IMG/VR virus record: IMGVR_UViG_2721755676_000007
Direction: 5' to 3' (one strand)
DNA from: a virus
Taxonomy: Duplodnaviria > Heunggongvirae > Uroviricota > Caudoviricetes
Length of the DNA stretch: 60,642 bases
Part shown: piece after piece, positions 1-60,642 of the stretch
How positions within the stretch are numbered: the first letter of the stretch is position 1
Layout: every line of letters starts with the position of its first letter
The notes under the pieces: generated by a model
Told to the model about the DNA's origin: nothing
The model's database searches: none
Seen by the model: the letters and a program-made list of their open reading frames with translations, nothing else
Program-made: the position numbers and the translations under genes

Positions 1-10
1 TTCCGTTTAA

Positions 11-583
11 TCACAGCTCTGGCCATACGATATCCGGGGCTGTATTTATATCAATCCGACTCACTAATACCCGGTATTTTTTCCAGGAAGATAGCATCGA
101 GACATCCTCATCAGTTGCCATTTCAAAATTAACAGCATCCTGCAGAGTTGTTATGTTATCAGTCGCTTCCTGGATTAATCTTGCCTTTTTCTCTTCCGCC
201 TCCCGGATCCGGAATAGTTTTTCTGCTTCTGCATCTTTCACCCAGGCTGTGCCGTTCCACTTCTGAAACTCCCCTTCCGGGGATAACCAGGTAACATTTT
301 CCGGTAACGGACCGAGTTCAGAAATAAATAACGCGTCGCCGGAAGCCACGTCATAAACCGTTTTACCCCGATGATCTTCAACGAGATGCCACGATGCCTC
401 ATCACTGTTGAAAACAGCCACGAAGCCTGCCGGAATATCTGGCGGTGCAATATCGGTACTGTTTGCTGGCAGACCTGTATGAGGCGGAATATATGCGTCA
501 CCTTCACCAATAAATTCATTAGTTCCGGCCAGCAGATTATAAATTTTTATGGTCCGTGGTTGTTCACTCATTCTGAATGCCAT
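11..583 (-). CDS. tfa: Tail fiber assembly protein (lambda Tfa-like)
   Basis: 190-aa ORF directly downstream of stf; start codon overlaps stf stop (ATGA at 581-585); matches lambda Tfa size and position. Confidence 0.85.
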
Positions 584-3500
584 TATGCAAGCCTCACAAT
601 ATAGTTAAATGCGATGTTTTTGACGGTGTTTTCCGCGTTACCAGCAGCGTTAACGGTGATGGTATGTCCATGTGAACCAATCGCAACGGAGTGCGTATGA
701 GCACCAATACCGACAGTATGTGCGTGTGCACCTGCGCTTGCAGCAGTACCCGATACAGAGTGCGTATGAGCGCCTGCAGAAGAAGTGTTAACACTGTATT
801 TAGAATAATCAGGTGATCCACTTCCCGGAGCACCACTGGAACCACCTGAAACAAATGTCATCGAATGGGTATGTGCACCGGCTGAAGCAGCCGTACCGCT
901 AACACTATGGGTATGCGCACCAGTGTTATTCGTGGATTTAGTGCCGTAATCAAACGACGATGTGGTTTTCGTCCCCAAATCCGTACTGGATGCGCTGGCG
1001 CTGTGGGTGTGCGATTTAATGCCGTCCTGTTCCTGAGACAATACGGCACGACCACTGGCGGGCTTGCCCTTAATCGTCCAGCCACGCATATCAGGGATCA
1101 CGCCTGACGGATAAGCCGCTGCAAGTTTCGGGTAAGCAGATTTGTCAAAAGTCTGCCCCTGCATCAGGGCATAACCAGACGGAACGGTATCTGATGGCCA
1201 CGGGATTGGTGCACCGACTGGATAAAACTCTGCAGGAGGATGAGCCGAGGTGTAAAGCTGCGCCCACGGCGACCAGTTTGCGTCGGTCGTATCCCGTCGT
1301 GAACGAATAAATGCCGGAGCATGAGCACCGCTTGTACCATTCCAGCCGATGAGTAACTCACCTTCGCCAACGGCTGTCATCCCTTTCAGGTGAATGATAT
1401 TTCCATACGCTGTTGGATATCCGTTGTTATACACCTCGTATAACTCAAGACCTGTTGCCCCCTGTGTATTGTCTGTCAGCGCGGTTACCCGACCTTTTGA
1501 AGACAGATTAACTGATGATACTGCTGTTCCACCTGACGGTAACGCCCCGATCTCTGATGCCGTTGGCTTATTTCTGGAGTTATAGTCCCTTCGCCAGCCA
1601 GGTGAATAATCTGTTCCGTGATTAATATAGGTAAACTGGGCGTTAGTTGTTCCACCACCAGTGGAGGTGGTCGGTGTGGTAATGCGGATCGTCATCGCTG
1701 ACTTTATCCCCATTACTTCAATGACAGCTCCGGCGAGATGAATATTACCGCAGCCAGTATCAGTAATGATTTTATTATTGCCATAAGACCAGGAACCCTT
1801 GCACATCCAGTATGGATGGTTAAATGCTCCCTGAGAATCCAGCCACTCGATAAACTGTGCAGTCGTCCAGTTTCCTGTTGTTGTGCTTACTGACCCACCG
1901 AAGGCACGGCAGGCACCAATATTTTTCGTAAAGGTGTCTTTGCCAGGGATATCCGCACCGTTCTGATCTTTCTGCAGACGTTTCTCAGCATTGTCATTGG
2001 CTGCTTTTACTGCCTTTGGCGTTGCCGCCAGCGTTTCAGACGTGCTGTTGGTCGCGCTGCTTAGCTGGATTATCCCTTTCTGTGCTGTCGTTGCATCCTG
2101 TGCGGTGTATTTCCCGTTAGCCAGGTCATACGCGGCCTTAACGGCTTTTGGCGTTGCCGCCAGCGTTTCAGACGTACTGTTGGTCGCACTGCTGAGCTGT
2201 ACTATCCCCTTTTTCGTCGTGCTCGCATCCTCAAGCGCCACGGCGGATGCAATATCCTCTGCCCGTTTTGCCGCTGTCTCAGCGCGCGTTGCTGCAGATT
2301 CCGCCGTACTTTTGCTCTGAGCTGCCGCCGTCGCACTGCCAGCTGCCTCTGTCGCCTTCGTGGATGCCGTCGTGGCGCTACCCTTCGCTGCTGACGCCTG
2401 TCTGGTCGCCTCATCTTTTGAAGCAGACGCAGATGATGCCGATGACGACGCCGAACTGGCTGACGATGCGGCAGCCGTTTTTGAGGATTCTGCGCTGGTT
2501 TCCGACGCTTTCGCGTTCGTTTCGGATGTCTTCGCTGCGGAAGCAGACCTCGCTGCTGCGCTGGCCTGTTCAGTGGCTTCGCCAGCCTTCGTTGTGGCTG
2601 TTGAAGCAGACGATGCGGCACTTTCTGCCGATTTTCCGGCGGCGGTGGCACTGGCTGAGGCCTGCCCGGCACTTGTTGACGCGGCACTGGCAGACGACGC
2701 AGCCGCTGTTTTTGAGCCTGCCGCAGCTGAGGCGCTCTGTCCCGCTGCCGTTTCAGAAGACCTGGCGTTCGTCTCGGACGTTTTTGCCGCCTTCGCGGAA
2801 TTTGCTGCCGCCGTTGCCGAGGAAGCGGCACTACTGGCGCTTGATGATGCGTTCGTTTCTGATGATTTCGCTGCCTCTTTTGAGGCCGCCGCATCCCGGG
2901 CTGAGGTGGCTGCTTCTGACGCCTTCGTGGTCGCGGCGGATGCAGAAGTGGCTGCTGATTGTTGTGACGCTGCCGCATTCGTTTCTGACGTTTTCGCCGC
3001 AGCGGCACTGGTAGCTGCCGCGCTTTTTGAGGACTCTGCAGCAGCAGCACTTTTCGATGCTTCACTGGCCTTTGTTGATGCCGTTCCTGCGCTGGAAGAT
3101 GCTGACTGAGCCGACGACGCGGCCTGTCCGGCTGACGTGCTGGCTGCGCGTGCTGAGCCTGCAGCATCAGTCGCATGGGTTGCCGCCTCACGGGCTGATG
3201 TGCTGGCATCGCTGGCTGACTTCTTCGCGGCTGCCGTGTTCTGTGCCACCGCGGACGCGTTACGCGCCACCTCTTCCACCATCAGTTCAAAACGGCGCAG
3301 TGCCTCCGGACGGGCATCATCCTCCGTCATGGCACCGAGAAAATCATTCAGCGTACCGGGTCGGGAATCTTCATACACGGTGATGGTCCCGGCATGTGAC
3401 GGCGGGAATCCCTCCACCAACAGAATAACGCTGTACTGCCCGTACTCAACGTCCATGCTGTAACGCCCGGCTTCATCCGGATTTTCTGAGGCCAGCGTGT

Positions 3501-3612
3501 TCACCACCACCGTGGTGCTGTTACGTTTTGCTTTCAGCTGGATTGTGCAGTTCTGTACCGGTTTTCCTGTGCCGTCTTTCAGTACACCTGAAATCTTTAC
3601 TGCCATATTCAC
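583..3612 (-). CDS. stf: Side tail fiber protein (lambda Stf-like), 1009 aa
   Basis: N-terminus [26 protein letters not shown] matches lambda Stf; long Ala/Ser/Thr-rich shaft; C-terminal His-rich GAHTHS repeats. Confidence 0.88.
2015..2200 (-). repeat. 132-bp tandem direct repeat inside stf (44-aa unit containing [23 protein letters not shown])
   Basis: Near-identical nucleotide blocks starting at 2015 and 2147 (tttggcgttgccgccagcgtttcagacgt...). Confidence 0.7.
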
Positions 3613-3614
3613 CC

Positions 3615-3644
3615 CACAAAAAAGCCCGCCTGAACCGGCGGGCT
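3615..3644 (-). terminator. Intrinsic terminator downstream of lom
   Basis: Minus-strand hairpin AGCCCGCC-ggttca-GGCGGGCT followed by TTTTTTG. Confidence 0.6.
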
Positions 3645-3670
3645 GTCATAACACTGTGTTACCTGGCTAA

Positions 3671-4270
3671 TCAGAATTTATAACCGACACCCACGATGAA
3701 ACCGTCAGTGCGCCAGTCACCACTGCCGGAGCCTTCATAAGCAATATCAATGGCCACGGATTCGGTCGGGTTAAACTGCACGCCAGCCCCCCACGCCAGA
3801 GACGTGTTGCTGTGGCGACCGTCATCACTTCCGGTCAGCACATCGTGCTTTTTCCCCTTGTTGTCAGTTACGCGAAGATAATCCCCGGAGAAAGTCGACA
3901 CACGGCTGTAAGCTACACCCGCCATCGCATACGCGCTGAACCATTCATTCACGCGCACAGACGGCCCCGCCATTACGCTGAACCAGCGGTTACGAACGGA
4001 ATCTTCATGCCAGCGGGTATCGCTGTAACGGGTCAGCTGGCGATTCTTGTCTCCTGCATAGCTGAATGACGTCACCAGCCCCAGTGTGTCCGTAAACTCA
4101 TAACGGTATTTCACGTTAATCCCGTTCAGATCATCACTGCCGGGGACGTTCGTCGAGGCATGAAGATACCCTGCGCTCAGTGTGGCCTGCTGCTCAGACG
4201 CCCATGCAGGCGCACCGGATACGGCCAGACAGATGGCTGCGGACAAAATGGCTGCACAAACTTTACGCAT
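3671..4270 (-). CDS. lom: Outer membrane protein Lom (Ail/Lom family)
   Basis: 199-aa ORF with signal peptide and beta-barrel ending in aromatic F; position between J and stf as in lambda. Confidence 0.9.
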   Translation of the reverse strand: MRKVCAAILSAAICLAVSGAPAWASEQQATLSAGYLHASTNVPGSDDLNGINVKYRYEFTDTLGLVTSFSYAGDKNRQLTRYSDTRWHEDSVRNRWFSVMAGPSVRVNEWFSAYAMAGVAYSRVSTFSGDYLRVTDNKGKKHDVLTGSDDGRHSNTSLAWGAGVQFNPTESVAIDIAYEGSGSGDWRTDGFIVGVGYKF

Positions 4271-4292
4271 AATTACCTCTCGCTTTTCTGCA

Positions 4293-4318
4293 ATAAAAAA
4301 GGCGCCATTTCTGGCGCC
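4293..4318 (-). terminator. Intrinsic terminator downstream of J
   Basis: Minus-strand hairpin GGCGCC-agaaat-GGCGCC followed by TTTTTTATT. Confidence 0.55.
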
Positions 4319-4337
4319 CGTATATGGGTTATAAAAT

Positions 4338-7300
4338 TCAGCTGATACTGATGCCTGCGGTGGCTTTCTTCATCACCACAACCAGCAAATCGCTGATACT
4401 TGCTGTGGGATACCAGTCATTTACCAGCCATGCTGACACCGAAAACTCCAGCGTCATGTGGCCGTGACCAGCTGGCATATCAATAACACCACTGTAAATC
4501 AGCGTATTATCCAGCGCGGTACGGTTATAAATTTCAGCACCATTTTTCTTCACTATCAGGCGGCATGACGAATAAATATCGTTATTCTCCCGCTCATGTT
4601 TAGCGCCGCAGAATGCCACCGCTGGAATAACAATTTGCCTGTCAAAAGGCTGATCGTCATAAATCCTGACGGTAATGGTCCCTGATGGCCACCGCTCCGG
4701 TGCCCGGGAGTCCCGCGGGAAAGCCTTACCCACTGTTTTGACAATATCGCCTTCAATCTGATTGGCTGACAGTTTCCCCTTAATCTGACAGTTCTCATTA
4801 ATCGTGACGTTGTTGAGCGTCCCGGAGTTCGCATTCACACTGCCACTGATATCCGCATTTTTAGCAGTCAGCTTTCCGTCCGGTGTCAGGGAAAATGCCG
4901 GTGGATTTCCACCGCTGGTAATGGTGGGGGCCGTCAGGCGTTTCAGGAACACGTCGTTCATGAATATCTGATCGCCCTGACCAACAAACATCGGTTTTGT
5001 GTTGCCATTCGCAGGATTAACCATCGCAATCCTGTCCGCCGCCAGCAGCACCTGACTCTGCATGCCGTCAGGGGTGTTCTCAATACCGGCACCAATACCC
5101 GCGATATAAAGGCGTCCGTCCTGCATCTGCTGCAGCTTCACAGCCCACATGCTGTTCAGGTTATTATTTGTATCAACCTGAACCTTCTGTATCTGCTGAA
5201 TTGCCGCACTCTGGTCTTCCAGTTTCTTATTGACGGTCTGCGTGATTTCATTGCTGACATCCGTAATGGACGTCCTGATTTCAGCCAGGTCAGGCGCAAG
5301 CTGACCGTTATCAATCTGCGTCCACAGCTCCTGAGCCAGATGGGTTTTCCCTATCTCGCCTTTGAAAAAATCCAGATAGCCGGATGCATCATCACTCGGC
5401 TGACCAACAGCCTCCACGAATGCCGATTTGCCAACGGTGTTCACACTGCGAACGTAAAAATAATAATCATGGCCCGGTTTGATATTGATACTGGCGGCTA
5501 TCCAGTACAGCGCCGTGCCAAGATAGCGGGCTGTGGTTTCAACCTGCCTGATATCGGTAATCCGCTTTTCCGAGAACCAGAACTCAAACTGTACCGTCGG
5601 GTCATAAACGGCAAGATGCGGCGTGGCGGTTATCTGAAAATAGCCCGGCGTCAGCTCAATCCGCGACGGCACTGCAGGTGCGGCAATCCGGAACGATACC
5701 GATGCCGGATCGCCCTGCTGCCCCCACGCATTTACCGCCCGGACTGTCAGCCTGTAGTTCCCCAGCGCCAGCTGCCTGAAGCGGTATGTGGTTTCTGTCG
5801 TCCGGGCCGTGCTGACCAGCCGCTCACTGCCGTCGTCCGCTGCCACGGTCAGGCGAAGCATAAAGCTCACGCCCTTCACCACCTTCGGTGTGTCCCATCG
5901 CGCCAGCACCTGATATTCCCCGCTGTCTGCGGTGACTTCTGCGGTCAGGTGCTGCACCGCTGGCGGCGTGACACCATTTACCGTGCCGCTCTGGTCGCCG
6001 TCAAAGTGCGCCCCGTTATCCACGATGGCCTCTTTTTCCGGTACATGCTGCACGGCGGTGATGGCATACGTGCCGTCGTCGTTCTCACGGATACTCACGC
6101 AGCGGAACAGGCGCTGGCGCAACGTCGGCAGCTTCAGCCCCCATACGCTGTATTCAGCAACGCCGTCAGGAACACGGCTCACTTTCACCTTCACGCCGTC
6201 GGTGACGGACTGAACCTCCACGCTGACCGGATTGCCACTTCCGTCAACCAGGCTTATCAGCGTGGTACCGGAGGATGGCAGCGTGATTTCACGGTCGAGC
6301 GTCAGCGTCCGGGTCTGGCTGTTCACAGCCAGCACGCGACCACCGGTGCTGATACCGGCATAGTCATCATCGCAGATTTCAATAACATCGCCCGGCACAT
6401 GGCGAAGCCCTTCTGCGCCCACGCTGAAATCCACGGTCTGCGTCTCCAGCAGTTCCGTTTTAATCAGCCACAGCCCGGCGCGGTGTGCCTGCCCCCGGCT
6501 GGTACAGCCAAAGGCATCCATCTTCGTGACATTACGACCGTAACGGGCAATGGCCTGCGTATCTTCAACAAGCTCTGTCGCCGTCTCCCAGCCGTTGTTC
6601 GGGTCAATCCAGTTCACCTCAACGGCATTATGGCGGTCCTTCAGGGCGCTGAAGCTGTAGCGGAACGGCGCGCCATCATCCGGCATCACCACATTACTGC
6701 GGTTATAGGTCCACGCCTTATCCGACGGTCGGTCCTGCACAAACGTCAGCGTCTGCCCGTTCCATACCGGCATACAGCGCATCGCCGAGCAGAAATCACT
6801 GAGCACATCCCACGCCTTACGCTGTGTGGTCAGCCAGGCATTACAGGTGATGCGCGGCTCCGTGCCGCCAAAGCCGTCCGGCACCGACTGGTCGCAATTC
6901 TGGCCGATGACATACAGCGCCCATTTATCCACATCCGCCGCACCAAGACGTTTCCCCATGCCGTAGCGTGGATGGGTCAGCATATCCCACAGACACCAGG
7001 CCATGTTATTGCTGTATGCTGGCTTAAACGTTCCGTCCCAGATACCGCTGTATTGCCGCGTCTGCGGGTTATAGTTCGACGGCACCTGCAGAATACGCCC
7101 GCGCAGATGATAATTACGGCTCACCTGCTGGCTGCCGAACTGCTCCGAATCCACCTGTACGCCGACCAGTGCCGTGTTCGGGTAGCACTGTTTCACATCG
7201 ATGATTTCGGTGTATGACGACCAGAGCGTTTTGTTCTGCAGCTGATCTGTGGTGCTGTCCGGCGTCATCCTGCGCATCCGGATATTGAACGGGCGCGGCG

Positions 7301-7817
7301 GCAGGTTACCCACCACCACCGATGCCAGATACTGTGAGGTGGTTTTGCCTTTAATGGTGATGTCTTTTTCCGTCACCCAGCCACCGTTACGTTGTATCTG
7401 AACCAGCAGGCGGACTTCCGACGGATTCCGGTCCCCCTTTGAGGTGGTTTCCACCAGTGCCTGCACACCGAAGGTAAAGCGCAGACGGTCGATGTTTGCC
7501 GACGTGATGGTGCGGGTAATCGGCGTGTCGTATTTCACTTCCGTACCCAGCACCGTCTCGGAACCGGAGGATTCAAAGCCCTCCGGCGGCGTCTGCTCCT
7601 GCTCACCTGCCCGGAACACCACCGTGACGCCGGAGATATTGGTATTCCCCTCACTGTCCAGCACCGGCGTACTGTTCAGCAGCACGCTTTTTAATCCATC
7701 CACCGGACCTTCAATCGGCCCTTCGCTGATGACATCGATCACACTCAGCAGCTGCGTGGACTTCAGGTTGTCCTTCGCTTCGCGCGGGGTATGCCCCTTA
7801 CTGCTGCCTTTACCCAT
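4338..7817 (-). CDS. J: Tail tip / host specificity protein J
   Basis: 1159-aa ORF beginning [24 protein letters not shown], collinear with lambda J. Confidence 0.95.
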
Positions 7818-7877
7818 TCGTCACGCTCCATAAACGACAAAACCGCCCGCAGGCGGTTTCACATAAAATGTTTTGCA

Positions 7878-8549
7878 TCAGCGACCAATCACCACAACCT
7901 GACCACCATCCCCTTCGTCTGCCGTGCTGATCTCCTGAGAGACCACCCGCGACCCCACGCGCATTTCACCGTACAGAACGGGCAGAACATTGCCCTGGGC
8001 AACCATGTTATCCAGTGAGGAGAAATAGGTGTTCTGTTTGCCGTTATCTGTACTTGCTGCCGTGGGCGTCCTGGCTTTCGGTGCCAGCATCTGCGCCACA
8101 CCACCAAGTACCATACTGGCACCGAGAGAAAACAGGATACCGGTCATACCACCGGCCCCAATGGCTGCCCCCCATGCTGCAAGAGTGGCTCCGGCAGTAA
8201 AGAATGATCCGGCAATGGCGGCAGCCCCCAGAACAATCTGGAATACGCCCCCTGACTTGGCCCCGGCGACTCTGGGAACAATATGAATCACAGCGCCGTC
8301 AGGCAGAGTCTCATGTAACTGCGCCGTTAACCCGGACGTGCTGACGTCCCGCCCGGCAATCCGTACCTGATACCAGCCGTCGCTCAGTTTCTGACGAAAC
8401 GCCGGGAGCTGTGTGGCCAGTGCGCGGATGGCTTCAGCCCCCGTTTTCACACGAAGGTCGATGCGGCGGCCAAATCGTTGCAAATCCCCGTAAAGGCAGA
8501 TGCGTGCCATGCCCGGTGACGCCAGAGGGAGTGTGTGCGTCGCTGCCAT
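7878..8549 (-). CDS. I: Tail assembly protein I
   Basis: 223-aa ORF MAATHTLPLASPGMARICLYGDLQRFGRRIDLRV matching lambda I; overlaps K as in lambda. Confidence 0.88.
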   Translation of the reverse strand: MAATHTLPLASPGMARICLYGDLQRFGRRIDLRVKTGAEAIRALATQLPAFRQKLSDGWYQVRIAGRDVSTSGLTAQLHETLPDGAVIHIVPRVAGAKSGGVFQIVLGAAAIAGSFFTAGATLAAWGAAIGAGGMTGILFSLGASMVLGGVAQMLAPKARTPTAASTDNGKQNTYFSSLDNMVAQGNVLPVLYGEMRVGSRVVSQEISTADEGDGGQVVVIGR

Positions 8550-9190
8550 TTGTCGGTATACCTCTCTCGTTTACTCAGTTGTTCAGGAATATGGTGCAGC
8601 AGCTCGCCGTCGCCGCAGTAAATTGCGGCGTGATTCGGCACCGATGAACCAAAACAGCACAGCAGAACATCGCCCGGCTGTGCCGCTGACAACGGCACCT
8701 GATACAGCCCTGTGGCCTCCAGATTATCCAGATAGAGATTCTGGCCGTTACGCCACCAGTCATCCTCACGATGAAAGTCCGGCATCTCAATCCCCGCCAG
8801 ATGATAAGCATCCCGGAACAGTGTGTAACAGTCCGTCACACCGTGCTCAAAGCGCCGCCCGGTGAGATGCGGCACACAGCGGAACTTATGAATCGTCCCC
8901 CGGCAGACCAGCCACCACGGCAAATCACTCTGCACCTGCAGCCGCCGGTCGGCCTCACTCAGCCAGGGCAGACCACCGGGGTGGCTGTGGACCAGCGCCA
9001 CAATCTCACCCTGCATTTCTGCCTGCAGCCAGTCTTCCGGCGACATACGGAAATACGCCTCCGGCTCACCGGAGATATTCACGCAGGGGAAATATCTTTC
9101 CCCCTCCGGCGTGCTTACCACGAAGCCGCACGACTCCGCTGGCGCACATCGCCGGGCGTGCGCCAGAATCGCTGATTCTGTCTGTGTCAT
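8447..9190 (-). CDS. K: Tail assembly protein K (JAMM/MPN plus NlpC/P60-like)
   Basis: 247-aa ORF with HSHPGG (JAMM) motif and C-terminal Cys/His; lambda K is annotated as 199 aa, which would correspond to a start at 9046. Confidence 0.85.
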   Translation of the reverse strand: MTQTESAILAHARRCAPAESCGFVVSTPEGERYFPCVNISGEPEAYFRMSPEDWLQAEMQGEIVALVHSHPGGLPWLSEADRRLQVQSDLPWWLVCRGTIHKFRCVPHLTGRRFEHGVTDCYTLFRDAYHLAGIEMPDFHREDDWWRNGQNLYLDNLEATGLYQVPLSAAQPGDVLLCCFGSSVPNHAAIYCGDGELLHHIPEQLSKRERYTDKWQRRTHSLWRHRAWHASAFTGICNDLAAASTFV

Positions 9191-9894
9191 GGGATGTACT
9201 GCGAAAGTTTGTTAATGGAAAGGAAGCCGCCAAAGTTGCCGACGTTATTGCGGAACTTACAACCGCTCAGGCATTTGCTGCATTTATCCTTCGTGATATC
9301 GGACGTTGGCTGGTCATATTCATCCGCGACTGCCGGACCGTGATAACCGCACTCATCACCGCGATAGGTCCAGGTGCAGGTGTTGGCCAGCATGATACGT
9401 CCCGGAAAAACAGCACCGTCCGTTTCCGTCGGCGTGGACAGTACAAAAGAGGCACTCACCGCGCTCAGTTCGCTGCACTGCTCAATGCGCCAGCGGCTGA
9501 TCACCTCCTGCTCCGGATCGGCGCCACTGTTTCCGTTGACGAAGTTCACCGCATCCAGAAAACGGGCGTAAACCTTACGCCGGACCACCGTTCCACCGAC
9601 CAGACTCTGCAGATCTTCCGCCATCCCGGTGACCATACCGTACAGGTTAGAAACCGTCAGTGTGGGGCGCGTACTGGTGCCTTTGCCATTCAGTTCAAAA
9701 CCACTCCCCTGAATGGGATACGGCTGATACTGTCGCCCCTGCCAGGTGACCGGCTCACCTTTTTCGTTCTGCTCATTACAGAAAAAATAACGTTCTCCAC
9801 CGACCTCTGTCAGATCGATTTCCCAGAGCACCACGCTGGCCGACTGCTCCGCACGGGTGCATTCATTCAGTGTTTCCTGCCGGATATCCTGCAT
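9187..9894 (-). CDS. L: Minor tail protein L
   Basis: 235-aa ORF MQDIRQETLNECTRAEQSASVVLWEIDLTEVGGERYFFCNE, lambda L homologue. Confidence 0.9.
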   Translation of the reverse strand: MQDIRQETLNECTRAEQSASVVLWEIDLTEVGGERYFFCNEQNEKGEPVTWQGRQYQPYPIQGSGFELNGKGTSTRPTLTVSNLYGMVTGMAEDLQSLVGGTVVRRKVYARFLDAVNFVNGNSGADPEQEVISRWRIEQCSELSAVSASFVLSTPTETDGAVFPGRIMLANTCTWTYRGDECGYHGPAVADEYDQPTSDITKDKCSKCLSGCKFRNNVGNFGGFLSINKLSQYIP

Positions 9895-10223
9895 CAGTTC
9901 ACCACCTGTTCAAACTCTGCGCTGAACTCAACACGCAGCATACTGACCCGCGACGACCATTTTGCGCAGGTCACCTTTATCTGCCGCCACTCATAAGGCG
10001 GCGTCCACAGAAAGGATTTCCAGCCCCCGTGCTCAGCCAGAAACGACTCAAGCGCCGTGGCCTCCCAACGGGGAACAGAAAGCGTCACGCTGTACGTTTT
10101 CAGGTTGGCATTCAGCCCGGCAGGCGCTCGCTGAGAATAGCCATCACCAAAGCGCACCTTTCTTACGGAAGGGGCCGAAGCCACATCCATACCGGGTTTC
10201 ACTTTCCAGCGGAAGGTTTTCAT
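9894..10223 (-). CDS. M: Minor tail protein M
   Basis: 109-aa ORF, same length as lambda M (330 nt). Confidence 0.9.
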   Translation of the reverse strand: MKTFRWKVKPGMDVASAPSVRKVRFGDGYSQRAPAGLNANLKTYSVTLSVPRWEATALESFLAEHGGWKSFLWTPPYEWRQIKVTCAKWSSRVSMLRVEFSAEFEQVVN

Positions 10224-12799
10224 CGTCCACCTCCGGAGAACAGACCACCATCGCGCATCTGCCCGGTCACAACATCCATTGCCGCCTTACGGGCTACGTC
10301 ATAAACCGCCTTCAGCGCCTGTGGCCCTATCTGACCGTTCGTGCCGTCGTTGTTAATCACCACATGGTTATTCTGCTCAAACGTCCCGGACGCCTGCGAC
10401 CGGCTGTCTGCCATGCTGCCCGGTGTACCGACATAACCGCCGGTGGCATAGCCGCGCATCAGCCGGTAAAGATTCCCCACGCCAATCCGGCTGGTTGCCT
10501 CCTTCGTGAAGACAAACTCACCACGGTGAACAATCCCCGCTGGCTCATATTTGCCGCCGGTTCCCGTAAATCCTCCGGTTGCAAAATGGAATTTCGCCGC
10601 AGCGGCCTGAATGGCTGTACCGCCTGACGCGGATGCGCCGCCACCAACAGCCCCGCCAATGGCGCTGCCGATACTCCCGACAATCCCCACCATTGCCTGC
10701 TTAAGCAGAATTTCTGTCATCATGGACAGCACGGAACGGGTGAAGCTGCGCCAGTTCTGCTCACTGCCGGTCAGCATCGCCGCCATATTCTGTGCAATAC
10801 CATCAAAGGTCTGCGTGGCTGCACTTTTTACCTGCGACATACTGTCCGTGGCGCTCTCTTCCCACTCACTCCAGCCGGACTTCAGGCCTGCCATCCAGCT
10901 CCCGCGAAGCTGGTCTTCAGCCGCCCAGGTCTTTTTCTGCTCTGACATGACGTTATTCAGCGCCAGCGGATTATCGCCATACTGTTCCTTCAGGCGCTGT
11001 TCCGTGGCTTCCCGTTCTGCCTGCCGGTCAGTCAGCCCCCGGCTTTTCGCATCAATGGCGGCCCGTTTTGCCCGTTGCTGCTGTGCGAATTTATCCGCCT
11101 GCTGCGCCAGCGCGTTCAGGCGCTCCTGATACGTAACCTTGTCGCCAAGTGCAGCCAGCTGGCGTTTGTACTCCAGCGTCTCATCTTTATGCGCCAGCAG
11201 GGATTTCTCCTGTGCAGACAGCTGGCGACGTTGCGCCGCCTCCTCCAGTACCGCGAACTGGCTCTCCGCCTTCCACAAATCCCGGCGCTGCTGGCTGATT
11301 TTCTCATTTGCTCCGGCATGCTTCTCCAGCGTCCGGAGTTCAGCCTGAAGCGTCAGCAGGGCAGCATGAGCACTGTCTTCCTGACGATCGCCCGCAGACA
11401 CCTTCACGCCGGACTGTTTCGGCTTTTTCAGCGTCGCTTCATAATCCTTTTTCGCCGCCGCCATCAGCGTGTTGTAATCCGCCTGCAGGATTTTCCCGTC
11501 TTTCAGTGCCTTGTTCAGTTCTTCCTGACGGGCGGTATATTTCTCCAGCGGCGTCTGCAGCCGTTCGTAAGCCTTCTGCGCCTCTTCGGTATATTTCAGC
11601 CGTGATGCCTCAGACTCGGCCCAGTCCTTTGCTGCCATCTCTCTGGCCTTTTCAAGATCGGCCTGCAACGTGGCGGCTGAAAGCCCAAGTTGCGCATTCG
11701 CTCTGTCCTCCCATGCTCCCCGGAGATTGGCAAGAAATGCTGAGGTTTTACCGCGCCGGTGGCTCCGGCTCTGATACCACTGCCATTTTTTGTCCGCCTC
11801 ATCAAAAGCCTTTTCTGCTTTCTCCAGCATTCCCTGGGCAGTGTCCGGGCGACCAATATCCAGCACCGAATCCCACATGGATTTGAATGCCCGTGCTGTC
11901 CTGTCTGCCCAGGTCTCCAGCGTGCCCATGTTCTCTTTCAGGCGGCGGGTCTGGTCATCAAACCCTTTCGTTGCGGCCTCGTTCGCCGCCTGCAATGCCC
12001 CGGCTTCATCTCCGGAACGCTGCAACTGAGCAACATACGCAATCTGCTCCGCCGTCACGTTATGGAACTGACGTGCCATCGCTGTCAGTCCCGACGTCGG
12101 GTCTGTGGTCAGCTTCCCGAAGGCTTCAGCGACCTTGTCCACCTCCACGCCGGATGCAGAGGAGAAACGCGCCACACTCTGGCTGATCGCCTCAAACTGC
12201 TCACCACCACGCACACCGGCATTCACCAGCGCCGTCAGTGACTCGCTGGTCTGGTTAAACGTCAGCCCTGCCGCCTGCCCGGCTCTGGACAGGACCAGCA
12301 TACGATCTGCCGTCAGTCCCGCCTGATTGCCGGAAAGGACCAGCGTTTTGTTGAAATCGGACAGGGTTGAGTTGCCCTGATACCAGGCATACGCCAGCGT
12401 ACCGGTCGCCACCGCCAGCGAGGTGGCCCCCACCATCGGCAGGGTGATCGCACCGGCAAGCCCCCTGAACATGGGGATCATCCCGCCGAAGGAGTCCTTA
12501 ACCTGCCCCCCCTGTTGCAGCAGGATCAGCCACGGGCTTTGCCCGCCTGCAAGCTGCGTGGCCACGTCGGTGAACTGTGCAGGCAGCATACGCATGGCGG
12601 CTTTATACTGCCCGACGGAAATCCCCGCTTTCTGTGCAGCCAGCGCCTGTCGGCTCAGCGACTGTTCAACGACTGCCGCTGTTTTTTTCGCATCAGTTTC
12701 CGTACCGGAAAAATGACGCCTGACTCTGGCCATCTGCTCGTCAAATCTGGCCGCATCCAGACTTAAATCAACGACCAGATCGCCTACCGGTTCAGCCAT
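10220..12799 (-). CDS. H: Tail tape measure protein H
   Basis: 859-aa ORF with coiled-coil-rich middle and Gly-rich C-terminus, collinear with lambda H. Confidence 0.93.
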   Translation of the reverse strand: MAEPVGDLVVDLSLDAARFDEQMARVRRHFSGTETDAKKTAAVVEQSLSRQALAAQKAGISVGQYKAAMRMLPAQFTDVATQLAGGQSPWLILLQQGGQVKDSFGGMIPMFRGLAGAITLPMVGATSLAVATGTLAYAWYQGNSTLSDFNKTLVLSGNQAGLTADRMLVLSRAGQAAGLTFNQTSESLTALVNAGVRGGEQFEAISQSVARFSSASGVEVDKVAEAFGKLTTDPTSGLTAMARQFHNVTAEQIAYVAQLQRSGDEAGALQAANEAATKGFDDQTRRLKENMGTLETWADRTARAFKSMWDSVLDIGRPDTAQGMLEKAEKAFDEADKKWQWYQSRSHRRGKTSAFLANLRGAWEDRANAQLGLSAATLQADLEKAREMAAKDWAESEASRLKYTEEAQKAYERLQTPLEKYTARQEELNKALKDGKILQADYNTLMAAAKKDYEATLKKPKQSGVKVSAGDRQEDSAHAALLTLQAELRTLEKHAGANEKISQQRRDLWKAESQFAVLEEAAQRRQLSAQEKSLLAHKDETLEYKRQLAALGDKVTYQERLNALAQQADKFAQQQRAKRAAIDAKSRGLTDRQAEREATEQRLKEQYGDNPLALNNVMSEQKKTWAAEDQLRGSWMAGLKSGWSEWEESATDSMSQVKSAATQTFDGIAQNMAAMLTGSEQNWRSFTRSVLSMMTEILLKQAMVGIVGSIGSAIGGAVGGGASASGGTAIQAAAAKFHFATGGFTGTGGKYEPAGIVHRGEFVFTKEATSRIGVGNLYRLMRGYATGGYVGTPGSMADSRSQASGTFEQNNHVVINNDGTNGQIGPQALKAVYDVARKAAMDVVTGQMRDGGLFSGGGR

Positions 12800-13226
12800 A
12801 CCGGACTCCTCCTGCGATCCCTTCTGATACTGTCATCAGCATTACGTCATCCTCCGTCATGTCCGCCACATCCGGGGAAGCGGGGATAACTTCATTCCCG
12901 TCCGGGCCAAAGCGGACGCCTCCGGCAAGCCCTGCCGCTTTCTGCATCAGCACATCATCTTCAGGCTCTTCGTCAGCCTCACGCCGGTTCAGCAGACTGA
13001 AATCCAGCGGATGCATATCCGGATCGCTGAAAAACAGGCTGAGCACGGTGTACGTCAGCCCGGAAAAGTGCATATCCAGCAGAACATCATGAAAATAATG
13101 GGTACTGTAAAAGCGGTGCCAGTCGGCATACTCCGTGGATGACATCCCGGCAAGCATGGCACGCCAGTCGGGTCGCCCCATCTCTCGCGCCAGTTTCAGG
13201 GCAAAACTCAGCTCACCATCGAACAC
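12792..13226 (-). CDS. T: Tail assembly protein T, made as a G-T fusion by -1 frameshift
   Basis: 435-nt ORF (same length as lambda T) in the -1 frame relative to G, beginning at the slippery site; first codon is GTG within the frameshift window. Confidence 0.85.
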   Translation of the reverse strand: MFDGELSFALKLAREMGRPDWRAMLAGMSSTEYADWHRFYSTHYFHDVLLDMHFSGLTYTVLSLFFSDPDMHPLDFSLLNRREADEEPEDDVLMQKAAGLAGGVRFGPDGNEVIPASPDVADMTEDDVMLMTVSEGIAGGVRYG

Positions 13227-13630
13227 TTTCCCGCAGAAACAGGCTCTGCAGGCCCGGCGTCCTCTGTCTGTTCAGGAGCATCATTCACCACAAACTCATA
13301 CATACCGGACAGCCGGTACACCACGTTTTCAGCATGAGAAATTGCCTCCGTGGGCCAGGTGGTAAGCACTTCCTGCTCAATCTGTTTAACGGCTTCATTC
13401 ATGGAAGGCAGCTTTGTCTTCTTCGGATGGTTATGCCACAGGGACATCGCCACCAGAAACGCGCCGGTTCTGATGGCGTCTTCCACAGTAAACTTCCGGT
13501 TGCTGTCTGACTCCGCCTGTTCTGCCTGCCGTTTCATCAGGGCGAGATGCTCAATACGCTGCAGGGCTGACAGTTCAGAAAGCGTGACGGTCACACCGTT
13601 ATGTTCAAATGATTCGGTTTTCAGGAACAT
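13208..13630 (-). CDS. G: Tail assembly chaperone G
   Basis: 140-aa ORF, 423 nt as in lambda G. Confidence 0.9.
   Translation of the reverse strand: MFLKTESFEHNGVTVTLSELSALQRIEHLALMKRQAEQAESDSNRKFTVEDAIRTGAFLVAMSLWHNHPKKTKLPSMNEAVKQIEQEVLTTWPTEAISHAENVVYRLSGMYEFVVNDAPEQTEDAGPAEPVSAGKCSMVS
13226..13232 (-). other. Programmed -1 ribosomal frameshift slippery heptamer G GGA AAG (G-T fusion)
   Basis: Minus-strand GGGAAAG with GGA AAG in the G frame, 7 codons before the G stop and exactly at the start of the T frame. Confidence 0.8.
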
Positions 13631-13645
13631 CTCTGACTCCCCGGA

Positions 13646-14386
13646 TTAACTGGCGGTGACGGTGATTTCTGCAACCGCAGCAAGTTCACCATTACCGGAT
13701 ACGACCGGAATGTTGACCTTGCCTGCAGCAACACCTTTCACGGTGATGGTCATACCACTGACCGACACGGTGGCTTTTGTTTTATCCGCAGACACCGCAC
13801 GGAAGCTCTTGTCGGTTGCGCCTTCCGGCTGGAATGCCACGGTCAGCGTGGTGCTCTGCCCTTTCACCACCGAGGTGCTGGCAGGCGTCACAGTCATGCC
13901 GGTTGTCGCCGTCACCGTGCTGCGATCTTCTGCCATCGACGGACGGCCCACGTTGGTGACTTTCACCGTGCGGGTGATCACTTCCTTCGCCGTCACCGCC
14001 TTACCGATACTGCTGACCCAGCCGCGGAACACATCGACCGTGCCGTTCGGGAAGCGGATTTTATAGGCTCGGGTATCCCCTTCATTAAACCACGCCAGCA
14101 GCGCCTGCTGCCCCTGCTCTCCGGGCATCCACGCCAGCGTGAAGCTGGTATCTCCGGCAGATTTCTGCCCCTGCCCGGTCGCAGTCCAGTCTGCATCTTC
14201 ATCATCGAGATAGCTGTCGTCATAGGACTCAGCGGTCAGTTCGCCGGGCGTCAGGTCTTTAACTTTTGCCAGACGCGACCAGTCAACGTCTGAAAGCGGA
14301 TTCGCATAAGGGTCACCGCTTCCCTTATAAACCCACAGGGTGGTCCCGGCACCTTTCACCGGCATTACAGGATTTGGTACAGGCAT
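13646..14386 (-). CDS. V: Major tail protein V
   Basis: Start at MPVPNP gives 741 nt as in lambda V; C-terminal Ig-like (Big_2-type) region; the ORF track extends 10 codons upstream into U. Confidence 0.9.
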
Positions 14387-14393
14387 AGCGTCC

Positions 14394-14789
14394 TCACATT
14401 TCATAGGTAATGACATAAGTCAGATCGGCTGAACTCCACAGGCCCGCATCATCGTCGCGCCGGTAGTCATAGCCGCTGGCCACCATACTGGTGATCAAAT
14501 CTGACAGTGCCGGGATATCACTCATCACCGGATAAATCCGGGACTCCATCCACGCATCCAGCTCTGAATCCGGCACCTGAGCAGGCAGGAAAACTTCAAT
14601 ATGCAGCTCCGCCTGCCATGTATCGCTGTCCAGCTCTTCGCCCGTGTATTCAGCGCCGGTGAGATAAACGGCAACTGCCGGAAAATCCGCCTCATCAAAA
14701 ACAGCGGGGCGACCATCAAAAAACGTCGCCCCGGTGTCATGCTTCTCCAGTGCATCCAGTACGGCTGCACGGAGTTCAGTATGTTTCAT
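14394..14789 (-). CDS. U: Tail terminator protein U
   Basis: 131-aa ORF, 396 nt as in lambda U. Confidence 0.9.
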
Positions 14790-15364
14790 CGCTTTATTAC
14801 CATCCTCAGTTGATGCTGCAGCGCATAGCCCAGCTCTTTCGGAAGACGTTCACGCCGTATCCGTTCAATATTCTGTTTAAACGCCGTGGTAAGCGGCACC
14901 GCCATCGGGATTTTCACCACATCAATGGGGTAACGGTTTTTCCCGACCACACGCTGCATGACATGCCACCGGCCATTTTTCAGTTGCTGAATAAACGCGC
15001 CGGGAATACGACGGTTACCCACCACAAGCACGCTGCCGCCACCTTTCAGGGATGAACGCTGCCCCTTTTTACGACGCCTGCGGCGCGAAAGGACAACCCG
15101 CGCATTACCCAGCTTGATTACGGGCAAATCCCCCCGGTTAACTTTGATTCTGGCCTGCGGATTTTTGACCGTGGCCCTTTTCAGTCTGGCCCTTTCCTTT
15201 ACCAGTTTCCGGCGTACCTTTGTCTCACGGGCAACCTGTGACGCCGACTGCGATATCGCGGATGAAGCAACGCGGTTAATGGCCATTGCGGCGGCACCGG
15301 GCACCGCCGTTCTGCTGATACGGCTGAGGTTTTCAACGGCCTGCTCAAGACCTTTTATGGCCAT
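14786..15364 (-). CDS. Z: Tail completion protein Z
   Basis: 192-aa ORF, 579 nt as in lambda Z. Confidence 0.9.
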   Translation of the reverse strand: MAIKGLEQAVENLSRISRTAVPGAAAMAINRVASSAISQSASQVARETKVRRKLVKERARLKRATVKNPQARIKVNRGDLPVIKLGNARVVLSRRRRRKKGQRSSLKGGGSVLVVGNRRIPGAFIQQLKNGRWHVMQRVVGKNRYPIDVVKIPMAVPLTTAFKQNIERIRRERLPKELGYALQHQLRMVIKR

Positions 15365-15375
15365 ACATCCCCCTT

Positions 15376-15729
15376 TCAGCGGCGACGGTTAACGGCAGGC
15401 GGTACGCCCCGCCCAAGCCAGAGATGACAGCTTCCGCCATCATCCGGCGAAATCCGGTCTATCCAGAAGTTTTCCTCACCGATGGTCAGCGTGTCGCCGC
15501 GCCGCAGCTGCCGCACATCATCAGTCCGGACAAACAGGGACGGGCTGGAGCCTTCAACGCGCACGCCCTGTCCGGCATAGCTGATATTTTCAGGGTCATC
15601 AAAAACACCACGTATCACAGCACCGGACTGCTCACCGGATGTCATGGTGGCTGACGTTCCCATGTACCCGCGTATCGTTTCATCGGCGCAGGCAATGGCA
15701 GCATCGAACAGGTTATCGGAATCAGCCAC
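15376..15729 (-). CDS. FII: Head-tail joining protein FII
   Basis: 117-aa ORF, 354 nt as in lambda FII. Confidence 0.9.
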   Translation of the reverse strand: MADSDNLFDAAIACADETIRGYMGTSATMTSGEQSGAVIRGVFDDPENISYAGQGVRVEGSSPSLFVRTDDVRQLRRGDTLTIGEENFWIDRISPDDGGSCHLWLGRGVPPAVNRRR

Positions 15730-15740
15730 AGCGCCTCCCG

Positions 15741-16136
15741 TTATTGCATTCTGGCCAGGCCGCGCTCTGTCATTTCAGCTGCCACACCGACAGAGACACG
15801 GAACGCCGTTCCCGGCAGCACAAATGCCACAGCCTCATCCCGCGTGGCGTGAAGTGCATCAATATGCAGCGTCACCAGTGCCACAACCGTGACCAGTTCA
15901 GCCGTATCAGTCACGGTATCCGGCTGCGCTGATACAACCTCATTTTCATGTCCGGTCAGCGCATTTTCCGGGCTGACAGATGTGTCCTGACCGGCAGCGT
16001 CATCCGTGTCATCAAGCTCCTCTTCCAGCTCTGCCACACGGAGTGCCAGTTCTTCTTTCGTCCCCGTCAGGCTGACATCACGGTTCAGTTGCTCACCCAG
16101 CACCTGAAGACGGGCAATCAGTTCATCTTTCGTCAT
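15741..16136 (-). CDS. FI: DNA packaging protein FI
   Basis: Start at MTKDELIARLQVLGEQLNRDVSLTGTKEELALRVAEL matches lambda FI; ORF track extends 13 codons upstream. Confidence 0.85.
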   Translation of the reverse strand: MTKDELIARLQVLGEQLNRDVSLTGTKEELALRVAELEEELDDTDDAAGQDTSVSPENALTGHENEVVSAQPDTVTDTAELVTVVALVTLHIDALHATRDEAVAFVLPGTAFRVSVGVAAEMTERGLARMQ

Positions 16137-16177
16137 GGACTCCTCCACAGAGAGAAAATGGCCCCGAAGGGCCATGA

Positions 16178-17203
16178 TTACGCCAGTTGTACGGACACGA
16201 ACTCATCAGGATCAGCCAGCAGCATCAGCGGTGCTGACTGAATCATGGTGAACTCTCGCGCCGGATCGCCGGATGTCTTCCAGTTTTTCGGATAACGGGG
16301 AGACGCATTAATACCCTCACTCAATGCGTCCGCATCCTGAATGCAGCCATAGGTGCGCAGACCGCGTGCCTGAGTGTTCCCCAGTACCATCGTGTTGTCC
16401 GGCAGGAAGTTCTTTTTGACGCCGTTTTCCACGTACTGTCCGGAATACACGACGATGGCCACATCGCCATACATCCCCTTATAGGACACCGCTTTACCCA
16501 GGTCTTTCACCGCTGTCTCCAGCTCGGAATGAGAGCCGCGACGGGTATCCAGCTTCTCCCTGACGGCTTTGAAGGAACGGAACAGCGCCCAGCCTTTCGG
16601 ATCAAACACGATGATATTCACCACGCCGCTGGCGTTCAGCGCGTAGGCTTCGATATCGTCGGTCGGGTCATACGTGGACTTGTCACGCTTGCTCCACTCC
16701 GTGCCGCCGGACTGCGTGATGTTGTTCGCCGCACTGCGGCCCATATCCACCTCAACCGGATCGAAGGCTTCACCGGTCATGGTGTATTTGCCCTTGAGCA
16801 CGGCAGAAACTGCCTGCATCTCTTCGACCTGAGCAATGGCCAGCTCTTCGTCACGCATGTTCTGCATGATGATGCGACGGCGGCGGTAAGCCGGGTCCGC
16901 CAGATTCTGCGGATCTTCATCCGGCAGGCGACGCAGGGTCATCTGCGGATTCACCTCATGCTTGGGTTTGACATATCCCGGCGTAAATTCAGAGGTGGAG
17001 CCGCCACGGGAACGGATAACCTCACCGGAAACAATCGGCGAAACGTACAGCGCCATGTTTACCAGTCCCGGAATTTGTGAGAGATAGACTTTCTCCGTAG
17101 TGAAGGGATAGCTCTCACGGAAAAAGAGACGCAGAAACAGCGGATCAAACTTAAATTTCTGCTCATTTGCCGCCAGCAGCTGGGCGGTTGTGTACATCGA
17201 CAT
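16178..17203 (-). CDS. E: Major capsid protein E
   Basis: Start at MSMYTTAQLLAANEQKFKFDPLFLRLFF gives 1026 nt as in lambda E. Confidence 0.93.
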   Translation of the reverse strand: MSMYTTAQLLAANEQKFKFDPLFLRLFFRESYPFTTEKVYLSQIPGLVNMALYVSPIVSGEVIRSRGGSTSEFTPGYVKPKHEVNPQMTLRRLPDEDPQNLADPAYRRRRIIMQNMRDEELAIAQVEEMQAVSAVLKGKYTMTGEAFDPVEVDMGRSAANNITQSGGTEWSKRDKSTYDPTDDIEAYALNASGVVNIIVFDPKGWALFRSFKAVREKLDTRRGSHSELETAVKDLGKAVSYKGMYGDVAIVVYSGQYVENGVKKNFLPDNTMVLGNTQARGLRTYGCIQDADALSEGINASPRYPKNWKTSGDPAREFTMIQSAPLMLLADPDEFVSVQLA

Positions 17204-17258
17204 AAAAAAATCCCGTAAAAAAAGCCGCACAGGCGGCCTTTAGTGATGAAGGGTAAAG

Positions 17259-17591
17259 TTAAACGATGCTGATTGCCGTTCCGGCAAACGCGGTCCGTTT
17301 TTTCGTCTCGTCGCTGGCAGCCTCCGGCCAGAGCACATCCTCATAACGGAACGTGCCGGACTTGTAGAACGTCAGTGTGGTGCTGGTCTGGTCAGCAGCA
17401 ACCGCCAGAATGCCAACGGCAGCACCGTCGGTGGTGCCATCCCACGCAACCAGCTTACGGGTGGAGGTGTCCAGCATCAGCGGGGTCATTGCAGGCGCTT
17501 TCGCACTCAATCCGCCGGGCGCGGTTGCGGTATGAGCCGGGTCACTATTGCCCAGCGGCTGGTAATGGGTAAAGGTTTCTTTGCTCGTCAT
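17259..17591 (-). CDS. D: Head decoration protein D
   Basis: Start at [12 protein letters not shown] gives 333 nt as in lambda D. Confidence 0.92.
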
Positions 17592-17600
17592 AAACATCCC

Positions 17601-18206
17601 TTACACTGGTGTGTTCAGCAAATCGTTAACGGCATCAGATGCCGGGTTACCTGCAGCCAGCGGTGCCGGTGCCCCCTGCATCAGACGATCCAGCGCAGTG
17701 TCACTGCGCGCCTGTGCACTCTGTGGTGCTGCGGCCAGAATACGGCGGGCCGTTTCCACGGTCATACCGGGGGTTTCTGCCAGCACGCGGGCCTGTTCTT
17801 CGCGTCCGTGAGCCTCCTCACAGTTGAGGATCCCCATAATGCGGCTGTTTTCTGCCGCAACCGCTGCGGTGATCTGCGCGTTCACGTCCGGCTGCGCCGC
17901 GCTGGCGTTTTCGCCCTCCGTCGCTGGCACCACGTCAGTAACGTCAGCCTGCGAAGCAGTGGCTGAAACAGTTGTTGATTGAGTCTCTTTGGTCATTCGC
18001 CCTCCTGAGAGACGGGATTTACGTGCATCCAGTGCATCACGCATGACGGTGATCGCATCGGTGCTGTTAACAAGTTCATCAGCCAGTCCGGCATCAATGG
18101 CCTCCTGACCGCTGTACACTGCAGCCTCGGTATCCAGCACAGCCTGCACGGACAGGCCGGTATATGCCGACACCTTCTGCGCAAACATCTGGCGGGTTGC
18201 GTCCAT
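17601..18206 (-). CDS. Nu3: Scaffolding protein Nu3 (in-frame internal start within C)
   Basis: Internal Met (MDATRQMFAQKVSAYTG) gives 606 nt sharing the C stop, as in lambda. Confidence 0.7.
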   Translation of the reverse strand: MDATRQMFAQKVSAYTGLSVQAVLDTEAAVYSGQEAIDAGLADELVNSTDAITVMRDALDARKSRLSGGRMTKETQSTTVSATASQADVTDVVPATEGENASAAQPDVNAQITAAVAAENSRIMGILNCEEAHGREEQARVLAETPGMTVETARRILAAAPQSAQARSDTALDRLMQGAPAPLAAGNPASDAVNDLLNTPV

Positions 18207-18920
18207 CCGGGACTGCAGTGTCTCCCGGACGTCATCCGGAAGATGGCTGTAGGGGTTGCCATCCACCTTATGGCTGCCGCTGTAAATCAGCGTGATTTCC
18301 ACACCCTGTTTCTCCAGGGCAGCACCGTAATTACTGTGAGCCATCATGACGCCGATGGAGCCTGTCCGGGCGGTCTGCGTGACCAGACGCCGGGAGGCGG
18401 CACTGGCAAGCAACTGACCTGCACTGCAGTTCATGTCGTTGGCCAGCGCCCATACCGGTTTTATGTCACGCACACGGGCGATGATGTCAGCGCAGTCAAA
18501 TGCCCCCGCCACCATCCCGCCGGGCGTGTCCATATCGAGCAGAATGCCGTCCACCATCGGATCGCTGGCAGCCTGTTGCAGACGGGCGATAATGCCGTTG
18601 TAACCGGTCATCCCCGAGTACGGCTGCAGCGCCCGCGTCCGGCTGACCAGCGTGCCGGACACCGGCAGCACGGCGATGCCGTTCATGACCTGATAACTGC
18701 GGGCCTGTCGTGGTCCGTCATCATCACCGGATAATGCCAGCGTCGCGAGTGCCTCCTGGGCAGTCAGGCTGTCGCCGGACACCGCATCCGTCAGGCGGCT
18801 GATCCCAAGCTGGCCTGCAAGCGCACAAAAGAAAACCCGCGCATAGGCGGGTTCAAGCATCAGCGGCTCATTAAAGGCCATACTGGCAATATGCGGGAGA
18901 TTACGCAGCTCTGCTGTCAC
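17601..18920 (-). CDS. C: Prohead protease / scaffold protein C (S49/ClpP-like)
   Basis: 1320 nt as in lambda C when started at the GTG at 18918-18920 (TAELRNLPHIASMAFNEPLMLEP); an in-frame ATG exists further upstream at 19055. Confidence 0.85.
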   Translation of the reverse strand: MTAELRNLPHIASMAFNEPLMLEPAYARVFFCALAGQLGISRLTDAVSGDSLTAQEALATLALSGDDDGPRQARSYQVMNGIAVLPVSGTLVSRTRALQPYSGMTGYNGIIARLQQAASDPMVDGILLDMDTPGGMVAGAFDCADIIARVRDIKPVWALANDMNCSAGQLLASAASRRLVTQTARTGSIGVMMAHSNYGAALEKQGVEITLIYSGSHKVDGNPYSHLPDDVRETLQSRMDATRQMFAQKVSAYTGLSVQAVLDTEAAVYSGQEAIDAGLADELVNSTDAITVMRDALDARKSRLSGGRMTKETQSTTVSATASQADVTDVVPATEGENASAAQPDVNAQITAAVAAENSRIMGILNCEEAHGREEQARVLAETPGMTVETARRILAAAPQSAQARSDTALDRLMQGAPAPLAAGNPASDAVNDLLNTPV

Positions 18921-19680
18921 TCTTCTCCTCCTCTGTTGATTGTCGCAGTCCGGATTCAAATGCCGCAGCCGCCCAGGCGGGCGGTTTAAGACCGGCTGCG
19001 CGGCGCTCCATCGTTTCACGGACCTGCTGGGCAAAAATTTCCTGATAGTCGTCACCGCGTTTCGCGCACTCTTTCTCGTAGGTGCTCAGTCCGGCTTCTA
19101 TCAGCATCACCGCTTCCTGAACTTCTTTCAGACCATCGATGGCCATACGACCGGAGCCTATCCAGTCGCAGTTCCCCCAGGCACTGCGGGCTTCCTGAAA
19201 ACTGAAGCGCGCTTTTGAAGGTAACGTCACCACGCGGCGAACGATGGCCTCTTCCAGCCAGCACAGAAACATCTGGCTCGCCTGACGGGATGCGACGAAT
19301 TTTCGCCGCCCCATAAAGTACGCCCACGACTCGTTCGCACTGGCCCGTGCCGTGGAGTAGCTCATCTGGGCGTAATTCCGGGAAAGCTGCTCATACGAGA
19401 CACCCAGCCCGGCAGCAATATACCGCAACAGTGACTGCTCAAATACGGAGTAGCCGTTATCCGTGTCCTGAGCCGTCTGCAGGTTCAGTGAGTCCCCCGG
19501 CATCAGGTGCGGCACTTTTGCGCCTCCCAGCCGGACCGGTGCTGCGGCGTAATACGCGGCAATTTCACCAATCCAGCCAGTCAGCCTTTCCCGCTGCTCC
19601 TGACTGTTCGCGCCCAGAATAAAATCCATCGCTGACTGCGTATCCAGCTCACTCTCAATGGTGGCGGCATACATCGCCTT
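18901..19680 (-). pseudogene. B: Portal protein B, C-terminal fragment (separated from its N-terminal part by the 10.9 kb insertion)
   Basis: Reads ...KA-MYAATIESELDTQSAMDFILGAN... to a C-terminus ending EEEKSDSRAA as in lambda B; upstream sequence beyond 19680 is unrelated. Confidence 0.9.
19673..19680. repeat. Left copy of the 8-bp junction direct repeat ATCGCCTT (att core or target duplication)
   Basis: Identical octamer at 30572-30579; both copies read K-A-(M/I) in the B frame. Confidence 0.85.
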
Positions 19681-19754
19681 TATGAAAAGACAGGAAAAAA
19701 TAAAATTTAAAAACAGTACATTACGAATGCTCAGACCTATCGTTTAAAGGAGTC

Positions 19755-19777
19755 GCAATACACACTGCAATACACGA
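19755..19777. repeat. Two direct copies of GCAATACAC(A/G) near the left end of the insert (candidate integrase arm sites)
   Basis: tcGCAATACACAcTGCAATACACGa; three copies of TGCAATACACA occur at the other end (30381-30434). Confidence 0.5.
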
Positions 19778-20107
19778 TTATTTATAAGATGAGCGGCATC
19801 CGTCATAAAGCTGGTGGATGCTTTTTCTATGCATATATGCACAGTTTTAGTGGGCGTTAATGTCGATATAGGGATCCCCATATCGAGATTGGATACCTGG
19901 CTTTTTTCCGGTTAACCTTTAATCAGGCTGGTGGGCTTTACCTGTTTTGTATGAGTGGTCATCATGACCATGTCATAACAAAAACCCCATATTCGTGGTT
20001 TTTCTGTGTCGGGCTATTCTGTCGTTGCTGTGCTGATTTGGCTGGTGGGCTGAATCATCATTACGGCGATGCAGCTATGTAGACGTTCCGGCCTCCTCAA
20101 ATTGAGG

Positions 20108-20245
20108 ATTGTGGAAGAATCAATGGGTTAGTCTTACTTTCCCGACATCCCCCAATGGGGGTTTTCGAAACAATCAATAGCTTAGGCTTACTTCCCCGAT
20201 TTCCTGCATTGCAGGTTTTCGAAATAATCAATGGGTTAGGCCATC
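20108..20245. repeat. 54-bp tandem repeat, about 2.5 copies, each unit containing a short hairpin palindrome
   Basis: AATCAATGGGTTAG / AATCAATAGCTTAG / AATCAATGGGTTAG at 20118, 20172, 20226; palindromes CCCCCAATGGGGG (20149-20161) and CCTGCATTGCAGG (20203-20215). Confidence 0.7.
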
Positions 20246-20489
20246 GTGCAATTTTGCACTTTGCCAGCCAGCGCAATGTCGCGTTATCAGTCCTCAGATG
20301 TGAGGGATGTAGCCAGCTTTTCCCCCAGTGGGGGATATCCAGCACCGACGGCTTAACTGTGCGTGCCAGCACAAGGTAGCCTTGAACTACTTACTGCATC
20401 CCATCTTACAGGCCGTGCCTTCCTGCTTAACTTTTTGCAATGCAACAAGTCAGCCAGCGCAATTTTGCGTTATCGGGAATATCAGCAAG

Positions 20490-20771
20490 TTACCGCCGCA
20501 ATCGTTCCGGCTTCTTCCACTGGTAAGTATTTTTCGCGCTCTCCCTCCGTTGTTGAGAACGGCGACGATATGCCAGCAACTCAAGGACTCTTGTTCGTAT
20601 GTTGCGCATATCCACGCCGTTAAGCTCAATACCGTCACGGCGCATCACCTCAGCCACTACACGCACATAATTATCTGCGGTCACGCTGTCCGGCTGCGTG
20701 GCCTGTTCGTCATGCTGCTTGCTGATTCCACAAGCACGGCGGATTAATCGCAGTATTTCGGATTCAGTCAT
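20490..20771 (-). CDS. Hypothetical protein (93 aa), satellite-encoded
   Basis: ORF downstream of the Nu1-like gene in the same orientation; no recognisable motif. Confidence 0.45.
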   Translation of the reverse strand: MTESEILRLIRRACGISKQHDEQATQPDSVTADNYVRVVAEVMRRDGIELNGVDMRNIRTRVLELLAYRRRSQQRRESAKNTYQWKKPERLRR

Positions 20772-20782
20772 AGCGTACTACG

Positions 20783-21337
20783 TTACTTATCTTTATTCGG
20801 CTGCAACTTATCCGGTACGTTTCCGGCAGTTTCCATCAGATAATCGGACAGCATCAGCGGTATGTTTTCGTCAAGTTTTGCGCATGCGTTACAGGCTCTG
20901 ATAACTTCTTTTTTCAGTCCATCCAGCATAGACGGCTTCATGTCGGGAAACTTCCTTGTCATGGCAAGCGGCAGGCTGTCCATGATTGAAGAAATCTGAC
21001 TCGCCAATTTTGAAAGCACGTATATACAAAACGCTGTATCAATAACGTCGCCGCGTTCGCGCTCGTTTTTAAGCTCCTGCGCCTCTGCCTGTGCTGTCAG
21101 CAATCTGATCCTGACTCGTAGAAGTTCATCATCATCAATCTCGCCTTTGTCGTCTGTAATCTGGTTAATTGCATTGCTAACCCGATTGTCTATTACGCTG
21201 GCAACATCATAAAACGCCTCGCGGCCTTTACGTTCAACGGGAGTCACTCCCCACTTGTCGAACGCTGTCGCACTTACACGGCAGCTTTGCGCCATGTTTT
21301 TTTTGTTCATCAGGTGCGATTTCATCAATATCCCCAC
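20783..21337 (-). CDS. Terminase small subunit homologue (Nu1-like), satellite-encoded
   Basis: C-terminal half aligns with lambda Nu1 (DTAFCIYVLSKLASQISSIMDSLPL vs ETAFCTFVLSRIAGEIASILDGIPL); sits about 120 bp downstream of the satellite cos; start may be the internal MNKKNM at 21310. Confidence 0.8.
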   Translation of the reverse strand: MGILMKSHLMNKKNMAQSCRVSATAFDKWGVTPVERKGREAFYDVASVIDNRVSNAINQITDDKGEIDDDELLRVRIRLLTAQAEAQELKNERERGDVIDTAFCIYVLSKLASQISSIMDSLPLAMTRKFPDMKPSMLDGLKKEVIRACNACAKLDENIPLMLSDYLMETAGNVPDKLQPNKDK

Positions 21338-21436
21338 TTAAGTAATGTTTCAGGTTGGTGTATTGGCTTTATCTTTTCCTTTTTATTCATAGAGATAGAG
21401 CGAACAACAAAACCACCACCAGCACCCGAAAAAGGC

Positions 21437-21502
21437 TCATAAATAGCGAAAACCCGCGAGGTCGCCGCCCCGTAGCCTACCGGATCACCGGAAAGGACCC
21501 GC
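21437..21502. other. Satellite cos site (cosN 12-mer at 21459-21470)
   Basis: 66-bp block with 4 mismatches to the prophage cos block at 34202-34267; contains the reverse complement of GGGCGGCGACCT; flanking cosB-side sequence differs. Confidence 0.8.
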
Positions 21503-21526
21503 CAGCCAGAGCGGGCCCTAATTTCA

Positions 21527-21910
21527 TCAACCAATCAGCTTATAGCGACCATCCCGTGCATTGCGGCGTACACGCTCAATCTTGAGGCATAGCGCCGCAT
21601 CTGGCTTTTTTGGGACAGGTACGCGGCAATATTCAGAAGCGCGAGGAATATTATTTATCCAGTCGATCACTTCACTTAAATACCAGGCCTTACGCCCTTC
21701 CGTAACCTGCACACGCTCCGGGAACTCTCCACTAGCCTCAAGGTTTAGCAGTGTACGACGACTCAGGGTTGTAATTTCCATCACCTGATTCATATCAACA
21801 AGGCGCTCGCTTAAACACATTTTGTCAGCGATAGCTTTTAATTCCTCTACAGCTGGATTCGGGTACATCATTTCGGCAATTGGCTTAAGGTCATTGTAAT
21901 CATTCTGCAT
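21527..21910 (-). CDS. AlpA-family HTH regulator (127 aa)
   Basis: C-terminal region ITTLSRRTLLNLEASGEFPERVQVTEGRKAWYLSEVIDWI resembles AlpA/excisionase-type HTH. Confidence 0.55.
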   Translation of the reverse strand: MQNDYNDLKPIAEMMYPNPAVEELKAIADKMCLSERLVDMNQVMEITTLSRRTLLNLEASGEFPERVQVTEGRKAWYLSEVIDWINNIPRASEYCRVPVPKKPDAALCLKIERVRRNARDGRYKLIG

Positions 21911-21921
21911 TGTATCCCCCT

Positions 21922-22263
21922 TTACACACGAGCCAGCGGCTGAACAGAAATACCTGAGCCAACAAACGCTGCAACCTTTACTGACAGTTCTTTAACAGAC
22001 TCAGGCCAGTTCAGAGCATCAACATTTAAGACACCTGTCTTATAGACCTGAGCCTGTGTTTTTTTCGCGGTGTCGATTTGTACAGCGGAAACATAAACCG
22101 CTTTACCTACGCTCGAACCATCCCATACCACCAGTGCACCTGTTGCATCTTCCTGCATCAGTGGCGTAAATGCAGGAATTACCCCTTTATTAGCTGAAAA
22201 TATCCCCAGCGTAGTCACCAGTGCTTCAGTGCCAGCCATGAGTTCAGTGTAATGAGTAGCCAT
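21922..22263 (-). CDS. Head decoration protein D paralogue, satellite-encoded
   Basis: 113 aa; aligns with lambda D over VWDGSSVGKAVYVSAV...YKTGVLNVDALNWPE vs [17 protein letters not shown]...[15 protein letters not shown]. Confidence 0.7.
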   Translation of the reverse strand: MATHYTELMAGTEALVTTLGIFSANKGVIPAFTPLMQEDATGALVVWDGSSVGKAVYVSAVQIDTAKKTQAQVYKTGVLNVDALNWPESVKELSVKVAAFVGSGISVQPLARV

Positions 22264-22272
22264 TGCTCCCCC

Positions 22273-23319
22273 TTAGCCAATGCGAACGGTAACAAAACGA
22301 TTGATGCGGGCCGGTATTGGCTGTGGTGCTGAATGTGTCTGCACATATTCAATAGCCGGATCACCAGGCACAATATAGTTTTTCGGTGCAAGTTCGGCTT
22401 TAGTCAGCCCCATTCGGATTAGCTCCGGATCCTGAATACCGCCATAGGCGACAATCCCCTGAAGAGCCGTATTGCCAAGCACCATCAAATCAGGATCAAG
22501 GAAATGTTTTTCTGTTCCGTCCTCGTCGGTATAACGCCCGCTGTAAACAACAATCGCAACATCGCCCATATACCCTTTAAAACTCACCGAATCACCAAGG
22601 TCTTTAAGGGCCGTTTCCAGTTCGGAATTAGAACCACGACGGGTATCCAAAGCCTCTTTTATCGCTCTGAATGAACGGTATTTCTTCCATACATTACCAC
22701 CCATAATGATGATATTAGTGACGCCCTCACTAAATTCTGCGTAGCTCTCAATATCATCATTTGGATCAAAAGTTTCTTTATCCTTACCTGACCACTCAGT
22801 ACCGCCAGACTGAGTGATGATATTTTGTGGTTTTATATTCCAGTCCAGCTCATAACGTTCAATACCATCGCCCTCAATGATATTTTTCCCCGTTGTGATT
22901 GCCTGAACAGCAAGCCATTCAATACGTGCACGAATAGCTTTAGCCTGATTTACAATCGCCTGTTTAACTTTAATATTACGCGCCCCAAAAGCATTGTATT
23001 GCTCAGGTGACACACCAGCAGGGCGCACAGCTAACTTATTTGGATCAATGCTGCTTTTCGGCTTCATATAACCTGGACGAATTGTTTTTGATTCGTATCC
23101 CTCATCTCGTGAAACTTTACTGCCCACCATAGGAGAGCAAAACGCCGCGATCGGGATATTTGGATCGTCGATCGTATCAAGAATAATGTCTCTCGATTCA
23201 AACATTACCGAGCGAGTGAAAAACAAACTGGTAAACAACGCATTTAATTTTTTTTGCACATCTTCAGCATTAGCCACCTGCACAAGCTGTGTAGGCGAAT
23301 ATAAATCAACCATACTCAT
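22273..23319 (-). CDS. Major capsid protein E paralogue, satellite-encoded
   Basis: 349 aa from MSMVDLYSPTQL; conserved blocks ITQSGGTEWSGKDKETFDPNDDIESYA and LDTRRGSNSELETALKDLGDSVSFKGYMGDVAIVVYSGRY match lambda E. Confidence 0.85.
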   Translation of the reverse strand: MSMVDLYSPTQLVQVANAEDVQKKLNALFTSLFFTRSVMFESRDIILDTIDDPNIPIAAFCSPMVGSKVSRDEGYESKTIRPGYMKPKSSIDPNKLAVRPAGVSPEQYNAFGARNIKVKQAIVNQAKAIRARIEWLAVQAITTGKNIIEGDGIERYELDWNIKPQNIITQSGGTEWSGKDKETFDPNDDIESYAEFSEGVTNIIIMGGNVWKKYRSFRAIKEALDTRRGSNSELETALKDLGDSVSFKGYMGDVAIVVYSGRYTDEDGTEKHFLDPDLMVLGNTALQGIVAYGGIQDPELIRMGLTKAELAPKNYIVPGDPAIEYVQTHSAPQPIPARINRFVTVRIG

Positions 23320-23530
23320 CCTCTTTACATTCATTACAAATAATTGTGAATATATTCTATTACCGATGTCTGCTATGCGAACACATGCAACCAAGTGCAA
23401 TGTTGTATAAAATATGCCGTAACAACTTCAGTGCTGATAATTCGTGTTAATGTATTTACTTCCTTTGGTCGGGATTTATGTAGCATGCCGGAAAATCTAT
23501 TTTTTTCCGGCATCTTTTTGTTTGCAGAAT

Positions 23531-23953
23531 TTAAAACGGTATATTATCGCCGTACGGATCATCATTCCCCGACTGTTGTTTTGCCCTGTTCAGTGCGTCA
23601 GTGGCCTGCCCCTGCTGGCCTTTTTTGCCGCCCGGTCGCGCCGTTCGCGCACTGATTACGCTGTCTGCGATAAGCTGCCAGCCCCGCCGCGTTTCGCCGT
23701 TCTGGCCTGTCCACTGGCTTACCTGCATGTTACCCGCCACGCTCACCAGTTCGCCTTTGTGGTGTTTTGCCAGTGCGTCGGCCTGTCTGCCAAACGCCAG
23801 GACGGATAACCACATCGTCGCCGTTCCGTCATCTGCCTGGCTGCACGGCAGGGGAACCGCCATACTCGCCATCGCCATTTGTGTCCCTTTGCTGGTGGTC
23901 TTTAACTGCGGGTCAGCCACCAGCCGCCCGTAAGCCGCTATCTGTGCTGTCAT
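23531..23953 (-). CDS. ssb: Single-stranded DNA-binding protein (SSB-like)
   Basis: 140 aa with OB-fold-like N-terminus, Gly/Gln-rich linker and acidic C-terminal tail ending DNIPF (SSB tip DDDIPF). Confidence 0.7.
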   Translation of the reverse strand: MTAQIAAYGRLVADPQLKTTSKGTQMAMASMAVPLPCSQADDGTATMWLSVLAFGRQADALAKHHKGELVSVAGNMQVSQWTGQNGETRRGWQLIADSVISARTARPGGKKGQQGQATDALNRAKQQSGNDDPYGDNIPF

Positions 23954-24264
23954 GCTGTCTGCTCTCCGGTTTTAACATTGATGGTTGTCACCTGTTCCGC
24001 TTCGGCAATCTCCCGTTCTGTCAGCGTGGCAAAGTTTGCCGCTGCTGTGGTCATAAATGCGCTTATCAGGTCGGGATGTTCCTTCGCGTATCCTGCCCGT
24101 GTGTGGTGGTCTATCGCTTTGATTGCCACCTTTAAGGAAAGCTCTGTCATGTCTAACGCTTTATATTTTGCCTGTGTTCTGTCTCTGCGAATTTTGGTCA
24201 TTTGTCGCCCCTGATTCATGTTTTCGGCTGGCATGTTTGTTAAGTGATTTTTATGTATGCGCAT
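23950..24264 (-). CDS. Hypothetical protein (104 aa)
   Basis: ORF coupled to ssb (ATGA overlap), immediately downstream of the iteron region. Confidence 0.45.
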   Translation of the reverse strand: MRIHKNHLTNMPAENMNQGRQMTKIRRDRTQAKYKALDMTELSLKVAIKAIDHHTRAGYAKEHPDLISAFMTTAAANFATLTEREIAEAEQVTTINVKTGEQTA

Positions 24265-24315
24265 TTATTTTCACCCCCCCTCGTTTAAAAAGTTTTTAGT
24301 TGTGCCTCCCCCCCC

Positions 24316-24537
24316 TCTACCCATCTACCCGAATGCTCATCATGTCAGTAATGGCGCCGCTTTCAGCGGGTAGATAGCTTTTTTGACTCCTCTACCTGCC
24401 GTCTACCCTGCTACCTGAAACTGATAAAATCAGGTAGAAGAGGTAGAGAGCTTTTATTAGCCTTCTACCTAGCCCTATACCCACTTATCATGTTGAATAA
24501 TATGCGTTTATTTCGTTCAGGTAGATGGGGTAGATGG
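24316..24537. repeat. Iteron array (GGTAGA / TCTACC repeats), candidate satellite replication origin
   Basis: At least 12 copies of the hexamer in both orientations immediately downstream of the primase gene. Confidence 0.7.
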
Positions 24538-24550
24538 CTTTTACAAAAAA

Positions 24551-26305
24551 TTATAAAAACGCGTCGCAATCGTCTGTTGTAATTGCGTTGGTCTGCGTTA
24601 CTCCCTTAACTTTTCGCGTAATATATTCATGCCCGTAAACTTTCGCCGCTGGCTTCATGGCCTTGCTGAACTCAGCCACGTTTAGCGGTTTGCTCCTGCC
24701 CGCGTATGCCATAAACGCCAGATAGACGCGGTAAAGGCTGTTCCTGGTCGTGTACTTCACTGAATCACCACCGCCACCCATCATCAGGCCGCGCGCTTCC
24801 TCCAGAAAATTCAGGAACTGGCAAAACTCAATAACCGGATCCGTCTGTTGCTTTATTGCCAGTGCTTCATCACCGTCACGCTGTTCCAGTAGTAAAGCCC
24901 GTGCCTTCTCAGGGTCGGTAAAGTTCGCCAGCAATCGGCGGATAATAACGGGGATTTCAGCCGCAATCTTTTCCGGTAGCTCCCTGTCTTTTTCGGCCTC
25001 ACTGACGATATTGTCGAAACGGAAAATCACGCGACGACGTGCCACACCTCCGGCCCGTTCGGTGAATATCATCGGGTTGTTGTTGGTCGCCAGCACCACC
25101 GCCCTGATTACCGCCGTGAAACGCTTTTCATATTTCGGGTTAATTTCCACGGGGTCGCCGCCTGTGATTTTCTTGATGCCCGTTCCTTCGCCTGTATATT
25201 TCGGCTGGTCAGCCAGGACGATAAGACGACTCCCGACAACCTGCGCACGTCCACCAGCATCATCAAGCGATGTCATTTCAGCGCTTACCGTGTTCTGTTT
25301 CCCTGCCAGAAGGCTGGCTATGTGTGTGAATGTACTTTTACCGCTCCCGCCGTCTCCGGTGGCCTCAATAAACATCTGCCAGTCGTACCGGTTCGCCATA
25401 ATCATGTACAGCGCGGCACATATACGCATCATCTTGCGCGGGTCTTTTCCGGCTGCGTGCTCAAGCCATTTATGAAAGTTTGGCGCGTTATCGCGGATGT
25501 TCTCCCCTGGTGCTGGTGGCGTGTACTCAATGCCGTTGTGCGTGGTGATCCAGTTCTCCGGCGTGTGCGGGGAAAATTCCCCCGTTTTCAGGTCAAGCGC
25601 ACCATTGGCGAACGGCAGCAAATCGCCAGACGGCTCGCCCATTGGTTCGGCAATAACTTTTAACGCTTCCACGGCGTTATTGATTACGCGCTTGCTGAAA
25701 GTGGCCCTGTGCTCTGAATAGATCGCCACCATTTCGCGGCTAAGTTCCATTGTGCTGACCGGACACCATACCCCGCCGCGCCATACGTGAACGATTTCAC
25801 TTTCAGGATGTACGCAAACGCCATCAAAGCGATCGGCAAGCAACTGCGCGCGCTCACTGTCCGCCATCTGCGAAAGTTGCGCCTTTTGCTTTACCGGAAG
25901 CTCAATGACCAGACCATCAGAAAGATTCTGGCGTTCACGGGCCAGATATTCGCGCCAGTTCTGCACCTCCTGGCCGTGCATACCCTCAGGATAAAAATTT
26001 GCATCCTGTACGCCTGCTGCCGCCAGCTTCTGACCAATCGCCTTTATCATTACAGGCGCAAGATATCCGGCCCTGTATATGCGTGCTGATTTTCGGCCTT
26101 CCGGCACAATTTGCAGATTATCCAGTTCGGATAGCTGCTGCTCCCCAAGCCACACAGGAGGCTCATTATCTCCGGCCATACGCGCATCATGTTCCTGCCA
26201 TTGTTTCGCGTGTGCCCAGGCATCACTACCCGCAAAAATAATTACTTCTGTTCCTTTGTGTTTTATGCCGCGTGACTGCTGTTTTACGTTCGGTGCCAGT
26301 TTCAT
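24551..26305 (-). CDS. P4 alpha-like primase/helicase (D5 family, Walker A GDGGSGKST)
   Basis: 584-aa ORF with P-loop NTPase core and phage/plasmid primase C-terminal-type architecture. Confidence 0.8.
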   Translation of the reverse strand: MKLAPNVKQQSRGIKHKGTEVIIFAGSDAWAHAKQWQEHDARMAGDNEPPVWLGEQQLSELDNLQIVPEGRKSARIYRAGYLAPVMIKAIGQKLAAAGVQDANFYPEGMHGQEVQNWREYLARERQNLSDGLVIELPVKQKAQLSQMADSERAQLLADRFDGVCVHPESEIVHVWRGGVWCPVSTMELSREMVAIYSEHRATFSKRVINNAVEALKVIAEPMGEPSGDLLPFANGALDLKTGEFSPHTPENWITTHNGIEYTPPAPGENIRDNAPNFHKWLEHAAGKDPRKMMRICAALYMIMANRYDWQMFIEATGDGGSGKSTFTHIASLLAGKQNTVSAEMTSLDDAGGRAQVVGSRLIVLADQPKYTGEGTGIKKITGGDPVEINPKYEKRFTAVIRAVVLATNNNPMIFTERAGGVARRRVIFRFDNIVSEAEKDRELPEKIAAEIPVIIRRLLANFTDPEKARALLLEQRDGDEALAIKQQTDPVIEFCQFLNFLEEARGLMMGGGGDSVKYTTRNSLYRVYLAFMAYAGRSKPLNVAEFSKAMKPAAKVYGHEYITRKVKGVTQTNAITTDDCDAFL

Positions 26306-26601
26306 TTTTTACCTCTGAATCCGTTAATCATGGTTTTCATTTTCTGGATATTTCCCCACGCTTTTTCCCTGCTGATGGGCTTACTGCGGGGTGCGGCATA
26401 TACCAGGGAAAAATCACGCCGGAACTGATAAACAGGCATCACGCAGTCATAGCTATACCCCTCACGGCGGTAAGTGATGCGCCGTTCTGCCACGCCTTTA
26501 ATCGTTACCGTGCCGCCGTATTTATCGCGGTAAATATCGCCGTTCATAAATTCAGGTCGAGCGGGGCCGCTGGCAATAAAGCCAGAATTTTTCATTTCCA
26601 T
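26302..26601 (-). CDS. Hypothetical protein (99 aa)
   Basis: ORF coupled to the primase start (overlap at 26302-26305). Confidence 0.45.
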   Translation of the reverse strand: MEMKNSGFIASGPARPEFMNGDIYRDKYGGTVTIKGVAERRITYRREGYSYDCVMPVYQFRRDFSLVYAAPRSKPISREKAWGNIQKMKTMINGFRGKK

Positions 26602-26618
26602 ATTATTTATTCCTCGAC

Positions 26619-26840
26619 TTAACTCGACTTATTTGATAGCAGGGCACTATTTATTGCGTCATTGAGTTTTTCTGCTGATTCATCAATAAGTGACAACAGG
26701 CCATAAGCAATATTTGCATCTTCATTGTCATTTATGCAATCAAGCCACATATTTAATATTGCTTTTGCTGAATTATTTAAAGTTAATGAACTTTCTGCAC
26801 ATGCTAACAATTTAAAAAAGACTTCCCGTTCTGTATTCAT
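26619..26840 (-). CDS. Hypothetical protein (73 aa)
   Basis: Small ORF in the same operon orientation. Confidence 0.4.
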   Translation of the reverse strand: MNTEREVFFKLLACAESSLTLNNSAKAILNMWLDCINDNEDANIAYGLLSLIDESAEKLNDAINSALLSNKSS

Positions 26841-27032
26841 TTAATCCCCCACCAGCTTACTTTCTTCCTCAATCAAAAAACTAGCGACACTTCCCGAAAG
26901 ACGCGCCAGTAGGCTCGCCAGTGCGGATATATCAGCATCTGTAATTTTGTTCGGGTATACCTCAAGAAGGCGGCAAATAATTTCTGTCTGGTGCGCACGT
27001 TCAGCGGCTTCGTGTAATGTAATTTCCTGCAT
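26841..27032 (-). CDS. Hypothetical protein (63 aa)
   Basis: Stop/start overlap with the next ORF at 27032. Confidence 0.4.
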   Translation of the reverse strand: MQEITLHEAAERAHQTEIICRLLEVYPNKITDADISALASLLARLSGSVASFLIEEESKLVGD

Positions 27033-27217
27033 TAATGCACCTCTTTTAATTCATACACTGCTGAAATAATGACTTGTGATAAGCCATATTCTGATGATTC
27101 GCTTCTCACCGCAGCAATAGCCGTCTGAACATTAACAGCCTTCACATTCTGAGCGATACCAATTGTGTGGCCTATTGGGTTAACAGCTCGGGCAAATACA
27201 CGGAAGGTTTTAAGCAT
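27032..27217 (-). CDS. Hypothetical protein (61 aa)
   Basis: ATG preceded by GGGAG-type Shine-Dalgarno; first gene of the leftward operon. Confidence 0.45.
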   Translation of the reverse strand: MLKTFRVFARAVNPIGHTIGIAQNVKAVNVQTAIAAVRSESSEYGLSQVIISAVYELKEVH

Positions 27218-27597
27218 GACTCACTCCCTGGCGGATTTTTGCAGCGAATACAGCAACACAACCGGACGGGCAACGGCTACGCGCTTCGCGTTCCGTCCAG
27301 GCGGTTACGTGGATGATTTGAGATTCTCCGGCACTCAGTGCCAGAAAACGCCACACAAAGGCCGTTTGTGTGTGTACAAGGTGTGGTATATGATTTACAG
27401 CAACCATAACGGCTCCTAGTTTACGTTGTTGGTTAGACGCCCCGTATGTGTTCCCAGCACTGCGGGGCGTTGCTCTTTGTATTTCAACAATCCTTTCGGT
27501 GTGTTTCATGTTATGAGCGCATGAAACACACGTCAAGGCTTTTTGTATTTCTTTTTTTGTGTATACTGAAACACACCGATGATTAGGAGTTTCAGAA

Positions 27598-27903
27598 ATG
27601 GCAACGGCTAACAAAAACGCAAAATCACAACTGACAACTGTCAGAGTCCCACTAGATGTTATGCAAGGGATGGAATCCGTTAAGCTGGACGGTGAAAGCA
27701 ATGCCGGATTTATCGTAACCGCCATGCGCGGAGAAATAGCCCGCCGCCAAGCAGAAGGCAGCGGAGAAAATCCCCTTGTGTCGTCACTGGATGCCCTGGC
27801 TAAGGTCGAACAAATCGGCATCAAAGCAGCCGAGGAGATCGGGCAACTCGTCACCGTCGCGCGTGAAGAACTCCAGCGACGCAAGGTCAAAGAGCATGAA
27901 TAG
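27598..27903 (+). CDS. Small DNA-binding-like protein (possible ribbon-helix-helix), the only plus-strand gene in the satellite
   Basis: 101 aa; AGGAG 8 nt upstream of ATG; divergent from the small-ORF/primase operon across 27218-27597. Confidence 0.5.
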   Translation: MATANKNAKSQLTTVRVPLDVMQGMESVKLDGESNAGFIVTAMRGEIARRQAEGSGENPLVSSLDALAKVEQIGIKAAEEIGQLVTVAREELQRRKVKEHE

Positions 27904-28236
27904 CCAATATCAGCGCCATAGTTTGAGGAACGCAGGCGCATTGCTTTACAGGACAGCACCATGAGCGACACAGAATCAACCAAAACACCATCACCAACTC
28001 GTAAGAGACGACGCAAAAATATAGCGCATGAACATGAATCAGAAAGATTCGCACCTTGTTCGTTTGCTCTTGAGAAATTCCTTAAAGAGCACAGGAAAAA
28101 GCTCTCGTTGCAAACCTTGGAACGAACCAAATCTGGCTGATCACATTGCCCACCAGCCGCAAATGTGGCATTGTTGGTGATGCTTTTGTTTTCCCTTGTT
28201 CCCACTGGCGACCCTTTTGCGGTCGCCTTTGTTTTG

Positions 28237-28560
28237 TCACTGAATGCGGTTACCAAAGTAAAACTCAGGCTGATATTCACGTATCAGCGTTTTTTCTTCT
28301 TCCTCCAGCTCACGCTTTTTGCGCTTACATGCCTGTAGCTCCCTCCCCTTCTCGCTGGCACTTATTTGATATTGCTCTTTACGGCGGGAAAAATCCTGTA
28401 ATGCACCCCACGGGATACCATAAGTCCCCGTTTTTCTGATACCTGGTATCACATTTCTGAATACCCAGTTACTGAAACGATGAGCAAATGTGCCAGGCGT
28501 CGTTGCTTTGCGGCTGCGGGCTATTAGTTTGTAGAAACCTGACTCAGAGATAATTCTCAT
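28237..28560 (-). CDS. Bro-N domain protein, C-terminal part (split ORF)
   Basis: SESGFYKLIARSRKATTPGTFAHRFSNWVFRNVIPGIRKTGTYG is the second half of a Bro-N domain. Confidence 0.6.
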   Translation of the reverse strand: MRIISESGFYKLIARSRKATTPGTFAHRFSNWVFRNVIPGIRKTGTYGIPWGALQDFSRRKEQYQISASEKGRELQACKRKKRELEEEEKTLIREYQPEFYFGNRIQ

Positions 28561-28814
28561 ATTCTGATTTCCTCCTGGGTGTAAGTTAAATTTACTCCCT
28601 TTTCATCATCATCAAGCATCTGCAACGCCGTACGCGAATTGGTTAGTTCCAGCGCAGCACAAACATCTTTTGCAACAAACCACGGATCGCCGTTCAGATA
28701 CACCACACGAACGTTCACACTATCAAAGCGCAGAACGACGAGATCACGAATATCGCAGAATTTTTTCACTGGACGAGCGTACCCCTTGCCCGTCACGGCA
28801 ATATTTTTATTCAT
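28557..28814 (-). CDS. Bro-N domain protein, N-terminal part (split ORF)
   Basis: DPWFVAKDVCAALELTNSRTALQMLDDDEKG is the first half of a Bro-N domain; ends GGAGGAAATCAGAATATGA overlapping the next start. Confidence 0.6.
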   Translation of the reverse strand: MNKNIAVTGKGYARPVKKFCDIRDLVVLRFDSVNVRVVYLNGDPWFVAKDVCAALELTNSRTALQMLDDDEKGVNLTYTQEEIRI

Positions 28815-28870
28815 CGCGTTTTTACCTTATAGACAAAAAACCCCTCGTGATGAGGGGCATTATTTACTGG

Positions 28871-29128
28871 TTATTGCTGTTTTGTTTTTCCAGGTTTCCA
28901 TCCAGGATGCCACTCACCACGGATCCATGCCTGAACCTCTGAAAGTCGATACCCTGCAGCACGTTCACCGATCTTGATACGTCGCGGGAATTTACCTGCC
29001 TGCTCCATTTTCCAGCGTGTTGAGTTTGCCAGCGTGGTAAGTGCTATGCACTCTTTTTCACGAATGAACCGATCAATGTCCTTCATTGTGCGCAAATCGT
29101 TTTCATCAACAAGAGAATAAATTGCCAT
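28871..29128 (-). CDS. alpA: AlpA-family transcriptional regulator / excisionase-like
   Basis: 85 aa directly downstream of the integrase, typical P4/CP4-57-type int-alpA pair. Confidence 0.7.
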   Translation of the reverse strand: MAIYSLVDENDLRTMKDIDRFIREKECIALTTLANSTRWKMEQAGKFPRRIKIGERAAGYRLSEVQAWIRGEWHPGWKPGKTKQQ

Positions 29129-29129
29129 A

Positions 29130-30371
29130 TCACACCACCTCTTTATTAAGCTCGATAACGTTGTTGTTAAATCCTGCTATCGTATTAAGGTAATTAACCC
29201 ACATATTAAGCACCTCAAGTTTTTTCTTTATATGCCTGCTTTTATTGTAAACACCAGCAACCCCTTTCACTTTATGACCTAAAAGAAGTTCGACAATATA
29301 AGGATCCGCCCCCATATCATTAAGCGTAGTGGAAAATGTGCGCCTGAAATCATGTATGCACCACAAGCCATTAGTATCATGACCAAGACGCCTGCATATT
29401 CTGTTTGCAGCCCCTGTTATTGTCGCCCTTTGCAAAGCACAACCGACAACATAACCGCGATTTTTTGTTTCTGCGTAAAGATTAACGATCCATTGTTTTA
29501 TTCCGTCAGGAACAGGCCTTACTATAGCCTCCTTGTTTTTGCTGTGCTCTTTTGGGACTGTCCATACCCAGTTTTTTAAATCCCATTCGTCCCAGGTGGA
29601 TAGCCTCGCCTCCTGCTGTCGGCAACCAAACACCAGGCAGATAACCATTATTCTTCGGTTATATATTGATGACAGAGTTAGCAAATTATTACCGTAAGCA
29701 TAAGACCATACATCAGCGGTTTCATTGATATTAAGAACGCGATCCCTTATACCGGATGAGCGCCCGACATAACTTACGTTAATATCTCCAAAGGGATCGC
29801 ACGCGATGTATTGCCTGACGCGACAAAAACGCAACGCCTGTTTGATATCAAGAAAAATTGCACCAGACATAACAGGCGCATTTTTTTTGATCCTGTCAAA
29901 GACGGTAAGCCATGTGTGTAATTTGCACTGTTCTATAGCCATATCACCGATATAGGGGAAGATATGCTTTTCAAATCGTTTTATTAAATATTCATGCTCT
30001 TTTCTGGCTGTTGTGGCGTGATTGTCGTACCAGTAAAACAGCGCATCCCTTACGGTCACTGGTTGCATAGTTTTTTCGGCAGCAAGTTTTATTTGCCTGC
30101 GGGGGTCCAGATTTTCAGCCAGCCATTCACGGCACTGATCACGCATGCGCCTGGCCGTTGCAAGAGACATGTCAGGATAGCGACCAAGTGTAAGCCATAC
30201 CGGAGGGGATTCCCTGCCACCAAGACGATAGTAAAAAACAAAGCTGATCCCCCCAACCATGCTTACACGCACAGACAACCCGCGCCCATCCGCTATTGTT
30301 TTTTGTTTGTCCTGCCGTTTTCCGACAAGACTCTTTAACAGTTTGTCACTGAGTTTGTTTTCAATAGCCAT
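29130..30371 (-). CDS. int: Tyrosine integrase, P4-type
   Basis: 413 aa; N-terminal GRGLSVRV...GGISFVFYYRLGGR arm-binding-type domain; C-terminal HDFRRT...LLGH...Y catalytic signature. Confidence 0.88.
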   Translation of the reverse strand: MAIENKLSDKLLKSLVGKRQDKQKTIADGRGLSVRVSMVGGISFVFYYRLGGRESPPVWLTLGRYPDMSLATARRMRDQCREWLAENLDPRRQIKLAAEKTMQPVTVRDALFYWYDNHATTARKEHEYLIKRFEKHIFPYIGDMAIEQCKLHTWLTVFDRIKKNAPVMSGAIFLDIKQALRFCRVRQYIACDPFGDINVSYVGRSSGIRDRVLNINETADVWSYAYGNNLLTLSSIYNRRIMVICLVFGCRQQEARLSTWDEWDLKNWVWTVPKEHSKNKEAIVRPVPDGIKQWIVNLYAETKNRGYVVGCALQRATITGAANRICRRLGHDTNGLWCIHDFRRTFSTTLNDMGADPYIVELLLGHKVKGVAGVYNKSRHIKKKLEVLNMWVNYLNTIAGFNNNVIELNKEVV

Positions 30372-30380
30372 TAAAAGCCC

Positions 30381-30434
30381 TCAAGAGATTTGCAATACAC
30401 ACCCATCCCGATCGCCAATTTGCAATACACATTG
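30381..30434. repeat. Three direct copies of TGCAATACACA upstream of the satellite integrase (candidate arm-type sites)
   Basis: Copies at 30381, 30411 and 30424; same motif twice at the opposite end of the insert. Confidence 0.55.
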
Positions 30435-30571
30435 CAATACACAAAACCGCGAAAAACTGGAAGGGTGATGAACGGTCATCAAAAGCATGGAAAACGACAT
30501 TCCAGACGCAGCAAGGGTTTCAGTGGAGTTGGCGAACGATGCGGGCAACTACGGTGAGATGATAGACATAA

Positions 30572-33500
<2,929 letters not shown>

Positions 33501-33526
<26 letters not shown>

Positions 33527-34046
33527 TCAGCAACCCCGGTATCAGTTCATCCAGCGCGGCTGCTTTGTTCATGGCTTTGATGATATCCCGTTTCAGGAAA
33601 TCAACATGTCGGTTTTCCAGTTCCGGAAAACGCCGCTGCACCGACAGGGGGATCCCGTCGAGAATACTGGCAATTTCACCTGCGATCCGCGACAGCACGA
33701 AAGTACAGAATGCGGTTTCCACCACTTCAGCGGAGTCTCTGGCATTCTTCAGTTCCTGTGCGTCGGCCTGCGCACGCGTAAGTCGATGGCGTTCGTACTC
33801 AATAGTCCCTGGCTGGAGATCTGCCTCGCTGGCCTGCCGCAGTTCTTCAACCTCCCGGCGCAGCTTTTCGTTCTCAATTTCAGCATCCCTTTCGGCATAC
33901 CATTTTATAACGGCGGCAGAGTCATAAAGCACCTCATTACCCTTGCCACCGCCTCGCAGAACGGGCATTCCCTGTTCCTGCCAGTTCTGAATGGTACGGA
34001 TACTCGCACCGAAAATGTCAGCCAGCTGCTTTTTGTTGACTTCCAT
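33501..34046 (-). CDS. Nu1: Terminase small subunit Nu1
   Basis: 181-aa ORF MEVNKKQLADIFGASIRTIQNWQEQGMPVLRGG matching lambda Nu1. Confidence 0.93.
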
Positions 34047-34201
34047 TGTTCATTCCACGGCCAAAAACAGAGAAAGGAAACGACAGAGGCCCAAAAGTTC
34101 GTTTTCAGCACCTGTCGTTTCCTTTCTTTTCAGGGGGTATTTTAAATAAAAACATTAAGTTACGACGAAGAAGAACGGAAACGCCTTAAACCGGAAAATT
34201 T

Positions 34202-34267
34202 TCATAAATAGCGAAAACCCGCGAGGTCGCCGCCCCGTAACCTGTCGGATCGCCGGAAAGGACCCGC
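34202..34267. other. Prophage cos site (cosN 12-mer at 34224-34235; lambda genome ends)
   Basis: Contains reverse complement of GGGCGGCGACCTCGCGGGTTTTCGCTATTTATGAAAATTTTCC and of the lambda right end ...CGACAGGTTACG. Confidence 0.9.
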
Positions 34268-34434
34268 AAAATGATAATAATTATCATCTGCATGTCACAA
34301 CGTGCATCTACGCAATCAAACCACGTCAAATAATCAATTATGACGCAGATATCGTATTAATTGATCTGCATCAACTTAACGTAAAAACAACTTCAGACAA
34401 TACAAATCAGCGACACTGAATACGGGACAACCTC

Positions 34435-34668
34435 ATGTCAACGAAGAACAGAACCCGCAGAACAACAACCCGCAACATCCGCTTTCCTAACCAAATGATT
34501 GAACAAATTAACATCGCTCTTGATCAAAAAGGGTCCGGGAATTTCTCAGCCTGGGTCATTGAAGCCTGCCGCCGGAGACTGTGCTCAGAAAAAAGAGTTT
34601 CTCCTGAAGCAAACAAAGAAAAGAGTGACATTACTGAATTGCTCAGAAAACAGATCAGACCAGATTGA
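34435..34668 (+). CDS. Small hypothetical protein (77 aa, possible ribbon-helix-helix)
   Basis: ORF between cos and the DUF1398 gene, antisense to the late operon. Confidence 0.4.
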   Translation: MSTKNRTRRTTTRNIRFPNQMIEQINIALDQKGSGNFSAWVIEACRRRLCSEKRVSPEANKEKSDITELLRKQIRPD

Positions 34669-34726
34669 AGCAATTTAGATAATCGTGCAGACTACGCCCC
34701 CCTCATATCACATGGAAGGTTTATCT

Positions 34727-35137
34727 ATGGATCAGGTAGTCATTTTTAAACAAATATTTGATAAAGTTCGAAACGATTTAAACTATCAATGGTTTTATTC
34801 TGAGCTAAAACGTCACAATGTCTCACATTACATTTACTATTTAGCCACAGAGAATGTTCATATTGTATTAAAAAATGATAATACAGTGTTATTAAAGGGC
34901 CTAAAAAACATTGTGTCTGTCAAATTTTCAAAGGATAGGCATCTTATAGAAACGACCTCTAATAAGCTGAAATCCAGAGAGATCACATTTCAGGAATACA
35001 GAAGAAACCTTGCTAAAGCAGGAGTTTTTCGGTGGGTTACAAATATCCACGAACAAAAAAGATATTACTATACCTTTGATAATTCATTACTCTTTACTGA
35101 AAACATACAGAGCACATCACAAATGTTTCCACACTAA
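34727..35137 (+). CDS. ybcV: DUF1398-family protein (YbcV-like)
   Basis: 136 aa from [31 protein letters not shown]; resembles DLP12 YbcV from memory. Confidence 0.6.
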
Positions 35138-35439
35138 ACCATAACGTCCGGTTTCTTCTACCCCTGCACCGGACTGGCTGACATGAAGAGCAACCCCGCG
35201 TTCAGTTGACGCGTTAATAACCCGGTGTGCATCGTTTTTGATTATTCCCGCACACTCACGCAGAAGGAATTCCCCGTCGGGCTACGGTCATGGTTAATGC
35301 GGGAATACGGCGACGATACAGCGCATGATGTGTCAGGCTTGAATACCTTTATCCGTTAAAAGGGATATCAGTTAAGTTATCCCGTGCAGGGTATAAGCCA
35401 TTATCAAGCCCCCCGTAGATAGGCTTTGTAATGACATCT

Positions 35440-35964
35440 TCAATTAATCAGCAGTTCAGGCTGTGTCACCTGCAAGATGTATTCATGCTCGACAGCCAGG
35501 ACACGCTTCTCTTTGTTCCGTTCGTTCATTAACCGACTGCCGATCGTACCTTTCAGCTTTGAGCGTGTTTCTTTGATGGCGTAGCGGTGCTGCATTTCTT
35601 CGCCAATTGCCATGCGGCGGCTCAGTTGTTCTGCCATCCAGTTGAATGCTGCGATATAGCTCTCCTTGATTGCCGCAGCAGCTTTCCCGGTGAACCCCAT
35701 CACAACCATGATCCAGCCATCTTTCGTCAGGCTGTACATCGGGCGAACCTTGCCCTGCTCATCGTTATAATCAGCCGACGCAAAATTGCGTTGGCTAAAC
35801 TCACGCGAGCAATCAGCCTTAACCTGCTCGATTTTCCTGAGAACATCACCGTGTCGCTTGCCGAAGTACTTGGCAATTTTTCTGGATGTGGTAACGACCT
35901 CTCCGTTTTTGGCTTGCACCATTTCTCGGAAGTCGAAGGCTGGAATAACTGAATGATTATTCAT
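35440..35964 (-). CDS. Phage regulatory protein Rha family
   Basis: From MNNHSVIPAFDFREMVQAKNGEVVTTSRKIAKYFGKRHGDVLRKIEQ, typical Rha N-terminal domain; ORF track extends 81 codons upstream. Confidence 0.7.
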   Translation of the reverse strand: MNNHSVIPAFDFREMVQAKNGEVVTTSRKIAKYFGKRHGDVLRKIEQVKADCSREFSQRNFASADYNDEQGKVRPMYSLTKDGWIMVVMGFTGKAAAAIKESYIAAFNWMAEQLSRRMAIGEEMQHRYAIKETRSKLKGTIGSRLMNERNKEKRVLAVEHEYILQVTQPELLIN

Positions 35965-36306
35965 AGCGTCTTTACCTTTTAGAAAGTGAGCCTGTCTCAC
36001 AGAAAAGCCGCCCGAGAGAGGTCGCCACCTATAACGGCATTTCTCAGGCTCGCTTACTGAAAGGCTCTCGTTAATATGCGCGTGAGATGCGCTGTGAAAT
36101 TCAGATATAAAAAGCCCCGCGAATGCGAGGCTAAATCCTGGTATTTGTAATGAACTGGCTCTTATCTCAACGCAGCCCCTTACTGCGCGCCAGATGCTCA
36201 ATATCAAGCATCAGCAATGAGATGTTTAATCTGGATTTACTCCAGAAGTGATCACCACCCTGTCTACAGAGCCAGATGTGAAGGATGATGAGTAAAATTA
36301 TCGCTA

Positions 36307-36774
36307 TCATCGAAGGCATTGCGTCCTAATGTATTCCTGAAGCGTTCTCAGTGCTGTTTGGTCGCGGATAATTCCGTCCCGGATATCGAGAACGTTTCGT
36401 CCAGCAACTGGAGAGAGTTCGACGGTGGCATCATTGCCCATGCCGGAGGCGCTGGAGGTTTCGGCAGAGGATGGCACAGGGCATTTTCCTTTGACGAGCA
36501 CCCTGCCACCATTATCAAGCTTCCGCAGAAGAGCATCATTTTCAGCTTTCGCATCAGCTAACTCCTTCGTGTATTTTGCATCGAGCGCAGCAACATCACG
36601 CTGACGCATCTGCATGTCAGTAATTGCCGCGTTCGCCAGCTTCAGTTCTCTGACATTTTTGTCGCGCTGGGCTTTGTAGGTAATGGCGTTATCACGGTAA
36701 TGATTAACAGCCCATGACAGGCAGACGATGATGCAGATAACCAGAGCGGAGATAATCGCGGTTACTCTGCTCAT
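36307..36774 (-). CDS. Rz: Spanin inner-membrane subunit Rz
   Basis: [40 protein letters not shown] matches lambda Rz N-terminus; C-terminal half diverged. Confidence 0.85.
36348..36554 (-). CDS. Rz1: Spanin outer-membrane lipoprotein Rz1 (embedded in Rz, +1 frame)
   Basis: Lipobox VAGC followed by Pro-rich [11 protein letters not shown], nested inside Rz. Confidence 0.8.
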
Positions 36775-37268
36775 TGTTTCCCCCACAAACAGACTTCACG
36801 CTCAATCTCACGGCGAGTCATCAGTCCTTTCCATTGATTACCGCCAGCGTATGTCCAGCGCCGTAGCTGATCACATGCGCCTTTGATATCACCGTGGTTT
36901 ATTTTGCGAAGAAGCGTCGATGTTCTGAAATTGCCAGCACCCACGTTGTAGACGAACGAGTAAAGAGCGCCGCGCGTTGTTTCCGGTATATCAACTTTTA
37001 TGTACGGGTTAATTTGTCTGGCGACCGTGGCAAGGTCTTTATTCAGGAGGGCTTTGCATTCTGCTTTGGTATACGTTTTACCGAGCATGATGTCTTTTCC
37101 TGTATGCCCGTGACATACAGTCCATACACCAACAATATCTTTGTATGGTATGTAGCTGACACCTTCCAGACCATCGTTACCACTTGGGCCAGTGATTAAC
37201 ACTGATGCTATAGCAATTGCTCCGCCACCAATAGCAGCAGCAACGGCTTTTCGTAATGATGGAGGCAT
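36771..37268 (-). CDS. R: SAR endolysin (T4 lysozyme family, phage 21 R-like)
   Basis: N-terminal hydrophobic SAR segment [18 protein letters not shown]; catalytic triad spacing E-x8-D-x5-T in [17 protein letters not shown]. Confidence 0.85.
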
Positions 37269-37483
37269 TATTCACCTCTCGCAGCCTTGCGCTTATCTTC
37301 TTTAATCTTGAAATAAAGGTTTGTCAGGTACGTCAGCAGGCCAAATACCAGGCTACCCAGCACTCCAATTGCCGCCCACTGTGAGGGCGTGACTTTATCT
37401 AGCAGCTGTAAAAACCAGTACCCGGCACTACCTGCTGAGGTGCCATAGGCGACACCCGTTGTTAACTTATCCATGGATTTCAT
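37268..37483 (-). CDS. S: Pinholin S (phage 21 S21-like) with dual-start motif
   Basis: 71 aa [31 protein letters not shown]...; Met1 and Met4 dual start as in S21 (71/68). Confidence 0.85.
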
Positions 37484-37594
37484 AACCCCACCTCGCAGAC
37501 AAAGCGGGTGTAAATTGAGGGAATACTACGAAACGTAACAGACTCGGAGTCAGTGAATAACTCAGGTATTGGGTTATCAGCTAATATCGAGACT

Positions 37595-37628
37595 CAAAAA
37601 ATGGAAAAACCCGCTCGACGGCGGGTTT
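37595..37628 (-). terminator. Intrinsic terminator about 110 nt upstream of S
   Basis: Minus-strand 8-bp stem AAACCCGC/GCGGGTTT, loop CGTCGA, then TTCCATTTTTT. Confidence 0.5.
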
Positions 37629-38055
37629 AAGCTGTGTGACGAAGTAACCACTCTTAACAGCATAACCAATTTTTTACGTACGTAAACCACTAAATGATAT
37701 TTGCGAGAATGCTACCGAGTATTGAAAACACCACTACAAATACATAAGCAAATCTCAACAAATAACCAACAAATAATTTCCAGTGTTATTTTTAGCCGGT
37801 TTAAATTGAACCTTCAAATTATAGAGCACTTATAAATAACAGCCATTAATATAAATTGGCTAATAGATTTATTTTTATTCAGCCAAGAGCCATGAATAGG
37901 ATTCGATAGAAAAAAGTTCAGATAAAAATAGAGATCTACTTCACAAATCAAACGAGAAACCAAAACTTACATCTTGAAATAATCACATTGATTAGATGAA
38001 TATTTATCGCGCAGTGACATCATTTTTTAATAATAGTTCAAAAAAAGGGCTCACG

Positions 38056-39153
38056 ATGAAAAAATTAACAGTGGCAATTTCTGCTGTAGCTGCATCAGTA
38101 CTGATGGCGATGTCTGCTCAGGCAGCTGAAATTTATAATAAAGACAGTAACAAGCTGGATCTGTACGGGAAAGTTAATGCTAAGCACTACTTCTCCTCTA
38201 ATGATGCAGATGATGGTGATACTACTTATGCCCGTCTTGGCTTCAAAGGTGAAACCCAAATCAACGATCAACTGACTGGTTTCGGTCAGTGGGAATATGA
38301 ATTCAAAGGCAACCGCGCTGAATCTCAAGGTTCCTCCAAAGATAAAACCCGTCTTGCCTTCGCTGGCCTGAAATTCGGTGACTACGGCTCCATCGATTAC
38401 GGCCGTAACTACGGTGTAGCATACGACATCGGTGCGTGGACTGACGTCCTGCCAGAATTCGGTGGTGACACTTGGACTCAAACCGACGTGTTCATGACTC
38501 AACGTGCAACTGGTGTTGCAACCTATCGTAACAACGACTTCTTTGGTCTGGTTGATGGTCTGAACTTTGCTGCTCAGTACCAAGGCAAAAACGATCGTAG
38601 CGATTTCGATAACTACACCGAAGGTAACGGTGATGGCTTCGGTTTCTCTGCTACCTATGAATACGAAGGATTCGGTATCGGTGCAACTTATGCGAAATCT
38701 GATCGTACCGACACTCAAGTTAATGCAGGGAAAGTTCTTCCTGAAGTATTTGCTTCCGGTAAAAATGCAGAAGTTTGGGCCGCAGGTCTGAAATATGACG
38801 CTAATAACATTTACCTGGCCACTACCTATTCTGAAACCCAGAATATGACTGTATTTGCTGATCACTTCGTTGCTAATAAAGCTCAAAACTTCGAAGCTGT
38901 TGCACAATATCAGTTCGATTTCGGTCTGCGTCCGTCCGTTGCTTACCTGCAATCTAAAGGTAAGGATCTTGGAGTATGGGGCGATCAGGACTTAGTCAAA
39001 TATGTTGATGTAGGTGCAACCTATTACTTCAACAAAAATATGTCTACTTTCGTTGATTACAAAATCAACCTGCTTGACAAAAATGACTTCACTAAAGCAC
39101 TCGGTGTAAGCACTGATGACATCGTTGCTGTAGGTCTGGTTTACCAGTTCTAA
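38056..39153 (+). CDS. nmpC: Outer membrane porin NmpC/Lc (OmpC/OmpF/PhoE family)
   Basis: Start at [23 protein letters not shown] signal peptide; porin signature and C-terminal ...VYQF; lies between Q and S on the opposite strand. Confidence 0.9.
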
Positions 39154-39342
39154 TCTGATTACGAAAAAGATATGTTGCGGGAGGCGTTGCCTCCCCAACA
39201 TATAAGTGGCTCCCTCAAGCCACTTCCTTTAGGAGCACAACCTTGCTTCTAACTATATAAACCTTCTGTTATATATTACCCTTTATTTTTGGGGGCGTCT
39301 CAACGCCCCATTTTTAATAATTTTTAGTAAACAATTGGCATA

Positions 39343-39726
39343 TTAATTAGAGTTATTAACAACGATATCCATCTCTAACCGGATATCTAATGCCATTAAC
39401 ATCCCTTCAATTATACCCTCAGCCTTCTGTAACCTTTTCCCGATATAACCATCAGAGCAGCAATGCTTACCTGCCAGTGACATGAATGTCATACCGACTA
39501 CATAATAATCTACTAATAAATCGTGCAAATCGCTGTTGTTCTTTTTCAGACGGGCCATGCACCCGCAAATGATCATCGCGTCATCGTCACAACATTGCGG
39601 GCGAGATTTTACTTTTGAAGGAATTAATCCCTTAAAACCGGCGGCAATGGACGACCAGGTCACATCTTCATGATTATTAGCCGCCCACGCTCCCCAACGC
39701 TCAAGAACCATCTGAATATCACGCAT
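39343..39726 (-). CDS. quuD: Late antiterminator Q (phage 82 / QuuD type)
   Basis: 127 aa from [24 protein letters not shown] with Cys-rich zinc-binding region. Confidence 0.85.
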
Positions 39727-39948
39727 CAACTTACTCCACAAAAATCAGACCAGAACGCCAATTACAAGCAAAAATCAATAAAACAGTATTAGTTGATTGT
39801 TATCTCTGACTTCATACTCCTGCTCCTGTCAGGGTTTTGGCGTAATTCCTCAGTATTCGGTAATCGGTCAAAACAGAACTGGGGAAACGATATAAGCGCA
39901 GGCGCATCCAGCGGTGGCGAAGAAGTTCTGCCATATTAAACTCAAACA

Positions 39949-40311
39949 TCATTCATTCCCCATTTCGGTGATGGTCAGTTCCAGCCTCCCACCTTTGGTA
40001 ACAGGCATCTTCACAACGCGGTAATCAACGACCTGAGCATCATCCAGCCAGAAACCTGCTTTAGTGAGTGCGTCAAAAGCGGCTTTTTGCAGATTATCCA
40101 GGTCACGGCGACGGCGATCCGGCATGTGGCACTCAATGCGGATTTTCACAGGCATAGCCAGGCCGATATCCAGCATTGCGTTTTTAATGATTCGGGCGAC
40201 GTTATCGCGGTATGCCTGCCCCTCTGCGCTGACGTGCGTGCGCCCGCGATTATGGCGGTAATAGCGATTATTGCTCGGAGGCCAGGGTAATGTGATGCTG
40301 TAGGTATTCAC
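39949..40311 (-). CDS. rusA: Holliday junction resolvase RusA
   Basis: 120-aa [40 protein letters not shown], RusA. Confidence 0.93.
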
Positions 40312-40598
40312 GCCTTAATAACCCCCTCTTTCAGCCAGATAACCTGTGTTCTCGCCATACCTTCCAGCGCGCATTCTTTTGCATACTCAGCATCGACAAA
40401 ATGTGTGCGGCGGTCGATTTCGTCGTGACAGGCAGAACATGCGATGGTGGCAATCAGGTCTGGCGGTTTGATACCGGTACCGCACAATCCAGCCAGCCGG
40501 ATATGTGCCAGTACAGACGTTTCAGAATTGCCATTACATACGCCAGGGATTCTTACCTGGCATTCCCGACCACGCGCTGCTTTTCTCAAATCAGCCAT
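40308..40598 (-). CDS. ybcO: DUF1364-family protein YbcO
   Basis: 96 aa from [37 protein letters not shown]. Confidence 0.8.
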
Positions 40599-40761
40599 GA
40601 TTCCTCCTTGCTGCCAGTCGCAACCATTTTTTATCAACCAGGCTGGCGGTATATCCGAGCAGAGTTGGTATTTCGGATGGCTTCAGCTCAGGTTTACGCT
40701 TACGACGATTTGGTACTTTGTAGATGTGTCCGTTCATGACACGAATAAGCGGTGTAGCCAT
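40591..40761 (-). CDS. ninE: NinE protein
   Basis: 56 aa from [28 protein letters not shown]. Confidence 0.8.
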   Translation of the reverse strand: MATPLIRVMNGHIYKVPNRRKRKPELKPSEIPTLLGYTASLVDKKWLRLAARRNHG

Positions 40762-41216
40762 TACGCCTCCTGCTTGTCGCGCAGCAGCTGAAACTCGCAG
40801 CTCTGTGGAATAGTCAGGTGGCAACCAATATTCATCGCCCAGGCTTCAACCTTACACAGGAAGACATACATCTCTCCGGTATCAAGATCGGAGGTATGGC
40901 GTAACGACTGGATAGTGGTGATATCACCGGTTACGACATCAACCAGGTCTTTGGTTTCATAACCGAGATATGTGTGTTTGAGAGCATCTTTTACCCAAGC
41001 TGGAGTAGCGAACGTTTTACCCTTGCTGATGAGGTATTCACTGATTTCGCTGTACCACATGTGGCTGAGTGCATTCTGGGAAAGACTGCGTCTCTCGCGC
41101 CACGGTTTAAGCACCATGCGAAAGCATTTGCCGTCCTCCAGATAAGGCTGGATCTGCCGACCGATAGCGGTGAAGTTACCGCGATGCAATTTGATACCAT
41201 CTTGTGGGAGGTTCAC
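40761..41216 (-). CDS. ybcN: YbcN (DLP12-type nin region protein)
   Basis: 151-aa ORF in conserved position upstream of ninE-ybcO-rusA. Confidence 0.8.
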
Positions 41217-41337
41217 GCTTCACCTCCGCAGAGATCAAACGCTGGATGCAAAATATCGCAGGTGCATTTCTGCATCTGTGAATGGAGAAGAGAGGTTGGA
41301 TTGTATGTGCGCATAAACGTCCCCGTTTAGCGCAGAA

Positions 41338-41366
41338 GTCACCGGAGGAGTTCAAACTCCGGTGAC
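41338..41366 (-). other. Perfect 10-bp stem-loop between the HNH-like gene and ybcN
   Basis: GTCACCGGAG-gagttcaaa-CTCCGGTGAC; no clear U-tract on either strand. Confidence 0.4.
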
Positions 41367-41408
41367 TTAATTATGGCAAGTTGATTGTTGAAAATCAATT
41401 TAGTGGAT

Positions 41409-50956: not shown

Positions 50957-51529
50957 TCATATTGCCCCCAGCATGGTGGTAACCATCGCCATCAATGGAC
51001 CAGCCAGATCAGGATCCACACGAAACATCGACACAATGCCTTCACTCATCTCCTTCAGTTTCTGGTGGCGTGGTGCGTTGAGAATGACCGCCTGTTTTGC
51101 CTCGCTGAGCTCCTTTTCCATTTCAACCAGTCGAGCCATGAAGCTATCCTGCTCAACCAGGTGGCCGCGATATTTCAGCGGTAGTACTGCCAGAATTGCT
51201 GGAGTCAGTTCACGCACGTTATTTCGGTATTTTTCAGAATCGAATTTGTTATCGAGAAAGCGGAACAGCTTCTGGCGTGCACGACTGACATCATCAGGAA
51301 AATCGATAGTGCCGCCGCCCTGTGCTCGATACTCATTCACAATGAGTGCGGCAACGACATCCTGATTATCTACAGCCGACCAGGCGCGGACGGCATCACG
51401 GATTTTTTCGTGGCCTGGCACCTGTTTTATTTGAGAACGATTTATCACCGCAGTCGGGATAAATCCGCTAGTCTGTTGGTATGTAATTGGTTGCATAATT
51501 GATTCCTTTAGTCTGAATTGACTGTTCAT
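50957..51529 (-). CDS. YdaT-like protein (occupies the cII position)
   Basis: 190-aa ORF between the Cro-like gene and O; family assignment from memory only. Confidence 0.45.
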   Translation of the reverse strand: MNSQFRLKESIMQPITYQQTSGFIPTAVINRSQIKQVPGHEKIRDAVRAWSAVDNQDVVAALIVNEYRAQGGGTIDFPDDVSRARQKLFRFLDNKFDSEKYRNNVRELTPAILAVLPLKYRGHLVEQDSFMARLVEMEKELSEAKQAVILNAPRHQKLKEMSEGIVSMFRVDPDLAGPLMAMVTTMLGAI

Positions 51530-51577
51530 CAGTCTGTTAAGTTGATTGCTTATTGTTAAAGAACGTGAAAAGGAAAT

Positions 51578-51808
51578 TTAAGCTGCATTCTTTTCGGTAT
51601 GTGGAAACAACTTCGGAAGATCCGGGCGAATCTGGTATGCCTTAACTACCCCGCCAGTAGCCGTAACAATGCTGCCGACATGTTCAGGGGATACCTTTGC
51701 TTTGTTGTGTAGCCACTTATAGACGGCCTGCTGTGAAACTTCGCAGGCATCGCCCAGTTTCTTTTGTGAACCGACGATATTGATCGCGGTTTTGATTGCT
51801 GGGTTCAT
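51578..51808 (-). CDS. cro: Cro-like HTH repressor (YdaS family)
   Basis: 76 aa with HTH (LGDACEVSQQAVYKWLHNKAKVSPEH), divergent from the CI-like gene. Confidence 0.75.
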   Translation of the reverse strand: MNPAIKTAINIVGSQKKLGDACEVSQQAVYKWLHNKAKVSPEHVGSIVTATGGVVKAYQIRPDLPKLFPHTEKNAA

Positions 51809-51912
51809 AACAACCTCCGTGGTTAACTTGAATTAAGATTAAAACCATGGTTGTTTTTAGTCAACAACCATTTTCGTTTGATGAAATAAAACCTTGGTTG
51901 TACATTTGGTCT
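51809..51912. promoter_or_regulatory. Divergent immunity promoter/operator region (OR-like)
   Basis: Palindromes AACCATGGTT (51843-51852) and AACCTTGGTT (51891-51900) plus CAACAACCAT half-sites between divergent cro and cI starts. Confidence 0.55.
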
Positions 51913-52602
51913 ATGAAAACAACACTCTCAGAAAGACTTAAAGAAGCCAGATTAGCGCGAGGCCTTACACAAAAGGCGCTTGGGGATATGGTCGGGGTTA
52001 GCCAGGCTGCCATTCAGAAAATCGAAACAGGGAAAGCTAACCAAACAACTAAAATCGTGGAGATCGCAAACGCTTTAGGTGTGCGCGCAGAATGGTTATC
52101 TTCTGGCGTTGGAAATATGTCAGACAGTACCGTGCAACCAATACAATCAGCTGTCAGCCATTCAAAATACTTCAAGATTGACGTTCTTGATATAGAAGTC
52201 AGTGCCGGACCGGGTGTCATCAACCGTGAGTTTGTGGAAGTTCTACGCTCGGTTGAGTACTCGTTTGACGATGCTCGTCACATGTTCGATGGCAGGAAGG
52301 CGGAAAATATCCGCATCATTAACGTGCGCGGTGACAGCATGTCAGGGACGATCGAACCAGGTGACCTGCTGTTCGTTGATATCACTGTTAAATCTTTCGA
52401 CGGTGATGGCATCTATGCGTTTCTGTACGACGACACTGCCCATGTAAAACGTCTTCAAATGATGAAGGATAAGCTGCTGGTTATCTCTGATAACAAGAGC
52501 TACTCGCCGTGGGACCCGATCGAGAAAGACGAGATGAACCGGGTGTTCATATTCGGTAAGGTCATTGGAAGCATGCCGCAGACGTACAGGAAGCATGGTT
52601 AA
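51913..52602 (+). CDS. cI: CI-like repressor (HTH_XRE plus S24 LexA-type autoprotease domain)
   Basis: 229 aa from MKTTLSERLKEARLARGLTQKALGDMVGVSQAAIQKIE; C-terminal GDSM Ser and conserved Lys. Confidence 0.85.
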   Translation: MKTTLSERLKEARLARGLTQKALGDMVGVSQAAIQKIETGKANQTTKIVEIANALGVRAEWLSSGVGNMSDSTVQPIQSAVSHSKYFKIDVLDIEVSAGPGVINREFVEVLRSVEYSFDDARHMFDGRKAENIRIINVRGDSMSGTIEPGDLLFVDITVKSFDGDGIYAFLYDDTAHVKRLQMMKDKLLVISDNKSYSPWDPIEKDEMNRVFIFGKVIGSMPQTYRKHG

Positions 52603-52831
52603 TTTATCTACGACTTAAGGGAGCGAAGGTTAAGGTTTATACCACTCGGATTAGATATTGCACTAAATTCTCTATAAGAACGCCAAATCTGTTTGCATAT
52701 TTCAGTAAATATTCTCGTTGTTAGCTGAGATTTGTTGCTACTGTCAGCAAAATGTCCCCCTATCTCGTAGCGGTTTTTATTTCGAATCATTATGTTAAGA
52801 TGTTTCTGATTATAATGAATGGAAACATAAA

Positions 52832-53212
52832 ATGAGAAAAATCCTAATCGCTGCCATGATGGCATCTCTATTGGCTGGGTGTGCTTCTTCAGGCAACCAG
52901 CAACTCAAAAATGAAACTGAAATTAGTGTCCAGTCTAAACTTCAGGAAGGTAAAACAACCAAGAATGAGGTTAAATCTTACTTTGGTTCTCCTGATGCTG
53001 TTTCATATACTGACAGTGGAAACGAGATCTGGAAGTACGCCTTTGCAAAAGTAAAAGTTAATGGCACCACTTTTATTCCATTCTATGGATTATTCCATAA
53101 TGGAACGAACGGTACGAAAAAAGAACTTACTATTCTTTTTAACGATGACACGATTAAGAAATACACAATGTCAGAAACCCAAATAAACTCGAAATCAGGT
53201 TGGGCTGACTGA
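52832..53212 (+). CDS. Lipoprotein (126 aa) downstream of cI, at the position of lambda rexAB
   Basis: Signal peptide with lipobox LLAGC; followed by an intrinsic terminator. Confidence 0.65.
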   Translation: MRKILIAAMMASLLAGCASSGNQQLKNETEISVQSKLQEGKTTKNEVKSYFGSPDAVSYTDSGNEIWKYAFAKVKVNGTTFIPFYGLFHNGTNGTKKELTILFNDDTIKKYTMSETQINSKSGWAD

Positions 53213-53220
53213 TAATCATA

Positions 53221-53247
53221 CCCGGCAACCGCGCCGGGTTTTCTTTT
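53221..53247 (+). terminator. Intrinsic terminator after the cI-lipoprotein unit
   Basis: CCCGGC-aaccgc-GCCGGG followed by TTTTCTTTT. Confidence 0.65.
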
Positions 53248-53372
53248 CCTCCCCCTCATAACTCATACCGTCCAAAAAACCACCACACCTCACTTCAGTT
53301 ATCGCTATGCGATGCAAGTCACAAAATAAATCCATCCTAAATACAACCAGTTATATTTAAAACAACCGACAA

Positions 53373-53415
53373 AACAACTTTTGTTGTTGACGATAAAACA
53401 ACTATAGTTTTAAAT
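53373..53415 (+). promoter_or_regulatory. Candidate pL-type promoter with overlapping operator palindrome
   Basis: AACAAC-tttt-GTTGTT palindrome (53373-53388); -35 TTGACG (53387-53392), 17-bp spacer, -10 TTAAAT (53410-53415). Confidence 0.4.
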
Positions 53416-53488
53416 AAATTCATCGCAACGACACAACGATACGGTAACCACCTGTTTCACCGTTGCGATGACCGCTTAGATCCGCAGT

Positions 53489-53899
53489 TTGAATTTCAGC
53501 AGGCTTCGGGGAGTGCGAGGGGTGAAACGGACGCGTGAACGTCGGTGTGACCAGCTGAAATCAACACAACACTTTATACCTCAGTCGCTTCAACGAGGCG
53601 GCTTAGTTATGACAACCGGCGGCCATCCACCGCCTGAATACGCGCAGAAGTCTCTATATGTTCAGCAGCCCAGCTTACGGGCAGGAGTTTTTATGGTTCA
53701 TCAACATTACGGAACGCAGACCGTTAATCGCGGCGCGGTCATGCCAGGAATGCTGGTCAAACACAAAGATGGTACCTGGACTGCATCAGCTAATTTACGC
53801 GGGCGGCTTTATCTGCATCGCGGCATCGAGCGCACTTATACCCGTGATTTGCTCGTAGAAGTTTTTCTCGACGGACGCGGTAACGGCCTGAATCACTAA
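53489..53899 (+). CDS. Hypothetical protein with N-terminal arginine-rich motif (possible N-type antiterminator); reading frame uncertain
   Basis: KRTRERR near the N-terminus resembles the N-family ARM; remainder has no N-like features. Confidence 0.3.
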   Translation: MNFSRLRGVRGVKRTRERRCDQLKSTQHFIPQSLQRGGLVMTTGGHPPPEYAQKSLYVQQPSLRAGVFMVHQHYGTQTVNRGAVMPGMLVKHKDGTWTASANLRGRLYLHRGIERTYTRDLLVEVFLDGRGNGLNH

Positions 53900-53975
53900 C
53901 CCCCCTTTCCTGTTTTCCTAATCAGCCTGGCATTTCGCGGGCGATATTTTCACAGCCATTTTCAGGAGTTCAGCC

Positions 53976-54272
53976 ATGAACGCTTATTACATTCAGGATC
54001 GTCTTGAGGCTCAGAGCTGGGCGCGTCACTACCAGCAGATCGCCCGTGAAGAGAAAGAGGCAGAACTGGCAGACGACATGGAAAAAGGCCTGCCCCAGCA
54101 TTTGTTTGAATCGCTCTGCATCGATCATTTACAACGCTGCGGGGCCAGCAAAAAAGCCATTACCCGTGCATTTGATGACGATGTTGAGTTTCAGGAGCGC
54201 ATGGCAGAACACATCCGGTACATGGTTGAAACCATTGCTCACCATCAGGTTGATATTGATTCAGAGGTATAA
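53976..54272 (+). CDS. gam: Host-nuclease (RecBCD) inhibitor Gam, short form
   Basis: 98-aa [51 protein letters not shown], lambda GamS. Confidence 0.92.
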
Positions 54273-54277
54273 AACGG

Positions 54278-55063
54278 ATGAGTACAGCACTCGCAACGCT
54301 GGCTGGGAAGCTGGCTGAACGTGTCGGCATGGATTCTGTCGACCCACAGGAACTGATCACCACTCTTCGCCAGACGGCATTTAAAGGTGATGCCAGCGAT
54401 GCGCAGTTCATCGCATTGTTGATCGTCGCCAACCAGTACGGCCTTAATCCGTGGACGAAAGAAATTTACGCCTTCCCTGACAAGCAGAACGGCATCGTTC
54501 CGGTGGTGGGCGTTGATGGCTGGTCCCGCATCATCAATGAAAACCAGCAGTTTGATGGCATGGACTTTGAGCAGGACAATGAATCCTGCACATGCCGGAT
54601 TTACCGCAAGGACCGTAATCATCCGATCTGCGTTACCGAGTGGATGGATGAATGCCGCCGCGAACCATTCAAAACCCGTGAAGGCAGAGAAATCACGGGG
54701 CCGTGGCAGTCGCATCCTAAACGGATGTTACGGCATAAAGCCATGATTCAGTGTGCCCGTCTCGCCTTCGGATTTGCGGGTATCTATGACAAGGATGAAG
54801 CCGAGCGCATTGTCGAAAATACCGCATACACTGCAGAACGTCAGCCGGAACGCGACATCACTCCGGTTAACGATGAAACCATGCAGGAGATTAACACTCT
54901 GCTGATTGCCCTGGACAAAACATGGGATGACGACTTATTGCCGCTCTGTTCCCAGATATTTCGCCGCGACATTCGCGCATCGTCAGAACTGACACAGGCC
55001 GAAGCAGTGAAAGCTCTTGGATTCCTGAAACAGAAAGCCACTGAGCAGAAGGTGGCAGCATGA
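54278..55063 (+). CDS. bet: Recombination protein Bet (Red beta)
   Basis: 261-aa [41 protein letters not shown]. Confidence 0.95.
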
Positions 55064-55740
55064 CACCGGACATTATCCTGCAGCGTACCGGGATCGACGT
55101 GAGAGCTGTCGAACAGGGGGATGATGCATGGCACAAATTACGGCTCGGCGTCATCACCGCTTCAGAAGTTCACAACGTGATAGCAAAGCCCCGCTCAGGA
55201 AAGAAGTGGCCTGACATGAAAATGTCCTACTTCCACACCCTGCTGGCTGAGGTTTGCACCGGTGTGGCTCCGGAAGTTAATGCTAAGGCACTGGCCTGGG
55301 GAAAACAGTACGAGAACGACGCCAGAGCCCTGTTTGAGTTTACTTCCGGCGTGAATGTTACTGAATCCCCGATCATCTATCGCGACGAAAGTATGCGCAC
55401 CGCCTGCTCTCCCGATGGTTTATGCAGTGACGGTAACGGCCTTGAACTGAAATGCCCGTTTACCTCCCGGGATTTCATGAAATTCCGGCTCGGTGGTTTC
55501 GAGGCCATAAAGTCGGCTTACATGGCCCAGGTGCAGTACAGCATGTGGGTGACTCGAAAAGATGCCTGGTACTTTGCCAACTATGACCCGCGCATGAAGC
55601 GTGAAGGCCTGCATTATGTCGTGATTGAGCGGAATGAAAAGTACATGGCGAGTTTTGACGAGATGGTGCCGGAGTTCATCGAAAAAATGGACGAGGCACT
55701 GGCTGAAATTGGTTTTGTATTTGGGGAGCAATGGCGATGA
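55060..55740 (+). CDS. exo: Exonuclease Exo (Red alpha)
   Basis: 226-aa [43 protein letters not shown]. Confidence 0.95.
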
Positions 55741-55919
55741 CGCATCCTCACGATAATATCCGGGTAGGCGCGATCACTTTCGTCTACTCCATTACAAAGC
55801 GAGGCTGGGTATTTCCCGGCCTTTCTGTTATCAGAAATCCCCTGAAAGCACAGCGGCTGGCTGAGGAGATAAATAATAAACGGGGAGCTGTATGCACAAA
55901 GCATCTCCCGTTGAGTTAA
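55731..55919 (+). CDS. Small hypothetical protein (62 aa), early-left accessory ORF
   Basis: Overlaps exo stop; chained by overlaps to the next ORFs. Confidence 0.5.
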
Positions 55920-56083
55920 GAACGAGCATTGAGATGGCACATAGCCTCGCTCAAATTGGAGTCAGGTTTGTGCCAATACCAGTAGAAACAGACGAAGAAT
56001 TTCATACGTTAGCCGCATCCCTTTCACAAAAGCTGGAAATGATGGTGGCGAAAGCAGAAGCAGATGAGAGAGACCAGGTATGA
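55892..56083 (+). CDS. Small hypothetical protein (63 aa)
   Basis: Acidic small ORF, ATGA-coupled to the following 27-codon ORF. Confidence 0.5.
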   Translation: MHKASPVELRTSIEMAHSLAQIGVRFVPIPVETDEEFHTLAASLSQKLEMMVAKAEADERDQV

Positions 56084-56159
56084 CAACCACTGAATGCATT
56101 TTTCTGGCAGCGGGCTTCATATTCTGTGTGCTTATGCTTGCCGACATGGGGCTTGTTCA

Positions 56160-56375
56160 ATGACACCTCAGCAAGAAAACGCCCTTCGCAGCATTGCCCG
56201 TCAGGCTAATTCTGAAATCAAAAAAGCCAGACAGCAGTTTCCGGATAAAAACGTCGATGACATTTGCCGTAGCGTACTAAAGAAGCACCGCGAAACGGTA
56301 ACACTGATGGGATTCACACCGACTCATTTAAGCCTGGCGATCGGCATGTTGAACGGCGTCTTTAAGGAACGGTGA
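56160..56375 (+). CDS. Small hypothetical protein (71 aa from MTPQQENALRSIARQ)
   Basis: ATG overlaps the stop of a 27-codon hydrophobic ORF (56080-56163); ORF track lists a longer version from 56094. Confidence 0.5.
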   Translation: MTPQQENALRSIARQANSEIKKARQQFPDKNVDDICRSVLKKHRETVTLMGFTPTHLSLAIGMLNGVFKER

Positions 56376-56473
56376 ACATGAAAAGCAAAATCATCAGGGA
56401 GCTACAGGCTCCTTTTTTATTATTCGCATTCACCCTCAAGCGTATTAACCAACAATTCAGGGATTAATGAAAG

Positions 56474-56695
56474 ATGGCAGACATAATTGATTCAGCATCA
56501 GAAATTGAAGAATTACAGCGCAACACAGCAATAAAAATGCGCCGCCTGAACCACCAGGCTATATCTGCCACTCATTGTTGTGAGTGTGGCGATCCGATAG
56601 ATGAACGAAGACGACTGGCCGTTCAGGGTTGTCGGACTTGTGCCAGTTGCCAGCAAGATCTGGAGCTTATCAGTAAACAGAGAGGTTCGAAGTGA
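56474..56695 (+). CDS. TraR/DksA-family C4 zinc-finger protein
   Basis: 73 aa with CCECGDPIDERRR...CRTCASCQ four-Cys motif. Confidence 0.7.
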   Translation: MADIIDSASEIEELQRNTAIKMRRLNHQAISATHCCECGDPIDERRRLAVQGCRTCASCQQDLELISKQRGSK

Positions 56696-56905
56696 GCGAA
56701 ATTAACTAGAAGCCAAAGATAAAATCATCGCTGAGCAGGAGAAAATCGCTAACGGAGAAAAGACAGTAAGTCAGTATATGAAAACCGCATGATATCATCA
56801 GATAAAAATCGGTCGTAAAGCGAAATATTAATACCAGAACAAACGAGTCGAGGTAAATTATATTACCTCGATAAATTAACTAAAACTTGCCCGCTATATA
56901 CTATA

Positions 56906-57508
56906 TCATTCAGTATCATCACGCGCGGTCTGTGCATATGTCACTACCGCACCTAATATATTAATTTTCTTTTCAACATAGATAATATTATCGTACTCAT
57001 AATTGCCATACGGATAGCAAATGCGAATATTCTCATGTAGATCGGGGTCATCCACCTCAGCTCCAGAACAACTTTTTGAACTACCGGAAGTATACCGATA
57101 CGGTGCAACATAAGACGATGTCTCTCCAGGCAAAAAATAAGTTAGTGTCGTAAGGGGTATAATCAGAAAAAATCCAGCAAATATGCACATCCCTGCATAA
57201 ACCTTAAGGTATGCTGACAGACTCTTCCAGCCGCTTTGTTTTACTATCCCCTTCTTAACCCAAAACAGAGATAACAGAAAAGCTATTCCCATGCTAAACA
57301 GAATGTAATAGTGGGATATACTCTGATTAAGAAACGTGACCCTGTAGATATCTGCCCGCCACCAGAAGAAAAGGAAAATAAAGATCAGCCCTGAAACTGT
57401 CATGCAAATCAAATAAGGATACGAATCTTTTTTCATGTTTAGCGCCCATAAAATTTTTCCTGACCCGGACAAATTTACCATCCATTTTTTGCGCAGAAAA
57501 TAGCTCAT
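56906..57508 (-). CDS. Membrane protein (200 aa, about four TM helices plus Cys-containing C-terminal domain), AT-rich, antisense to the early-left operon
   Basis: Hydrophobic segments LICMTVSGLIFIFLFFWW, YYILFSMGIAFLLSLFWV, AGMCIFAGFFLIIPLTTLTYFL; local GC clearly below neighbours. Confidence 0.55.
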   Translation of the reverse strand: MSYFLRKKWMVNLSGSGKILWALNMKKDSYPYLICMTVSGLIFIFLFFWWRADIYRVTFLNQSISHYYILFSMGIAFLLSLFWVKKGIVKQSGWKSLSAYLKVYAGMCIFAGFFLIIPLTTLTYFLPGETSSYVAPYRYTSGSSKSCSGAEVDDPDLHENIRICYPYGNYEYDNIIYVEKKINILGAVVTYAQTARDDTE

Positions 57509-57909
57509 TACTTACTGCACAATAATACACAAAATTGCGTAAATTTTTTGCATGGATTTTAGCTCTTTCAGCCGACATTTAAGGGGTAAATAGCATTTCC
57601 TAAAAGCAACTGCACCAACCCAACAGAATGGGCTACCGCTTACGTTGAGAGCAAAAAAGTGTATAGCAGCAATGAACAGCATCCTCGCACTGACGAGGAT
57701 TTCTTTTATCTGAACTCGCTACGGCGGGTTTTGTTTTATGGAGATGATAAATGCACTTCCGAGTCACAGGTGAATGGAATGGAGAACCATTCAACAGAGT
57801 TATCGAAGCCGAGAACATCAGCGACTGCTATGACCACTGGATGCTGTGGGCGCAGATAGCACATGCAGACGTAACCAATATTCGAATTGAAGAACTGAAA
57901 GAACACCAA

Positions 57910-57932
57910 GCCGCCTGATGGCGGTTTTTTCT
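57910..57932 (+). terminator. Intrinsic terminator upstream of xis
   Basis: GCCGCC-tgat-GGCGG followed by TTTTTTCT. Confidence 0.55.
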
Positions 57933-57957
57933 TGCGTGTAATTGCGGAGACTTTGCG

Positions 57958-58176
57958 ATGTACTTGACACTTCAGGAGTGGAACGCACGCCAGCGACGCC
58001 CAAGAAGCCTTGAAACAGTTCGTCGATGGGTACGCGAGTGCAGGATATTCCCTCCTCCGGTTAAGGATGGAAGAGAGTATCTGTTCCACGAATCAGCGGT
58101 AAAGGTTGACTTAAATCGACCAGTAACAGGTAGCCTTTTGAAGAGGATCAGAAATGGGAAGAAGGCGAAGTCATGA
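57958..58176 (+). CDS. xis: Excisionase Xis
   Basis: 72-aa ORF MYLTLQEWNARQRRPRSLETVRRWVRECRIFPPPVKDGREY matching lambda Xis. Confidence 0.95.
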   Translation: MYLTLQEWNARQRRPRSLETVRRWVRECRIFPPPVKDGREYLFHESAVKVDLNRPVTGSLLKRIRNGKKAKS

Positions 58177-59224
58177 GCGCCGGGATTTACCCCCTAACCT
58201 TTATATAAGAAACAATGGATATTACTGCTACAGGGACCCAAGGACGGGTAAAGAGTTTGGATTAGGCCGAGACAGGCGAATCGCAATCACTGAAGCTATA
58301 CAGGCCAACATTGAGTTATTTTCAGGACACAAACACAAGCCTCTGACAGCGAGAATCAACAGTGATAATTCCGTTACGTTACATTCATGGCTTGATCGCT
58401 ACGAAAAAATCCTGGCCAGCAGAGGAATCAAGCAGAAGACACTCATAAATTACATGAGCAAAATTAAAGCAATAAGGAGGGGTCTGCCTGATGCTCCACT
58501 TGAAGACATCACCACAAAAGAAATTGCGGCAATGCTCAATGGATACATAGACGAGGGCAAGGCGGCATCAGCCAAGTTAATCAGATCAACACTGAGCGAT
58601 GCATTCCGAGAGGCTATAGCTGAAGGCCATATAACAACAAACCCGGTCGCAGCCACTCGCGCTGCAAAATCAGAGGTAAGGAGATCAAGACTTACGGCTG
58701 ACGAATACCTGAAAATTTATCAAGCAGCAGAATCATCACCATGTTGGCTTAGACTTGCAATGGAACTGGCTGTTGTTACCGGGCAGCGAGTTGGTGATTT
58801 ATGCGAAATGAAGTGGTCTGATATCGTAGATGGATATCTTTATGTCGAGCAAAGCAAAACAGGCGTAAAAATTGCCATCCCAACAACATTGCATGTTGAT
58901 GCTCTCGGGATATCAATGAAGGAAACACTTGATAAATGCAAAAAGATTCTTGGCGGAGAAACCATAATTGCATCTACTCGTCGTGAACCGCTTTCATCCG
59001 GCACAGTATCAAGGTATTTTATGCGCGCACGAAAAGCATCAGGTCTCTCCTTCGAAGGGGATCCGCCAACCTTTCACGAGTTGCGCAGTTTGTCTGCAAG
59101 ACTCTATGAGAAGCAGATAAGCGATAAATTTGCTCAACATCTTCTCGGGCATAAGTCGGACACCATGGCATCACAGTATCGTGATGACAGAGGCAGGGAG
59201 TGGGACAAAATTGAAATCAAATAA
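58154..59224 (+). CDS. int: Lambda integrase Int
   Basis: 356-aa ORF MGRRRSHERRDLPPNLYIRNNGYYCYRDPRTGKEFGLGRD matching lambda Int. Confidence 0.95.
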   Translation: MGRRRSHERRDLPPNLYIRNNGYYCYRDPRTGKEFGLGRDRRIAITEAIQANIELFSGHKHKPLTARINSDNSVTLHSWLDRYEKILASRGIKQKTLINYMSKIKAIRRGLPDAPLEDITTKEIAAMLNGYIDEGKAASAKLIRSTLSDAFREAIAEGHITTNPVAATRAAKSEVRRSRLTADEYLKIYQAAESSPCWLRLAMELAVVTGQRVGDLCEMKWSDIVDGYLYVEQSKTGVKIAIPTTLHVDALGISMKETLDKCKKILGGETIIASTRREPLSSGTVSRYFMRARKASGLSFEGDPPTFHELRSLSARLYEKQISDKFAQHLLGHKSDTMASQYRDDRGREWDKIEIK

Positions 59225-59312
59225 TGATTTTATTTTGACTGATAGTGACCTGTTCGTTGCAACAAATTGATAAGCAATGCTTTTTTATAATGCCAACTTA
59301 GTATAAAAAAGC
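59225..59312. other. Prophage-host junction attL (lambda P' arm plus 15-bp core TTAGTATAAAAAAGC at 59298-59312)
   Basis: P' arm ...GTTGCAACAAATTGATAAGCAATGCTTTTTTATAATGCCAAC then core, then host sequence AGGCTTCA as at E. coli attB. Confidence 0.9.
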
Positions 59313-59358
59313 AGGCTTCAACGGATTCATTTTTCTATTTCATAGCCCGGAGCAACCT

Positions 59359-60642: not shown

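Follow-up and report, generated by a model that had tools for sequence, protein, structure and literature searches.

A single Bro-N gene, carried by a helper-embedded PICI satellite, has very probably been inactivated in recent time by the deletion of one C from a run of four. The window, i.e. the whole 60,642-nucleotide stretch of viral DNA analysed here, contains on its minus strand two overlapping reading frames, ORF1 and ORF2, which are complementary parts of one Bro-N domain and meet at a junction with the pattern AGGAGG-N10-ATGA. The gene is well known and the satellite is of a known kind; the locus itself is a pseudogene of an ordinary sort, produced by a recent one-base frameshift. The coordinates of the junction, of the satellite and of the interrupted host gene are collected in Table 1.

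Table 1. Features of the split Bro-N gene, the satellite that carries it and the flanking portal gene
Feature	Coordinates	Strand	Description	Basis
ORF1, 85 aa	28557..28814	minus	Bro-N residues 1-79 plus out-of-frame QEEIRI, then stop	
ORF2, 107 aa	28237..28560	minus	Bro-N residues 86-192; start is internal Met86 of the intact gene	
Lesion site	28577..28579	minus	CCC (plus-strand GGG); CCCC in intact alleles	alignment and base-by-base comparison
Shine-Dalgarno-like hexamer AGGAGG	28571..28576	minus	within intact-gene codons CCA GGA GGA (Pro80-Gly81-Gly82)	
ATGA overlap	28557..28560	minus	shifted-ORF1 stop TGA (28559..28557) and ORF2 ATG (28560..28558)	
Intrinsic-terminator-like hairpin	28834..28858	minus	GCCCCTC-ATCAC-GAGGGGT followed by T6; between alpA and the Bro-N start codon	
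alpA (AlpA-family regulator/excisionase)	28871..29128	minus	directly upstream of Bro-N	PF05930, E 5.4e-14; RefSeq annotation
Satellite tyrosine integrase, 413 aa	29130..30371	minus		PF13356, PF00589
Primase gene	24551-26305	minus		
Second AlpA-family gene, 127 aa	21527-21910	minus	late zone of the satellite, between decoration-protein and Nu1-like small-terminase genes	PF05930, E 7.6e-9
Helper-embedded PICI satellite, 10,886 bp	19681..30566	minus		empty-site comparison with strain WP8-S17-ESBL-05
13-bp core repeat CATACATCGCCTT	19668-19680		satellite end	
13-bp core repeat CATAAATCGCCTT	30567-30579		satellite end	
Portal, N-terminal part	30520..31401	minus		Phage_portal_2 profile positions 2-242
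Portal, C-terminal part	18901..19674	minus		Phage_portal_2 profile positions 238-354

The junction and the missing base

The proposal of the initial annotation that the halves of a Bro-N domain lie in two consecutive ORFs in different frames was borne out by profile searches. Against the Pfam Bro-N family (PF02498, gathering cut-off 25.6 bits) ORF1 matched profile positions 1-42 (E 2.5e-9, 38 bits) and ORF2 positions 64-96 (E 4e-5, 24.6 bits, slightly below the cut-off). When one C was restored, the resulting 192-aa reading matched positions 1-96 of 96 with an E value of 3.8e-20 (72.7 bits), and this full-length match of the repaired reading means that the likeness of the two halves to Bro-N did not arise by chance.

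When all complete RefSeq E. coli genomes were searched by megablast with an 801-nt query that takes in the locus and its surroundings, 115 records were found at >=99% identity, and all of the best 60 of the 115 were one base longer than the aligned query (802 versus 801 nt; in one instance 800 versus 799). E. coli relatives at 99.8% identity carry, in 802 nt where the window has 801, a single 579-bp CDS for the 192-aa protein WP_001038675.1, which is annotated as a BRO-N domain-containing protein or antirepressor. Compared base by base over the whole gene, the window copy is this intact CDS minus one C at about gene position 236, and this is the sole difference. The run that lost the base is ACACCCCAGG; in the junction alignment the intact alleles read ACACCCCAGGAGGA and the window reads ACACCCAGGAGGA. 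The run lies 17-20 nt upstream of the ATG and overlaps a CCAGG (Dcm) motif. Since there is no other nucleotide change in the gene, the deletion event is a recent one. A shift at the GAAAAGGG run, where the frame of ORF2 opens, was also considered and was rejected when alignment with intact alleles placed the lesion in the CCCC run.

The initial annotation had interpreted the site as an 8-bp insertion relative to a continuous E-I-R-I-I-S reading and had suggested comparison with intact Bro-N orthologues in order to find the indel. That comparison did identify it, as the single C deletion in the C4 run, and the 8-bp insertion is replaced by one base missing relative to the intact 579-bp allele. 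At the protein level the intact product reads ...DDDEKGVNLTYT-PGGNQN-MRIISESGFYKLI..., the continuous reading being ...NLTYT-PGGNQN-MRIISESGFY..., and the first 79 aa of ORF1 are identical to WP_001038675.1 while ORF2 is identical to its C-terminal part. The locus of WP_001038675.1, found in E. coli satellites, is thus the same DNA but for one C and has the same neighbours (int and alpA upstream, a convergent YlcI/YnfO-family gene downstream); the window has the CCC allele in place of CCCC, hence two ORFs of 85 and 107 aa.

The junction, written on the minus strand, is ...ACTTACACCCAGGAGGAAATCAGAATATGAGAATTATC..., with the CCC directly followed by AGGAGG, a 10-nt spacer and the ATG. The junction string and the strong Shine-Dalgarno sequence of the initial annotation are therefore present; its spacing of 8 nt is not, the distance to the ATG being 10 nt from AGGAGG and 9 nt from GGAGGA. 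A stop/start overlap (ATGA) with a Shine-Dalgarno-like sequence at a workable distance does exist at this site, and 10 nt is towards the upper limit of the spacings that can be used. Both AGGAGG and ATG are in frame in the intact allele, where they are coding sequence for Pro80-Gly81-Gly82 and Met86, and the TGA of ORF1 is just the first stop of the shifted frame.

Translation from the normal start would be expected to produce residues 1-79, shift frame at the lesion, add QEEIRI and stop at the TGA, which happens to overlap the gene's own Met86 codon. With AGGAGG provided by the Pro-Gly-Gly codons, ribosomes may re-initiate there to give a 107-aa C-terminal fragment, so that transcripts of the window allele would encode an 85-aa stub and perhaps also this fragment. 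Judged from the sequence comparisons, the split is an accident of coding sequence and not an evolved arrangement.

Conservation of the frame and state of the domain

In exact-sequence look-ups the 85-aa product of ORF1, whose QEEIRI tail is diagnostic of this one-C deletion, was found on 2 contigs, and the intact 192-aa protein on at least 1000. Over 1000 further E. coli assemblies have the gene in intact form. Among the best 120 representatives of 90%-identity clusters, every one (120/120) is 192-194 aa long and continuous over the junction, as are the 60 best complete genomes, and the split is consequently not conserved in relatives. The largest allele groups read ...GIRGNPNHSVVSESGFY... (RGNPNHSVV), with neither Met nor GGAGG. 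Met86 and the GG codons, taken as a conserved internal start, are hence absent from the majority allele group of the 120 best cluster representatives, and the combination of Shine-Dalgarno sequence and ATG is not conserved even in the intact family. The wider Bro-N family amounted to 24,989 representatives at E <= 1e-3 in a library of 1.84 billion proteins; for the majority of the best 150 of these the top-scoring stretch covered approximately residues 25-135, across the break.

The consequences for the protein were evaluated by means of an alignment of 70 sequences from relatives 37-58% identical to it, in which T79, G82, Q84, E91, G93 and Y95 are >=90% conserved. Residues 80-85 (PGGNQN), including the near-invariant G82 and Q84, are in neither ORF. 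The core motif T-x-GG-x-Q…(I/V)SE-G-Y does not occur in one polypeptide, being divided between ORF1 and ORF2, and with PGGNQN missing and the cut falling inside a beta-hairpin the two parts do not jointly cover the whole Bro-N domain. In the AlphaFold model of the intact protein (mean pLDDT 81.9, and >90 across residues 31-120) the break falls within the hairpin that links strands 72-79 and 82-89, and a long C-terminal helix, residues 142-181, comes after the Bro-N domain. Because residues 80-85 are lost and a hairpin of the DNA-binding fold core is cut, Bro-N function is most likely lost or badly impaired in the window allele; with all these findings combined, the Bro-N fold most likely does not form from the window products. 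A PDB sequence search with the protein returned chance-level TonB matches only. Foldseek against the PDB gave only weak matches (E > 0.01; Mbp1/APSES and Ski/Dachshund), which fit a DNA-binding fold and are uninformative beyond that.

The gene is disrupted in other isolates as well. An 11-bp deletion of nt 128-138 was found in GCA_001286025 and in ERR178158, a delA167 allele in SRR13068692 and a delG216 allele in SRR30896069, while several further cases of a separate 107-aa ORF2 were contig ends. From all three of these alleles gene callers output the same 107-aa ORF2. Since unrelated frameshifts lead to the same call, the "second ORF" is a generic by-product of any upstream disruption, which makes gene finders choose the same internal AGGAGG-ATG. 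Database entries for a 107-aa "putative prophage antirepressor" (e.g. CTW68695.1) are artefacts of such frameshifts or contig ends. There is a low background rate of sporadic frameshifts in the Bro-N gene, and four rare alleles among thousands of copies are no ground to claim selection.

Weighing the alternative explanations

A sequencing or assembly error, the true genome having CCCC and an intact 192-aa gene, is improbable. A homopolymer overlapping the CCAGG Dcm motif is a context prone to systematic nanopore errors, and the difference is a single base in such a place; moreover none of the 60 best matches in complete RefSeq E. coli genomes has the CCC allele. Against this, a run of four Cs is short for systematic error, and the remainder of the window gives little sign of it. 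Other long ORFs are unbroken, e.g. those of 641, 584, 859 and 1159 aa, an alignment of 28 kb with a related complete genome has only 2 gaps, and strain WP8-S17-ESBL-05 matches about 89% of window 36000-60642 at 100.0% identity. Furthermore, an independently assembled Logan contig of 12.8 kb from run ERR3985404 matches window 25557-31814 (6258 bp) at 100% identity, the CCC run included; it is recorded in three samples, whose read sets may come from the same study and platform. The identical contig in three read sets favours a clonal mutation over sequencing error, and a real clonal mutation is the more likely of the two on this sequence evidence.

The gene then resembles, in every respect compared, ordinary homopolymer frameshift pseudogenes of prophage and satellite accessory genes: a single base lost from a short run, no further decay, a single clone affected and an intact allele dominant in the species. 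The initial annotation had left open a recent frameshift pseudogene and a functional two-part arrangement. The former agrees with one lost C, no other changes and an intact allele on at least 1000 contigs versus 2. The latter fails on the same counts of contigs and on residues 80-85 being in neither ORF; nor do the hexamer and ATG, which had been put forward as a coupling signal, qualify as one, being in-frame codons of the intact gene in a family most of whose alleles read RGNPNHSVV without the Met.

A more speculative possibility is that the 107-aa re-initiation fragment, which comprises some of the helical half of Bro-N and the long C-terminal helix, is stable and has partner-binding or dominant-negative activity, and that the recurrent frameshifts (four alleles) reflect selection on Bro. 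The AGGAGG-N10-ATGA geometry is compatible with re-initiation, which makes a stable C-terminal fragment conceivable; as a whole the proposal is regarded as a long shot. If true, it would mean that helper-embedded satellites are selected to lose or modify Bro function.

It is very unlikely that the locus encodes an evolved two-part Bro-N, in which translational coupling through AGGAGG-N10-ATGA yields polypeptides that assemble into an active domain. The ATGA overlap, the perfect 6-nt Shine-Dalgarno-like hexamer 10 nt upstream and the native sequence kept in both pieces speak for such a system. The hexamer and the ATG, however, are missing from most family alleles and are already coding sequence in the intact one, the cut lies inside a beta-hairpin with six residues lost, and ORF2 alone scores under the Pfam cut-off; non-conservation of the split largely refutes the arrangement.

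Recoding by a -1 ribosomal frameshift in the 54-nt overlap, giving a full-length protein, is scarcely credible. The frame of ORF2 is open from 28611 to the ORF1 stop, so any -1 slip there would lead to a 192-aa product, and the candidate slip sites include GAA_AAG and a formal X_XXY_YYZ heptamer, A_AAT_TTA (28593..28587), inside the overlap. The same sequence is nevertheless present in the intact allele, where slippage would harm, the downstream RNA fold is no better than shuffles (z = -0.77), and there is no upstream Shine-Dalgarno-like stimulator. The two-frame state is not conserved either, relatives having one frame, so that the combination of heptamer, stimulatory element and conservation expected of a programmed -1 frameshift was not found; at best there could be low-level leakiness. 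Likewise hardly worth entertaining is a phase-variable on/off switch at the C tract controlling Bro-N in the satellite, for which the homopolymer length change and the independent frameshifts elsewhere in the gene in other isolates might speak, since contingency loci generally need tracts much longer than four bases, the off state is very rare and the remaining disruptions of the gene are scattered over unrelated sites, which fits random mutation and not a dedicated switch.

A recent frameshift in one Bro-N gene is of little consequence in itself, being a loss-of-function allele of a routine kind in an accessory gene that is widely annotated, with an apparent coupling signal that is a coding by-product. 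In annotations, a single frameshifted Bro-N pseudogene is the appropriate label for the locus, and not two genes.

The satellite, its helper prophage and transcription of Bro-N

The Bro-N gene lies in a satellite of a lambdoid prophage, whose lambda-B-like portal gene is split in two by the co-oriented insertion. In strain WP8-S17-ESBL-05 a closely related prophage, approximately 99% identical over this stretch, has an empty site and an intact 533-aa portal, and it is this empty site which defines the 13-bp core and where the satellite ends. Gene order on the minus strand runs int, alpA, Bro-N, a convergent pair (a 59-aa ORF and a YlcI/YnfO-family gene), an Icd-like gene, small ORFs, DUF4222, primase, SSB, major capsid, decoration protein, the second AlpA-like gene and the Nu1-like small terminase. 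Co-oriented int, alpA and primase, insertion in a late gene, flanking core repeats and an empty site are all present, as in helper-embedded PICIs (HE-PICIs), a class described by Tommasini, Mageeney & Williams 2023 (PMC10111431), who named the site B:Phage_portal_2:241. The window satellite, a 10.9-kb int-alpA-Bro-primase-late-gene element, is like the HE-PICI at that site in being co-oriented and inserted at portal profile position ~240, and the four-zone order Integration / Bro / Replication / Late is common to both (PMC10111431). The "Bro zone" lies between the integration and replication zones (PMC10111431), and the Bro-N gene is part of the Bro zone of this known type. No structural difference from the HE-PICI was found; the window copy differs in having a frameshifted Bro-zone gene.

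Over window 16680-33520 the satellite was compared with that of strain 20Y000092, to which it is 99.93% identical with 8 differences in 10.9 kb, whereas the flanking helper late DNA has >200 differences in ~6 kb. A near-identical satellite with divergent flanks implies that the satellite moved between, or was conserved across, distinct helper prophages. On this comparison the frameshift is among the very small number of changes that this strongly conserved mobile element shows, and the natural bro-minus allele in a satellite so close to that of 20Y000092 could serve as a ready-made Bro-zone mutant. No test of Bro-zone function in helper-embedded PICIs was found in the literature searched, nor any experimental study or role test of the Bro-N protein. 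The protein matches PHROG "anti-repressor" families, and from this and the Pfam Bro-N homology, together with its place in the element, the intact form is inferred to be a DNA-binding or regulatory protein of the satellite Bro zone.

The terminator-like hairpin between alpA and Bro-N is kept in the 86%-identical allele of strain 10 with both arms changed. The interval from the hairpin to the Bro-N ATG is too short to hold a promoter, and a promoter scan detected none just upstream. With no promoter after the hairpin, Bro-N expression probably depends on read-through or antitermination past it, and transcripts would reach Bro-N by way of int, alpA and the conserved terminator. HE-PICIs have been described as subject to "passive helper-driven late transcription" (PMC10111431). 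Since the satellite is co-oriented in the helper late operon, antiterminated helper late transcription crossing it is the obvious candidate for, and probably the source of, such read-through, in agreement with that description.

In phage P4 eta/kil-cI a Bro-network gene is translationally coupled to an alpA homologue (summarised in PMC10111431). The window is like P4 in that a Bro-network gene directly follows an alpA-like gene, with termination between or within them a plausible control point. Unlike the alpA-eta coupling of P4, the stop/start overlap in the window is inside the Bro gene, was made by mutation and is not conserved. Some elements in PMC10111431 carry a C4/isrK-type immunity RNA; none was detected in the window Bro zone, and, again unlike P4, no CI/seqA RNA homologue was found there, P4-type C4/isrK (CI/seqA) RNA giving no Rfam match at E <= 1 in 26000-30500. 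At gathering score, Rfam yielded nothing in the whole window except RNA-OUT (99.5 bits, 42763-42832, minus strand), which adjoins a 402-aa transposase ORF at 42825-44033 and belongs to an IS10-type insertion (42763-44033) in the early region of the helper prophage.

The region made up of 27598-28140 (plus strand) and 27415-27597 holds the YlcI/YnfO-family gene (101 aa) and the 59-aa ORF, both convergent to Bro-N, and a 180-bp gap across which they diverge from the Icd-like/primase operon. Inside the gap there is a promoter-like site (27536..27508, minus strand), a layout that resembles a repressor/operator switch. A plus-strand terminator is located at 28207-28237.

A doubled motif, GCAATACACAYTGCAATACAC, occurs once near each satellite end (19755-19775 and 30422-30442), ~81 and ~131 bp from the core centres; in this spacing it matches the "doubled DNA motif" that PMC10111431 describes in the attP arms of HE-PICIs. 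Near the downstream end of the satellite, after the Nu1-like small-terminase gene, three tandem 54-nt repeats (20088-20249) were found which are 65-72% identical and occur nowhere else in the window. Each contains a short palindrome and an AATCAATRG-TTAG core, and they could be binding sites for packaging or replication proteins.

What the first reader, a model, noticed from the sequence alone, without database searches (positions are those of the whole stretch)
30381..30434. TGCAATACACA repeats at both ends of the insert look like integrase arm-type sites
Three direct copies lie between the integrase start and the right junction (30381, 30411, 30424) and two lie 75-95 bp inside the left junction (19755-19777), all in the same orientation. 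The right cluster also contains ATCGCCAATT, resembling the ATCGCCTT junction core. This supports tyrosine-integrase site-specific recombination rather than transposition.
Basis: partly seen in the sequence, partly recalled or inferred. Interest (0 to 1): 0.5.

Follow-up and report, generated by a model that had tools for sequence, protein, structure and literature searches.

The report
Integrase arm sites of embedded satellite
The repeated TGCAATACACA words are real and most likely the docking sites that let a small phage-parasite's integrase cut it in and out of its helper prophage's portal gene, but both the motif and this reading of it were published in 2023, so the finding is sound rather than new.

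Summary
The repeats are real, but the right-hand coordinates are 10 nt low. Exact TGCAATACACA lies at 30391, 30421 and 30433. One-mismatch copies lie at 19754 and 19766. All five are on one strand, and there is no other copy with one mismatch or fewer in 60.6 kb.

They sit in the two arms of the attP of a 10.9-kb satellite. It is flanked by ATCGCCTT and inserted in the lambda-B-like portal gene of a lambdoid prophage.

This is a published element type, the helper-embedded PICI (Tommasini, Mageeney and Williams 2023), site group B_Phage_portal_2_241. That paper already reports the doubled motif tgTGTATTGCantgTGTATTGCa about 81 and 132 bp from the attP centre. It left open whether Int arm domains or AlpA bind it.

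My additions:
- Phage P4 has the same layout: a 12-bp-phased pair in each arm plus a fifth copy.
- About 70 other integrase relatives carry an analogous pair upstream of int, in five other sequence classes.
- Motif class tracks the Int N-terminal arm-binding domain (nearest-neighbour 79/79). It tracks the AlpA-like protein (45/59) and the catalytic domain much less well.
- Natural chimeras confirm this.
- The fifth copy is conserved among portal-site relatives.

Verdict: interpretation supported, already known, low interest.

The parts
30421..30443 (-). Int-proximal doubled motif. On the int strand it reads TGTGTATTGCAaTGTGTATTGCA: two copies 12 bp apart, 128 bp from the core.
   Evidence: It is invariant over 21 columns in 5 portal-site relatives. 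It matches the published doubled motif.
30391..30401 (-). Fifth, single copy of the motif. It lies 19 nt downstream of the pair on the int strand and ends 19 nt before the int start codon.
   Evidence: It is conserved in the relatives L003, L004, L009 and L012 (one mismatch in L012). It is absent downstream of the pair in the other site groups sampled; three capsid-E-site loci (L006, L013, L014) and three at an undetermined site (L015, L016, L078) carry a degenerate GTTGC-like element upstream of the pair instead. The passages of the 2023 paper that I read do not mention it.
19754..19776 (-). Int-distal doubled motif. On the int strand it reads CGTGTATTGCAgTGTGTATTGCG, 73 bp from the core.
   Evidence: It is conserved in L003 and L009.
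30572..30579 (.). Int-proximal junction: the 8-bp identity block ATCGCCTT (aaggcgat on the int strand), which contains the crossover region.
   Evidence: The same block is listed for group B_Phage_portal_2_241 in the paper's supplement.
19673..19680 (.). Int-distal junction: the second copy of ATCGCCTT.
   Evidence: Joining the two ends gives the attP core tcttttCATAAAGGCGATTTATGtc, with 6-bp inverted half-sites CATAAA/TTTATG.
29130..30371 (-). int: a 413-aa tyrosine integrase of the P4/CP4 type.
   Evidence: Pfam Arm-DNA-bind_3, Phage_integrase and a just-sub-threshold Phage_int_M match (26.1 bits against a cutoff of 27). Catalytic R251, K278, H340, R343, H366 and Y375 are invariant in alignment A1. 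The N-domain is homologous to solved CP4-like integrase N-domains 3JU0 and 3JTZ.
28871..29128 (-). alpA: an 85-aa gene for the putative excisionase/regulator, abutting int.
   Evidence: Pfam Phage_AlpA, E=5e-14. It abuts int only in the motif-positive clade.
30466..30481 (.). Palindrome TGATGAACGGTCATCA between the core and the proximal pair. It is a candidate site for an accessory protein; the binder is unknown.
   Evidence: It is conserved in 4 of 5 portal-site relatives.
30580..31401 (-). N-terminal part of the interrupted helper portal gene (lambda B cognate).
   Evidence: annotated as partial phage portal protein in RefSeq copies.
18901..19672 (-). C-terminal part of the interrupted portal gene.

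Best explanation
The five TGTGTATTGCA copies (read on the int strand) are the arm-type binding sites of the attP of a helper-embedded PICI satellite.

Proposed mechanism:
- The satellite's integrase is heterobivalent.
- Its N-terminal Arm-DNA-bind_3 domain holds the repeats. Two lie in the distal arm 73-96 bp from the core, and three lie in the int-proximal arm 128-188 bp from it.
- Its core-binding and catalytic domains engage the inverted half-sites CATAAA/TTTATG around the crossover in AAGGCGAT.
- The resulting intasome recombines attP with the sequence GCATACATCGCCTTCACAATGGC inside the helper prophage's portal gene. With AlpA as the probable directionality factor, it reverses the reaction and restores the portal gene.

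Shown here: the repeats, their placement, their conservation, the site specificity, the domain content of Int, and the family-wide co-variation of repeat sequence with the Int N-domain.

Inferred: physical binding by Int, the role of AlpA, and the use of all five sites.

Because the proximal sites lie 19-72 nt upstream of int, they may also let Int modulate its own expression, as reported for P4 and KplE1.
For: 1. Non-random and placed symmetrically in attP. The pairs are 232 bp apart start to start.

2. Phylogenetic footprint. In the relatives L003 (Int 88%), L004 (76%), L009 (69%) and L012 (70%), the pair and the single copy are invariant while the spacers diverge.

3. Distribution. All 18 loci with Int at 48% identity or more carry the pair just upstream of int. 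Each of the 9 loci long enough to reach the far end shows exactly two pairs, both on the int strand and about 10 kb apart, whatever late gene is targeted.

4. Phage P4 has the same design. Its GenBank record annotates 12-mer 'attP arm sequence repeats' as a tandem pair upstream of int, a tandem pair beyond the core, and one more at the int start.

5. Sixty-eight of the 71 relatives that lack the TGTATTGC motif and had enough upstream sequence to score carry a 12-bp-phased pair at the same place, in five other sequence classes.

6. Class membership is predicted by each protein as follows:

| Protein or domain | AUC | Nearest-neighbour |
|---|---|---|
| Int residues 1-95 | 0.97-0.997 | 79/79 and 58/59 |
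| Int middle domain | 0.80-0.83 | 66/79 and 47/59 |
| Int catalytic domain | 0.80-0.82 | 70/79 and 50/59 |
| AlpA-like protein | 0.81 | 45/59 |

7. Natural chimeras. Proteus locus L051 versus L057/L058 share 99-100% of the middle domain, 94% of the catalytic domain and 97-98% of the AlpA-like protein, but only 66% of the N-domain, and they have different repeat classes. The DNA breakpoint lies at about -177 to +211 of int.

8. Residues that discriminate the classes cluster at Int positions 23-25, 30, 41, 47 and 54-59, inside the arm-binding domain.

9. Islands that lie beside the fis gene at their int-distal end (L029, L080, L084; taken to be fis-site islands) have their own class of pair in both arms.

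10. Literature. The motif and its spacing are published, with Int arm domains offered as a binder. P4 Int autoregulates by direct DNA binding upstream of int, as relayed in PMC2951348.
Against: - No binding data exist for this element.
- The HE-PICI clade has a single motif class. The co-variation argument therefore comes from the wider family, not from within the clade.
- The N-domain coding sequence is physically adjacent to the proximal arm, and to the whole attP in the circular form. Recombination can move them together, so linkage inflates the association.
- alpA abuts int only in the motif-positive clade. This is also compatible with an AlpA-specific site.
- No IHF consensus was found in the reconstructed attP, so the bending component of a lambda-like intasome is unidentified.
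- No consensus sigma-70 promoter was found upstream of int, so the autoregulation idea is untested.
Confidence: 0.8

Rival explanations
1. The repeats are binding sites for AlpA, the excisionase/transcription factor encoded next to int. AlpA would bend both arms for excision or activate transcription, and Int would not bind there.
For: - The authors of PMC10111431 raised this option.
- alpA directly abuts int only in the clade that carries this motif.
- Directionality factors typically bind direct repeats about one helical turn apart (abstract of PMC7498355).
Against: - Across 59 relatives, repeat class is predicted poorly by AlpA-like similarity (AUC 0.81, nearest-neighbour 45/59) compared with the Int N-domain (0.997, 58/59).
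- Pairs with 91-98% identical AlpA-like proteins have different repeat classes: L051 vs L057/L058, L033 vs L063, and L041 vs L049.
- The same pair architecture is found where no alpA lies next to int, and in P4, where the record calls the repeats arm repeats.
- From general knowledge, directionality factors such as lambda Xis usually occupy one arm. These repeats sit in both arms in equal pairs.
Confidence: 0.12
2. The proximal cluster is only an operator for int/alpA transcription, and the distal copies are incidental.
For: - The three proximal copies lie 19-72 nt upstream of the int start codon.
- In KplE1 and P4, arm sites overlap the int promoter and mediate autorepression.
Against: - No consensus sigma-70 promoter is present there.
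- The distal pair is as well conserved as the proximal one and keeps a fixed distance from the core. That makes no sense for a pure operator.
- The two roles are not exclusive.
Confidence: 0.05
3. The repeats are transposon-end, replication (iteron) or packaging (TerS/cos) sites, or simply chance.
For: - The insert is flanked by a short 8-bp direct repeat that could be taken for a target duplication.
- The satellite encodes a primase and a Nu1-like small terminase.
Against: - Chance is excluded.
- There are no terminal inverted repeats at the ends.
- The int end lies next to an annotated portal gene in every listed record of 63 genomes. Every junction read base by base is identical, including in a diverged portal.
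- Separate iteron-like repeats lie downstream of the primase gene at 24368-24542.
- The Edwardsiella relative L003 has no Nu1 gene in the satellite yet keeps both pairs.
- The motif follows Int, not the late-gene content.
Confidence: 0.02

Closest known systems
HE-PICI doubled attP motif (Tommasini, Mageeney and Williams 2023, NAR Genom Bioinform 5:lqad036; PMC10111431), site group B_Phage_portal_2_241
   Same: - Same element type: int-alpA-Bro-pri-SSB-capsid E/D-Nu1, embedded in and co-oriented with a lambdoid late gene.
- Same att identity block, aaggcgat.
- Same motif, tgTGTATTGCantgTGTATTGCa, twice per attP and co-oriented.
- Distances here are about 78 and 132 bp from the core centre, against the published 81 +/- 2 and 132 +/- 2.
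   Different: Nothing essential differs. The window also shows a fifth single copy next to int, conserved in the portal-site subgroup, which the text I read does not mention. The paper left the binder open and stated that the motif is unique to HE-PICIs. I find that relatives have the same architecture with other sequences.
Phage P4 attP arm repeats (annotated in NC_001609; Pierson and Kahn 1987, recalled from memory and not held in the library)
   Same: - Same integrase family.
- A tandem pair of 12-bp-phased repeats immediately upstream of int, and a co-oriented tandem pair on the other side of the core.
- A fifth copy at the int start.
   Different: - The repeat sequence is TTGGGGGCAT rather than TGTGTATTGCA.
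- The fifth copy is inverted in P4.
- The pairs are 209 bp apart rather than 232 bp.
- P4 targets a tRNA-Leu gene with a 20-bp core, not a phage portal gene with an 8-bp identity block.
Lambda Int arm-type sites P1, P2, P'1-P'3 (textbook knowledge; PMC4880445 and PMC2951348 introductions)
   Same: - A heterobivalent integrase.
- Five arm sites split 2 + 3 between the arms, with three on the int side.
- An attP of a few hundred bp.
- Core half-sites inverted around a roughly 7-bp overlap.
   Different: - A different N-domain family (PF13356 here).
- Strict 12-bp tandem pairing.
- No recognisable IHF consensus.
- The accessory sites are undefined.
KplE1 IntS/TorI attL-promoter overlap (Panis et al. 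2010, PMC2951348)
   Same: The arm sites lie between the junction and the int start, so Int bound there can repress int.
   Different: KplE1 has a mapped sigma-70 promoter among the sites. None is predicted here, and int may instead be read through from the helper's late operon, as the HE-PICI paper proposes.

Membership tests
Helper-embedded PICI (HE-PICI), group B_Phage_portal_2_241 | [quoted passage not shown] | tested here: met
   The portal gene is split at 19672/30580, and all key satellite genes are on the same (minus) strand as the portal gene.
Helper-embedded PICI (HE-PICI), group B_Phage_portal_2_241 | The PICI gene set: int, alpA, a Bro-N zone, pri, and captured late genes. | tested here: met
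   Pfam hits for Arm-DNA-bind_3/Phage_integrase, Phage_AlpA, Bro-N, D5_N/DUF5906, SSB, Phage_cap_E, HDPD and Phage_Nu1.
Helper-embedded PICI (HE-PICI), group B_Phage_portal_2_241 | The att identity block aaggcgat at the portal site. | tested here: met
   ATCGCCTT is present at both junctions. The supplement row for Eco14781.11.B_Phage_portal_2_241 lists aaggcgat.
Helper-embedded PICI (HE-PICI), group B_Phage_portal_2_241 | The doubled motif tgTGTATTGCantgTGTATTGCa twice in attP at fixed distances. | tested here: met
   In the reconstructed attP the pairs start at positions 55 and 287 and the core is at 151-158.
Helper-embedded PICI (HE-PICI), group B_Phage_portal_2_241 | Excises after helper induction and restores the late gene. 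| not testable with these tools
   This was shown experimentally only for the related 11capE element. Joining the flanks here restores an intact ...VKAMYAA... portal reading frame.
Arm-type sites of a heterobivalent tyrosine integrase | The integrase has a separate N-terminal arm-binding domain and an intact catalytic set. | tested here: met
   PF13356, E=3e-17. PDB homologues 3JU0 and 3JTZ. R251, K278, H340, R343, H366 and Y375 are invariant.
Arm-type sites of a heterobivalent tyrosine integrase | Repeats unlike the core sequence, present in both arms of attP. | tested here: met
Arm-type sites of a heterobivalent tyrosine integrase | The sites are bound by the Int N-terminal domain. | not testable with these tools
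   Only indirect evidence is available. Repeat class tracks the N-domain (nearest-neighbour 79/79) and natural N-domain swaps change the class.
Arm-type sites of a heterobivalent tyrosine integrase | Sites for DNA-bending accessory proteins (IHF or similar) between the arms and the core. | tested here: not met
   There is no WATCAANNNNTTR match, nor a match to the relaxed form, in the 358-bp attP. A conserved palindrome at 30466-30481 is an unassigned candidate.
P4-type attP architecture | A co-oriented tandem pair of 12-bp repeats in each arm, with the proximal pair just upstream of int. | tested here: met
   The window pairs are spaced 12 bp. The P4 annotated repeats are at 3942-3965 and 4151-4174.
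Transposon ends with a target-site duplication | Terminal inverted repeats and variable insertion sites. | tested here: not met
   There is no inverted repeat between the two ends. The int end lies next to a portal gene in every listed record of 63 genomes, and every junction read is identical, including in other genera.
Recombination directionality factor (AlpA/Xis-type) sites | The site sequence is determined by the directionality factor. | tested here: not met
   Family-wide, AlpA-like similarity predicts repeat class poorly. Proteins that are 97-98% identical accompany different classes. This could not be tested within the HE-PICI clade itself, which has a single class.

The most novel reading that the evidence does not exclude
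The HE-PICI motif is one allele of a family-wide 'arm code'. P4/CP4-type integrases would use a 12-bp-phased tandem pair in each arm, with the two pairs roughly 210-233 bp apart (seen in three element types). The sequence of the pair (TGTATTGC, GTGTATCA, TGTATAAAC, GTGTAGTC, GTGGGGTA, GGGGTACAT, or GGGGGCAT in P4) would be read by a handful of residues at positions 23-25, 30, 41, 47 and 54-59 of the Arm-DNA-bind_3 domain. The N-domain plus arm repeats would be exchanged between integrases as a module, independently of the core and catalytic specificity. If so, this would settle the Int-versus-AlpA question left open in 2023 and would give a rule for re-pairing arms and integrases.
Probability: 0.65. 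Interest if true: 0.4.

Novelty: already known. Interest (0 to 1): 0.22.

Why it matters
For the window, it confirms that the 10.9-kb insert is a site-specific, excisable satellite. The interrupted portal gene is a regulated state, not decay.

More generally, the arm sites with fixed spacing are what constrain how this integrase clade can evolve new targets in phage late genes.

The family-wide comparison gives a computational answer to the question of who binds the motif: the Int N-domain, not AlpA. It also yields testable specificity residues. That is useful for anyone wishing to use these integrases or to predict attP sites of P4-type islands, but it extends published work rather than discovering something new.

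Tried and rejected
- A sigma-70 promoter scan between the junction and int found nothing. The autoregulation idea therefore remains inference only.
- Rfam on the whole insert gave no hit.
- An IHF consensus search in the reconstructed attP gave no hit.
- A distant blastn of the int end in E. coli genomes found only near-identical copies. Diverged relatives had to be reached through protein searches.
- P0005 had no contig on record.
- The primary P4 papers (Pierson and Kahn 1987; Cali 2004; Piazzolla 2006) are not held. P4 evidence rests on the GenBank annotation, a secondary citation and my memory.
- The first clustering simulation timed out and was rerun.
- One search used wrong coordinates and was replaced.
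- An early class assignment mislabelled three GGGGTACAT loci as GTGGGGTA. This was corrected.
- The ATCGCCAATT core-like idea is rejected: it is not conserved, and the hexamer is common.
- A search for the distal pair in the non-HE classes mostly failed because those islands exceed the 10-kb flank.

Full report
**Observation**

The motif is real, but the right-hand coordinates are 10 nt too low.
- Exact TGCAATACACA on the + strand lies at 30391-30401, 30421-30431 and 30433-30443.
- One-mismatch copies lie at 19754-19764 (CGCAATACACA) and 19766-19776 (TGCAATACACG).
- With up to one mismatch there are exactly these five matches on both strands of the 60.6-kb window.
- The 9-mer GCAATACAC occurs five times against 0.46 expected.
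- This motif supplies the only 11-mers in the window with three non-overlapping copies within 60 nt. None of 100 Markov simulations produced such a cluster.
- All copies point the same way. Within each tandem pair the spacing is 12 bp.

**Context**

The repeats lie at the two ends of a 10.9-kb insert bounded by ATCGCCTT (19673-19680 and 30572-30579). The insert splits a lambda-B-like portal gene on the minus strand.

All insert genes below are co-oriented with the portal gene:
- a 413-aa tyrosine integrase with Arm-DNA-bind_3, Phage_integrase and a just-sub-threshold Phage_int_M match (26.1 bits against 27)
- AlpA
- a Bro-N protein
- a D5_N/DUF5906 primase
- SSB
- lambda E-like and D-like capsid proteins
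- a second AlpA-like HTH protein
- a Nu1-like small terminase

Evidence that integration is site-specific:
- Fifty-two complete E. coli genomes hold the whole element.
- Sixty-three hold its int end, and in every listed record it lies next to an annotated portal gene.
- The junction was read base by base in two of those genomes. In strain VL7S7 the flanking portal DNA is clearly diverged, yet the junction is identical to the base.
- Relatives with Int 88% (Edwardsiella), 76% (Serratia), 70% (Erwinia) and 69% (a metagenome contig) identical sit at the same portal position.
- A 54% relative sits in the capsid gene E, and a 55% relative sits in another type of portal gene.

This is site-specific integration, not transposition. 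No terminal inverted repeats exist.

**Anatomy of attP**

Joining the ends gives a 358-bp attP. Read on the int strand, it runs as follows.

| Feature | Position or spacing |
|---|---|
| Distal pair | positions 55-77 |
| Spacer | 73 bp |
| Core tcttttCATAAAGGCGATTTATGtc, with 6-bp inverted half-sites around the crossover | identity block at 151-158 |
| Spacer | 128 bp |
| Proximal pair | positions 287-309 |
| Spacer | 19 nt |
| Single fifth copy | positions 329-339 |
| Spacer | 19 nt |
| int ATG | position 359 |

The two pairs are 232 bp apart, about 22 helical turns.

In the metagenome relative L009 the identity block is AAAGCCAT rather than AAGGCGAT at both junctions. It matches the synonymous variant of that host's portal gene, while the flanking half-sites stay the same.

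**Already published**

A literature search found Tommasini, Mageeney and Williams 2023 (PMC10111431). That paper:
- defines helper-embedded PICIs;
- reports 491 of them at 14 sites in lambda-like late genes;
- shows excision of one of them after helper induction;
- states that HE-PICI attPs carry the doubled motif tgTGTATTGCantgTGTATTGCa twice, co-oriented, 81 +/- 2 bp upstream and 132 +/- 2 bp downstream of the attP centre.

The paper calls the motif unique to HE-PICIs. It says it may be bound by the integrase arm domains, by AlpA, or by an unknown protein. Its supplement lists group B_Phage_portal_2_241 with the identity block aaggcgat, which is this window's site.

**What the comparison adds**

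First, a footprint. In five portal-site elements the pair (21 consecutive invariant columns) and the single copy are conserved while the spacers diverge. ATCGCC occurs 55 times in the window.

Second, distribution. I fetched 80 integrase relatives from species-representative genomes.
- The TGTATTGC pair lies just upstream of int in all 18 loci with Int at 48% identity or more.
- It lies upstream of int in none of the loci at 47% identity or below.
- Each of the 9 loci long enough to reach the far end has exactly two pairs, both on the int strand.

Third, the motif-negative relatives are not bare. Sixty-eight of the 71 with enough upstream sequence to score carry a tandem pair with the same 12-bp phasing at the same place, in five other sequence classes: GTGTATCA, TGTATAAAC, GTGTAGTC, GTGGGGTA and GGGGTACAT. 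Three islands that lie beside the fis gene at their int-distal end show their own class in both arms.

Phage P4 itself has TTGGGGGCAT pairs upstream of int and beyond the core, plus a fifth copy at the int start. Its GenBank record annotates them as attP arm sequence repeats.

**Int or AlpA?**

I asked which protein's similarity predicts the repeat class.

| Protein or domain | AUC | Nearest-neighbour |
|---|---|---|
| Int residues 1-95 | 0.97-0.997 | 79/79 and 58/59 |
| Int middle domain | 0.80-0.83 | 66/79 and 47/59 |
| Int catalytic domain | 0.80-0.82 | 70/79 and 50/59 |
| AlpA-like protein downstream | 0.81 | 45/59 |

Natural chimeras make the point directly. Proteus mirabilis L051 (GTGGGGTA class) and P. 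columbae/hauseri L057/L058 (TGTATAAAC class) compare as follows:
- middle domain 99-100% identical
- catalytic domain 94% identical
- AlpA-like protein 97-98% identical
- N-domain only 66% identical

The diverged DNA segment runs from about -177 to +211 of int, which covers the proximal arm plus the N-domain.

The most class-informative residues cluster at Int positions 23-25, 30, 41, 47 and 54-59. Q23, P57 and W59 are invariant in the HE-PICI clade.

Caveats:
- The N-domain coding sequence is physically linked to the arm.
- The HE-PICI clade itself has only one class, so this is family-level evidence.

**Mechanism**

Most likely (0.8), the five sites are arm-type sites held by the Int N-domain. 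The C-terminal domains act on the core. This builds an intasome that integrates the satellite into the portal codons for K-A-M. With AlpA as the likely directionality factor, the reaction reverses and restores the portal gene.

No IHF consensus and no consensus promoter upstream of int were found. A conserved palindrome at 30466-30481 is an unassigned candidate accessory site.

Int bound at the proximal sites could also modulate int expression, as reported for KplE1 and P4. The HE-PICI paper proposes read-through from the helper late operon.

**Verdict**

Novelty: already known.

The fifth site, the P4-like family architecture and the N-domain co-variation are incremental additions that favour Int over AlpA.

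Noticed in passing
window 28237-28814 (about 28579): The satellite's Bro-N gene carries a 1-nt deletion relative to the 192-aa gene in strain F404 (L001). This splits it into 85-aa and 107-aa ORFs. It is either a frameshift pseudogene or a sequencing error.
   Followed up: partly
window 20088-20249: There are three tandem copies of a 54-nt unit (65-72% identity), each containing a short palindrome. They lie in the 1.1-kb non-coding stretch between the small-terminase gene and the distal arm. Their function is unknown; a packaging or regulatory-RNA region is possible. There was no Rfam hit.
   Followed up: no
window 24368-24542: Iteron-like repeats (GGGTAGATAGCTTTT three times, inside an 87-bp duplicated unit) lie just downstream of the primase gene. 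They fit the PICI ori position described in PMC10111431.
   Followed up: no
window 30466-30481: The palindrome TGATGAACGGTCATCA lies between the core and the proximal pair. It is conserved in 4 of 5 portal-site relatives. It is a candidate site for AlpA or another accessory protein.
   Followed up: partly
L009 9790-9800 and 20290-20300, compared with window 30572-30579: The attP identity block differs (AAAGCCAT versus AAGGCGAT) in step with a synonymous variant of the host portal codons, while the flanking half-sites stay constant. The core tracks the target.
   Followed up: partly
L051 versus L057/L058 (Proteus), about -177 to +211 relative to int: This is a natural module swap. The proximal arm repeats plus the Int N-domain are replaced, while the rest of int and the AlpA-like gene stay 94-100% identical.
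   Followed up: yes
L082, L083, L089 (Shewanella), -278 and -45 relative to int: Both GGGGTACAT pairs lie upstream of int, 233 bp apart. This is the spacing of an uninterrupted attP, which suggests an unintegrated, tandem or differently organised element. L086 and L090 carry 4-6 tandem copies instead of 2.
   Followed up: no
window 26037-26047: ATCGCCTTtat, the same 11 nt as the left junction, also occurs inside the satellite's primase gene. It is probably chance (ATCGCCTT occurs 5 times in the window) but is a possible secondary core-like site.
   Followed up: no
L006 (E. coli) 17097-18488: In the capsid-E-site relative, the satellite's capsid E-like and decoration D-like domains are called as a single 463-aa fused product. 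In this window they are separate genes.
   Followed up: no

Follow-up and report, generated by a model that had tools for sequence, protein, structure and literature searches.

An immunity region of lambda design with YdaS- and YdaT-family proteins in the cro and cII slots of a lambda-like prophage

The modules of CP-933P and Rac consist of a repressor (PaaR2 or RacR), YdaS and YdaT, of which YdaS and YdaT are analogues of Cro and CII; YdaT is a tetrameric helix-turn-helix (HTH) protein and in CP-933P it activates a PRE-like promoter (PMC8630535, PMC9986795, PMC5917428). Tetramer formation and activation of a promoter directed at the repressor gene are known solely for the YdaT proteins of CP-933P and Rac. 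In the recognition helix of CP-933P YdaT, Arg60 is important (PMC9986795). A leaderless repressor mRNA has been found experimentally for PaaR2 of CP-933P and is known for lambda, and the CP-933P and Rac repressors reportedly have no sequence similarity to CI (PMC8630535). The use of YdaS as Cro and of YdaT as CII is already published, and the module described here is a very common known variant. It shares the Pfam families of the Cro and CII slots with CP-933P and Rac, whereas its repressor is a full CI-type S24 protein.

A second described system, the immunity region of phi80, has a CII of family PF06254, a CI composed of an HTH and an S24 domain, the order cI-OR-cro-cII-O and an accessory gene between cI and OL, all of which recur here; its gene 30 (the cro gene) scores just below the cutoff of the YdaS model. 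Phi80 differs in that the CI proteins are 24% identical, the Cro proteins barely similar and the operators unrelated, and it carries N with nut sites and its 30-bp cro-cII gap contains a hairpin, whereas in the present locus an N-like ORF is missing and the gap measures 81 bp. In lambda, Cro and CII belong to PF09048 and PF05269, in place of the PF15943 and PF06254 proteins found here.

Setting of the immunity region in the prophage

The DNA analysed (the window, 60,642 nt) contains a prophage whose structural genes (87-98% identical to lambda DNA by blastn), P and O C-terminus (93%), gam-bet-exo (97%) and xis-int (98%) are lambda-like, as the first-pass annotation had claimed for int, xis, exo, bet, gam and the structural genes. 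Within positions 50408-53892 blastn against lambda gave no nucleotide similarity at all, and homologues of N, cIII, rexAB, ral and sieB are absent from this interval; the prophage as a whole is devoid of cIII. The portal gene is interrupted by a 10.9-kb element and IS insertions are also present, so that the prophage looks defective and this copy may therefore amount solely to a repressor and immunity locus.

On the minus strand the gene order is OR-cro-ydaT-O-P. The cro gene (51578-51808, minus strand, 76 aa) encodes a YdaS-family HTH protein and has a GGAGG ribosome-binding site at its 5' side, and cI (51913-52602, plus strand, 229 aa) encodes a repressor with a 434-like HTH and an S24 self-cleaving domain. 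Exactly 104 bp separate the cro ATG (51808) from the cI ATG (51913), and the coordinates first given for this divergent pair proved exact. The cII slot is occupied by a YdaT-family gene of the phi80-CII type (50957-51496, minus strand, 179 aa; Pfam, PHROG and RefSeq start), separated from cro by an 81-bp spacer (51497-51577, minus strand) the expected place of a PRE-type promoter or a YdaT site, neither of which was identified. Between the ydaT stop and the O start (ATG 50870), a hairpin on the plus strand (50907-50941) shares its position with the annotated M3 RNA of phi80 and the M3-like RNA of HK639; it has no clean U-run and is a possible, weakly indicated oop/M3-like antisense RNA.

Beyond cI, the slot of lambda rexAB is occupied by an accessory lipoprotein gene (52832-53212, plus strand), followed at its 3' side by a terminator (53220-53239). 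Its translated product starts with a lipoprotein-type signal, LLAGC, and it gives a weak BamE hit in Pfam and bears the name BamE in RefSeq. The same slot contains rexAB in a Klebsiella phage, BstA in Salmonella phage BTP1 and 40A in phi80, and PADLOC detected no defence system in the lipoprotein gene, the gene for the outer-membrane protein or YdaS/YdaT. The pL leader (53416-53692, plus strand), with a stable hairpin at 53420-53471, runs into kil (53693-53899), which lies at its 3' side. No N-like ORF was found in the leader region, Rfam gave no hits across 48.5-56 kb, and no convincing similarity to the putL-like RNA of HK639 was seen. The window and the heteroimmune phage 4A7 have almost the same leader, although their operators are completely different, and the changes in the leader hairpin among relatives disrupt pairs without compensation. 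It is a quite doubtful conjecture that the early programme of the module, devoid of N, cIII and a lambda-type CII, would use the ~270-nt pL leader as an HK022 put-like cis antitermination RNA of an undescribed sequence type and a phi80-type CII acting via a novel DNA site, the CII box at pI being then either orphaned or bound by the phi80-type CII.

CI, Cro and the YdaT-family protein

Pfam assigned to CI an N-terminal HTH_3 domain (2.5e-13, residues 9-62) and a C-terminal Peptidase_S24 domain (1.2e-18, residues 95-218), the arrangement of CI/LexA-type repressors. The S24 domain that had been put forward as a mark of a non-lambda immunity is thus present, but it does not distinguish this protein from lambda CI, which displays the identical HTH_3 and Peptidase_S24 architecture in the same search; the two proteins (23% identity in pairwise alignment) differ in DNA-binding specificity alone. 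Residues Ser142 (GDSM) and Lys179 (VKRL) align with the GNSM and FKKL motifs of lambda CI, in which the catalytic residues are Ser149 and Lys192, and the pair Ala98-Gly99, within EVSAGPG, is placed immediately N-terminal of the S24 domain. A Ser/Lys dyad and an Ala-Gly cleavage site, as sequence motifs, are those of a self-cleaving repressor of the CI/LexA type. The nearest protein to the N-terminal domain is the 434 repressor, whose residues 2-65 align free of gaps (E 4e-10) with 24/64 identical positions by manual count. The cI ORF spans 51847-52602, and its start is the ATG at 51913 in RefSeq and in all relatives; the ATG at 51847 (251 aa), located inside OR1 and unused by every annotated relative, was rejected.

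Cro matches the YdaS model PF15943 (6.6e-17, 61.5 bits for a cutoff of 30), and its gene is the first of the PR-side operon and divergent from the repressor gene. The protein belongs to PHROG 35 and gives weak hits to P22_Cro in Pfam and to the Cro protein 3bd1 in the PDB. No hit to the lambda Cro model PF09048 and no meaningful similarity to lambda Cro were obtained; on their own Pfam models, PF09048 and PF05269, lambda Cro and lambda CII score 119.5 and 163.8 bits.

The protein in the cII slot matches YdaT (PF06254; 3.2e-28, 98.5 bits for a cutoff of 21), the same model on which phi80 CII reaches 98.7 bits, and falls in PHROG 163, 'CII-like transcriptional activator' (1.5e-64). It is 64% identical to phi80 CII over its full length (179/180 residues, E 6e-90), 66% identical to mEp237 CII and 51% to the CII proteins of HK225 and HK639, while the lambda CII model PF05269 was not hit in Pfam and no meaningful similarity to lambda CII was seen. 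Its gene lies directly 3' of cro and ahead of the replication gene O, the position of the phi80-CII subgroup. Sequence and position thus argue for membership of the phi80-CII subgroup of family PF06254, and the protein is proposed to be the orthologue of phi80 CII. Pfam therefore bears out the families of CI, Cro and the cII-slot protein, all three of which the first-pass annotation had named. The 190-aa ORF that it described is present (50957-51529); however, a start at ATG 51496, giving 179 aa, is most likely, because it has an AAGGA ribosome-binding site, is used in RefSeq and agrees with homologues of 179-180 aa that begin MQ/MH..L.YQQ.

In a profile search the cII-slot protein matched the YdaT structure 8bt1 (8.8e-9). 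Its AlphaFold model is all-helical and of moderate confidence (pLDDT 71.7), and its PDB matches were 3c4r and 8bt1 alone (probability 1.00, target-normalised TM 0.66-0.71), so that the predicted fold agrees with the solved CP-933P/Rac YdaT structures, in which a POU-like HTH domain precedes a long helix. Among 27 homologues R72, R74, Q75 and K76 do not vary, and the consensus 'sRaRQK' aligns with 'LARNTQK' of 8bt1, in keeping with an arginine in the recognition helix. Membership of the CP-933P/Rac YdaT subgroup itself was rejected, the identity being ~28% and the cognate box TTGATT-N6-AATCAA missing from the cro-ydaT region.

Operators, promoters and the search for a YdaT site

The AACC-N2-GGTT palindromes first noticed in the cI-cro gap were found twice, at 51843-51852 and 51890-51899, and these are the only matches in the window. 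About one match per window is expected by chance and the count by itself is not significant; the location of both copies inside one 104-bp gap, where ~0.002 are expected, is. The palindrome is the inner portion of a 14-bp operator with conserved arms, A[A/C]AAC and GTT[G/T]T. The extended motif A[A/C]AAC-N4-GTT[G/T]T has four perfect matches in the 60.6 kb, two in OR and two at OL, the latter at the place expected for OL, between the accessory gene on the cI side and kil; no perfect match occurs in the lambda immunity region.

The OR1-like operator AAAACCATGGTTGT (51841-51854), a perfect match, is situated within the spacer of the predicted PR. The OR2-like operator ACAACCATTTTCGT (51864-51877) has a weaker right arm and abuts the -35 hexamers of the predicted PR and PRM, its centre lying 23 bp from that of OR1 and 24 bp from that of OR3, and the OR3-like operator AAAACCTTGGTTGT (51888-51901) overlaps the predicted PRM. 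The OL operators ACAACTTTTGTTGT (53374-53387) and ACAACTATAGTTTT (53398-53411), on the plus strand and 24 bp apart, are both perfect matches and were tied to OR by an inverted-repeat search. A further motif-like element, ACAACCTCCGTGGT (51810-51823, 9/10), over the cro ribosome-binding site, falls outside the 23-24-bp register and was not counted.

The promoters were read by eye and from the alignment of PR with pL; a strict consensus promoter scan gave three hits, with none of them among these. The predicted PR (51836-51864, minus strand) reads TTGACT-17-TAATCT, the predicted PRM (51878-51906, plus strand) TTGATG-17-TACATT, and the predicted pL (53387-53415, plus strand), which overlies the OL operators and aligns base-for-base with PR, TTGACG-17-TTAAAT. 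The -10 element of PRM ends 6 nt 5' of the cI ATG, and therefore the cI mRNA is probably leaderless; no ribosome-binding site is seen 5' of ATG 51913.

A comparison with Klebsiella phage ST101-KPC2phi6.1, whose cro-cI DNA is 76% identical, leaves a phylogenetic footprint at these elements, with 52/56 positions identical within four 14-mers and 27/48 outside them. All 30 arm positions of OR1-3 are conserved (10/10 for OR1, whose centre is variable) at equal spacing while the centres vary. OR2 is identical in 14 of 14 positions, the rest of the gap being 56% identical, and the OL pair consists of the same two operators at the same spacing.

The layout is thus lambda-like, with predicted divergent PRM and PR over a tripartite OR of 23-24-bp spacing, an OL/pL to match it and, probably, a leaderless cI. 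On alignment, neither cI nor the operators proved identical to those of the lambda immunity region; CI, Cro and operators are not near-identical to lambda's, which places the locus outside the lambda immunity type. Since CI is only 23% identical and Cro and the cII-slot protein are unlike lambda's, while the flanks are near-identical, the region is heteroimmune to lambda. The initial description of this locus as not lambda-type therefore holds for its specificity, also in view of the lack of DNA similarity over 50408-53892 and the missing operator motif, and for the families to which Cro and CII belong; it does not hold for the design of the circuit.

The CP-933P/Rac box TTGATT-N6-AATCAA was sought with spacers of 4-8 and up to 2 mismatches in the window and in PhiR26_1, 4A7 and phi80, over the interval that begins at the cro start and extends 250 bp into ydaT, and none was found; window-wide, with up to 3 mismatches, there are 40 matches for 35.7 expected, which is chance level. 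A perfect inverted repeat, GATTTATC-N11-GATAAATC (51439-51465), at the 5' end of ydaT was rejected as the YdaT site because it is missing in phi80 and has a different left arm in PhiR26_1 and 4A7. Nine phi80-type cII loci, compared from -300 to +200 by k-mers and alignment, have no common non-coding motif, and at their cII 5' end no more than 6 of 32 third-codon positions do not vary. Neither 4A7 nor phi80 conserves the cro-cII spacer, which in them measures ~30 bp and contains a hairpin. The 80 closest viral contigs with this YdaT have just two upstream types (37 of the window type and 43 of the 4A7 type), and the set was therefore useless for motif discovery. The lambda-type CII box TTGC-N6-TTGC is missing near cro/cII and present solely at the lambda-derived pI (57932-57945), where it is kept as an orphan.

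Relatives, proposed switch and alternative readings

The cro-OR-cI core is at least 95% identical in 1510 of 5426 complete E. coli genomes (~28%) and is also found in isolated phages, where its genes are annotated cI, Cro and cII. Plaque-forming phages with E. coli K-12 or C as listed hosts carry the module, with CI 99% identical. In the Escherichia phages PhiR26_1, PhiR34_1, PhiR5_1, PhiR47_2, Turner and IdasGreatGrand the module DNA is 94-95% and CI 98.7-99.1% identical, the difference being a few per cent of sequence divergence; PhiR26_1 has the same operators and a cro-cII spacer 12 bp shorter. The Klebsiella phage shares cro, cI (77% identity), the operator set and the OR/OL spacing, but has a 73-aa lambda-type CII (PF05269) in place of YdaT and rexAB in place of the lipoprotein gene. 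One cro/operator/cI set is thus combined with either CII family, and both therefore fill one functional slot. The phage 4A7 (Bievrevirus) has in common with the window the YdaT allele (95.5%), the C-terminal domain of CI and the pL leader, and BTP1 the C-terminal domain of CI. Both differ in the CI N-terminal domain, cro and the operators, the motif being absent, and are therefore heteroimmune relatives; BTP1 has in addition a lambda-type CII and an N gene. From these differences, specificity maps to cro-OR-cI(N-terminal domain) plus OL.

Very probably, then, this locus is the lysis/lysogeny switch of a lambda-like prophage, built on the lambda design with another specificity and with components that are in part non-homologous. 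CI dimers in the lysogen would occupy the 14-bp operators at OR1, OR2, OL1 and OL2, shutting PR (cro-cII-O-P) and pL (kil-gam-bet-exo). From OR2, centred at about -42 relative to the cI start, CI would activate PRM and with it the leaderless cI mRNA, with OR3 permitting negative autoregulation. Upon DNA damage, RecA-stimulated self-cleavage of CI at Ala98-Gly99 through the Ser142/Lys179 dyad would lead to induction; the YdaS-type Cro would use these same operators to lower PRM. For a newly infected cell, homology and gene position suggest that the YdaT-type protein would be the establishment regulator, activating a weak promoter close to the junction of cro and cII from which antisense transcription would enter cI. 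The analysis establishes which genes these are, how their domains are arranged, the cleavage and catalytic motifs of CI, the operator motif together with where it lies and how far it is conserved, the heteroimmunity to lambda and how frequent the module is; where the promoters lie, that the mRNA is leaderless, in which order the operators fill and what the YdaT-type protein does and binds are inferred.

A specificity equal to that of phage 434, or cross-reactive with it, is very improbable. The 434 operator consensus is ACAA-N6-TTGT, and three of the five operators, ACAACTTTTGTTGT among them, fit it in both arms; the operators here are likewise 14 bp long with ACAA-like outer arms, and the CI DNA-binding domain aligns with that of 434 in a gap-free manner at E 4e-10. 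The identity in this domain is however just ~38%, the recognition helix reads QAAIQK where 434 has QQSIEQ, the equivalent of Gln28 being the only base-contacting residue kept, and C/G is invariant at the inner operator position 5 and its partner, two operators having AAAA in one arm. Besides, 434 Cro is an HTH_3 protein and not of the YdaS type, and no 434 record is among the DNA-level matches. Still less credible is a toxin or toxin-antitoxin pair in place of switch regulators, a reading derived solely from the Pfam and RefSeq names ('Bacterial toxin YdaS/YdaT') and from toxicity upon ectopic expression mentioned in passages of the cited literature. In plaque-forming phages the pair occupies precisely the slots of cro and cII, between OR and O, both genes encode HTH DNA-binding proteins with no PADLOC hit, and published tests revealed regulatory activity instead of toxin-antitoxin behaviour.

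More weight, although it is still unlikely, is given to the YdaT-type protein being another kind of regulator, either a repressor or autoregulator of the PR operon or a controller of host genes, and not a CII-like establishment activator. Neither a PRE nor a YdaT target site was found in the cro/cII region or in relatives, and this prophage is without cIII and keeps the orphan box at pI. In CP-933P, YdaT has its strong site on the downstream side of the proposed PRE and is described by the authors as a repressor, and Rac YdaT binds over the start codon of its own gene, besides controlling operons of the host (PMC11879457). On the other hand, overexpression of YdaT increases the activity of PRE933P (PMC8630535), the nearest named relative, phi80 cII, is annotated 'CII decision making protein', and a phage with the same cro, cI and operators has a lambda-type CII in this very slot.

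The switch read as a CI/Cro circuit with a YdaT-type protein in the CII role is in line with routine mosaic evolution of lambdoid phages, in which cro, the operators and the CI N-terminal domain are swapped within a conserved design. Behind the names 'toxin YdaT' and 'S24 family peptidase' given by RefSeq and Pfam lies hidden an immunity switch in a prophage type present in ~28% of complete E. coli genomes. The operator motif and layout are now set out for this immunity type, and the Klebsiella phage with the same cro and cI and a lambda-type CII provides a natural case of two unrelated proteins in one slot.

Genes and protein families of the immunity switch

The three genes of the immunity switch (50957–52602) were found in the ORF list and the sequence where the first-pass annotation had placed them. 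The repressor gene cI (51913–52602, plus strand) encodes 229 residues from ATG 51913, the start used in RefSeq and in all relatives; its ORF as read from the sequence opens earlier, at 51847. The gap between this ATG and that of the divergent cro (51578–51808, minus strand, 76 residues) is exactly 104 bp, as had been noted. Next downstream of cro, at the position that lambda cII would occupy, the 190-residue ORF described earlier is present (50957–51529, minus strand), but translation most likely begins at ATG 51496 to give 179 residues, because this codon has an AAGGA ribosome-binding site, is the start chosen by RefSeq and is equivalent to the first residue of more than 100 homologues of 179–180 residues.

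Pfam profile searches bore out all three family assignments of the first-pass annotation. CI matches HTH_3 (E 2.5e-13) and Peptidase_S24 (E 1.2e-18), Cro matches YdaS (PF15943; E 6.6e-17, 61.5 bits with a cutoff of 30) and the protein in the cII slot matches YdaT (PF06254; E 3.2e-28, 98.5 bits with a cutoff of 21). PHROGs places CI and Cro in 'transcriptional repressor' families and the third protein among the 'CII-like transcriptional activator' proteins. The S24 domain does not distinguish this repressor from that of lambda, since lambda CI yields the same two Pfam matches. The catalytic residues Ser142 (GDSM) and Lys179 (VKRL) align with their counterparts in lambda, phi80, phage 4A7 (genus Bievrevirus), Salmonella phage BTP1 and Klebsiella phage ST101-KPC2phi6.1, and in the same alignment Ala-Gly 98–99 directly precedes the S24 domain.

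A blastn comparison of the whole window with lambda 1–40500 agreed with the lambda-like character proposed for the surrounding genes, with identities of 87–98% for the structural genes, 93% for P and the C-terminal half of O, 97% for gam-bet-exo and 98% for xis-int as far as the attP core; Pfam likewise identifies lambda-type O, P and Gam beside the immunity region. Between 50408 and 53892 the same comparison returned no similarity. As proteins, CI and lambda CI are 23% identical, and neither Cro nor the protein in the cII slot shows meaningful similarity to its lambda counterpart; cI and operators identical to those of lambda are absent, and the immunity was rightly described as different. 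The replaced segment ends at the kil/gam junction, and the ORF list and RefSeq annotation contain no homologues of N, cIII, rexAB, ral or sieB within it.

Operators, promoters and the pL side

The palindrome AACC-N2-GGTT occurs twice in the window, both copies lying inside the cro-cI gap, where they had been reported. A repeat search ties them to 53337–53413, 1.5 kb away, and joint reading of the sites gives a 14-bp operator, A[A/C]AAC-N4-GTT[G/T]T, with only four perfect matches across 60.6 kb: 51841–51854 and 51888–51901 in the gap (OR), and 53374–53387 and 53398–53411 at pL (OL). The motif was derived from these same four sites, so the count is by itself circular; three further observations support the motif independently. 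The OL pair follows the cI-side accessory gene and its terminator and precedes kil-gam-bet-exo, the position predicted by the lambda design. The predicted PR and pL align nearly base for base (GTTGTTGAC..AAAACAAC....GTTTTAA). Finally, ST101-KPC2phi6.1 retains all operator sites with unchanged spacing, although its cro-cI DNA is only 76% identical; 52 of 56 positions are identical within the four 14-mers, against 27 of 48 outside. A third, weaker OR operator (51864–51877, ACAACCATTTTCGT) lies midway between the other two, its centre 23 and 24 bp from theirs, and is conserved at 14/14 positions. The arm positions of the three OR operators are identical in the Klebsiella phage (30/30), and the central bases are variable.

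This layout is a copy of that of lambda, with the first operator in the PR spacer, the third over PRM and the middle one adjoining the -35 hexamers of both promoters, its centre at about -42 from the cI start. Six bases separate the end of the predicted PRM (TTGATG-17-TACATT) from the cI ATG, which no ribosome-binding site precedes, so the cI mRNA is probably leaderless, as in lambda; for the repressor of CP-933P, 5' RACE has shown such an mRNA (PMC8630535). The positions that we infer for PR, PRM and pL are not among the three matches of a strict consensus scan.

No N-like ORF follows pL. An untranslated leader of about 270 nt (53416–53692) begins with a stable hairpin (53420–53471) and is near-invariant between the window and the heteroimmune 4A7, whereas the operators immediately upstream are unrelated. 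The leader does not clearly resemble the HK639 putL-like RNA and has no match in Rfam. The slot between cI and OL holds a lipoprotein gene (52832–53212; weak BamE/SmpA-like match, BamE in RefSeq) with a terminator at 53220–53239. The slot is occupied by rexAB in lambda and the Klebsiella phage, BstA in BTP1 and 40A in phi80, and the lipoprotein gene, which has no PADLOC match, may act in superinfection exclusion or have an accessory role.

The protein in the cII slot

A single-sequence search with this protein against solved YdaT structures gave a weak match (E ~1e-3), and a 27-sequence profile matched 8bt1 clearly (E 8.8e-9). The only PDB structures matched by the AlphaFold model (pLDDT 71.7, residues 1–25 disordered) are 3c4r and 8bt1 (probability 1.00, target-normalised TM 0.66–0.71). 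In tblastn searches of phage genomes the protein is 64% identical to phi80 CII over its full length (E 6e-90), 66% to mEp237 CII and 51% to the CII of HK225 and HK639. The YdaT model gives phi80 CII, too, a high score (98.7 bits), so the protein is the phi80 type of CII. The equivalence of YdaS and YdaT to Cro and CII is already in the literature, for some lambdoid phages in Casjens 2003, as cited in the CP-933P study, and in the letter of Jobling 2018, also cited there. Jurenas et al. 2021 showed an increase in PRE933P activity by YdaT and pointed out its homology to phi80 CII (PMC8630535), and Prolic-Kalinsek et al. 2023 solved the YdaT tetramer and footprinted a TTGATT-N6-AATCAA box. In ST101-KPC2phi6.1, which has the same cro, cI and operators, the slot holds a 73-residue lambda-type CII (PF05269), which supports functional equivalence of the two proteins.

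An establishment role would follow from homology and gene position; box, repeat and nine-locus motif searches found neither a DNA target of the protein nor a PRE, the promoter reading into cI. The main rival is that the protein has another regulatory job. No CP-933P/Rac box lies in the cro-ydaT region, and no non-coding motif is common to the nine phi80-type loci. An 8-bp inverted repeat within the 5' end of the gene was rejected as a target, being not conserved.

Elsewhere, a perfect CP-933P YdaT box (TTGATTGTTGAAAATCAA, 41381–41398; chance expectation ~0.004 per window) lies in the DLP12-like nin region between ybcN (40761–41216) and a hypothetical gene (41409–42191); a link to the present protein, a distant relative of CP-933P YdaT, is unproven. 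The lambda CII box of pI (TTGCGTGTAATTGC, 57932–57945) is retained immediately 5' of the xis ATG (57958), in an int-xis block 98% identical to lambda, despite there being no lambda-type CII protein in the prophage; it may have been orphaned through recombination or be used by something else.

Flanking segments, specificity and occurrence

The replaced segment starts directly after five O-binding-type iterons (TTACCTGATTCGGGTAA, 50401–50519, 19–29 bp start to start), which are unlike those of lambda. The boundary of lambda homology, window 50407 (lambda 39119), coincides exactly with the end of the lambda iteron array, so the O N-terminal domain and its origin were swapped along with the immunity segment. 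The O ORF, both as listed and in the RefSeq annotation, starts at 50960 and overlaps the ydaT stop, and probably includes 30 codons too many. The alignment with O of lambda and phi80 begins at ATG 50870, a codon with a GGGAGG ribosome-binding site; this start leaves an 86-bp gap, which contains an antisense-strand hairpin (~50907–50941) at the position of phi80 M3 and lambda oop RNA.

Insertions occur elsewhere in the prophage. A 10.9-kb element (19681–30566) lies in the middle of the lambda-like portal gene B; lambda homology continues across it (lambda 3658/3670) and its junctions share ATCGCCTT. It encodes a Nu1-like small terminase (20783–21337), AlpA (21527–21910), a major-capsid-E-like protein (22273–23400), a D5_N/DUF5906 primase-helicase (24551–26305) and a P4-type tyrosine integrase (29130–30371), and resembles a capsid-forming, PICI-like phage satellite integrated in the portal gene of its potential helper. 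The same right junction is present in 63 of 5426 complete E. coli genomes. The nin region carries two insertion sequences (46267–47540 and 42825–44033), one an IS3-family element with HTH_Tnp_1 and rve ORFs, at which about 1336 bp are missing from the otherwise 99.9%-identical genome NZ_AP022215, the other with a 402-residue DDE_Tnp_1 transposase. An outer-membrane-protein gene (48003–48752, opposite strand) splits ren, and RefSeq annotates two ren pseudogene fragments flanking it in a near-identical genome. Beyond it lie emrE and ybcK, which make this nin region DLP12-like rather than lambda-like.

The nearest match of the CI N-terminal domain is the 434 repressor (ungapped, E 4e-10, 24/64 identical by manual count), and the operators share the 14-bp ACAA...TTGT outline of the 434 consensus. 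Cross-immunity with 434 is nevertheless unlikely, because only the first of its base-contacting glutamines is retained. Phage 4A7 has the same YdaT allele (95.5%), CI C-terminal domain and pL leader but its own CI N-terminal domain, cro and operators, without the window motif; BTP1 has a CI N-terminal domain and operators of the 4A7 type. Among the 80 closest viral contigs with this YdaT, the upstream region is of the window type in 37 and of the 4A7 type in 43. On these contrasts specificity maps to cro, OR and the CI N-terminal domain together with OL, the same parts as in classical imm regions, and the YdaT gene lies outside this core.

The full 1.75-kb region has matches in 2226 of the 5426 complete E. 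coli genomes, most of the region being present in 1503, and the cro-OR-cI N-terminal core occurs at at least 95% identity in 1510; one genome, that of strain WP8-S17-ESBL-05, is 99.9–100% identical. The isolated phages PhiR26_1, PhiR34_1, PhiR5_1, PhiR47_2, Turner and IdasGreatGrand carry the module, annotated as cI, Cro and cII, with CI 98.7–99.1% identical. The first-pass observation is thus confirmed and its interpretation essentially right: this is a well-known and very common heteroimmune lambdoid switch.

Follow-up and report, generated by a model that had tools for sequence, protein, structure and literature searches.

A conserved SmpA/OmlA-fold lipoprotein gene in the rexAB slot of a lambda-like prophage: an envelope moron with a possible role in exclusion

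A gene for a 126-aa lipoprotein of the SmpA/OmlA fold superfamily lies between the repressor gene and the oL/pL region of the lambda-like prophage analysed here. The whole stretch of DNA, 60,642 nucleotides of the Caudoviricetes record IMGVR_UViG_2721755676_000007, is called the window below. The family is already catalogued, as PHROG 3135, and was previously uncharacterised; by kind it is a lysogen-expressed envelope moron. Lysogen-made prophage morons rank among the main sources of exclusion factors and of traits for host fitness or virulence, and this family is worth testing, being common, unusually conserved and located in the two best-known exclusion/defence slots of lambdoid phages. Among the possible functions, exclusion at the level of the envelope, through a conserved envelope partner, is ranked first, at somewhat under an even chance, because of the two slots, the neighbours found in them and carriage on three kinds of mobile elements.

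The lipoprotein gene and its cassette

The features of the region, all but the spacer on the + strand, are as follows.

51913..52602, +: CI-like repressor gene (Pfam HTH_3, E = 3e-13; Peptidase_S24, E = 1.5e-18)
52603..52778, no strand: AT-rich orphan spacer with no credible open reading frame, specific to the cassette as found in E. coli
52770..52782, +: degenerate remnant GCGGTTTTTATTT of an intrinsic terminator 5' of the gene, recognised by alignment with relatives; no stable stem
52793..52801, +: putative extended -10 element TGTTAAGAT (TGnTAnnnT), at a conserved position of the leader
52796..52809, +: TAAGATGTTTCTGA, RcsB-box match overlapping the putative -10, an exact fit to TN(G/A)GAN4TC(T/C)NA
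52821..52825, +: Shine-Dalgarno-like GGAAA, 6 nt 5' of the ATG; its GGA is kept in all aligned leaders
52832..53212, +: lipoprotein gene, 126 aa plus stop (open reading frame with a lipobox; homologues)
52832-52879, +: signal peptide, residues 1-16, from the N-terminal sequence
52880-52882, +: codon of the predicted lipidated Cys17, from the lipobox
53220..53249, +: intrinsic terminator, ACCCGGC-AACCGC-GCCGGGT followed by TTTCTTTTCC (folding, homology), the right edge of the slot

On the + strand cI is followed by a 229-bp gap, the 126-aa open reading frame (ORF), the terminator, an operator/promoter region (oL/pL) with AACAAC/GTTGTT inverted repeats 3' of the terminator, and kil, gam, bet, and exo; cro, a cII-like gene, O, and P are divergent, on the opposite strand. 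The longest ORF of cI spans 51847-52602, the start at 51913 being taken from the annotation of the nearly identical phage PhiR26_1, and the cI stop codon marks the left edge of a variable slot. The layout mirrors the cI-rexA-rexB-terminator-pL order of lambda and so bears out the rexAB-slot position given in a preliminary description of this DNA. That description also placed the gene immediately downstream of the repressor and in the same orientation; the co-orientation stands, but the adjacency is loose, with 229 bp between the cI stop codon and the lipoprotein ATG.

The lipoprotein ORF with lipobox LLAG|C reported there is confirmed (52832-53212, + strand, Cys17). It is a real gene under strong purifying selection, beyond a chance ORF. 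Compared with the Salmonella, Citrobacter, and Enterobacter copies, its DNA is 74-75% and its protein 77-82% identical; in the same three-genus comparison dS is saturated and dN/dS equals 0.03-0.07. The N-terminus, MRKILIAAMMASLLAG|CASSGN, is parsed by pattern as MRK-ILIAAMMASL-LAG|C, with a positive n-region, a hydrophobic core and the lipobox L-A-G-C ending in Cys17, and it fits the signal peptidase II lipoprotein pattern [LVI][ASTVI][GAS]C. All of 33 aligned homologues keep G16 and C17. Residue +2 is Ala (Val in a few homologues) and residue +3 is Ser; since the Asp that confers Lol avoidance in E. coli is absent at +2, where Ala is found, Lol is expected to deliver the protein to the outer membrane. 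In the 33-homologue alignment, amino-acid changes fall mostly in the signal peptide, and there is hardly any variation in FIPFYGLFHNGTNGTKKELT or in the C-terminal GWAD.

The nearest phage, PhiR26_1, is 98-99% identical in the cI-lipoprotein module, with 98.4% over the region, and has the gene labelled 'putative lipoprotein'; it is the only E. coli phage record carrying the lipoprotein. Sister phages with the same cI differ in the slot: PhiR34_1 and Turner lack the gene and PhiR47_2 has GevT/GevA instead. The PhiR phages are said to have been described by Brenes and Laub in 2025; no source for GevT/GevA came up in the literature search. Homology of the window to PhiR34_1 and PhiR47_2 ends with cI (stop at 52601) and is regained where the terminator stem begins (53221), and the G+C content over 52600-53200 is 35-37%, against ~50% on both flanks. 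The cassette is a classic moron, horizontally acquired, because it is AT-rich and missing from sisters that share its cI. In terms of the Juhala/Hendrix definition, as summarised in PMC3594210, it is extra DNA of deviating composition with a terminator of its own, but the terminator here also occurs in the sisters that lack the cassette.

The spacer between cI and the leader has a single match among phage records, PhiR26_1 (blastn, and tblastn of an 85-aa antisense ORF), and a search of these records for the source of its 176 bp returned nothing else. It is absent from the Salmonella, Citrobacter, and Enterobacter copies in the alignment, and a scan of its + strand found neither a consensus promoter nor a consensus terminator. 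The 85-aa antisense ORF (52608-52865) was rejected, its one homologue lying in the identical region of PhiR26_1, and a promoter-like site on the minus strand (52838-52809) was rejected as well, being located downstream of the start of that ORF. An Rfam scan near the lipoprotein gene found no RNA family.

Other envelope morons are present in this phage lineage, namely genes for a porin, Lom, and an Ail-like outer-membrane protein (OMP) in the window prophage and for Bor and an omptin in PhiR26_1. The gene annotated as a defence gene by the authors of PhiR26_1 is PD-lambda-1.

Fold, family and distribution

After the signal peptide comes a BamE-fold domain of ~110 aa. The window protein scores 21.8 bits with Pfam BamE (PF04355, SmpA/OmlA; E = 1.6e-4), below the gathering cut-off of 23.2, and when 50 distant relatives were sampled, 42 matched the same model at E <= 0.01 (best 4.8e-9). 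Alignment of the family with E. coli BamE by hhalign gives a probability of 85.8% (E = 5e-6), and the predicted structure, an AF2 monomer model built with the alignment, has the two-helix, three-strand fold; a single-sequence AF2 model reached a pLDDT of only 47 and was discarded. A profile search of 1.8 billion representatives collected 2705 clusters at E <= 1e-3, and PHROG 3135 ('unknown') was matched at E = 7e-48.

The lipoprotein is thus a member of the SmpA/OmlA superfamily, not a BamE orthologue, because it is 23% identical to E. coli BamE, carries a family-specific insertion, lacks the N-terminal segment of BamE and is encoded in prophage, phage and plasmid contexts. In the hhalign alignment the insertion (14 residues, ~77-90, NGTTFIPFYGLFHNG) is absent from BamE and is the most conserved part of the family, and the BamE segment DINQGNYL has no counterpart. 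An orthologue would be a single-copy gene of the host chromosome in close relationship to bamE; neither was found here. PGAP names the product 'outer membrane protein assembly factor BamE' in 87 E. coli genomes, a name that is misleading and is not to be taken to mean a second BAM subunit. The fold is also common to many non-BAM proteins, such as OsmE, BLIP, and BtiO, as seen in fold matches, those to BLIP and BtiO being weaker than that to BamE. The structure and function of BamE were reportedly treated by Knowles in 2011.

Searches for other relationships were negative. The profile check for Cor/Llp-type families, proposed in the preliminary description, revealed no similarity of sequence or fold: the Cor family (PHROG 1119) was matched at E = 0.034 over residues 1-29, i.e., the signal peptide alone, and the mature protein was unmatched. 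Matches to TrbK, Lpp, and other lipoprotein families were likewise confined to the signal peptide. PADLOC-DB 2.0 yielded no family at E <= 1, the score of the OsmE NCBIfam equivalog was not reached, the profile search of PDB sequences gave nothing significant, and no similarity to Bor, TraT, or Lom was found. In the literature searched, no BamE-like or SmpA/OmlA lipoprotein was linked to a prophage function.

Members of the family occur in 87 of 5426 complete E. coli genomes, on 142 IMG/VR contigs and on 138 plasmids. Enterobacterales are full of homologues at 71-99% identity, the mature protein being at least 71% identical from E. coli through Serratia. Among 77 IMG/VR loci, the gene follows cI in 50 and directly precedes the tape-measure gene in 23, the latter with major-tail or chaperone-like genes on its other side. 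This tail-slot arrangement is also found in the Klebsiella phage RAH1 and in seven species-representative genomes, and an E. coli phage-plasmid with a contractile tail has a relative before its tape measure. For two common variants, all genome loci read (10/10) place the gene in a prophage immunity region, downstream of the repressor gene and in its orientation; these regions are of several immunity types, with repressors 23-69% identical or unrelated. The content of the slot 3' of cI is variable, and the known or annotated defence modules found there in relatives are GevT/GevA (PhiR47_2) and BstA (S107); in the latter, a Salmonella phage, the lipoprotein gene lies directly downstream of the (split) BstA abortive-infection gene.

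Relatives with 45-48% identity are carried by the 138 plasmids, of which 103 are conjugative; on an MPF_F plasmid of Burkholderia glumae the relative lies ~4 kb from a traG-N gene. More distant ones (35-54% identity) come from Nitrospirae, Betaproteobacteria, Zetaproteobacteria, Verrucomicrobia, and others and, where examined, are situated in ordinary chromosomal neighbourhoods. The lipoprotein is likely a bacterial envelope lipoprotein captured by mobile elements, a history resembling the one proposed for HK97 gp15 and the YebO family (PMC3594210).

Transcription signals

The strong intrinsic terminator noted earlier after the gene is real. Its stem (53220-53239) has 7 pairs, 6 of them G-C, and the T-tract runs to 53249; the fold is worth -14.1 kcal/mol (z = -2.9), a stability reached by 0 of 200 shuffles. 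A hairpin with a T-run 3' of the gene is found in 38/50 immunity-slot and 19/23 tail-slot copies. In the window the terminator belongs to the shared backbone, since homology to the gene-less sisters resumes at the start of the stem; that it is the gene's own, as first described, is not borne out there, the same terminator being present in PhiR34_1 and PhiR47_2, which do not have the gene.

Homology across genera starts just 40-53 bp before the ATG (52779-52792). Within this short leader the motif TGnTA(A/G)GAT, 30-35 nt 5' of the ATG, is present in 36/50 immunity-slot and 18/23 tail-slot copies, and the -35 region is not conserved. The gene probably has an extended -10 promoter of its own, a weak one; at one Citrobacter locus (L007) the promoter scan calls TTGACC-16-TAAGAT with TG upstream. 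The TATAAT at 52811-52816 was rejected as a -10, because a transcript started from it would lack the ribosome-binding site and TGCAAT stands there in other copies.

Upstream of the leader, Salmonella phage S107 and Enterobacter prophages have an intact terminator ~55-60 bp 5' of the ATG, separating the upstream gene from the lipoprotein gene (hairpins at L003 2918-2935 in S107 and L011 5924-5940 in Enterobacter, at the position of the relic in the window). Judging from this arrangement, the lipoprotein gene must be an autonomous unit there, and, as an intact terminator precedes it in many relatives, it is not simply the distal gene of a cI operon. In the window, the upstream hairpin has decayed, so that read-through from PRM is possible there too. 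A third architecture is represented by 14 viral copies located 40-48 nt after cI, with neither the terminator nor TGnTAAGAT, which by their layout must be co-transcribed with cI. The expression in the lysogen anticipated in the preliminary description is accordingly plausible on three independent gene architectures.

An RcsB box has the consensus TN(G/A)GAN4TC(T/C)NA (PMC7913699). It is matched three times in the 60.6-kb window (2.5 expected), and two of the matches flank the start of the lipoprotein gene. The one at 52833-52846 is limited to the E. coli clade; the one overlapping the putative -10 is kept in 26/49 unique leaders and 73/103 loci, and in two diverged leader types the specified positions of the box are retained around a different N4 spacer. 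The geometry, with the box ending 22 nt before the ATG, led to its rejection as a classical activator site. Since it also overlaps the putative -10, action as a repressor or roadblock site would be the sole RcsB-type action; the box may be such a site, or its conservation may just be that of the promoter.

Possible functions and known systems

The cassette would operate as a self-contained unit between the repressor gene and oL/pL, made up of a weak extended -10 promoter, one gene and a terminator, transcribed in the lysogen from its own promoter and, in the window, by read-through from PRM as well. The product would be cleaved by signal peptidase II, lipidated on Cys17 and carried by Lol to the outer membrane, with the BamE-fold domain tethered and facing the periplasm. 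Its nearly invariant, family-specific hairpin FIPFYGLFHNGTNGTKK (FIPFYGLFHNG) would bind a conserved envelope component, perhaps an outer-membrane protein or machine contacted at its periplasmic face, and this binding would protect the lysogen, most probably by hindering the entry of superinfecting DNA after adsorption. The logic would be analogous to that of HK97 gp15, Cor, Llp, and TraT, with no homology to them and no coupling to a receptor-binding protein.

Several observations weigh against exclusion. No defence or exclusion family is matched (none in PADLOC; Cor and TrbK by the signal peptide only), the promoter is a consensus match, and strong purifying selection with low diversity is unusual in arms-race proteins. 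Relatives of 40-45% identity in ordinary chromosomal contexts point to a general envelope role, the lineage also carries the fitness-type envelope morons listed above, and the defence label in PhiR26_1 went to PD-lambda-1, not to the lipoprotein.

Much of this evidence suits instead an envelope fitness or virulence moron of the Bor kind, which would make the outer membrane more robust or improve tolerance of stress or resistance to host factors, to the benefit of the lysogen, and leave phages unaffected. BamE/OsmE-type folds are those of envelope-homeostasis lipoproteins, the distant relatives are ordinary chromosomal genes, purifying selection across genera suits a conserved housekeeping partner, coupling to a receptor-binding protein is missing, and the same prophage lineage has the porin, Lom, Ail-like OMP, Bor, and omptin genes. 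However, exclusion and defence genes are what both slots are best known for, the presence of relatives on conjugative plasmids and a phage-plasmid suggests a role in conflicts between mobile elements, and similarity to Bor, TraT, or Lom is lacking. We regard such a function as rather unlikely; were the protein a fitness factor only, it would still belong among lysogenic-conversion genes.

The fold itself raises the idea of a BamE mimic docking on the BAM complex (POTRA5 of BamA, and BamD), beside BamE or instead of it, and altering the conformation of BamA, the assembly of RcsF, or the display of OMPs, perhaps with its own expression wired to the envelope-stress regulator Rcs. Strong purifying selection and the chromosomal relatives agree with it, but the 23% identity to BamE, the sub-threshold Pfam score (21.8 under 23.2), the missing counterpart of DINQGNYL and the fact that the most conserved segment is an insertion absent from BamE do not; besides, the SmpA/OmlA fold is shared with many non-BAM proteins such as OsmE, BLIP, and BtiO, and conservation of the RcsB-like box may be the promoter's alone, given its overlap with the putative -10. 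This idea is unlikely. A broader version, in which a BamE mimic acts from the periplasmic side on BAM or another conserved outer-membrane machine, alters what the surface shows or lets in and so excludes phages, conjugation, or toxins independently of receptors, with its synthesis tied to Rcs by way of the conserved RcsB-box-like element over its promoter, is given still less weight. If true, exclusion by BamE mimicry would be a new class of exclusion shared by prophages (in two slots), phage-plasmids, and conjugative plasmids; action on a conserved envelope machine would amount to a receptor-independent closure of the outer membrane and offer a natural probe of BAM and Rcs.

A periplasmic decoy or inhibitor in the manner of BLIP and BtiO, sequestering an incoming protein that acts in the periplasm, such as a phage tail lysin, a tape-measure domain, a colicin, or a T6SS effector, is improbable: a cognate toxin gene is absent nearby, the fold matches to BLIP and BtiO are weaker than that to BamE, and immunity and decoy proteins usually diversify, in contrast to this highly conserved family. 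Least credible is a Cor/Llp-type block of the phage's own receptor, the original suggestion, for which speaks the precedent of Cor, which inactivates FhuA (PMC11436027, PMC3594210), for a protein predicted to be an outer-membrane lipoprotein of a temperate phage; no Cor/Llp similarity exists in sequence or fold, the gene is not linked to a receptor-binding gene, and one cI-lipoprotein module is combined in the window and PhiR26_1 with unrelated J C-termini, PhiR26_1 being absent from the 56 phage records that share the C-terminal 132 residues of the window's J at >= 90% identity.

Several known systems come closest to the lipoprotein gene. Lambda holds RexAB in the slot 3' of cI. RexAB, BstA, and GevT/GevA resemble the lipoprotein gene in position, in co-orientation with cI, in expression in the lysogen (here predicted) and in being swapped among related phages; they are cytoplasmic or inner-membrane abortive-infection or toxin systems, whereas the lipoprotein is a single exported protein with no PADLOC match.

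Lambda Bor confers serum resistance and TraT of the F plasmid surface exclusion. Both are outer-membrane lipoproteins of mobile elements that alter surface properties, and relatives of the lipoprotein occur on MPF_F plasmids too, but Bor and TraT are not homologous to it and have another fold. BLIP binds beta-lactamases, and BtiO, a T6SS immunity protein of B. fragilis, sequesters the effector BteO; BLIP-like proteins and BtiO are 12-18% identical to the lipoprotein, at whose locus a partner toxin gene is absent. E. coli BamE differs in that the lipoprotein is encoded by prophages and plasmids in hosts having their own bamE.

The cor and llp genes are linked to receptor-binding genes of their phages, and neither is known to lie downstream of a repressor gene. 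Cor (phi80, N15, HK022) and Llp (T5) are, like the predicted product here, phage-encoded outer-membrane lipoproteins, and those two protect the infected or lysogenic cell at the envelope; they are receptor-linked and block FhuA, whereas the lipoprotein lacks similarity to them in sequence or fold and is uncoupled from J.

HK97 gene 15, the founding moron, excludes superinfecting phages at DNA entry, and its product has been proposed to be captured from the bacterial YebO family (PMC3594210). It differs in being a small inner-membrane protein of the YebO family with no homology to the lipoprotein, and the window copy of the latter lies in the cI slot. The two are alike in forming an autonomous promoter-gene-terminator unit of deviating G+C content that is expressed from the prophage (the promoter of the lipoprotein gene being predicted) and in their apparent capture from a bacterial envelope family, and the slot of gene 15 is that of 23 of the 77 viral copies of the lipoprotein gene.

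Surroundings of the lipoprotein gene

The cI gene is separated from the conserved lipoprotein cassette by an AT-rich spacer of 176 bp (52603-52778), which among phage records is present only in PhiR26_1, the phage nearest to the window. The spacer holds no ORF with homologues and no Rfam match, and promoter and terminator predictions for its + strand were negative. The RcsB-box consensus is matched exactly at three places in the whole window, two of which (52796-52809 and 52833-52846) flank the start codon of the lipoprotein gene; the match at 52796-52809 is kept across most autonomous gene copies, those of the immunity slot of prophages as well as those of the tail slot. No N-like ORF is present between the terminator/oL region and kil (53250-53520). 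AACAAC/GTTGTT inverted repeats are the apparent operator half-sites:

51847-51871, inverted repeats of oR
about 53366-53395, inverted repeats of oL

Neighbours of the lipoprotein copies in other genomes

Most of the immunity-slot copies from other genera have a conserved ORF of 68-80 aa (PHROG 3975 or 3946) on the opposite strand, directly 3' of the lipoprotein gene; none is present in the window. It lies at about 6410-6720 (minus strand) in loci L006-L015, at 3423-3650 in L003 (Salmonella phage S107), and is also found in L024, L025, L028 and L032. Downstream of cI in S107, the abortive-infection gene BstA is divided into a 255-aa and a 62-aa ORF (L003, 1989-2911), both matching PHROG 6287, so that the gene is either frameshifted or inactivated. 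A terminator stands between the split BstA and the lipoprotein gene that comes next. For more distant lipoprotein copies, which share at most ca. 45% identity, the preceding gene encodes a small membrane protein or an uncharacterised one, and the pair may form a two-gene cassette:

L004 2932-3405 (Klebsiella phage RAH1), with a DUF2335 protein
L017 and L018 3419-3923 (Salmonella), with a DUF4755 protein

Insertions and the second variable slot

Compared with PhiR26_1, the window contains ca. 10.9 kb of extra DNA at 19681-30566, interrupting a lambda-type portal gene, the N-terminal part of which lies at 30523-31401 on the minus strand. The homology on its two sides has a 13-bp overlap, which would fit an att duplication. 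Genes carried by the inserted DNA include:

20786-21337, Nu1-like small terminase
22276-23400, Phage_cap_E capsid protein
24554-26305, D5_N/DUF5906 primase
29133-30371, tyrosine integrase

It looks like a capsid-forming phage satellite of the PICI type integrated inside the prophage, an event that would render the prophage defective.

The segment 42763-44033 is an IS10 insertion. The second variable slot adjoins ren and P, and its cargo differs from that of PhiR26_1: in the position of the PhiR26_1 defence gene PD-lambda-1, the window has a serine recombinase and an rve transposase (44142-47172).

42763-42832, minus strand, RNA-OUT (Rfam RF00240, 99.5 bits)
42825-44033, IS10 transposase ORF, 402 aa
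44142-45665, large serine recombinase
46270-47172, IS3-family rve transposase

Envelope morons and the tail tip

The prophage carries three further envelope morons, while PhiR26_1 has Bor and an omptin in addition:

3671-4270, Lom-like protein
37996-39150, general porin (Porin_1, E = 6e-157)
48003-48749, Ail/OmpX-like beta-barrel

The C-terminus of J, its receptor-binding end (4338-5321), is unrelated to that of PhiR26_1, whereas the remainder of the genome shows 96-98% identity to this phage. The difference is a clean swap of the tail-tip module, the J C-terminus of the window being 97% identical to that of PhiR55_1 and ca. 95% identical to those of many Stx-converting phages.

Follow-up and report, generated by a model that had tools for sequence, protein, structure and literature searches.

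The window, by which we mean the whole 60,642-nucleotide stretch of IMGVR_UViG_2721755676_000007, carries a lambda-like prophage of E. coli that has inserted beside ybhC. From 47587 to 60642 it is 99.97% identical to E. coli NZ_AP022215, and the RefSeq annotation of that genome is therefore valid for the region studied here. We rejected colinearity between the two over the whole window, because it fails to the left of 47587 and the window carries two insertion sequences (42719 to 44046 and 46256 to 47586), neither of which is present in the otherwise colinear NZ_AP022215. The first is an IS10 insertion, with RNA-OUT at 42763 to 42832, a 402-aa transposase, and a 9-bp target duplication. The other is a 1,331-bp IS2-like element. 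Together they flank the ybcK recombinase-emrE segment, which lies in the nin region of the pR operon, and therefore this copy of the prophage may be impaired for late expression.

The genes and sequence features around the studied region are collected in Table 1. As at lambda pL/OL, the region is on the left side of cI, separated from it by an accessory gene (a lipoprotein gene here, rexAB in lambda) and its terminator, and it leads into a kil-gam-bet-exo-xis-int operon in which gam, bet, and exo are homologues of the lambda genes. The original prediction had placed it at pL, in the N position, and the gene family assignments on either side bear this out. The block shared with heteroimmune relatives has its left edge at 53220/53221, where similarity to about 60 related loci begins. 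There are also clear differences from lambda. The operators are of the AACAAC-N4-GTTGTT type, the analogues of Cro and cII are YdaS- and YdaT-like, and the window is without N, nutL, cIII, ea10, and ral. In addition, kil is the first gene of the left operon here, and it belongs to the Rac/phi80 Kil family, not to that of lambda Kil. The gam product (53976 to 54272) is the 98-aa short form only, which we take to be equivalent to lambda GamS. The spacer between kil and gam stands in place of the N-terminal 40 codons of lambda gam.

Table 1. Features of the early-left region and its surroundings, with the diversity (pi) of leader segments and the positions of the RNA module in other loci
Feature	Coordinates	Strand	Remarks
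O-like replication gene	49941-50960	-	family assignment
YdaT-like "cII"	50957-51496	-	family assignment
rrn-type boxA, nutR position	51553-51565	-	CGTTCTTTAACAA, 12 nt past cro stop
YdaS/Cro-like gene (cro)	51578-51808	-	family assignment
S24-family CI repressor	51913-52602	+	family assignment
BamE-like lipoprotein gene	52832-53212	+	LAGC lipobox
Intrinsic terminator of lipoprotein gene	53220-53247	+	7-bp stem 53220-53239, 6 GC pairs, then T-run TTTCTTTT
Studied region (pL/OL, leader, kil)	53249-53899	+	
OL cluster	53343-53412	.	OL1 53397-53412 AACAACTATAGTTTTA; OL2 53373-53388 AACAACTTTTGTTGTT; weaker OL3 about 53343-53358 TACAACCAGTTATATT
Candidate pL promoter	53387-53415	+	-35 TTGACG 53387-53392; 17-bp spacer; -10 TTAAAT 53410-53415
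Hairpin 1, 5'-terminal (predicted)	53421-53470	+	lower stem 10 bp, CATCGCAAC / GTTGCGATG
Hairpin 2, branched (predicted)	53487-53567	+	closed by TTGAATTTCAGC / GCTGAAATCAA
Spurious 5' extension of ORF, KRTRERR-bearing	53489-53692	+	non-coding leader, 68 codons
Post-terminator RNA module, about 70 nt	53572-53640	+	(U)UUCAUACC, hairpin 3, UUAGUU, AUG, ACAACC, hairpin 4
Hairpin 3	53583-53603	+	9 bp, covariation
Conserved AUG	53609	+	in all 8 module instances
Hairpin 4	53618-53634	+	GGCGG-CCAUCCA-CCGCC, invariant
kil	53683-53899	+	AGGAG 53683-53687, 5 nt before ATG 53693; 68 codons; stop 53897-53899
gam, bet, exo, orf60a/63/61 homologues, TraR-like gene, xis, int	from 53976	+	family assignment
ybhC	right end of window	+	
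Diversity, leader	53472-53572		pi 0.033
Diversity, leader	53573-53636		pi 0.021
Diversity, leader	53637-53692		pi 0.008
Diversity, kil, gam, bet			pi about 0.05 at third codon positions
Module in L003	3000-3068		
Module in L224	897-965		
Module in L098	4147-4211		
Module in L225	1364-1432		
Module in L229	700-768		
Module in L230	700-764		
Module in L231	684-752		

An operator-like palindrome overlapping a promoter had been predicted at 53373 to 53415. We found that it is present (OL2, an exact palindrome at 53373 to 53388), that it is above chance, and that it recurs in the cI-cro interval. With up to two mismatches allowed, the palindrome is found 8 times in the 60.6 kb, where 2.95 occurrences are expected, and five of the eight fall in two clusters, one at OL (53373 and 53397) and one between cI and cro (51809, 51840, and 51863). 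The 16-bp consensus is wAmAAC-N4-GTTkTw, and OR sites lie at 51809, 51840, 51863, and 51887, the last of which is a 93% repeat of the site at 51840. OL3 also repeats an OR sequence. From this pattern, the S24-family CI is predicted to use such operators, two to three of them over pL and four in OR. The operator-like site at 51809 to 51824 (AACAACCTCCGTGGTT) is past the inferred start of pR and shares bases with GGAGG, the ribosome-binding site of cro; this suggests an extra layer of cro control.

The promoter that had been proposed to overlap the palindrome is also there, as TTGACG-17-TTAAAT. Its -10 matches the consensus at four of six positions, and a generic promoter scan gave no pL because of the T at position 2 of that hexamer. 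However, the two hexamers align column by column with TTGATA-17-TATTAT in relatives of the 4A7 type and with TTGACT-17-TATTGT in those of the L050 type. These relatives have other operators and the same leader downstream of the promoter. No other evidence supports the candidate pL as strongly as this positional homology to the near-consensus promoters that heteroimmune relatives carry. Its core, GTTGTTGACGATAAAACAACTATAGTTTTAAAT, mirrors the pR core on the opposite strand, GTTGTTGACTAAAAACAACCATGGTTTTAATC, with 89% complementarity over 19 nt. As in lambda, the repeated candidate repressor sites cover the -35 and the spacer of a sigma-70 promoter and are mirrored at OR/pR, between cI and cro. 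Transcription from pL would start at about 53422.

The original prediction had read a 136-aa ORF in the N position (TTG start, 53489 to 53899) as N-like, with KRTRERR (residues 13 to 19) resembling the arginine-rich motif of N proteins. Both the ORF and the motif are present, but the N-like reading does not hold. The ORF is a composite of kil and an open stretch of leader, and the real gene is the 68-aa Kil-family gene that starts at 53693. The 68-aa product matches the PHROGs family phrog_294, "Kil" (E = 1.3e-37, residues 1 to 68), and the NCBIfam family NF008465, "FtsZ inhibitor" (E = 1.8e-17, residues 1 to 68, profile positions 1 to 70 of 73). The alignment runs the whole length of both profiles, which stand for the FtsZ inhibitors Rac KilR and phi80 Kil, but the NF008465 score of 63 bits is below the curated subfamily cutoff of 92 bits. 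Both profiles start at residue 1 of the 68-aa form, and nothing matches outside the last 68 codons. RefSeq WP_000233576.1 uses the same start and the same 68-aa form. Orthologues of Kil in seven other genera are 79 to 87% identical, and the Kil homologues in nine other loci have the same Met start. Their N termini read MV(H/N)QHYGTQ or MIHQHYGTQ in Citrobacter, Kluyvera, Enterobacter, Silvania, Pseudocitrobacter, two metagenome bins, and HK225, and that of the window reads MVHQHYGTQ. According to the annotators of Perceval, the phi80 Kil is of the same family. We suggest, from the family annotation, that the product is a Kil/KilR-type FtsZ inhibitor and would inhibit division. Here kil is the first real gene of the left operon, before gam, bet, and exo.

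The N-terminal half of the 136-aa ORF is non-coding; it is only the C-terminal 68 codons that are a gene. For that half, this is an outcome that the original prediction had named as one that would refute it. The extension alone has no family in Pfam, NCBIfam, or PHROGs. Among 54 distinct relatives of the E. coli lineage, 17 have it cut, 12 by an in-frame stop that leaves 36 upstream codons and 5 by a 5-nt indel (an extra TCAAC). In one more (L020), a 1-nt insertion changes the frame upstream of KRTRERR. The extension has few variable sites for a comparison of diversity by codon position. Outside the lineage, the sequence upstream of kil is unrelated among the homologues, and in L009 and HK225 the frame is closed 4 to 5 codons upstream. 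As a protein feature, KRTRERR is no more than chance would give. Since the extension has no family, no similarity to N, and broken frames, we conclude that the motif is a conceptual translation of untranslated leader RNA, and its codons lie inside the predicted hairpin 2.

The search for N itself gave the same picture. BLASTP against lambda N and P22 gp24 found nothing relevant, and tblastn of the extension against 50,697 phage records (E ≤ 10) found no N gene; the N proteins of phages 21 and 82, with which a comparison had been proposed, were covered through this collection-wide search. Homologues of phi80 N, HK022 Nun, and the first left-operon ORFs of HK225 were not found in the window by tblastn. 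The other reading frames of the region hold only ORFs of 23 to 29 aa, and no better small N gene lies in them or elsewhere in the window. An annotated N is likewise absent from the colinear NZ_AP022215 RefSeq annotation and from the records of PhiR26_1, 4A7, and Perceval. What the ORF shares with N of the lambda/P22/21 type is only its position just downstream of pL and the short K/R-rich KRTRERR. In contrast to an N gene, it shows no similarity, its extension is not conserved, and no conserved, small, basic, arginine-rich gene comes first after pL.

We also looked for nut and put sites. The reported absence of a lambda-type boxB or nutL was confirmed. Rfam searches, run with gathering thresholds over the whole window and with E ≤ 10 over 50800 to 54100, gave nothing in the region (the sole gathering-level match in the window is the IS10 RNA-OUT, elsewhere), and no stem of at least 5 bp in the leader carries a GNRNA pentaloop. 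There is no boxA-like 13-mer with up to two mismatches in the leader of the window, nor in the 2.5 kb downstream of pL in any of 61 relatives of the same immunity. The leader thus lacks the boxA and boxB of a nut site, both of which accompany N in the lambda/P22/21 type; a boxA occurs here only past cro. For put, a covariance model was built from eight RNAs (HK022 putL and putR, HK639, phiEt88, CobraSix, S9-5, UPF_BP1, and PDP110P2) and run over 36000 to 60642 with filters off. Its best E value was 0.47, at unrelated positions. Local alignment of the leader with HK022 put gave background-level scores, and the invariant put motifs CGAACGGCGCG, GGCGGGUUCAGGA, and CGGCAAU are absent. We found no two-stem RNA of the conserved put sequence and structure downstream of pL and pR, and no putR-like second copy of the leader elsewhere in the window. 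The locus resembles HK022 and the putL-like RNA of HK639 in that there is no N and a structured RNA lies at or near the start of the pL transcript. In summary, neither an N/nut nor an HK022-type antitermination system is present on the left side.

About 270 nt between pL and kil are untranslated. Two hairpins are predicted in the first part of this leader, and both are plausible structures by modeling. Relatives of the L050 type keep about 5 bp of hairpin 1, and no hairpin 2 was found outside the 16 phages of the 4A7/Perceval type and their prophage relatives. In a 26-sequence alignment of low divergence, hairpins 1 and 2 have only wobble-compatible polymorphisms and no compensatory pair. The fold of the whole leader is marginally better than that of shuffled sequences (z = -1.66). 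Three unrelated operator sets are followed by this leader with conservation of at least 93%, counted from about 53420 (in one lineage from 53456) as far as kil. The leader is carried by 16 isolated phages of the 4A7/Perceval group (4A7, Lambda_4C10, Perceval, Turner, the PhiR series, and others), and of 5,426 complete E. coli genomes, 3,147 have a match to the leader block (query 53200 to 53980). Its diversity is lower than that at the third codon positions of the neighboring genes (Table 1).

At about 53556 to 53572, an unpaired C-rich stretch at the 3' edge of hairpin 2, the pentamer TCAAC occurs in two to three copies among close relatives, and AAATCAACA in the same stretch is similar to repeats that lie ahead of pL in phi80. 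By eye, the first leader bases look alike too (CATCGCAACGACACAACGA versus CATCGAAACGAAACATCGA), a likeness to phi80 that is not significant. We rejected homology of 53420 to 53572 to the phi80 nutL leader, because BLAST finds only the module that follows N.

This module, 53572 to 53640, is a conserved RNA element in the 3' half of the leader. It also occurs in HK225, Enterobacter ENT1/BHUENT and CobraSix, Salmonella S9-5, Klebsiella KO-TP1, HK639, and phi80. The order elsewhere is UUUCAUACC (with CAUACC in the motif), a 9-bp hairpin, UUAGUU, AUG, A(CAACC), and GGCGG-CCAUCCA-CCGCC. Most relatives of the lineage keep UUUCAUACC, and the window has CUUUAUACC. Hairpin 3 has compensatory changes in six of its nine pairs. 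Across the alignment 97% of its cells are paired, as against 37 to 57% in slid controls, and none of 500 shuffles reached the observed score. A covariance model of the module found it once in the window, at 88 bits, and did not find it in the early-left regions of lambda and P22. It has no family in Rfam 15.

In all seven other instances, the first intrinsic terminator that the left operon carries is followed at once by the module. Its place in phi80 is right behind gene N, within the region annotated as tL1, and in HK639 it overlaps in part an annotated terminator. The lineage of the window has no such terminator stem ahead of the module. Of the phi80 left operon, the boxA (TGCTTTTTAACAA), the nutL leader of about 400 nt, gene N, and the tL1 stem have no counterpart here. 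What the module matches in phi80 is the sequence straight after the terminator of the N gene.

The 3' arm of hairpin 3 always begins with a Shine-Dalgarno-like GAG(G), about 10 nt upstream of the AUG at 53609. Depending on the phage, the ORF from this AUG has between 20 and 117 aa, and in CobraSix it passes through hairpin 4 in a different frame. Because the peptide is not conserved, the constraint is on the RNA. The position of the GAG(G) ahead of a conserved AUG makes it most likely that the module would act on the gene that comes after tL1, at the level of translation initiation, coupling, or processing.

On the pR side, an rrn-type boxA, a sequence of the kind bound by NusB and NusE, lies in the transcript directly after cro, where the boxA of a lambdoid nutR sits. 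It matches the rrn boxA (UGCUCUUUAACAA) at 11 of 13 positions and is one of only two matches in the window with up to two mismatches. The same position reads CGCTCTTTAACAA in 79 of 80 IMG/VR relatives, a 12/13 match, and CGCTCTTTACCAA in the P22 nutR. It is of the GCUCUUUAACAA type and is proximal to the promoter of a long operon. It has no conserved boxB or boxC partner beside it, and there is none after the cro of the heteroimmune phage 4A7, which has the same left leader. A GACUG-AUGAA-CAGUC hairpin after this boxA was considered as a boxB and rejected, because it is absent in 76 of the 80 relatives. Nus factors bound to a boxA can either prevent or promote Rho termination, with promotion as in suhB (PMC12360218).

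Taken together, these results describe an ordinary pL/OL of the lambdoid kind whose ORF was mis-called, and its leader holds an uncharacterised RNA module supported by covariation. We consider it probable that it consists of a repressor-controlled early-left promoter, a structured untranslated leader, and kil, in a lambda-like prophage that has no N. In this scheme, CI operators overlap pL, and the transcript would start near 53422 at the foot of the 5' stem-loop, which probably protects the mRNA. Compared with left operons of the phi80 type, the segment with nutL, the first gene, and the tL1 stem would be missing, so that only the post-tL1 module is left. Since no terminator lies between pL and kil-gam-bet-exo (there is only a weak terminator-like site, at 53925 to 53942), transcription would reach these genes without a dedicated antiterminator. 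On pR, host Nus factors on the rrn-type boxA may provide N-independent resistance to Rho. Further down the left operon there are stronger terminator-like sites at 56396 to 56414 (followed by eight T, before the TraR-like gene), 57681 to 57731, and 57908 to 57927 (just before xis). Therefore, pL transcription to xis and int might still need some antitermination.

These downstream sites are one reason to ask whether the leader from 53420 to 53572, with hairpins 1 and 2 and possibly the module, could itself be a new cis-acting, put-like antiterminator RNA that modifies RNA polymerase without a phage protein, so that pL transcripts pass these sites and reach xis and int. Like putL, the leader starts where transcription starts. 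It is conserved both downstream of three operator sets and in viable phages without an annotated N, and its diversity is below the synonymous diversity. A put-like mechanism has been proposed by Casjens and colleagues for another N-less lambdoid phage (PMC12315714). However, neither sequence nor covariance model shows similarity to put, there is no second copy downstream of pR as there would be with putR, and hairpins 1 and 2 lack compensatory pairs, with hairpin 1 only partly kept in the L050 type. Moreover, the genes of the left operon are dispensable for lytic growth, so conservation of the leader need not mean antitermination. We consider such an antiterminator quite improbable. The broader proposal, that N-less phages of the 4A7/Perceval type carry an undescribed cis-acting RNA at the start of the pL transcript, made of hairpins 1 and 2 and/or the covarying module, is likewise a long shot.

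The leader might instead keep kil silent in the lysogen, so that leaky pL transcription yields no Kil, through Rho-dependent termination or through hairpins that mask the translation signals. Proteins of the Kil family are toxic, and silencing by Rho is known for toxic genes of prophages (reviewed in PMC12360218). The 270 untranslated nucleotides contain C-rich, G-poor stretches (CAAC repeats at 53426 to 53440 and 53558 to 53572), conservation is highest in the 56 nt just ahead of the ATG, and kil homologues in other genera follow leaders with large hairpins, as seen by eye. But most of the leader is predicted to be base paired, which disfavors Rho loading, and action of Rho on it is a proposal only. 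We rate this role as unlikely, although it is compatible with the favored reading and does not exclude it. In Citrobacter, Kluyvera, Enterobacter, and other genera (L007 to L013), kil lies directly behind a pL-like promoter, at about 100 to 250 nt. The leaders there begin with CATCG, and hairpins such as GACAAC...GTTGTC and GTGAGCTTCGCGGTGGTG...CACCACCAGCGAAGTTCAC can be seen by eye, which hints at a general leader-based control of kil across genera.

Finally, translation could begin upstream of the kil ATG, either at TTG 53489, which would fuse the arginine-rich segment to Kil in 136 aa, or at AUG 53609, which in the E. coli lineage shares the kil frame and could give a 96-aa Kil isoform. In the window and in 36 of the 54 distinct relatives the frame stays open over 71 codons, some phage annotators use the long form, and AUG 53609 has its GAG(G) 10 nt upstream. 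Yet we read no Shine-Dalgarno sequence ahead of the TTG, the extension is broken in 17 of the 54 relatives and has no homologue, and distant Kil proteins all start at MVHQ. The AUG 53609 peptide is not conserved, as described above. Use of either start is therefore highly improbable.

These results bear on annotation and on the biology of the group. Several phage records carry 136-aa, 125-aa, or 140-aa "Kil" or "hypothetical" calls, and such long calls should be trimmed to 68 aa and the N-like motif should not be propagated. The module at 53572 to 53640 may be a new RNA motif of left operons in lambdoid phages. If the 4A7/Perceval-type phages do carry a cis-acting RNA at the start of the pL transcript, it would replace N/nut or put, by making RNA polymerase resistant to termination or by another control of the whole left operon. 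The leader is carried by viable phages that have no N, nut, or put.

Follow-up and report, generated by a model that had tools for sequence, protein, structure and literature searches.

A mobile membrane protein gene antisense to the early-left operon of a 434-like prophage is a candidate for phage exclusion

Antisense to the early-left (pL) operon of a 434-like lambdoid prophage lies a small membrane protein gene that is under strong purifying selection, that moves between phage families and whose relatives occupy a validated defence hotspot in P2-like phages. The prophage stands at the end of the window, by which we mean the whole 60,642-nt stretch of DNA analysed here, and is integrated beside ybhC (59359 onward), the lambda attachment locus. 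The gene already figures in annotations and catalogues, its function being uncharacterised: CPT_434_36 of phage 434 ('putative membrane protein'), WP_000120065.1 and PHROG 1416 are the same gene or family, with essentially identical DNA (98.9-100%) for the 434 and RefSeq entries, and all are annotated as being of unknown function. Literature searches on the accession, on 434 exclusion, on mEp332 and on the 434 genome gave no mention of the protein. We regard it as a good candidate for a phage-exclusion gene. Its product could be expressed from the prophage and serve superinfection exclusion or defence on the periplasmic side of the inner membrane, a reading to which we give somewhat less than an even chance.

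Gene model and predicted protein

The pL operon runs on the + strand and carries gam, bet (54278), exo (55060), homologs of orf60a and orf63, and a 73-aa TraR/DksA zinc-finger gene (56474-56695, +; Pfam zf-dskA_traR, E=5e-9). The 200-aa open reading frame under study (56906-57508, - strand) lies antisense to this operon, between the TraR/DksA gene and the ORF55 (57751-57918), xis (57958) and int (58154-59224) genes. Its coordinates and strand agree with the original prediction, and RefSeq annotates the same frame as WP_000120065.1. That prediction had also placed the gene between a TraR-like gene and xis, which is correct on the TraR side, but ORF55 intervenes before xis. In the same region, ORF114 of phage 434, which lies between ORF55 and xis, is missing from this prophage (window 57918-57960). 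Just upstream of xis, the box TTGCGTGTAATTGC (57932-57945) is a full TTGC-N6-TTGC match, at the position corresponding to the pI CII box of the 434 record.

The start codon differs between databases, being TTG 57472 in the 434 record and ATG 57508 in RefSeq, and both gene models are probably too long. Met25 of the 200-aa frame (ATG 57436) is invariant and forms the first residue of nearly all homologs, the lengths of which are almost all 169-180 aa. The 24 codons upstream of it (57437-57508, -) are interrupted by an in-frame TAG in a 97%-identical copy from a KplE1-like remnant (L013) and show no coding conservation in the Salmonella copies. The 200-aa start was dropped on these grounds. The alignments argue that the true coding sequence most likely extends from ATG 57436 to 56906 on the - strand, comprising 176 aa and a stop codon, and that positions 57437-57508 are probably 5' UTR and promoter rather than coding sequence.

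Conservation and disruption in relatives were the checks that the original prediction had named for this frame, and both show a real gene under strong purifying selection. The dN/dS ratio of the gene against five homologs is 0.04-0.16 (Nei-Gojobori), the frame is intact in 77 of the 80 copies on IMG/VR contigs, and its motifs are invariant across family members of only 17-78% identity. These selection and conservation data effectively refute the reading of the frame as a chance or non-functional ORF or a decaying remnant. The lack of a database function and a few frameshifted or truncated copies (P0084; L106 and L113) would fit such a reading, but the confident AlphaFold2 fold speaks further against it, and we consider it barely conceivable. 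Family members of about 90 aa were also examined as a possible one-TM variant, and this was dropped as they are frameshifted or mis-called fragments.

A membrane protein with about four transmembrane (TM) helices had been predicted. The membrane assignment stands, but a hydropathy scan shows three segments, at aa 6-26, 40-60 and 79-102 in the numbering of the probable 176-aa product, and the four-TM topology was dropped for this reason. The loop between TM2 and TM3 (aa 61-78) is rich in lysine, with five Lys residues, while the C-terminal 70 aa carry a net negative charge, an arrangement that by the positive-inside rule indicates an N-in, C-out orientation. The predicted topology is N-in, with three TM helices, a cytoplasmic loop at aa 61-78 and a periplasmic C-terminal β domain at aa 103-170. 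AlphaFold2 models three long helices and a five-stranded β domain, with a pLDDT of 85 for the full protein and 91 for the C-terminal domain, and also predicts a short strand in the TM1-TM2 loop, on the same side of the membrane as the β domain. Judging from this model, the acidic C-terminal domain of about 70 aa is probably an OB-like five-stranded β-barrel; OB-like small β-barrels (DUF1093/YxeA-type, cold-shock domains) are among the closest known systems.

The Cys-containing C-terminal domain of the original prediction is borne out by the alignment of 39 family members. C123 and C140 are conserved in at least 90% of them and flank one β-hairpin, from which we infer that the two residues probably form a disulfide that staples the periplasmic domain. 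Seven of the eight positions with at least 90% conservation in this set fall within the predicted periplasmic domain, whereas conservation is lowest in the cytoplasmic loop, which puts the constrained surface on the predicted periplasmic side. Such a concentration of constraint favours exclusion. It sits less well with an abortive-infection or membrane effector that would sense an envelope or periplasmic event, depolarise or permeabilise the inner membrane and kill the cell before phage release, in that the conserved part would face the periplasm, where phage cues are few, and the cytoplasmic parts are short and poorly conserved. The target is, moreover, a single small gene without a sensor partner, and overall we judge abortive infection unlikely. 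As a separate observation, positions 122-158 of the family profile are matched by nine weak repeats in a metagenomic protein of 3074 aa (P0121; E=4e-8), for which Pfam yields only sub-threshold matches of adhesin-like or filamin-like kind.

The family is small. A profile search found 61 clusters at 50% identity among 1.84 billion representatives, nearly all of about 170 aa, and protein homologs with 42-78% identity occur in Salmonella, Klebsiella, Enterobacter, Cedecea and Citrobacter. The profile search suggested with the original prediction succeeded in part. PHROG 1416 (function unknown) matches residues 113-200 of the 200-aa frame with E=7e-51, the profile covering the C-terminal 88 aa only, but Pfam gave no family match (the sole entry being DUF6057 at E=0.24), NCBIfam gave none, and PADLOC-DB v2 returned 0 defence families at E<=1. 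A profile search of PDB sequences returned nothing below E=0.37 and a Foldseek search of viral structures nothing below E=1e-3, with an NfeD-like protein at E=0.13. Homology to P22 SieA (types A-C) was considered and dropped, the hhalign probability being 0.2% over 9 aligned columns.

These searches bear on each functional reading. They reveal no homology to known exclusion or defence proteins, which counts against exclusion; the absence of a PADLOC match counts likewise against abortive infection, and the lack of any domain suggesting enzymatic or transport activity against a role as a fitness factor. There is also no Pfam or NCBIfam profile match to T4 Imm, colicin immunity, NfeD and like families. 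We consider it distinctly improbable that the gene encodes an orphan immunity protein, which would shield the lysogen from a toxin that acts at the membrane or in the periplasm, for example a pore-forming colicin or an effector of a T6SS or CDI system.

A cassette shared by lambdoid and P2-like prophages

As the original prediction had stated, the gene is richer in AT than its surroundings. GC content is 39.1% for the ORF and 38.5% for the segment 56696-57750, against 50.3% for the gam-to-TraR block and 46.1% for ORF55-xis-int, and equally AT-rich 603-bp windows make up only 6.6% of this sequence. A 1,061-bp segment around the gene is 98.9-99.9% identical to phages 434, 2B8 and mEp332 and is found at a coverage of at least 80% in 904 of 5,426 complete E. 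coli genomes. Among 217 matching phage records, however, only five cover the cassette (434 twice, 2B8 twice and mEp332); other lambdoid phages match just the ORF55-proximal 100 bp, and the cassette is absent from lambda and most other lambdoid phages. The gene thus shows both the patchy presence among close relatives and the deviant base composition of a moron in the Juhala/Hendrix sense.

A further gene of the prophage deserves mention in its own right. Directly downstream of the cI-like S24 repressor gene (51847-52602), which is the rexAB position in lambda, lies a gene for a 126-aa lipoprotein (MRKILIAAMMASLLAGC...; window 52832-53212, +) with 35-39% GC. Its product has a weak BamE-domain match (E=1.6e-4, below the Pfam cutoff), and the gene is a candidate for a second lysogen-expressed moron.

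Where the homolog occurs in P2-like prophages of E. coli, Salmonella and K. michiganensis, it has gpA (replication) on one side and the portal gene gpQ on the other in every case. These homologs of the gpA-gpQ (old/tin) site, from P2-like prophages of E. coli, Salmonella and Klebsiella, are 52-80% identical to the target, and all 14 of the 14 P2-like loci in IMG/VR have a gpA, portal and terminase neighbourhood. The base composition is deviant here too, with 38-43% GC for the gene in P2-like contexts against 53-54% for the flanks. Phage-borne copies in general have 38-44% GC. Their flanks are about 10-15 points higher, with the one exception of K. michiganensis L019, where the flanks are as AT-rich as the gene (44% vs 45%).

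The similarity extends beyond the coding sequence. About 110 bp upstream and about 180 bp downstream are common to the lambdoid and P2-like contexts, so that alignment of the 5' and 3' flanks delimits a mobile cassette of about 830 bp (approx. 56727-57556, -) shared with P2-like prophages. The independent acquisition put forward in the original prediction is strongly supported by the presence of the gene with its flanks in unrelated P2-like prophages, by its low GC and by its absence from lambda. All 64 lambdoid copies in IMG/VR are at least 97% identical, whereas the P2-like copies span 52-80% identity, a contrast that points to a single, recent transfer out of a diverse set of P2-like copies into lambdoid phages. 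A 15-codon relic, LEAKDKIIAEQEKIA (56706-56750, +), may also record that the cassette passed in this direction: 11 of its 15 residues equal those of LETKDNRIAELEKIA, part of an ORF beside the homolog in the E. coli P2-like locus L016 (6622-6774, -), although this evidence is weak (blastn 77% over 44 nt).

The P2 gpA-gpQ locus carries old and tin and is a hotspot of anti-phage systems (Rousset et al. 2022, PMC9122126). Table S5B of that study lists a System #4, which is a single gene described as '3 TM', without Pfam match and with 470 occurrences (PMC9122126). Its protein is 52% identical to the target over 168 aa (BLASTP, E=5e-57) and resembles it in family, length, three TM helices and CSGA...ICYP motifs, but differs in its site, which is gpA-gpQ in P2-like phages rather than the exo-xis region of a lambdoid phage. 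In the supplements covered by the analysis, the System #4 sequence is absent from the constructs assayed (PMC9122126); it was only catalogued, and so gives no information on function.

Homologs in the P2 old/tin hotspot, the System #4 relative and positions among the cargo of 186-like prophages together argue for exclusion, and the same hotspot evidence serves abortive infection equally. Furthermore, transmembrane proteins in known defence systems are usually suicide effectors (Rousset et al., PMC9122126), a point on the side of abortive infection. The exclusion reading is tempered by the remaining content of the hotspot, which includes cargo unrelated to defence, for example partition systems and cytolethal distending toxin, and by the finding that only 3 of the 8 extra systems assayed from it conferred protection (PMC9122126). 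The genes neighbouring the target homologs in the hotspot gave no robust match to PADLOC models, which also counts against exclusion.

Several of these neighbourhoods are of interest in themselves. In 186-like prophages, two copies of the gene lie just beyond the integrase, and their neighbours encode a 434-aa HTH-HipA-like kinase and a 373-aa HNH_2 protein, at L112 4622-5926 and L110 4381-5502; these are possible defence cargo without a solid PADLOC match. The K. michiganensis hotspot (L019 2281-5623, -) encodes a 790-aa protein with a weak AAA_16 match and a 279-aa partner, a pair that has no PADLOC match and may be an uncharacterised two-gene system.

The gene also persists where the surrounding prophage has decayed. 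In a KplE1-like remnant of one E. coli strain it is intact, and the neighbouring phage genes are pseudogenes or IS-interrupted. The O157:H7 strain 3-5-1 retains an intact cassette (L023 1-830) in a heavily deleted prophage at ybhC, a remnant in which bet is fused next to nin genes, with lpxR (lipid A deacylase) at the opposite end. Retention in such remnants, together with purifying selection, is consistent with exclusion, and the keeping of the gene in long-decayed prophages is also what a lysogenic-conversion or fitness factor would show. Such a factor would be an envelope protein, involved for example in stress tolerance or in periplasmic or peptidoglycan interaction, that is of use to the host in ways unrelated to phages and that phages borrowed from an Enterobacter-type chromosomal gene.

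In favour of a fitness factor, six Enterobacter species carry a syntenic ortholog of native GC content, flanked by a LysR or GGDEF gene on one side and an AI-2E transporter gene on the other, and further chromosomal copies occur in Klebsiella sp. and Cedecea; the chromosomal orthologs are without the whole upstream regulatory region. The native-GC Enterobacter orthologs are no less compatible with a housekeeping role in the envelope than with defence, and the non-defence cargo of the P2 hotspot is in keeping with that role. Their stable vertical inheritance in the Enterobacter chromosome speaks, in addition, against the dangerous toxin that abortive infection would call for. However, their AT-richness shows that the phage copies were not captured recently from GC-native Enterobacter genes, and their recurrence at cargo hotspots in two or three types of phage favours a function that serves phages. 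On balance we hold the fitness factor to be a serious but doubtful rival to exclusion.

Regulatory elements around the cassette

The original prediction had reasoned from the antisense orientation that the gene should have its own promoter and might be expressed in the lysogen. Both are plausible, and a conserved TGnTAAATT element and a hairpin terminator travel with the gene, but a consensus scanner called no sigma-70 promoter on the gene strand, so that the promoter is deduced from conservation. The predicted extended -10-like element, TGgTAAATT (57472-57480, -), is conserved as TGnTAAATT in five copies from lambdoid and P2-like contexts, and the K. michiganensis copy has TACAAT at about the same alignment position. 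From its location, transcription would start near 57465.

Further elements lie upstream of this site. A palindrome (ATTTTCTGCGCAAAAAAT / TTTTCTGCGCAAAAAA; 57484-57501, -) forms an inverted repeat that overlaps a weak -35-like TTTTCT (57495-57500); it is conserved in the E. coli P2-like locus L016 and is possibly an operator. Beyond it, alignments reveal three ATTGTGCA-like boxes at 10-bp spacing, namely TTTACGCA, TTTGTGTA and ATTGTGCA (57516-57543, -). All three boxes are perfect and exactly 10 bp apart in the Salmonella locus L005, and no enrichment of the ATTGTGCA motif was seen in the rest of the window or of the loci. The 434 record labels two ATTGTGCA-like boxes a 'CII binding site', with TTGT-N6-TTGT at 57519-57532. 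We do not use this label as evidence, since TTGYN6TTGY is no more frequent than expected by chance (13 observed in the window against 13.7 expected). Additionally, the -10 candidate at CII spacing is unconserved in the P2-like copies, and a lambda-type CII is not known from P2-like phages.

A terminator-like hairpin lies 35 nt after the stop codon (TCGAGGTAA-TATAAT-TTACCTCGA, then CTCGTTTGTT; 56848-56871, -) and is kept in the KplE1-like copy L013 and partly kept in the P2-like locus L016. On the other side, upstream of the cassette, a GC-rich hairpin (57681-57700) that is terminator-like on both strands corresponds to tL4 of the old 434 record (+ strand) and may insulate the cassette. More broadly, two tandem terminator-like hairpins at 57681-57731 (+), each followed by GG(A/T)TTT(C/G)TTTTAT, separate the cassette from ORF55. 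The 434 GenBank record also annotates a 56-aa 'putative membrane protein' at 57512-57682 (-), which overlaps both the regulatory repeats and the tL4 hairpin, has no Pfam match and lies outside the region shared with P2-like phages; this ORF is probably spurious. The intergenic regions contain no Rfam RNA.

A stand-alone gene with a conserved upstream region and a terminator of its own is what exclusion would lead one to expect, although the lack of a detectable consensus promoter counts against it. A weak, apparently regulated promoter with operator-like repeats would also suit a toxic product, as abortive infection would require.

Possible function in the lysogen

Exclusion at the periplasmic face of the inner membrane remains the reading we favour, and the course of events that it implies may be outlined as follows. 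The moron would have been acquired horizontally, most likely from the P2-like gpA-gpQ hotspot, and its cassette would have entered the exo-xis region of a 434-type lambdoid phage at the edge nearest xis, in antisense orientation to pL. A weak or regulated promoter of its own would allow the protein to be made in the lysogen while pL is repressed, whereas during lytic growth convergent pL transcription would oppose the gene. The three TM helices would anchor the small acidic periplasmic domain, and the protein would protect the lysogen from other phages on that side of the inner membrane, most likely by interfering with genome delivery, as for P22 SieA, T4 Imm or HK97 gp15.

One of the closest known systems is P22 SieA, an inner-membrane protein of 162-164 aa with three TM helices (PMC10883804). 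Both are stand-alone, prophage-expressed genes (for the target, presumptively) encoding inner-membrane proteins of about 160-176 aa with three predicted TM segments, and the agreement in size and TM count supports exclusion. However, SieA is without the C-terminal β domain, has a long loop after TM1 and is encoded at a different genomic site, beside gene 16 in immI. A precedent for the antisense arrangement is provided by sieB of P22 and lambda, likewise an accessory gene on the strand opposite pL, with its own promoter and expression in the lysogen according to the P22 annotation. SieB itself is an unrelated protein that acts by abortive infection, and its gene sits near N/ral rather than at the xis end.

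Against exclusion it must be said that no phenotype is known for the gene, and the literature yielded no exclusion phenotype of 434 lysogens attributable to it. Since lambda is able to plate on 434 lysogens, it is probably not the target if the protein does exclude phages.

In its fullest form, our proposal is that the gene represents a new single-gene family of periplasm-facing phage-exclusion proteins, unrelated to SieA, Imm or gp15, that shuttles between P2-like and lambdoid phages, has been domesticated in Enterobacter and is controlled by a regulator acting on the three 10-bp-phased ATTGTGCA boxes, and that is carried by phage 434 and by about 17% of complete E. coli genomes, O157:H7 among them. 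Taken with all of its parts, this is possible, but we rate it a little below exclusion as such.

Whichever function proves right, the database start codons need correction, and the cassette is a clean example of one piece of cargo moving between the cargo sites of unrelated temperate phage families. A textbook phage, 434, carries a member of the family, as do the O157:H7 lineage and about every sixth sequenced E. coli. If the gene is an envelope fitness factor, it would show that the content of the P2 'defence hotspot' is not all defence. Should it serve exclusion or defence, the short list of envelope-level defences would gain a new and very compact family, which would be relevant to the prediction of phage host range and to phage therapy.
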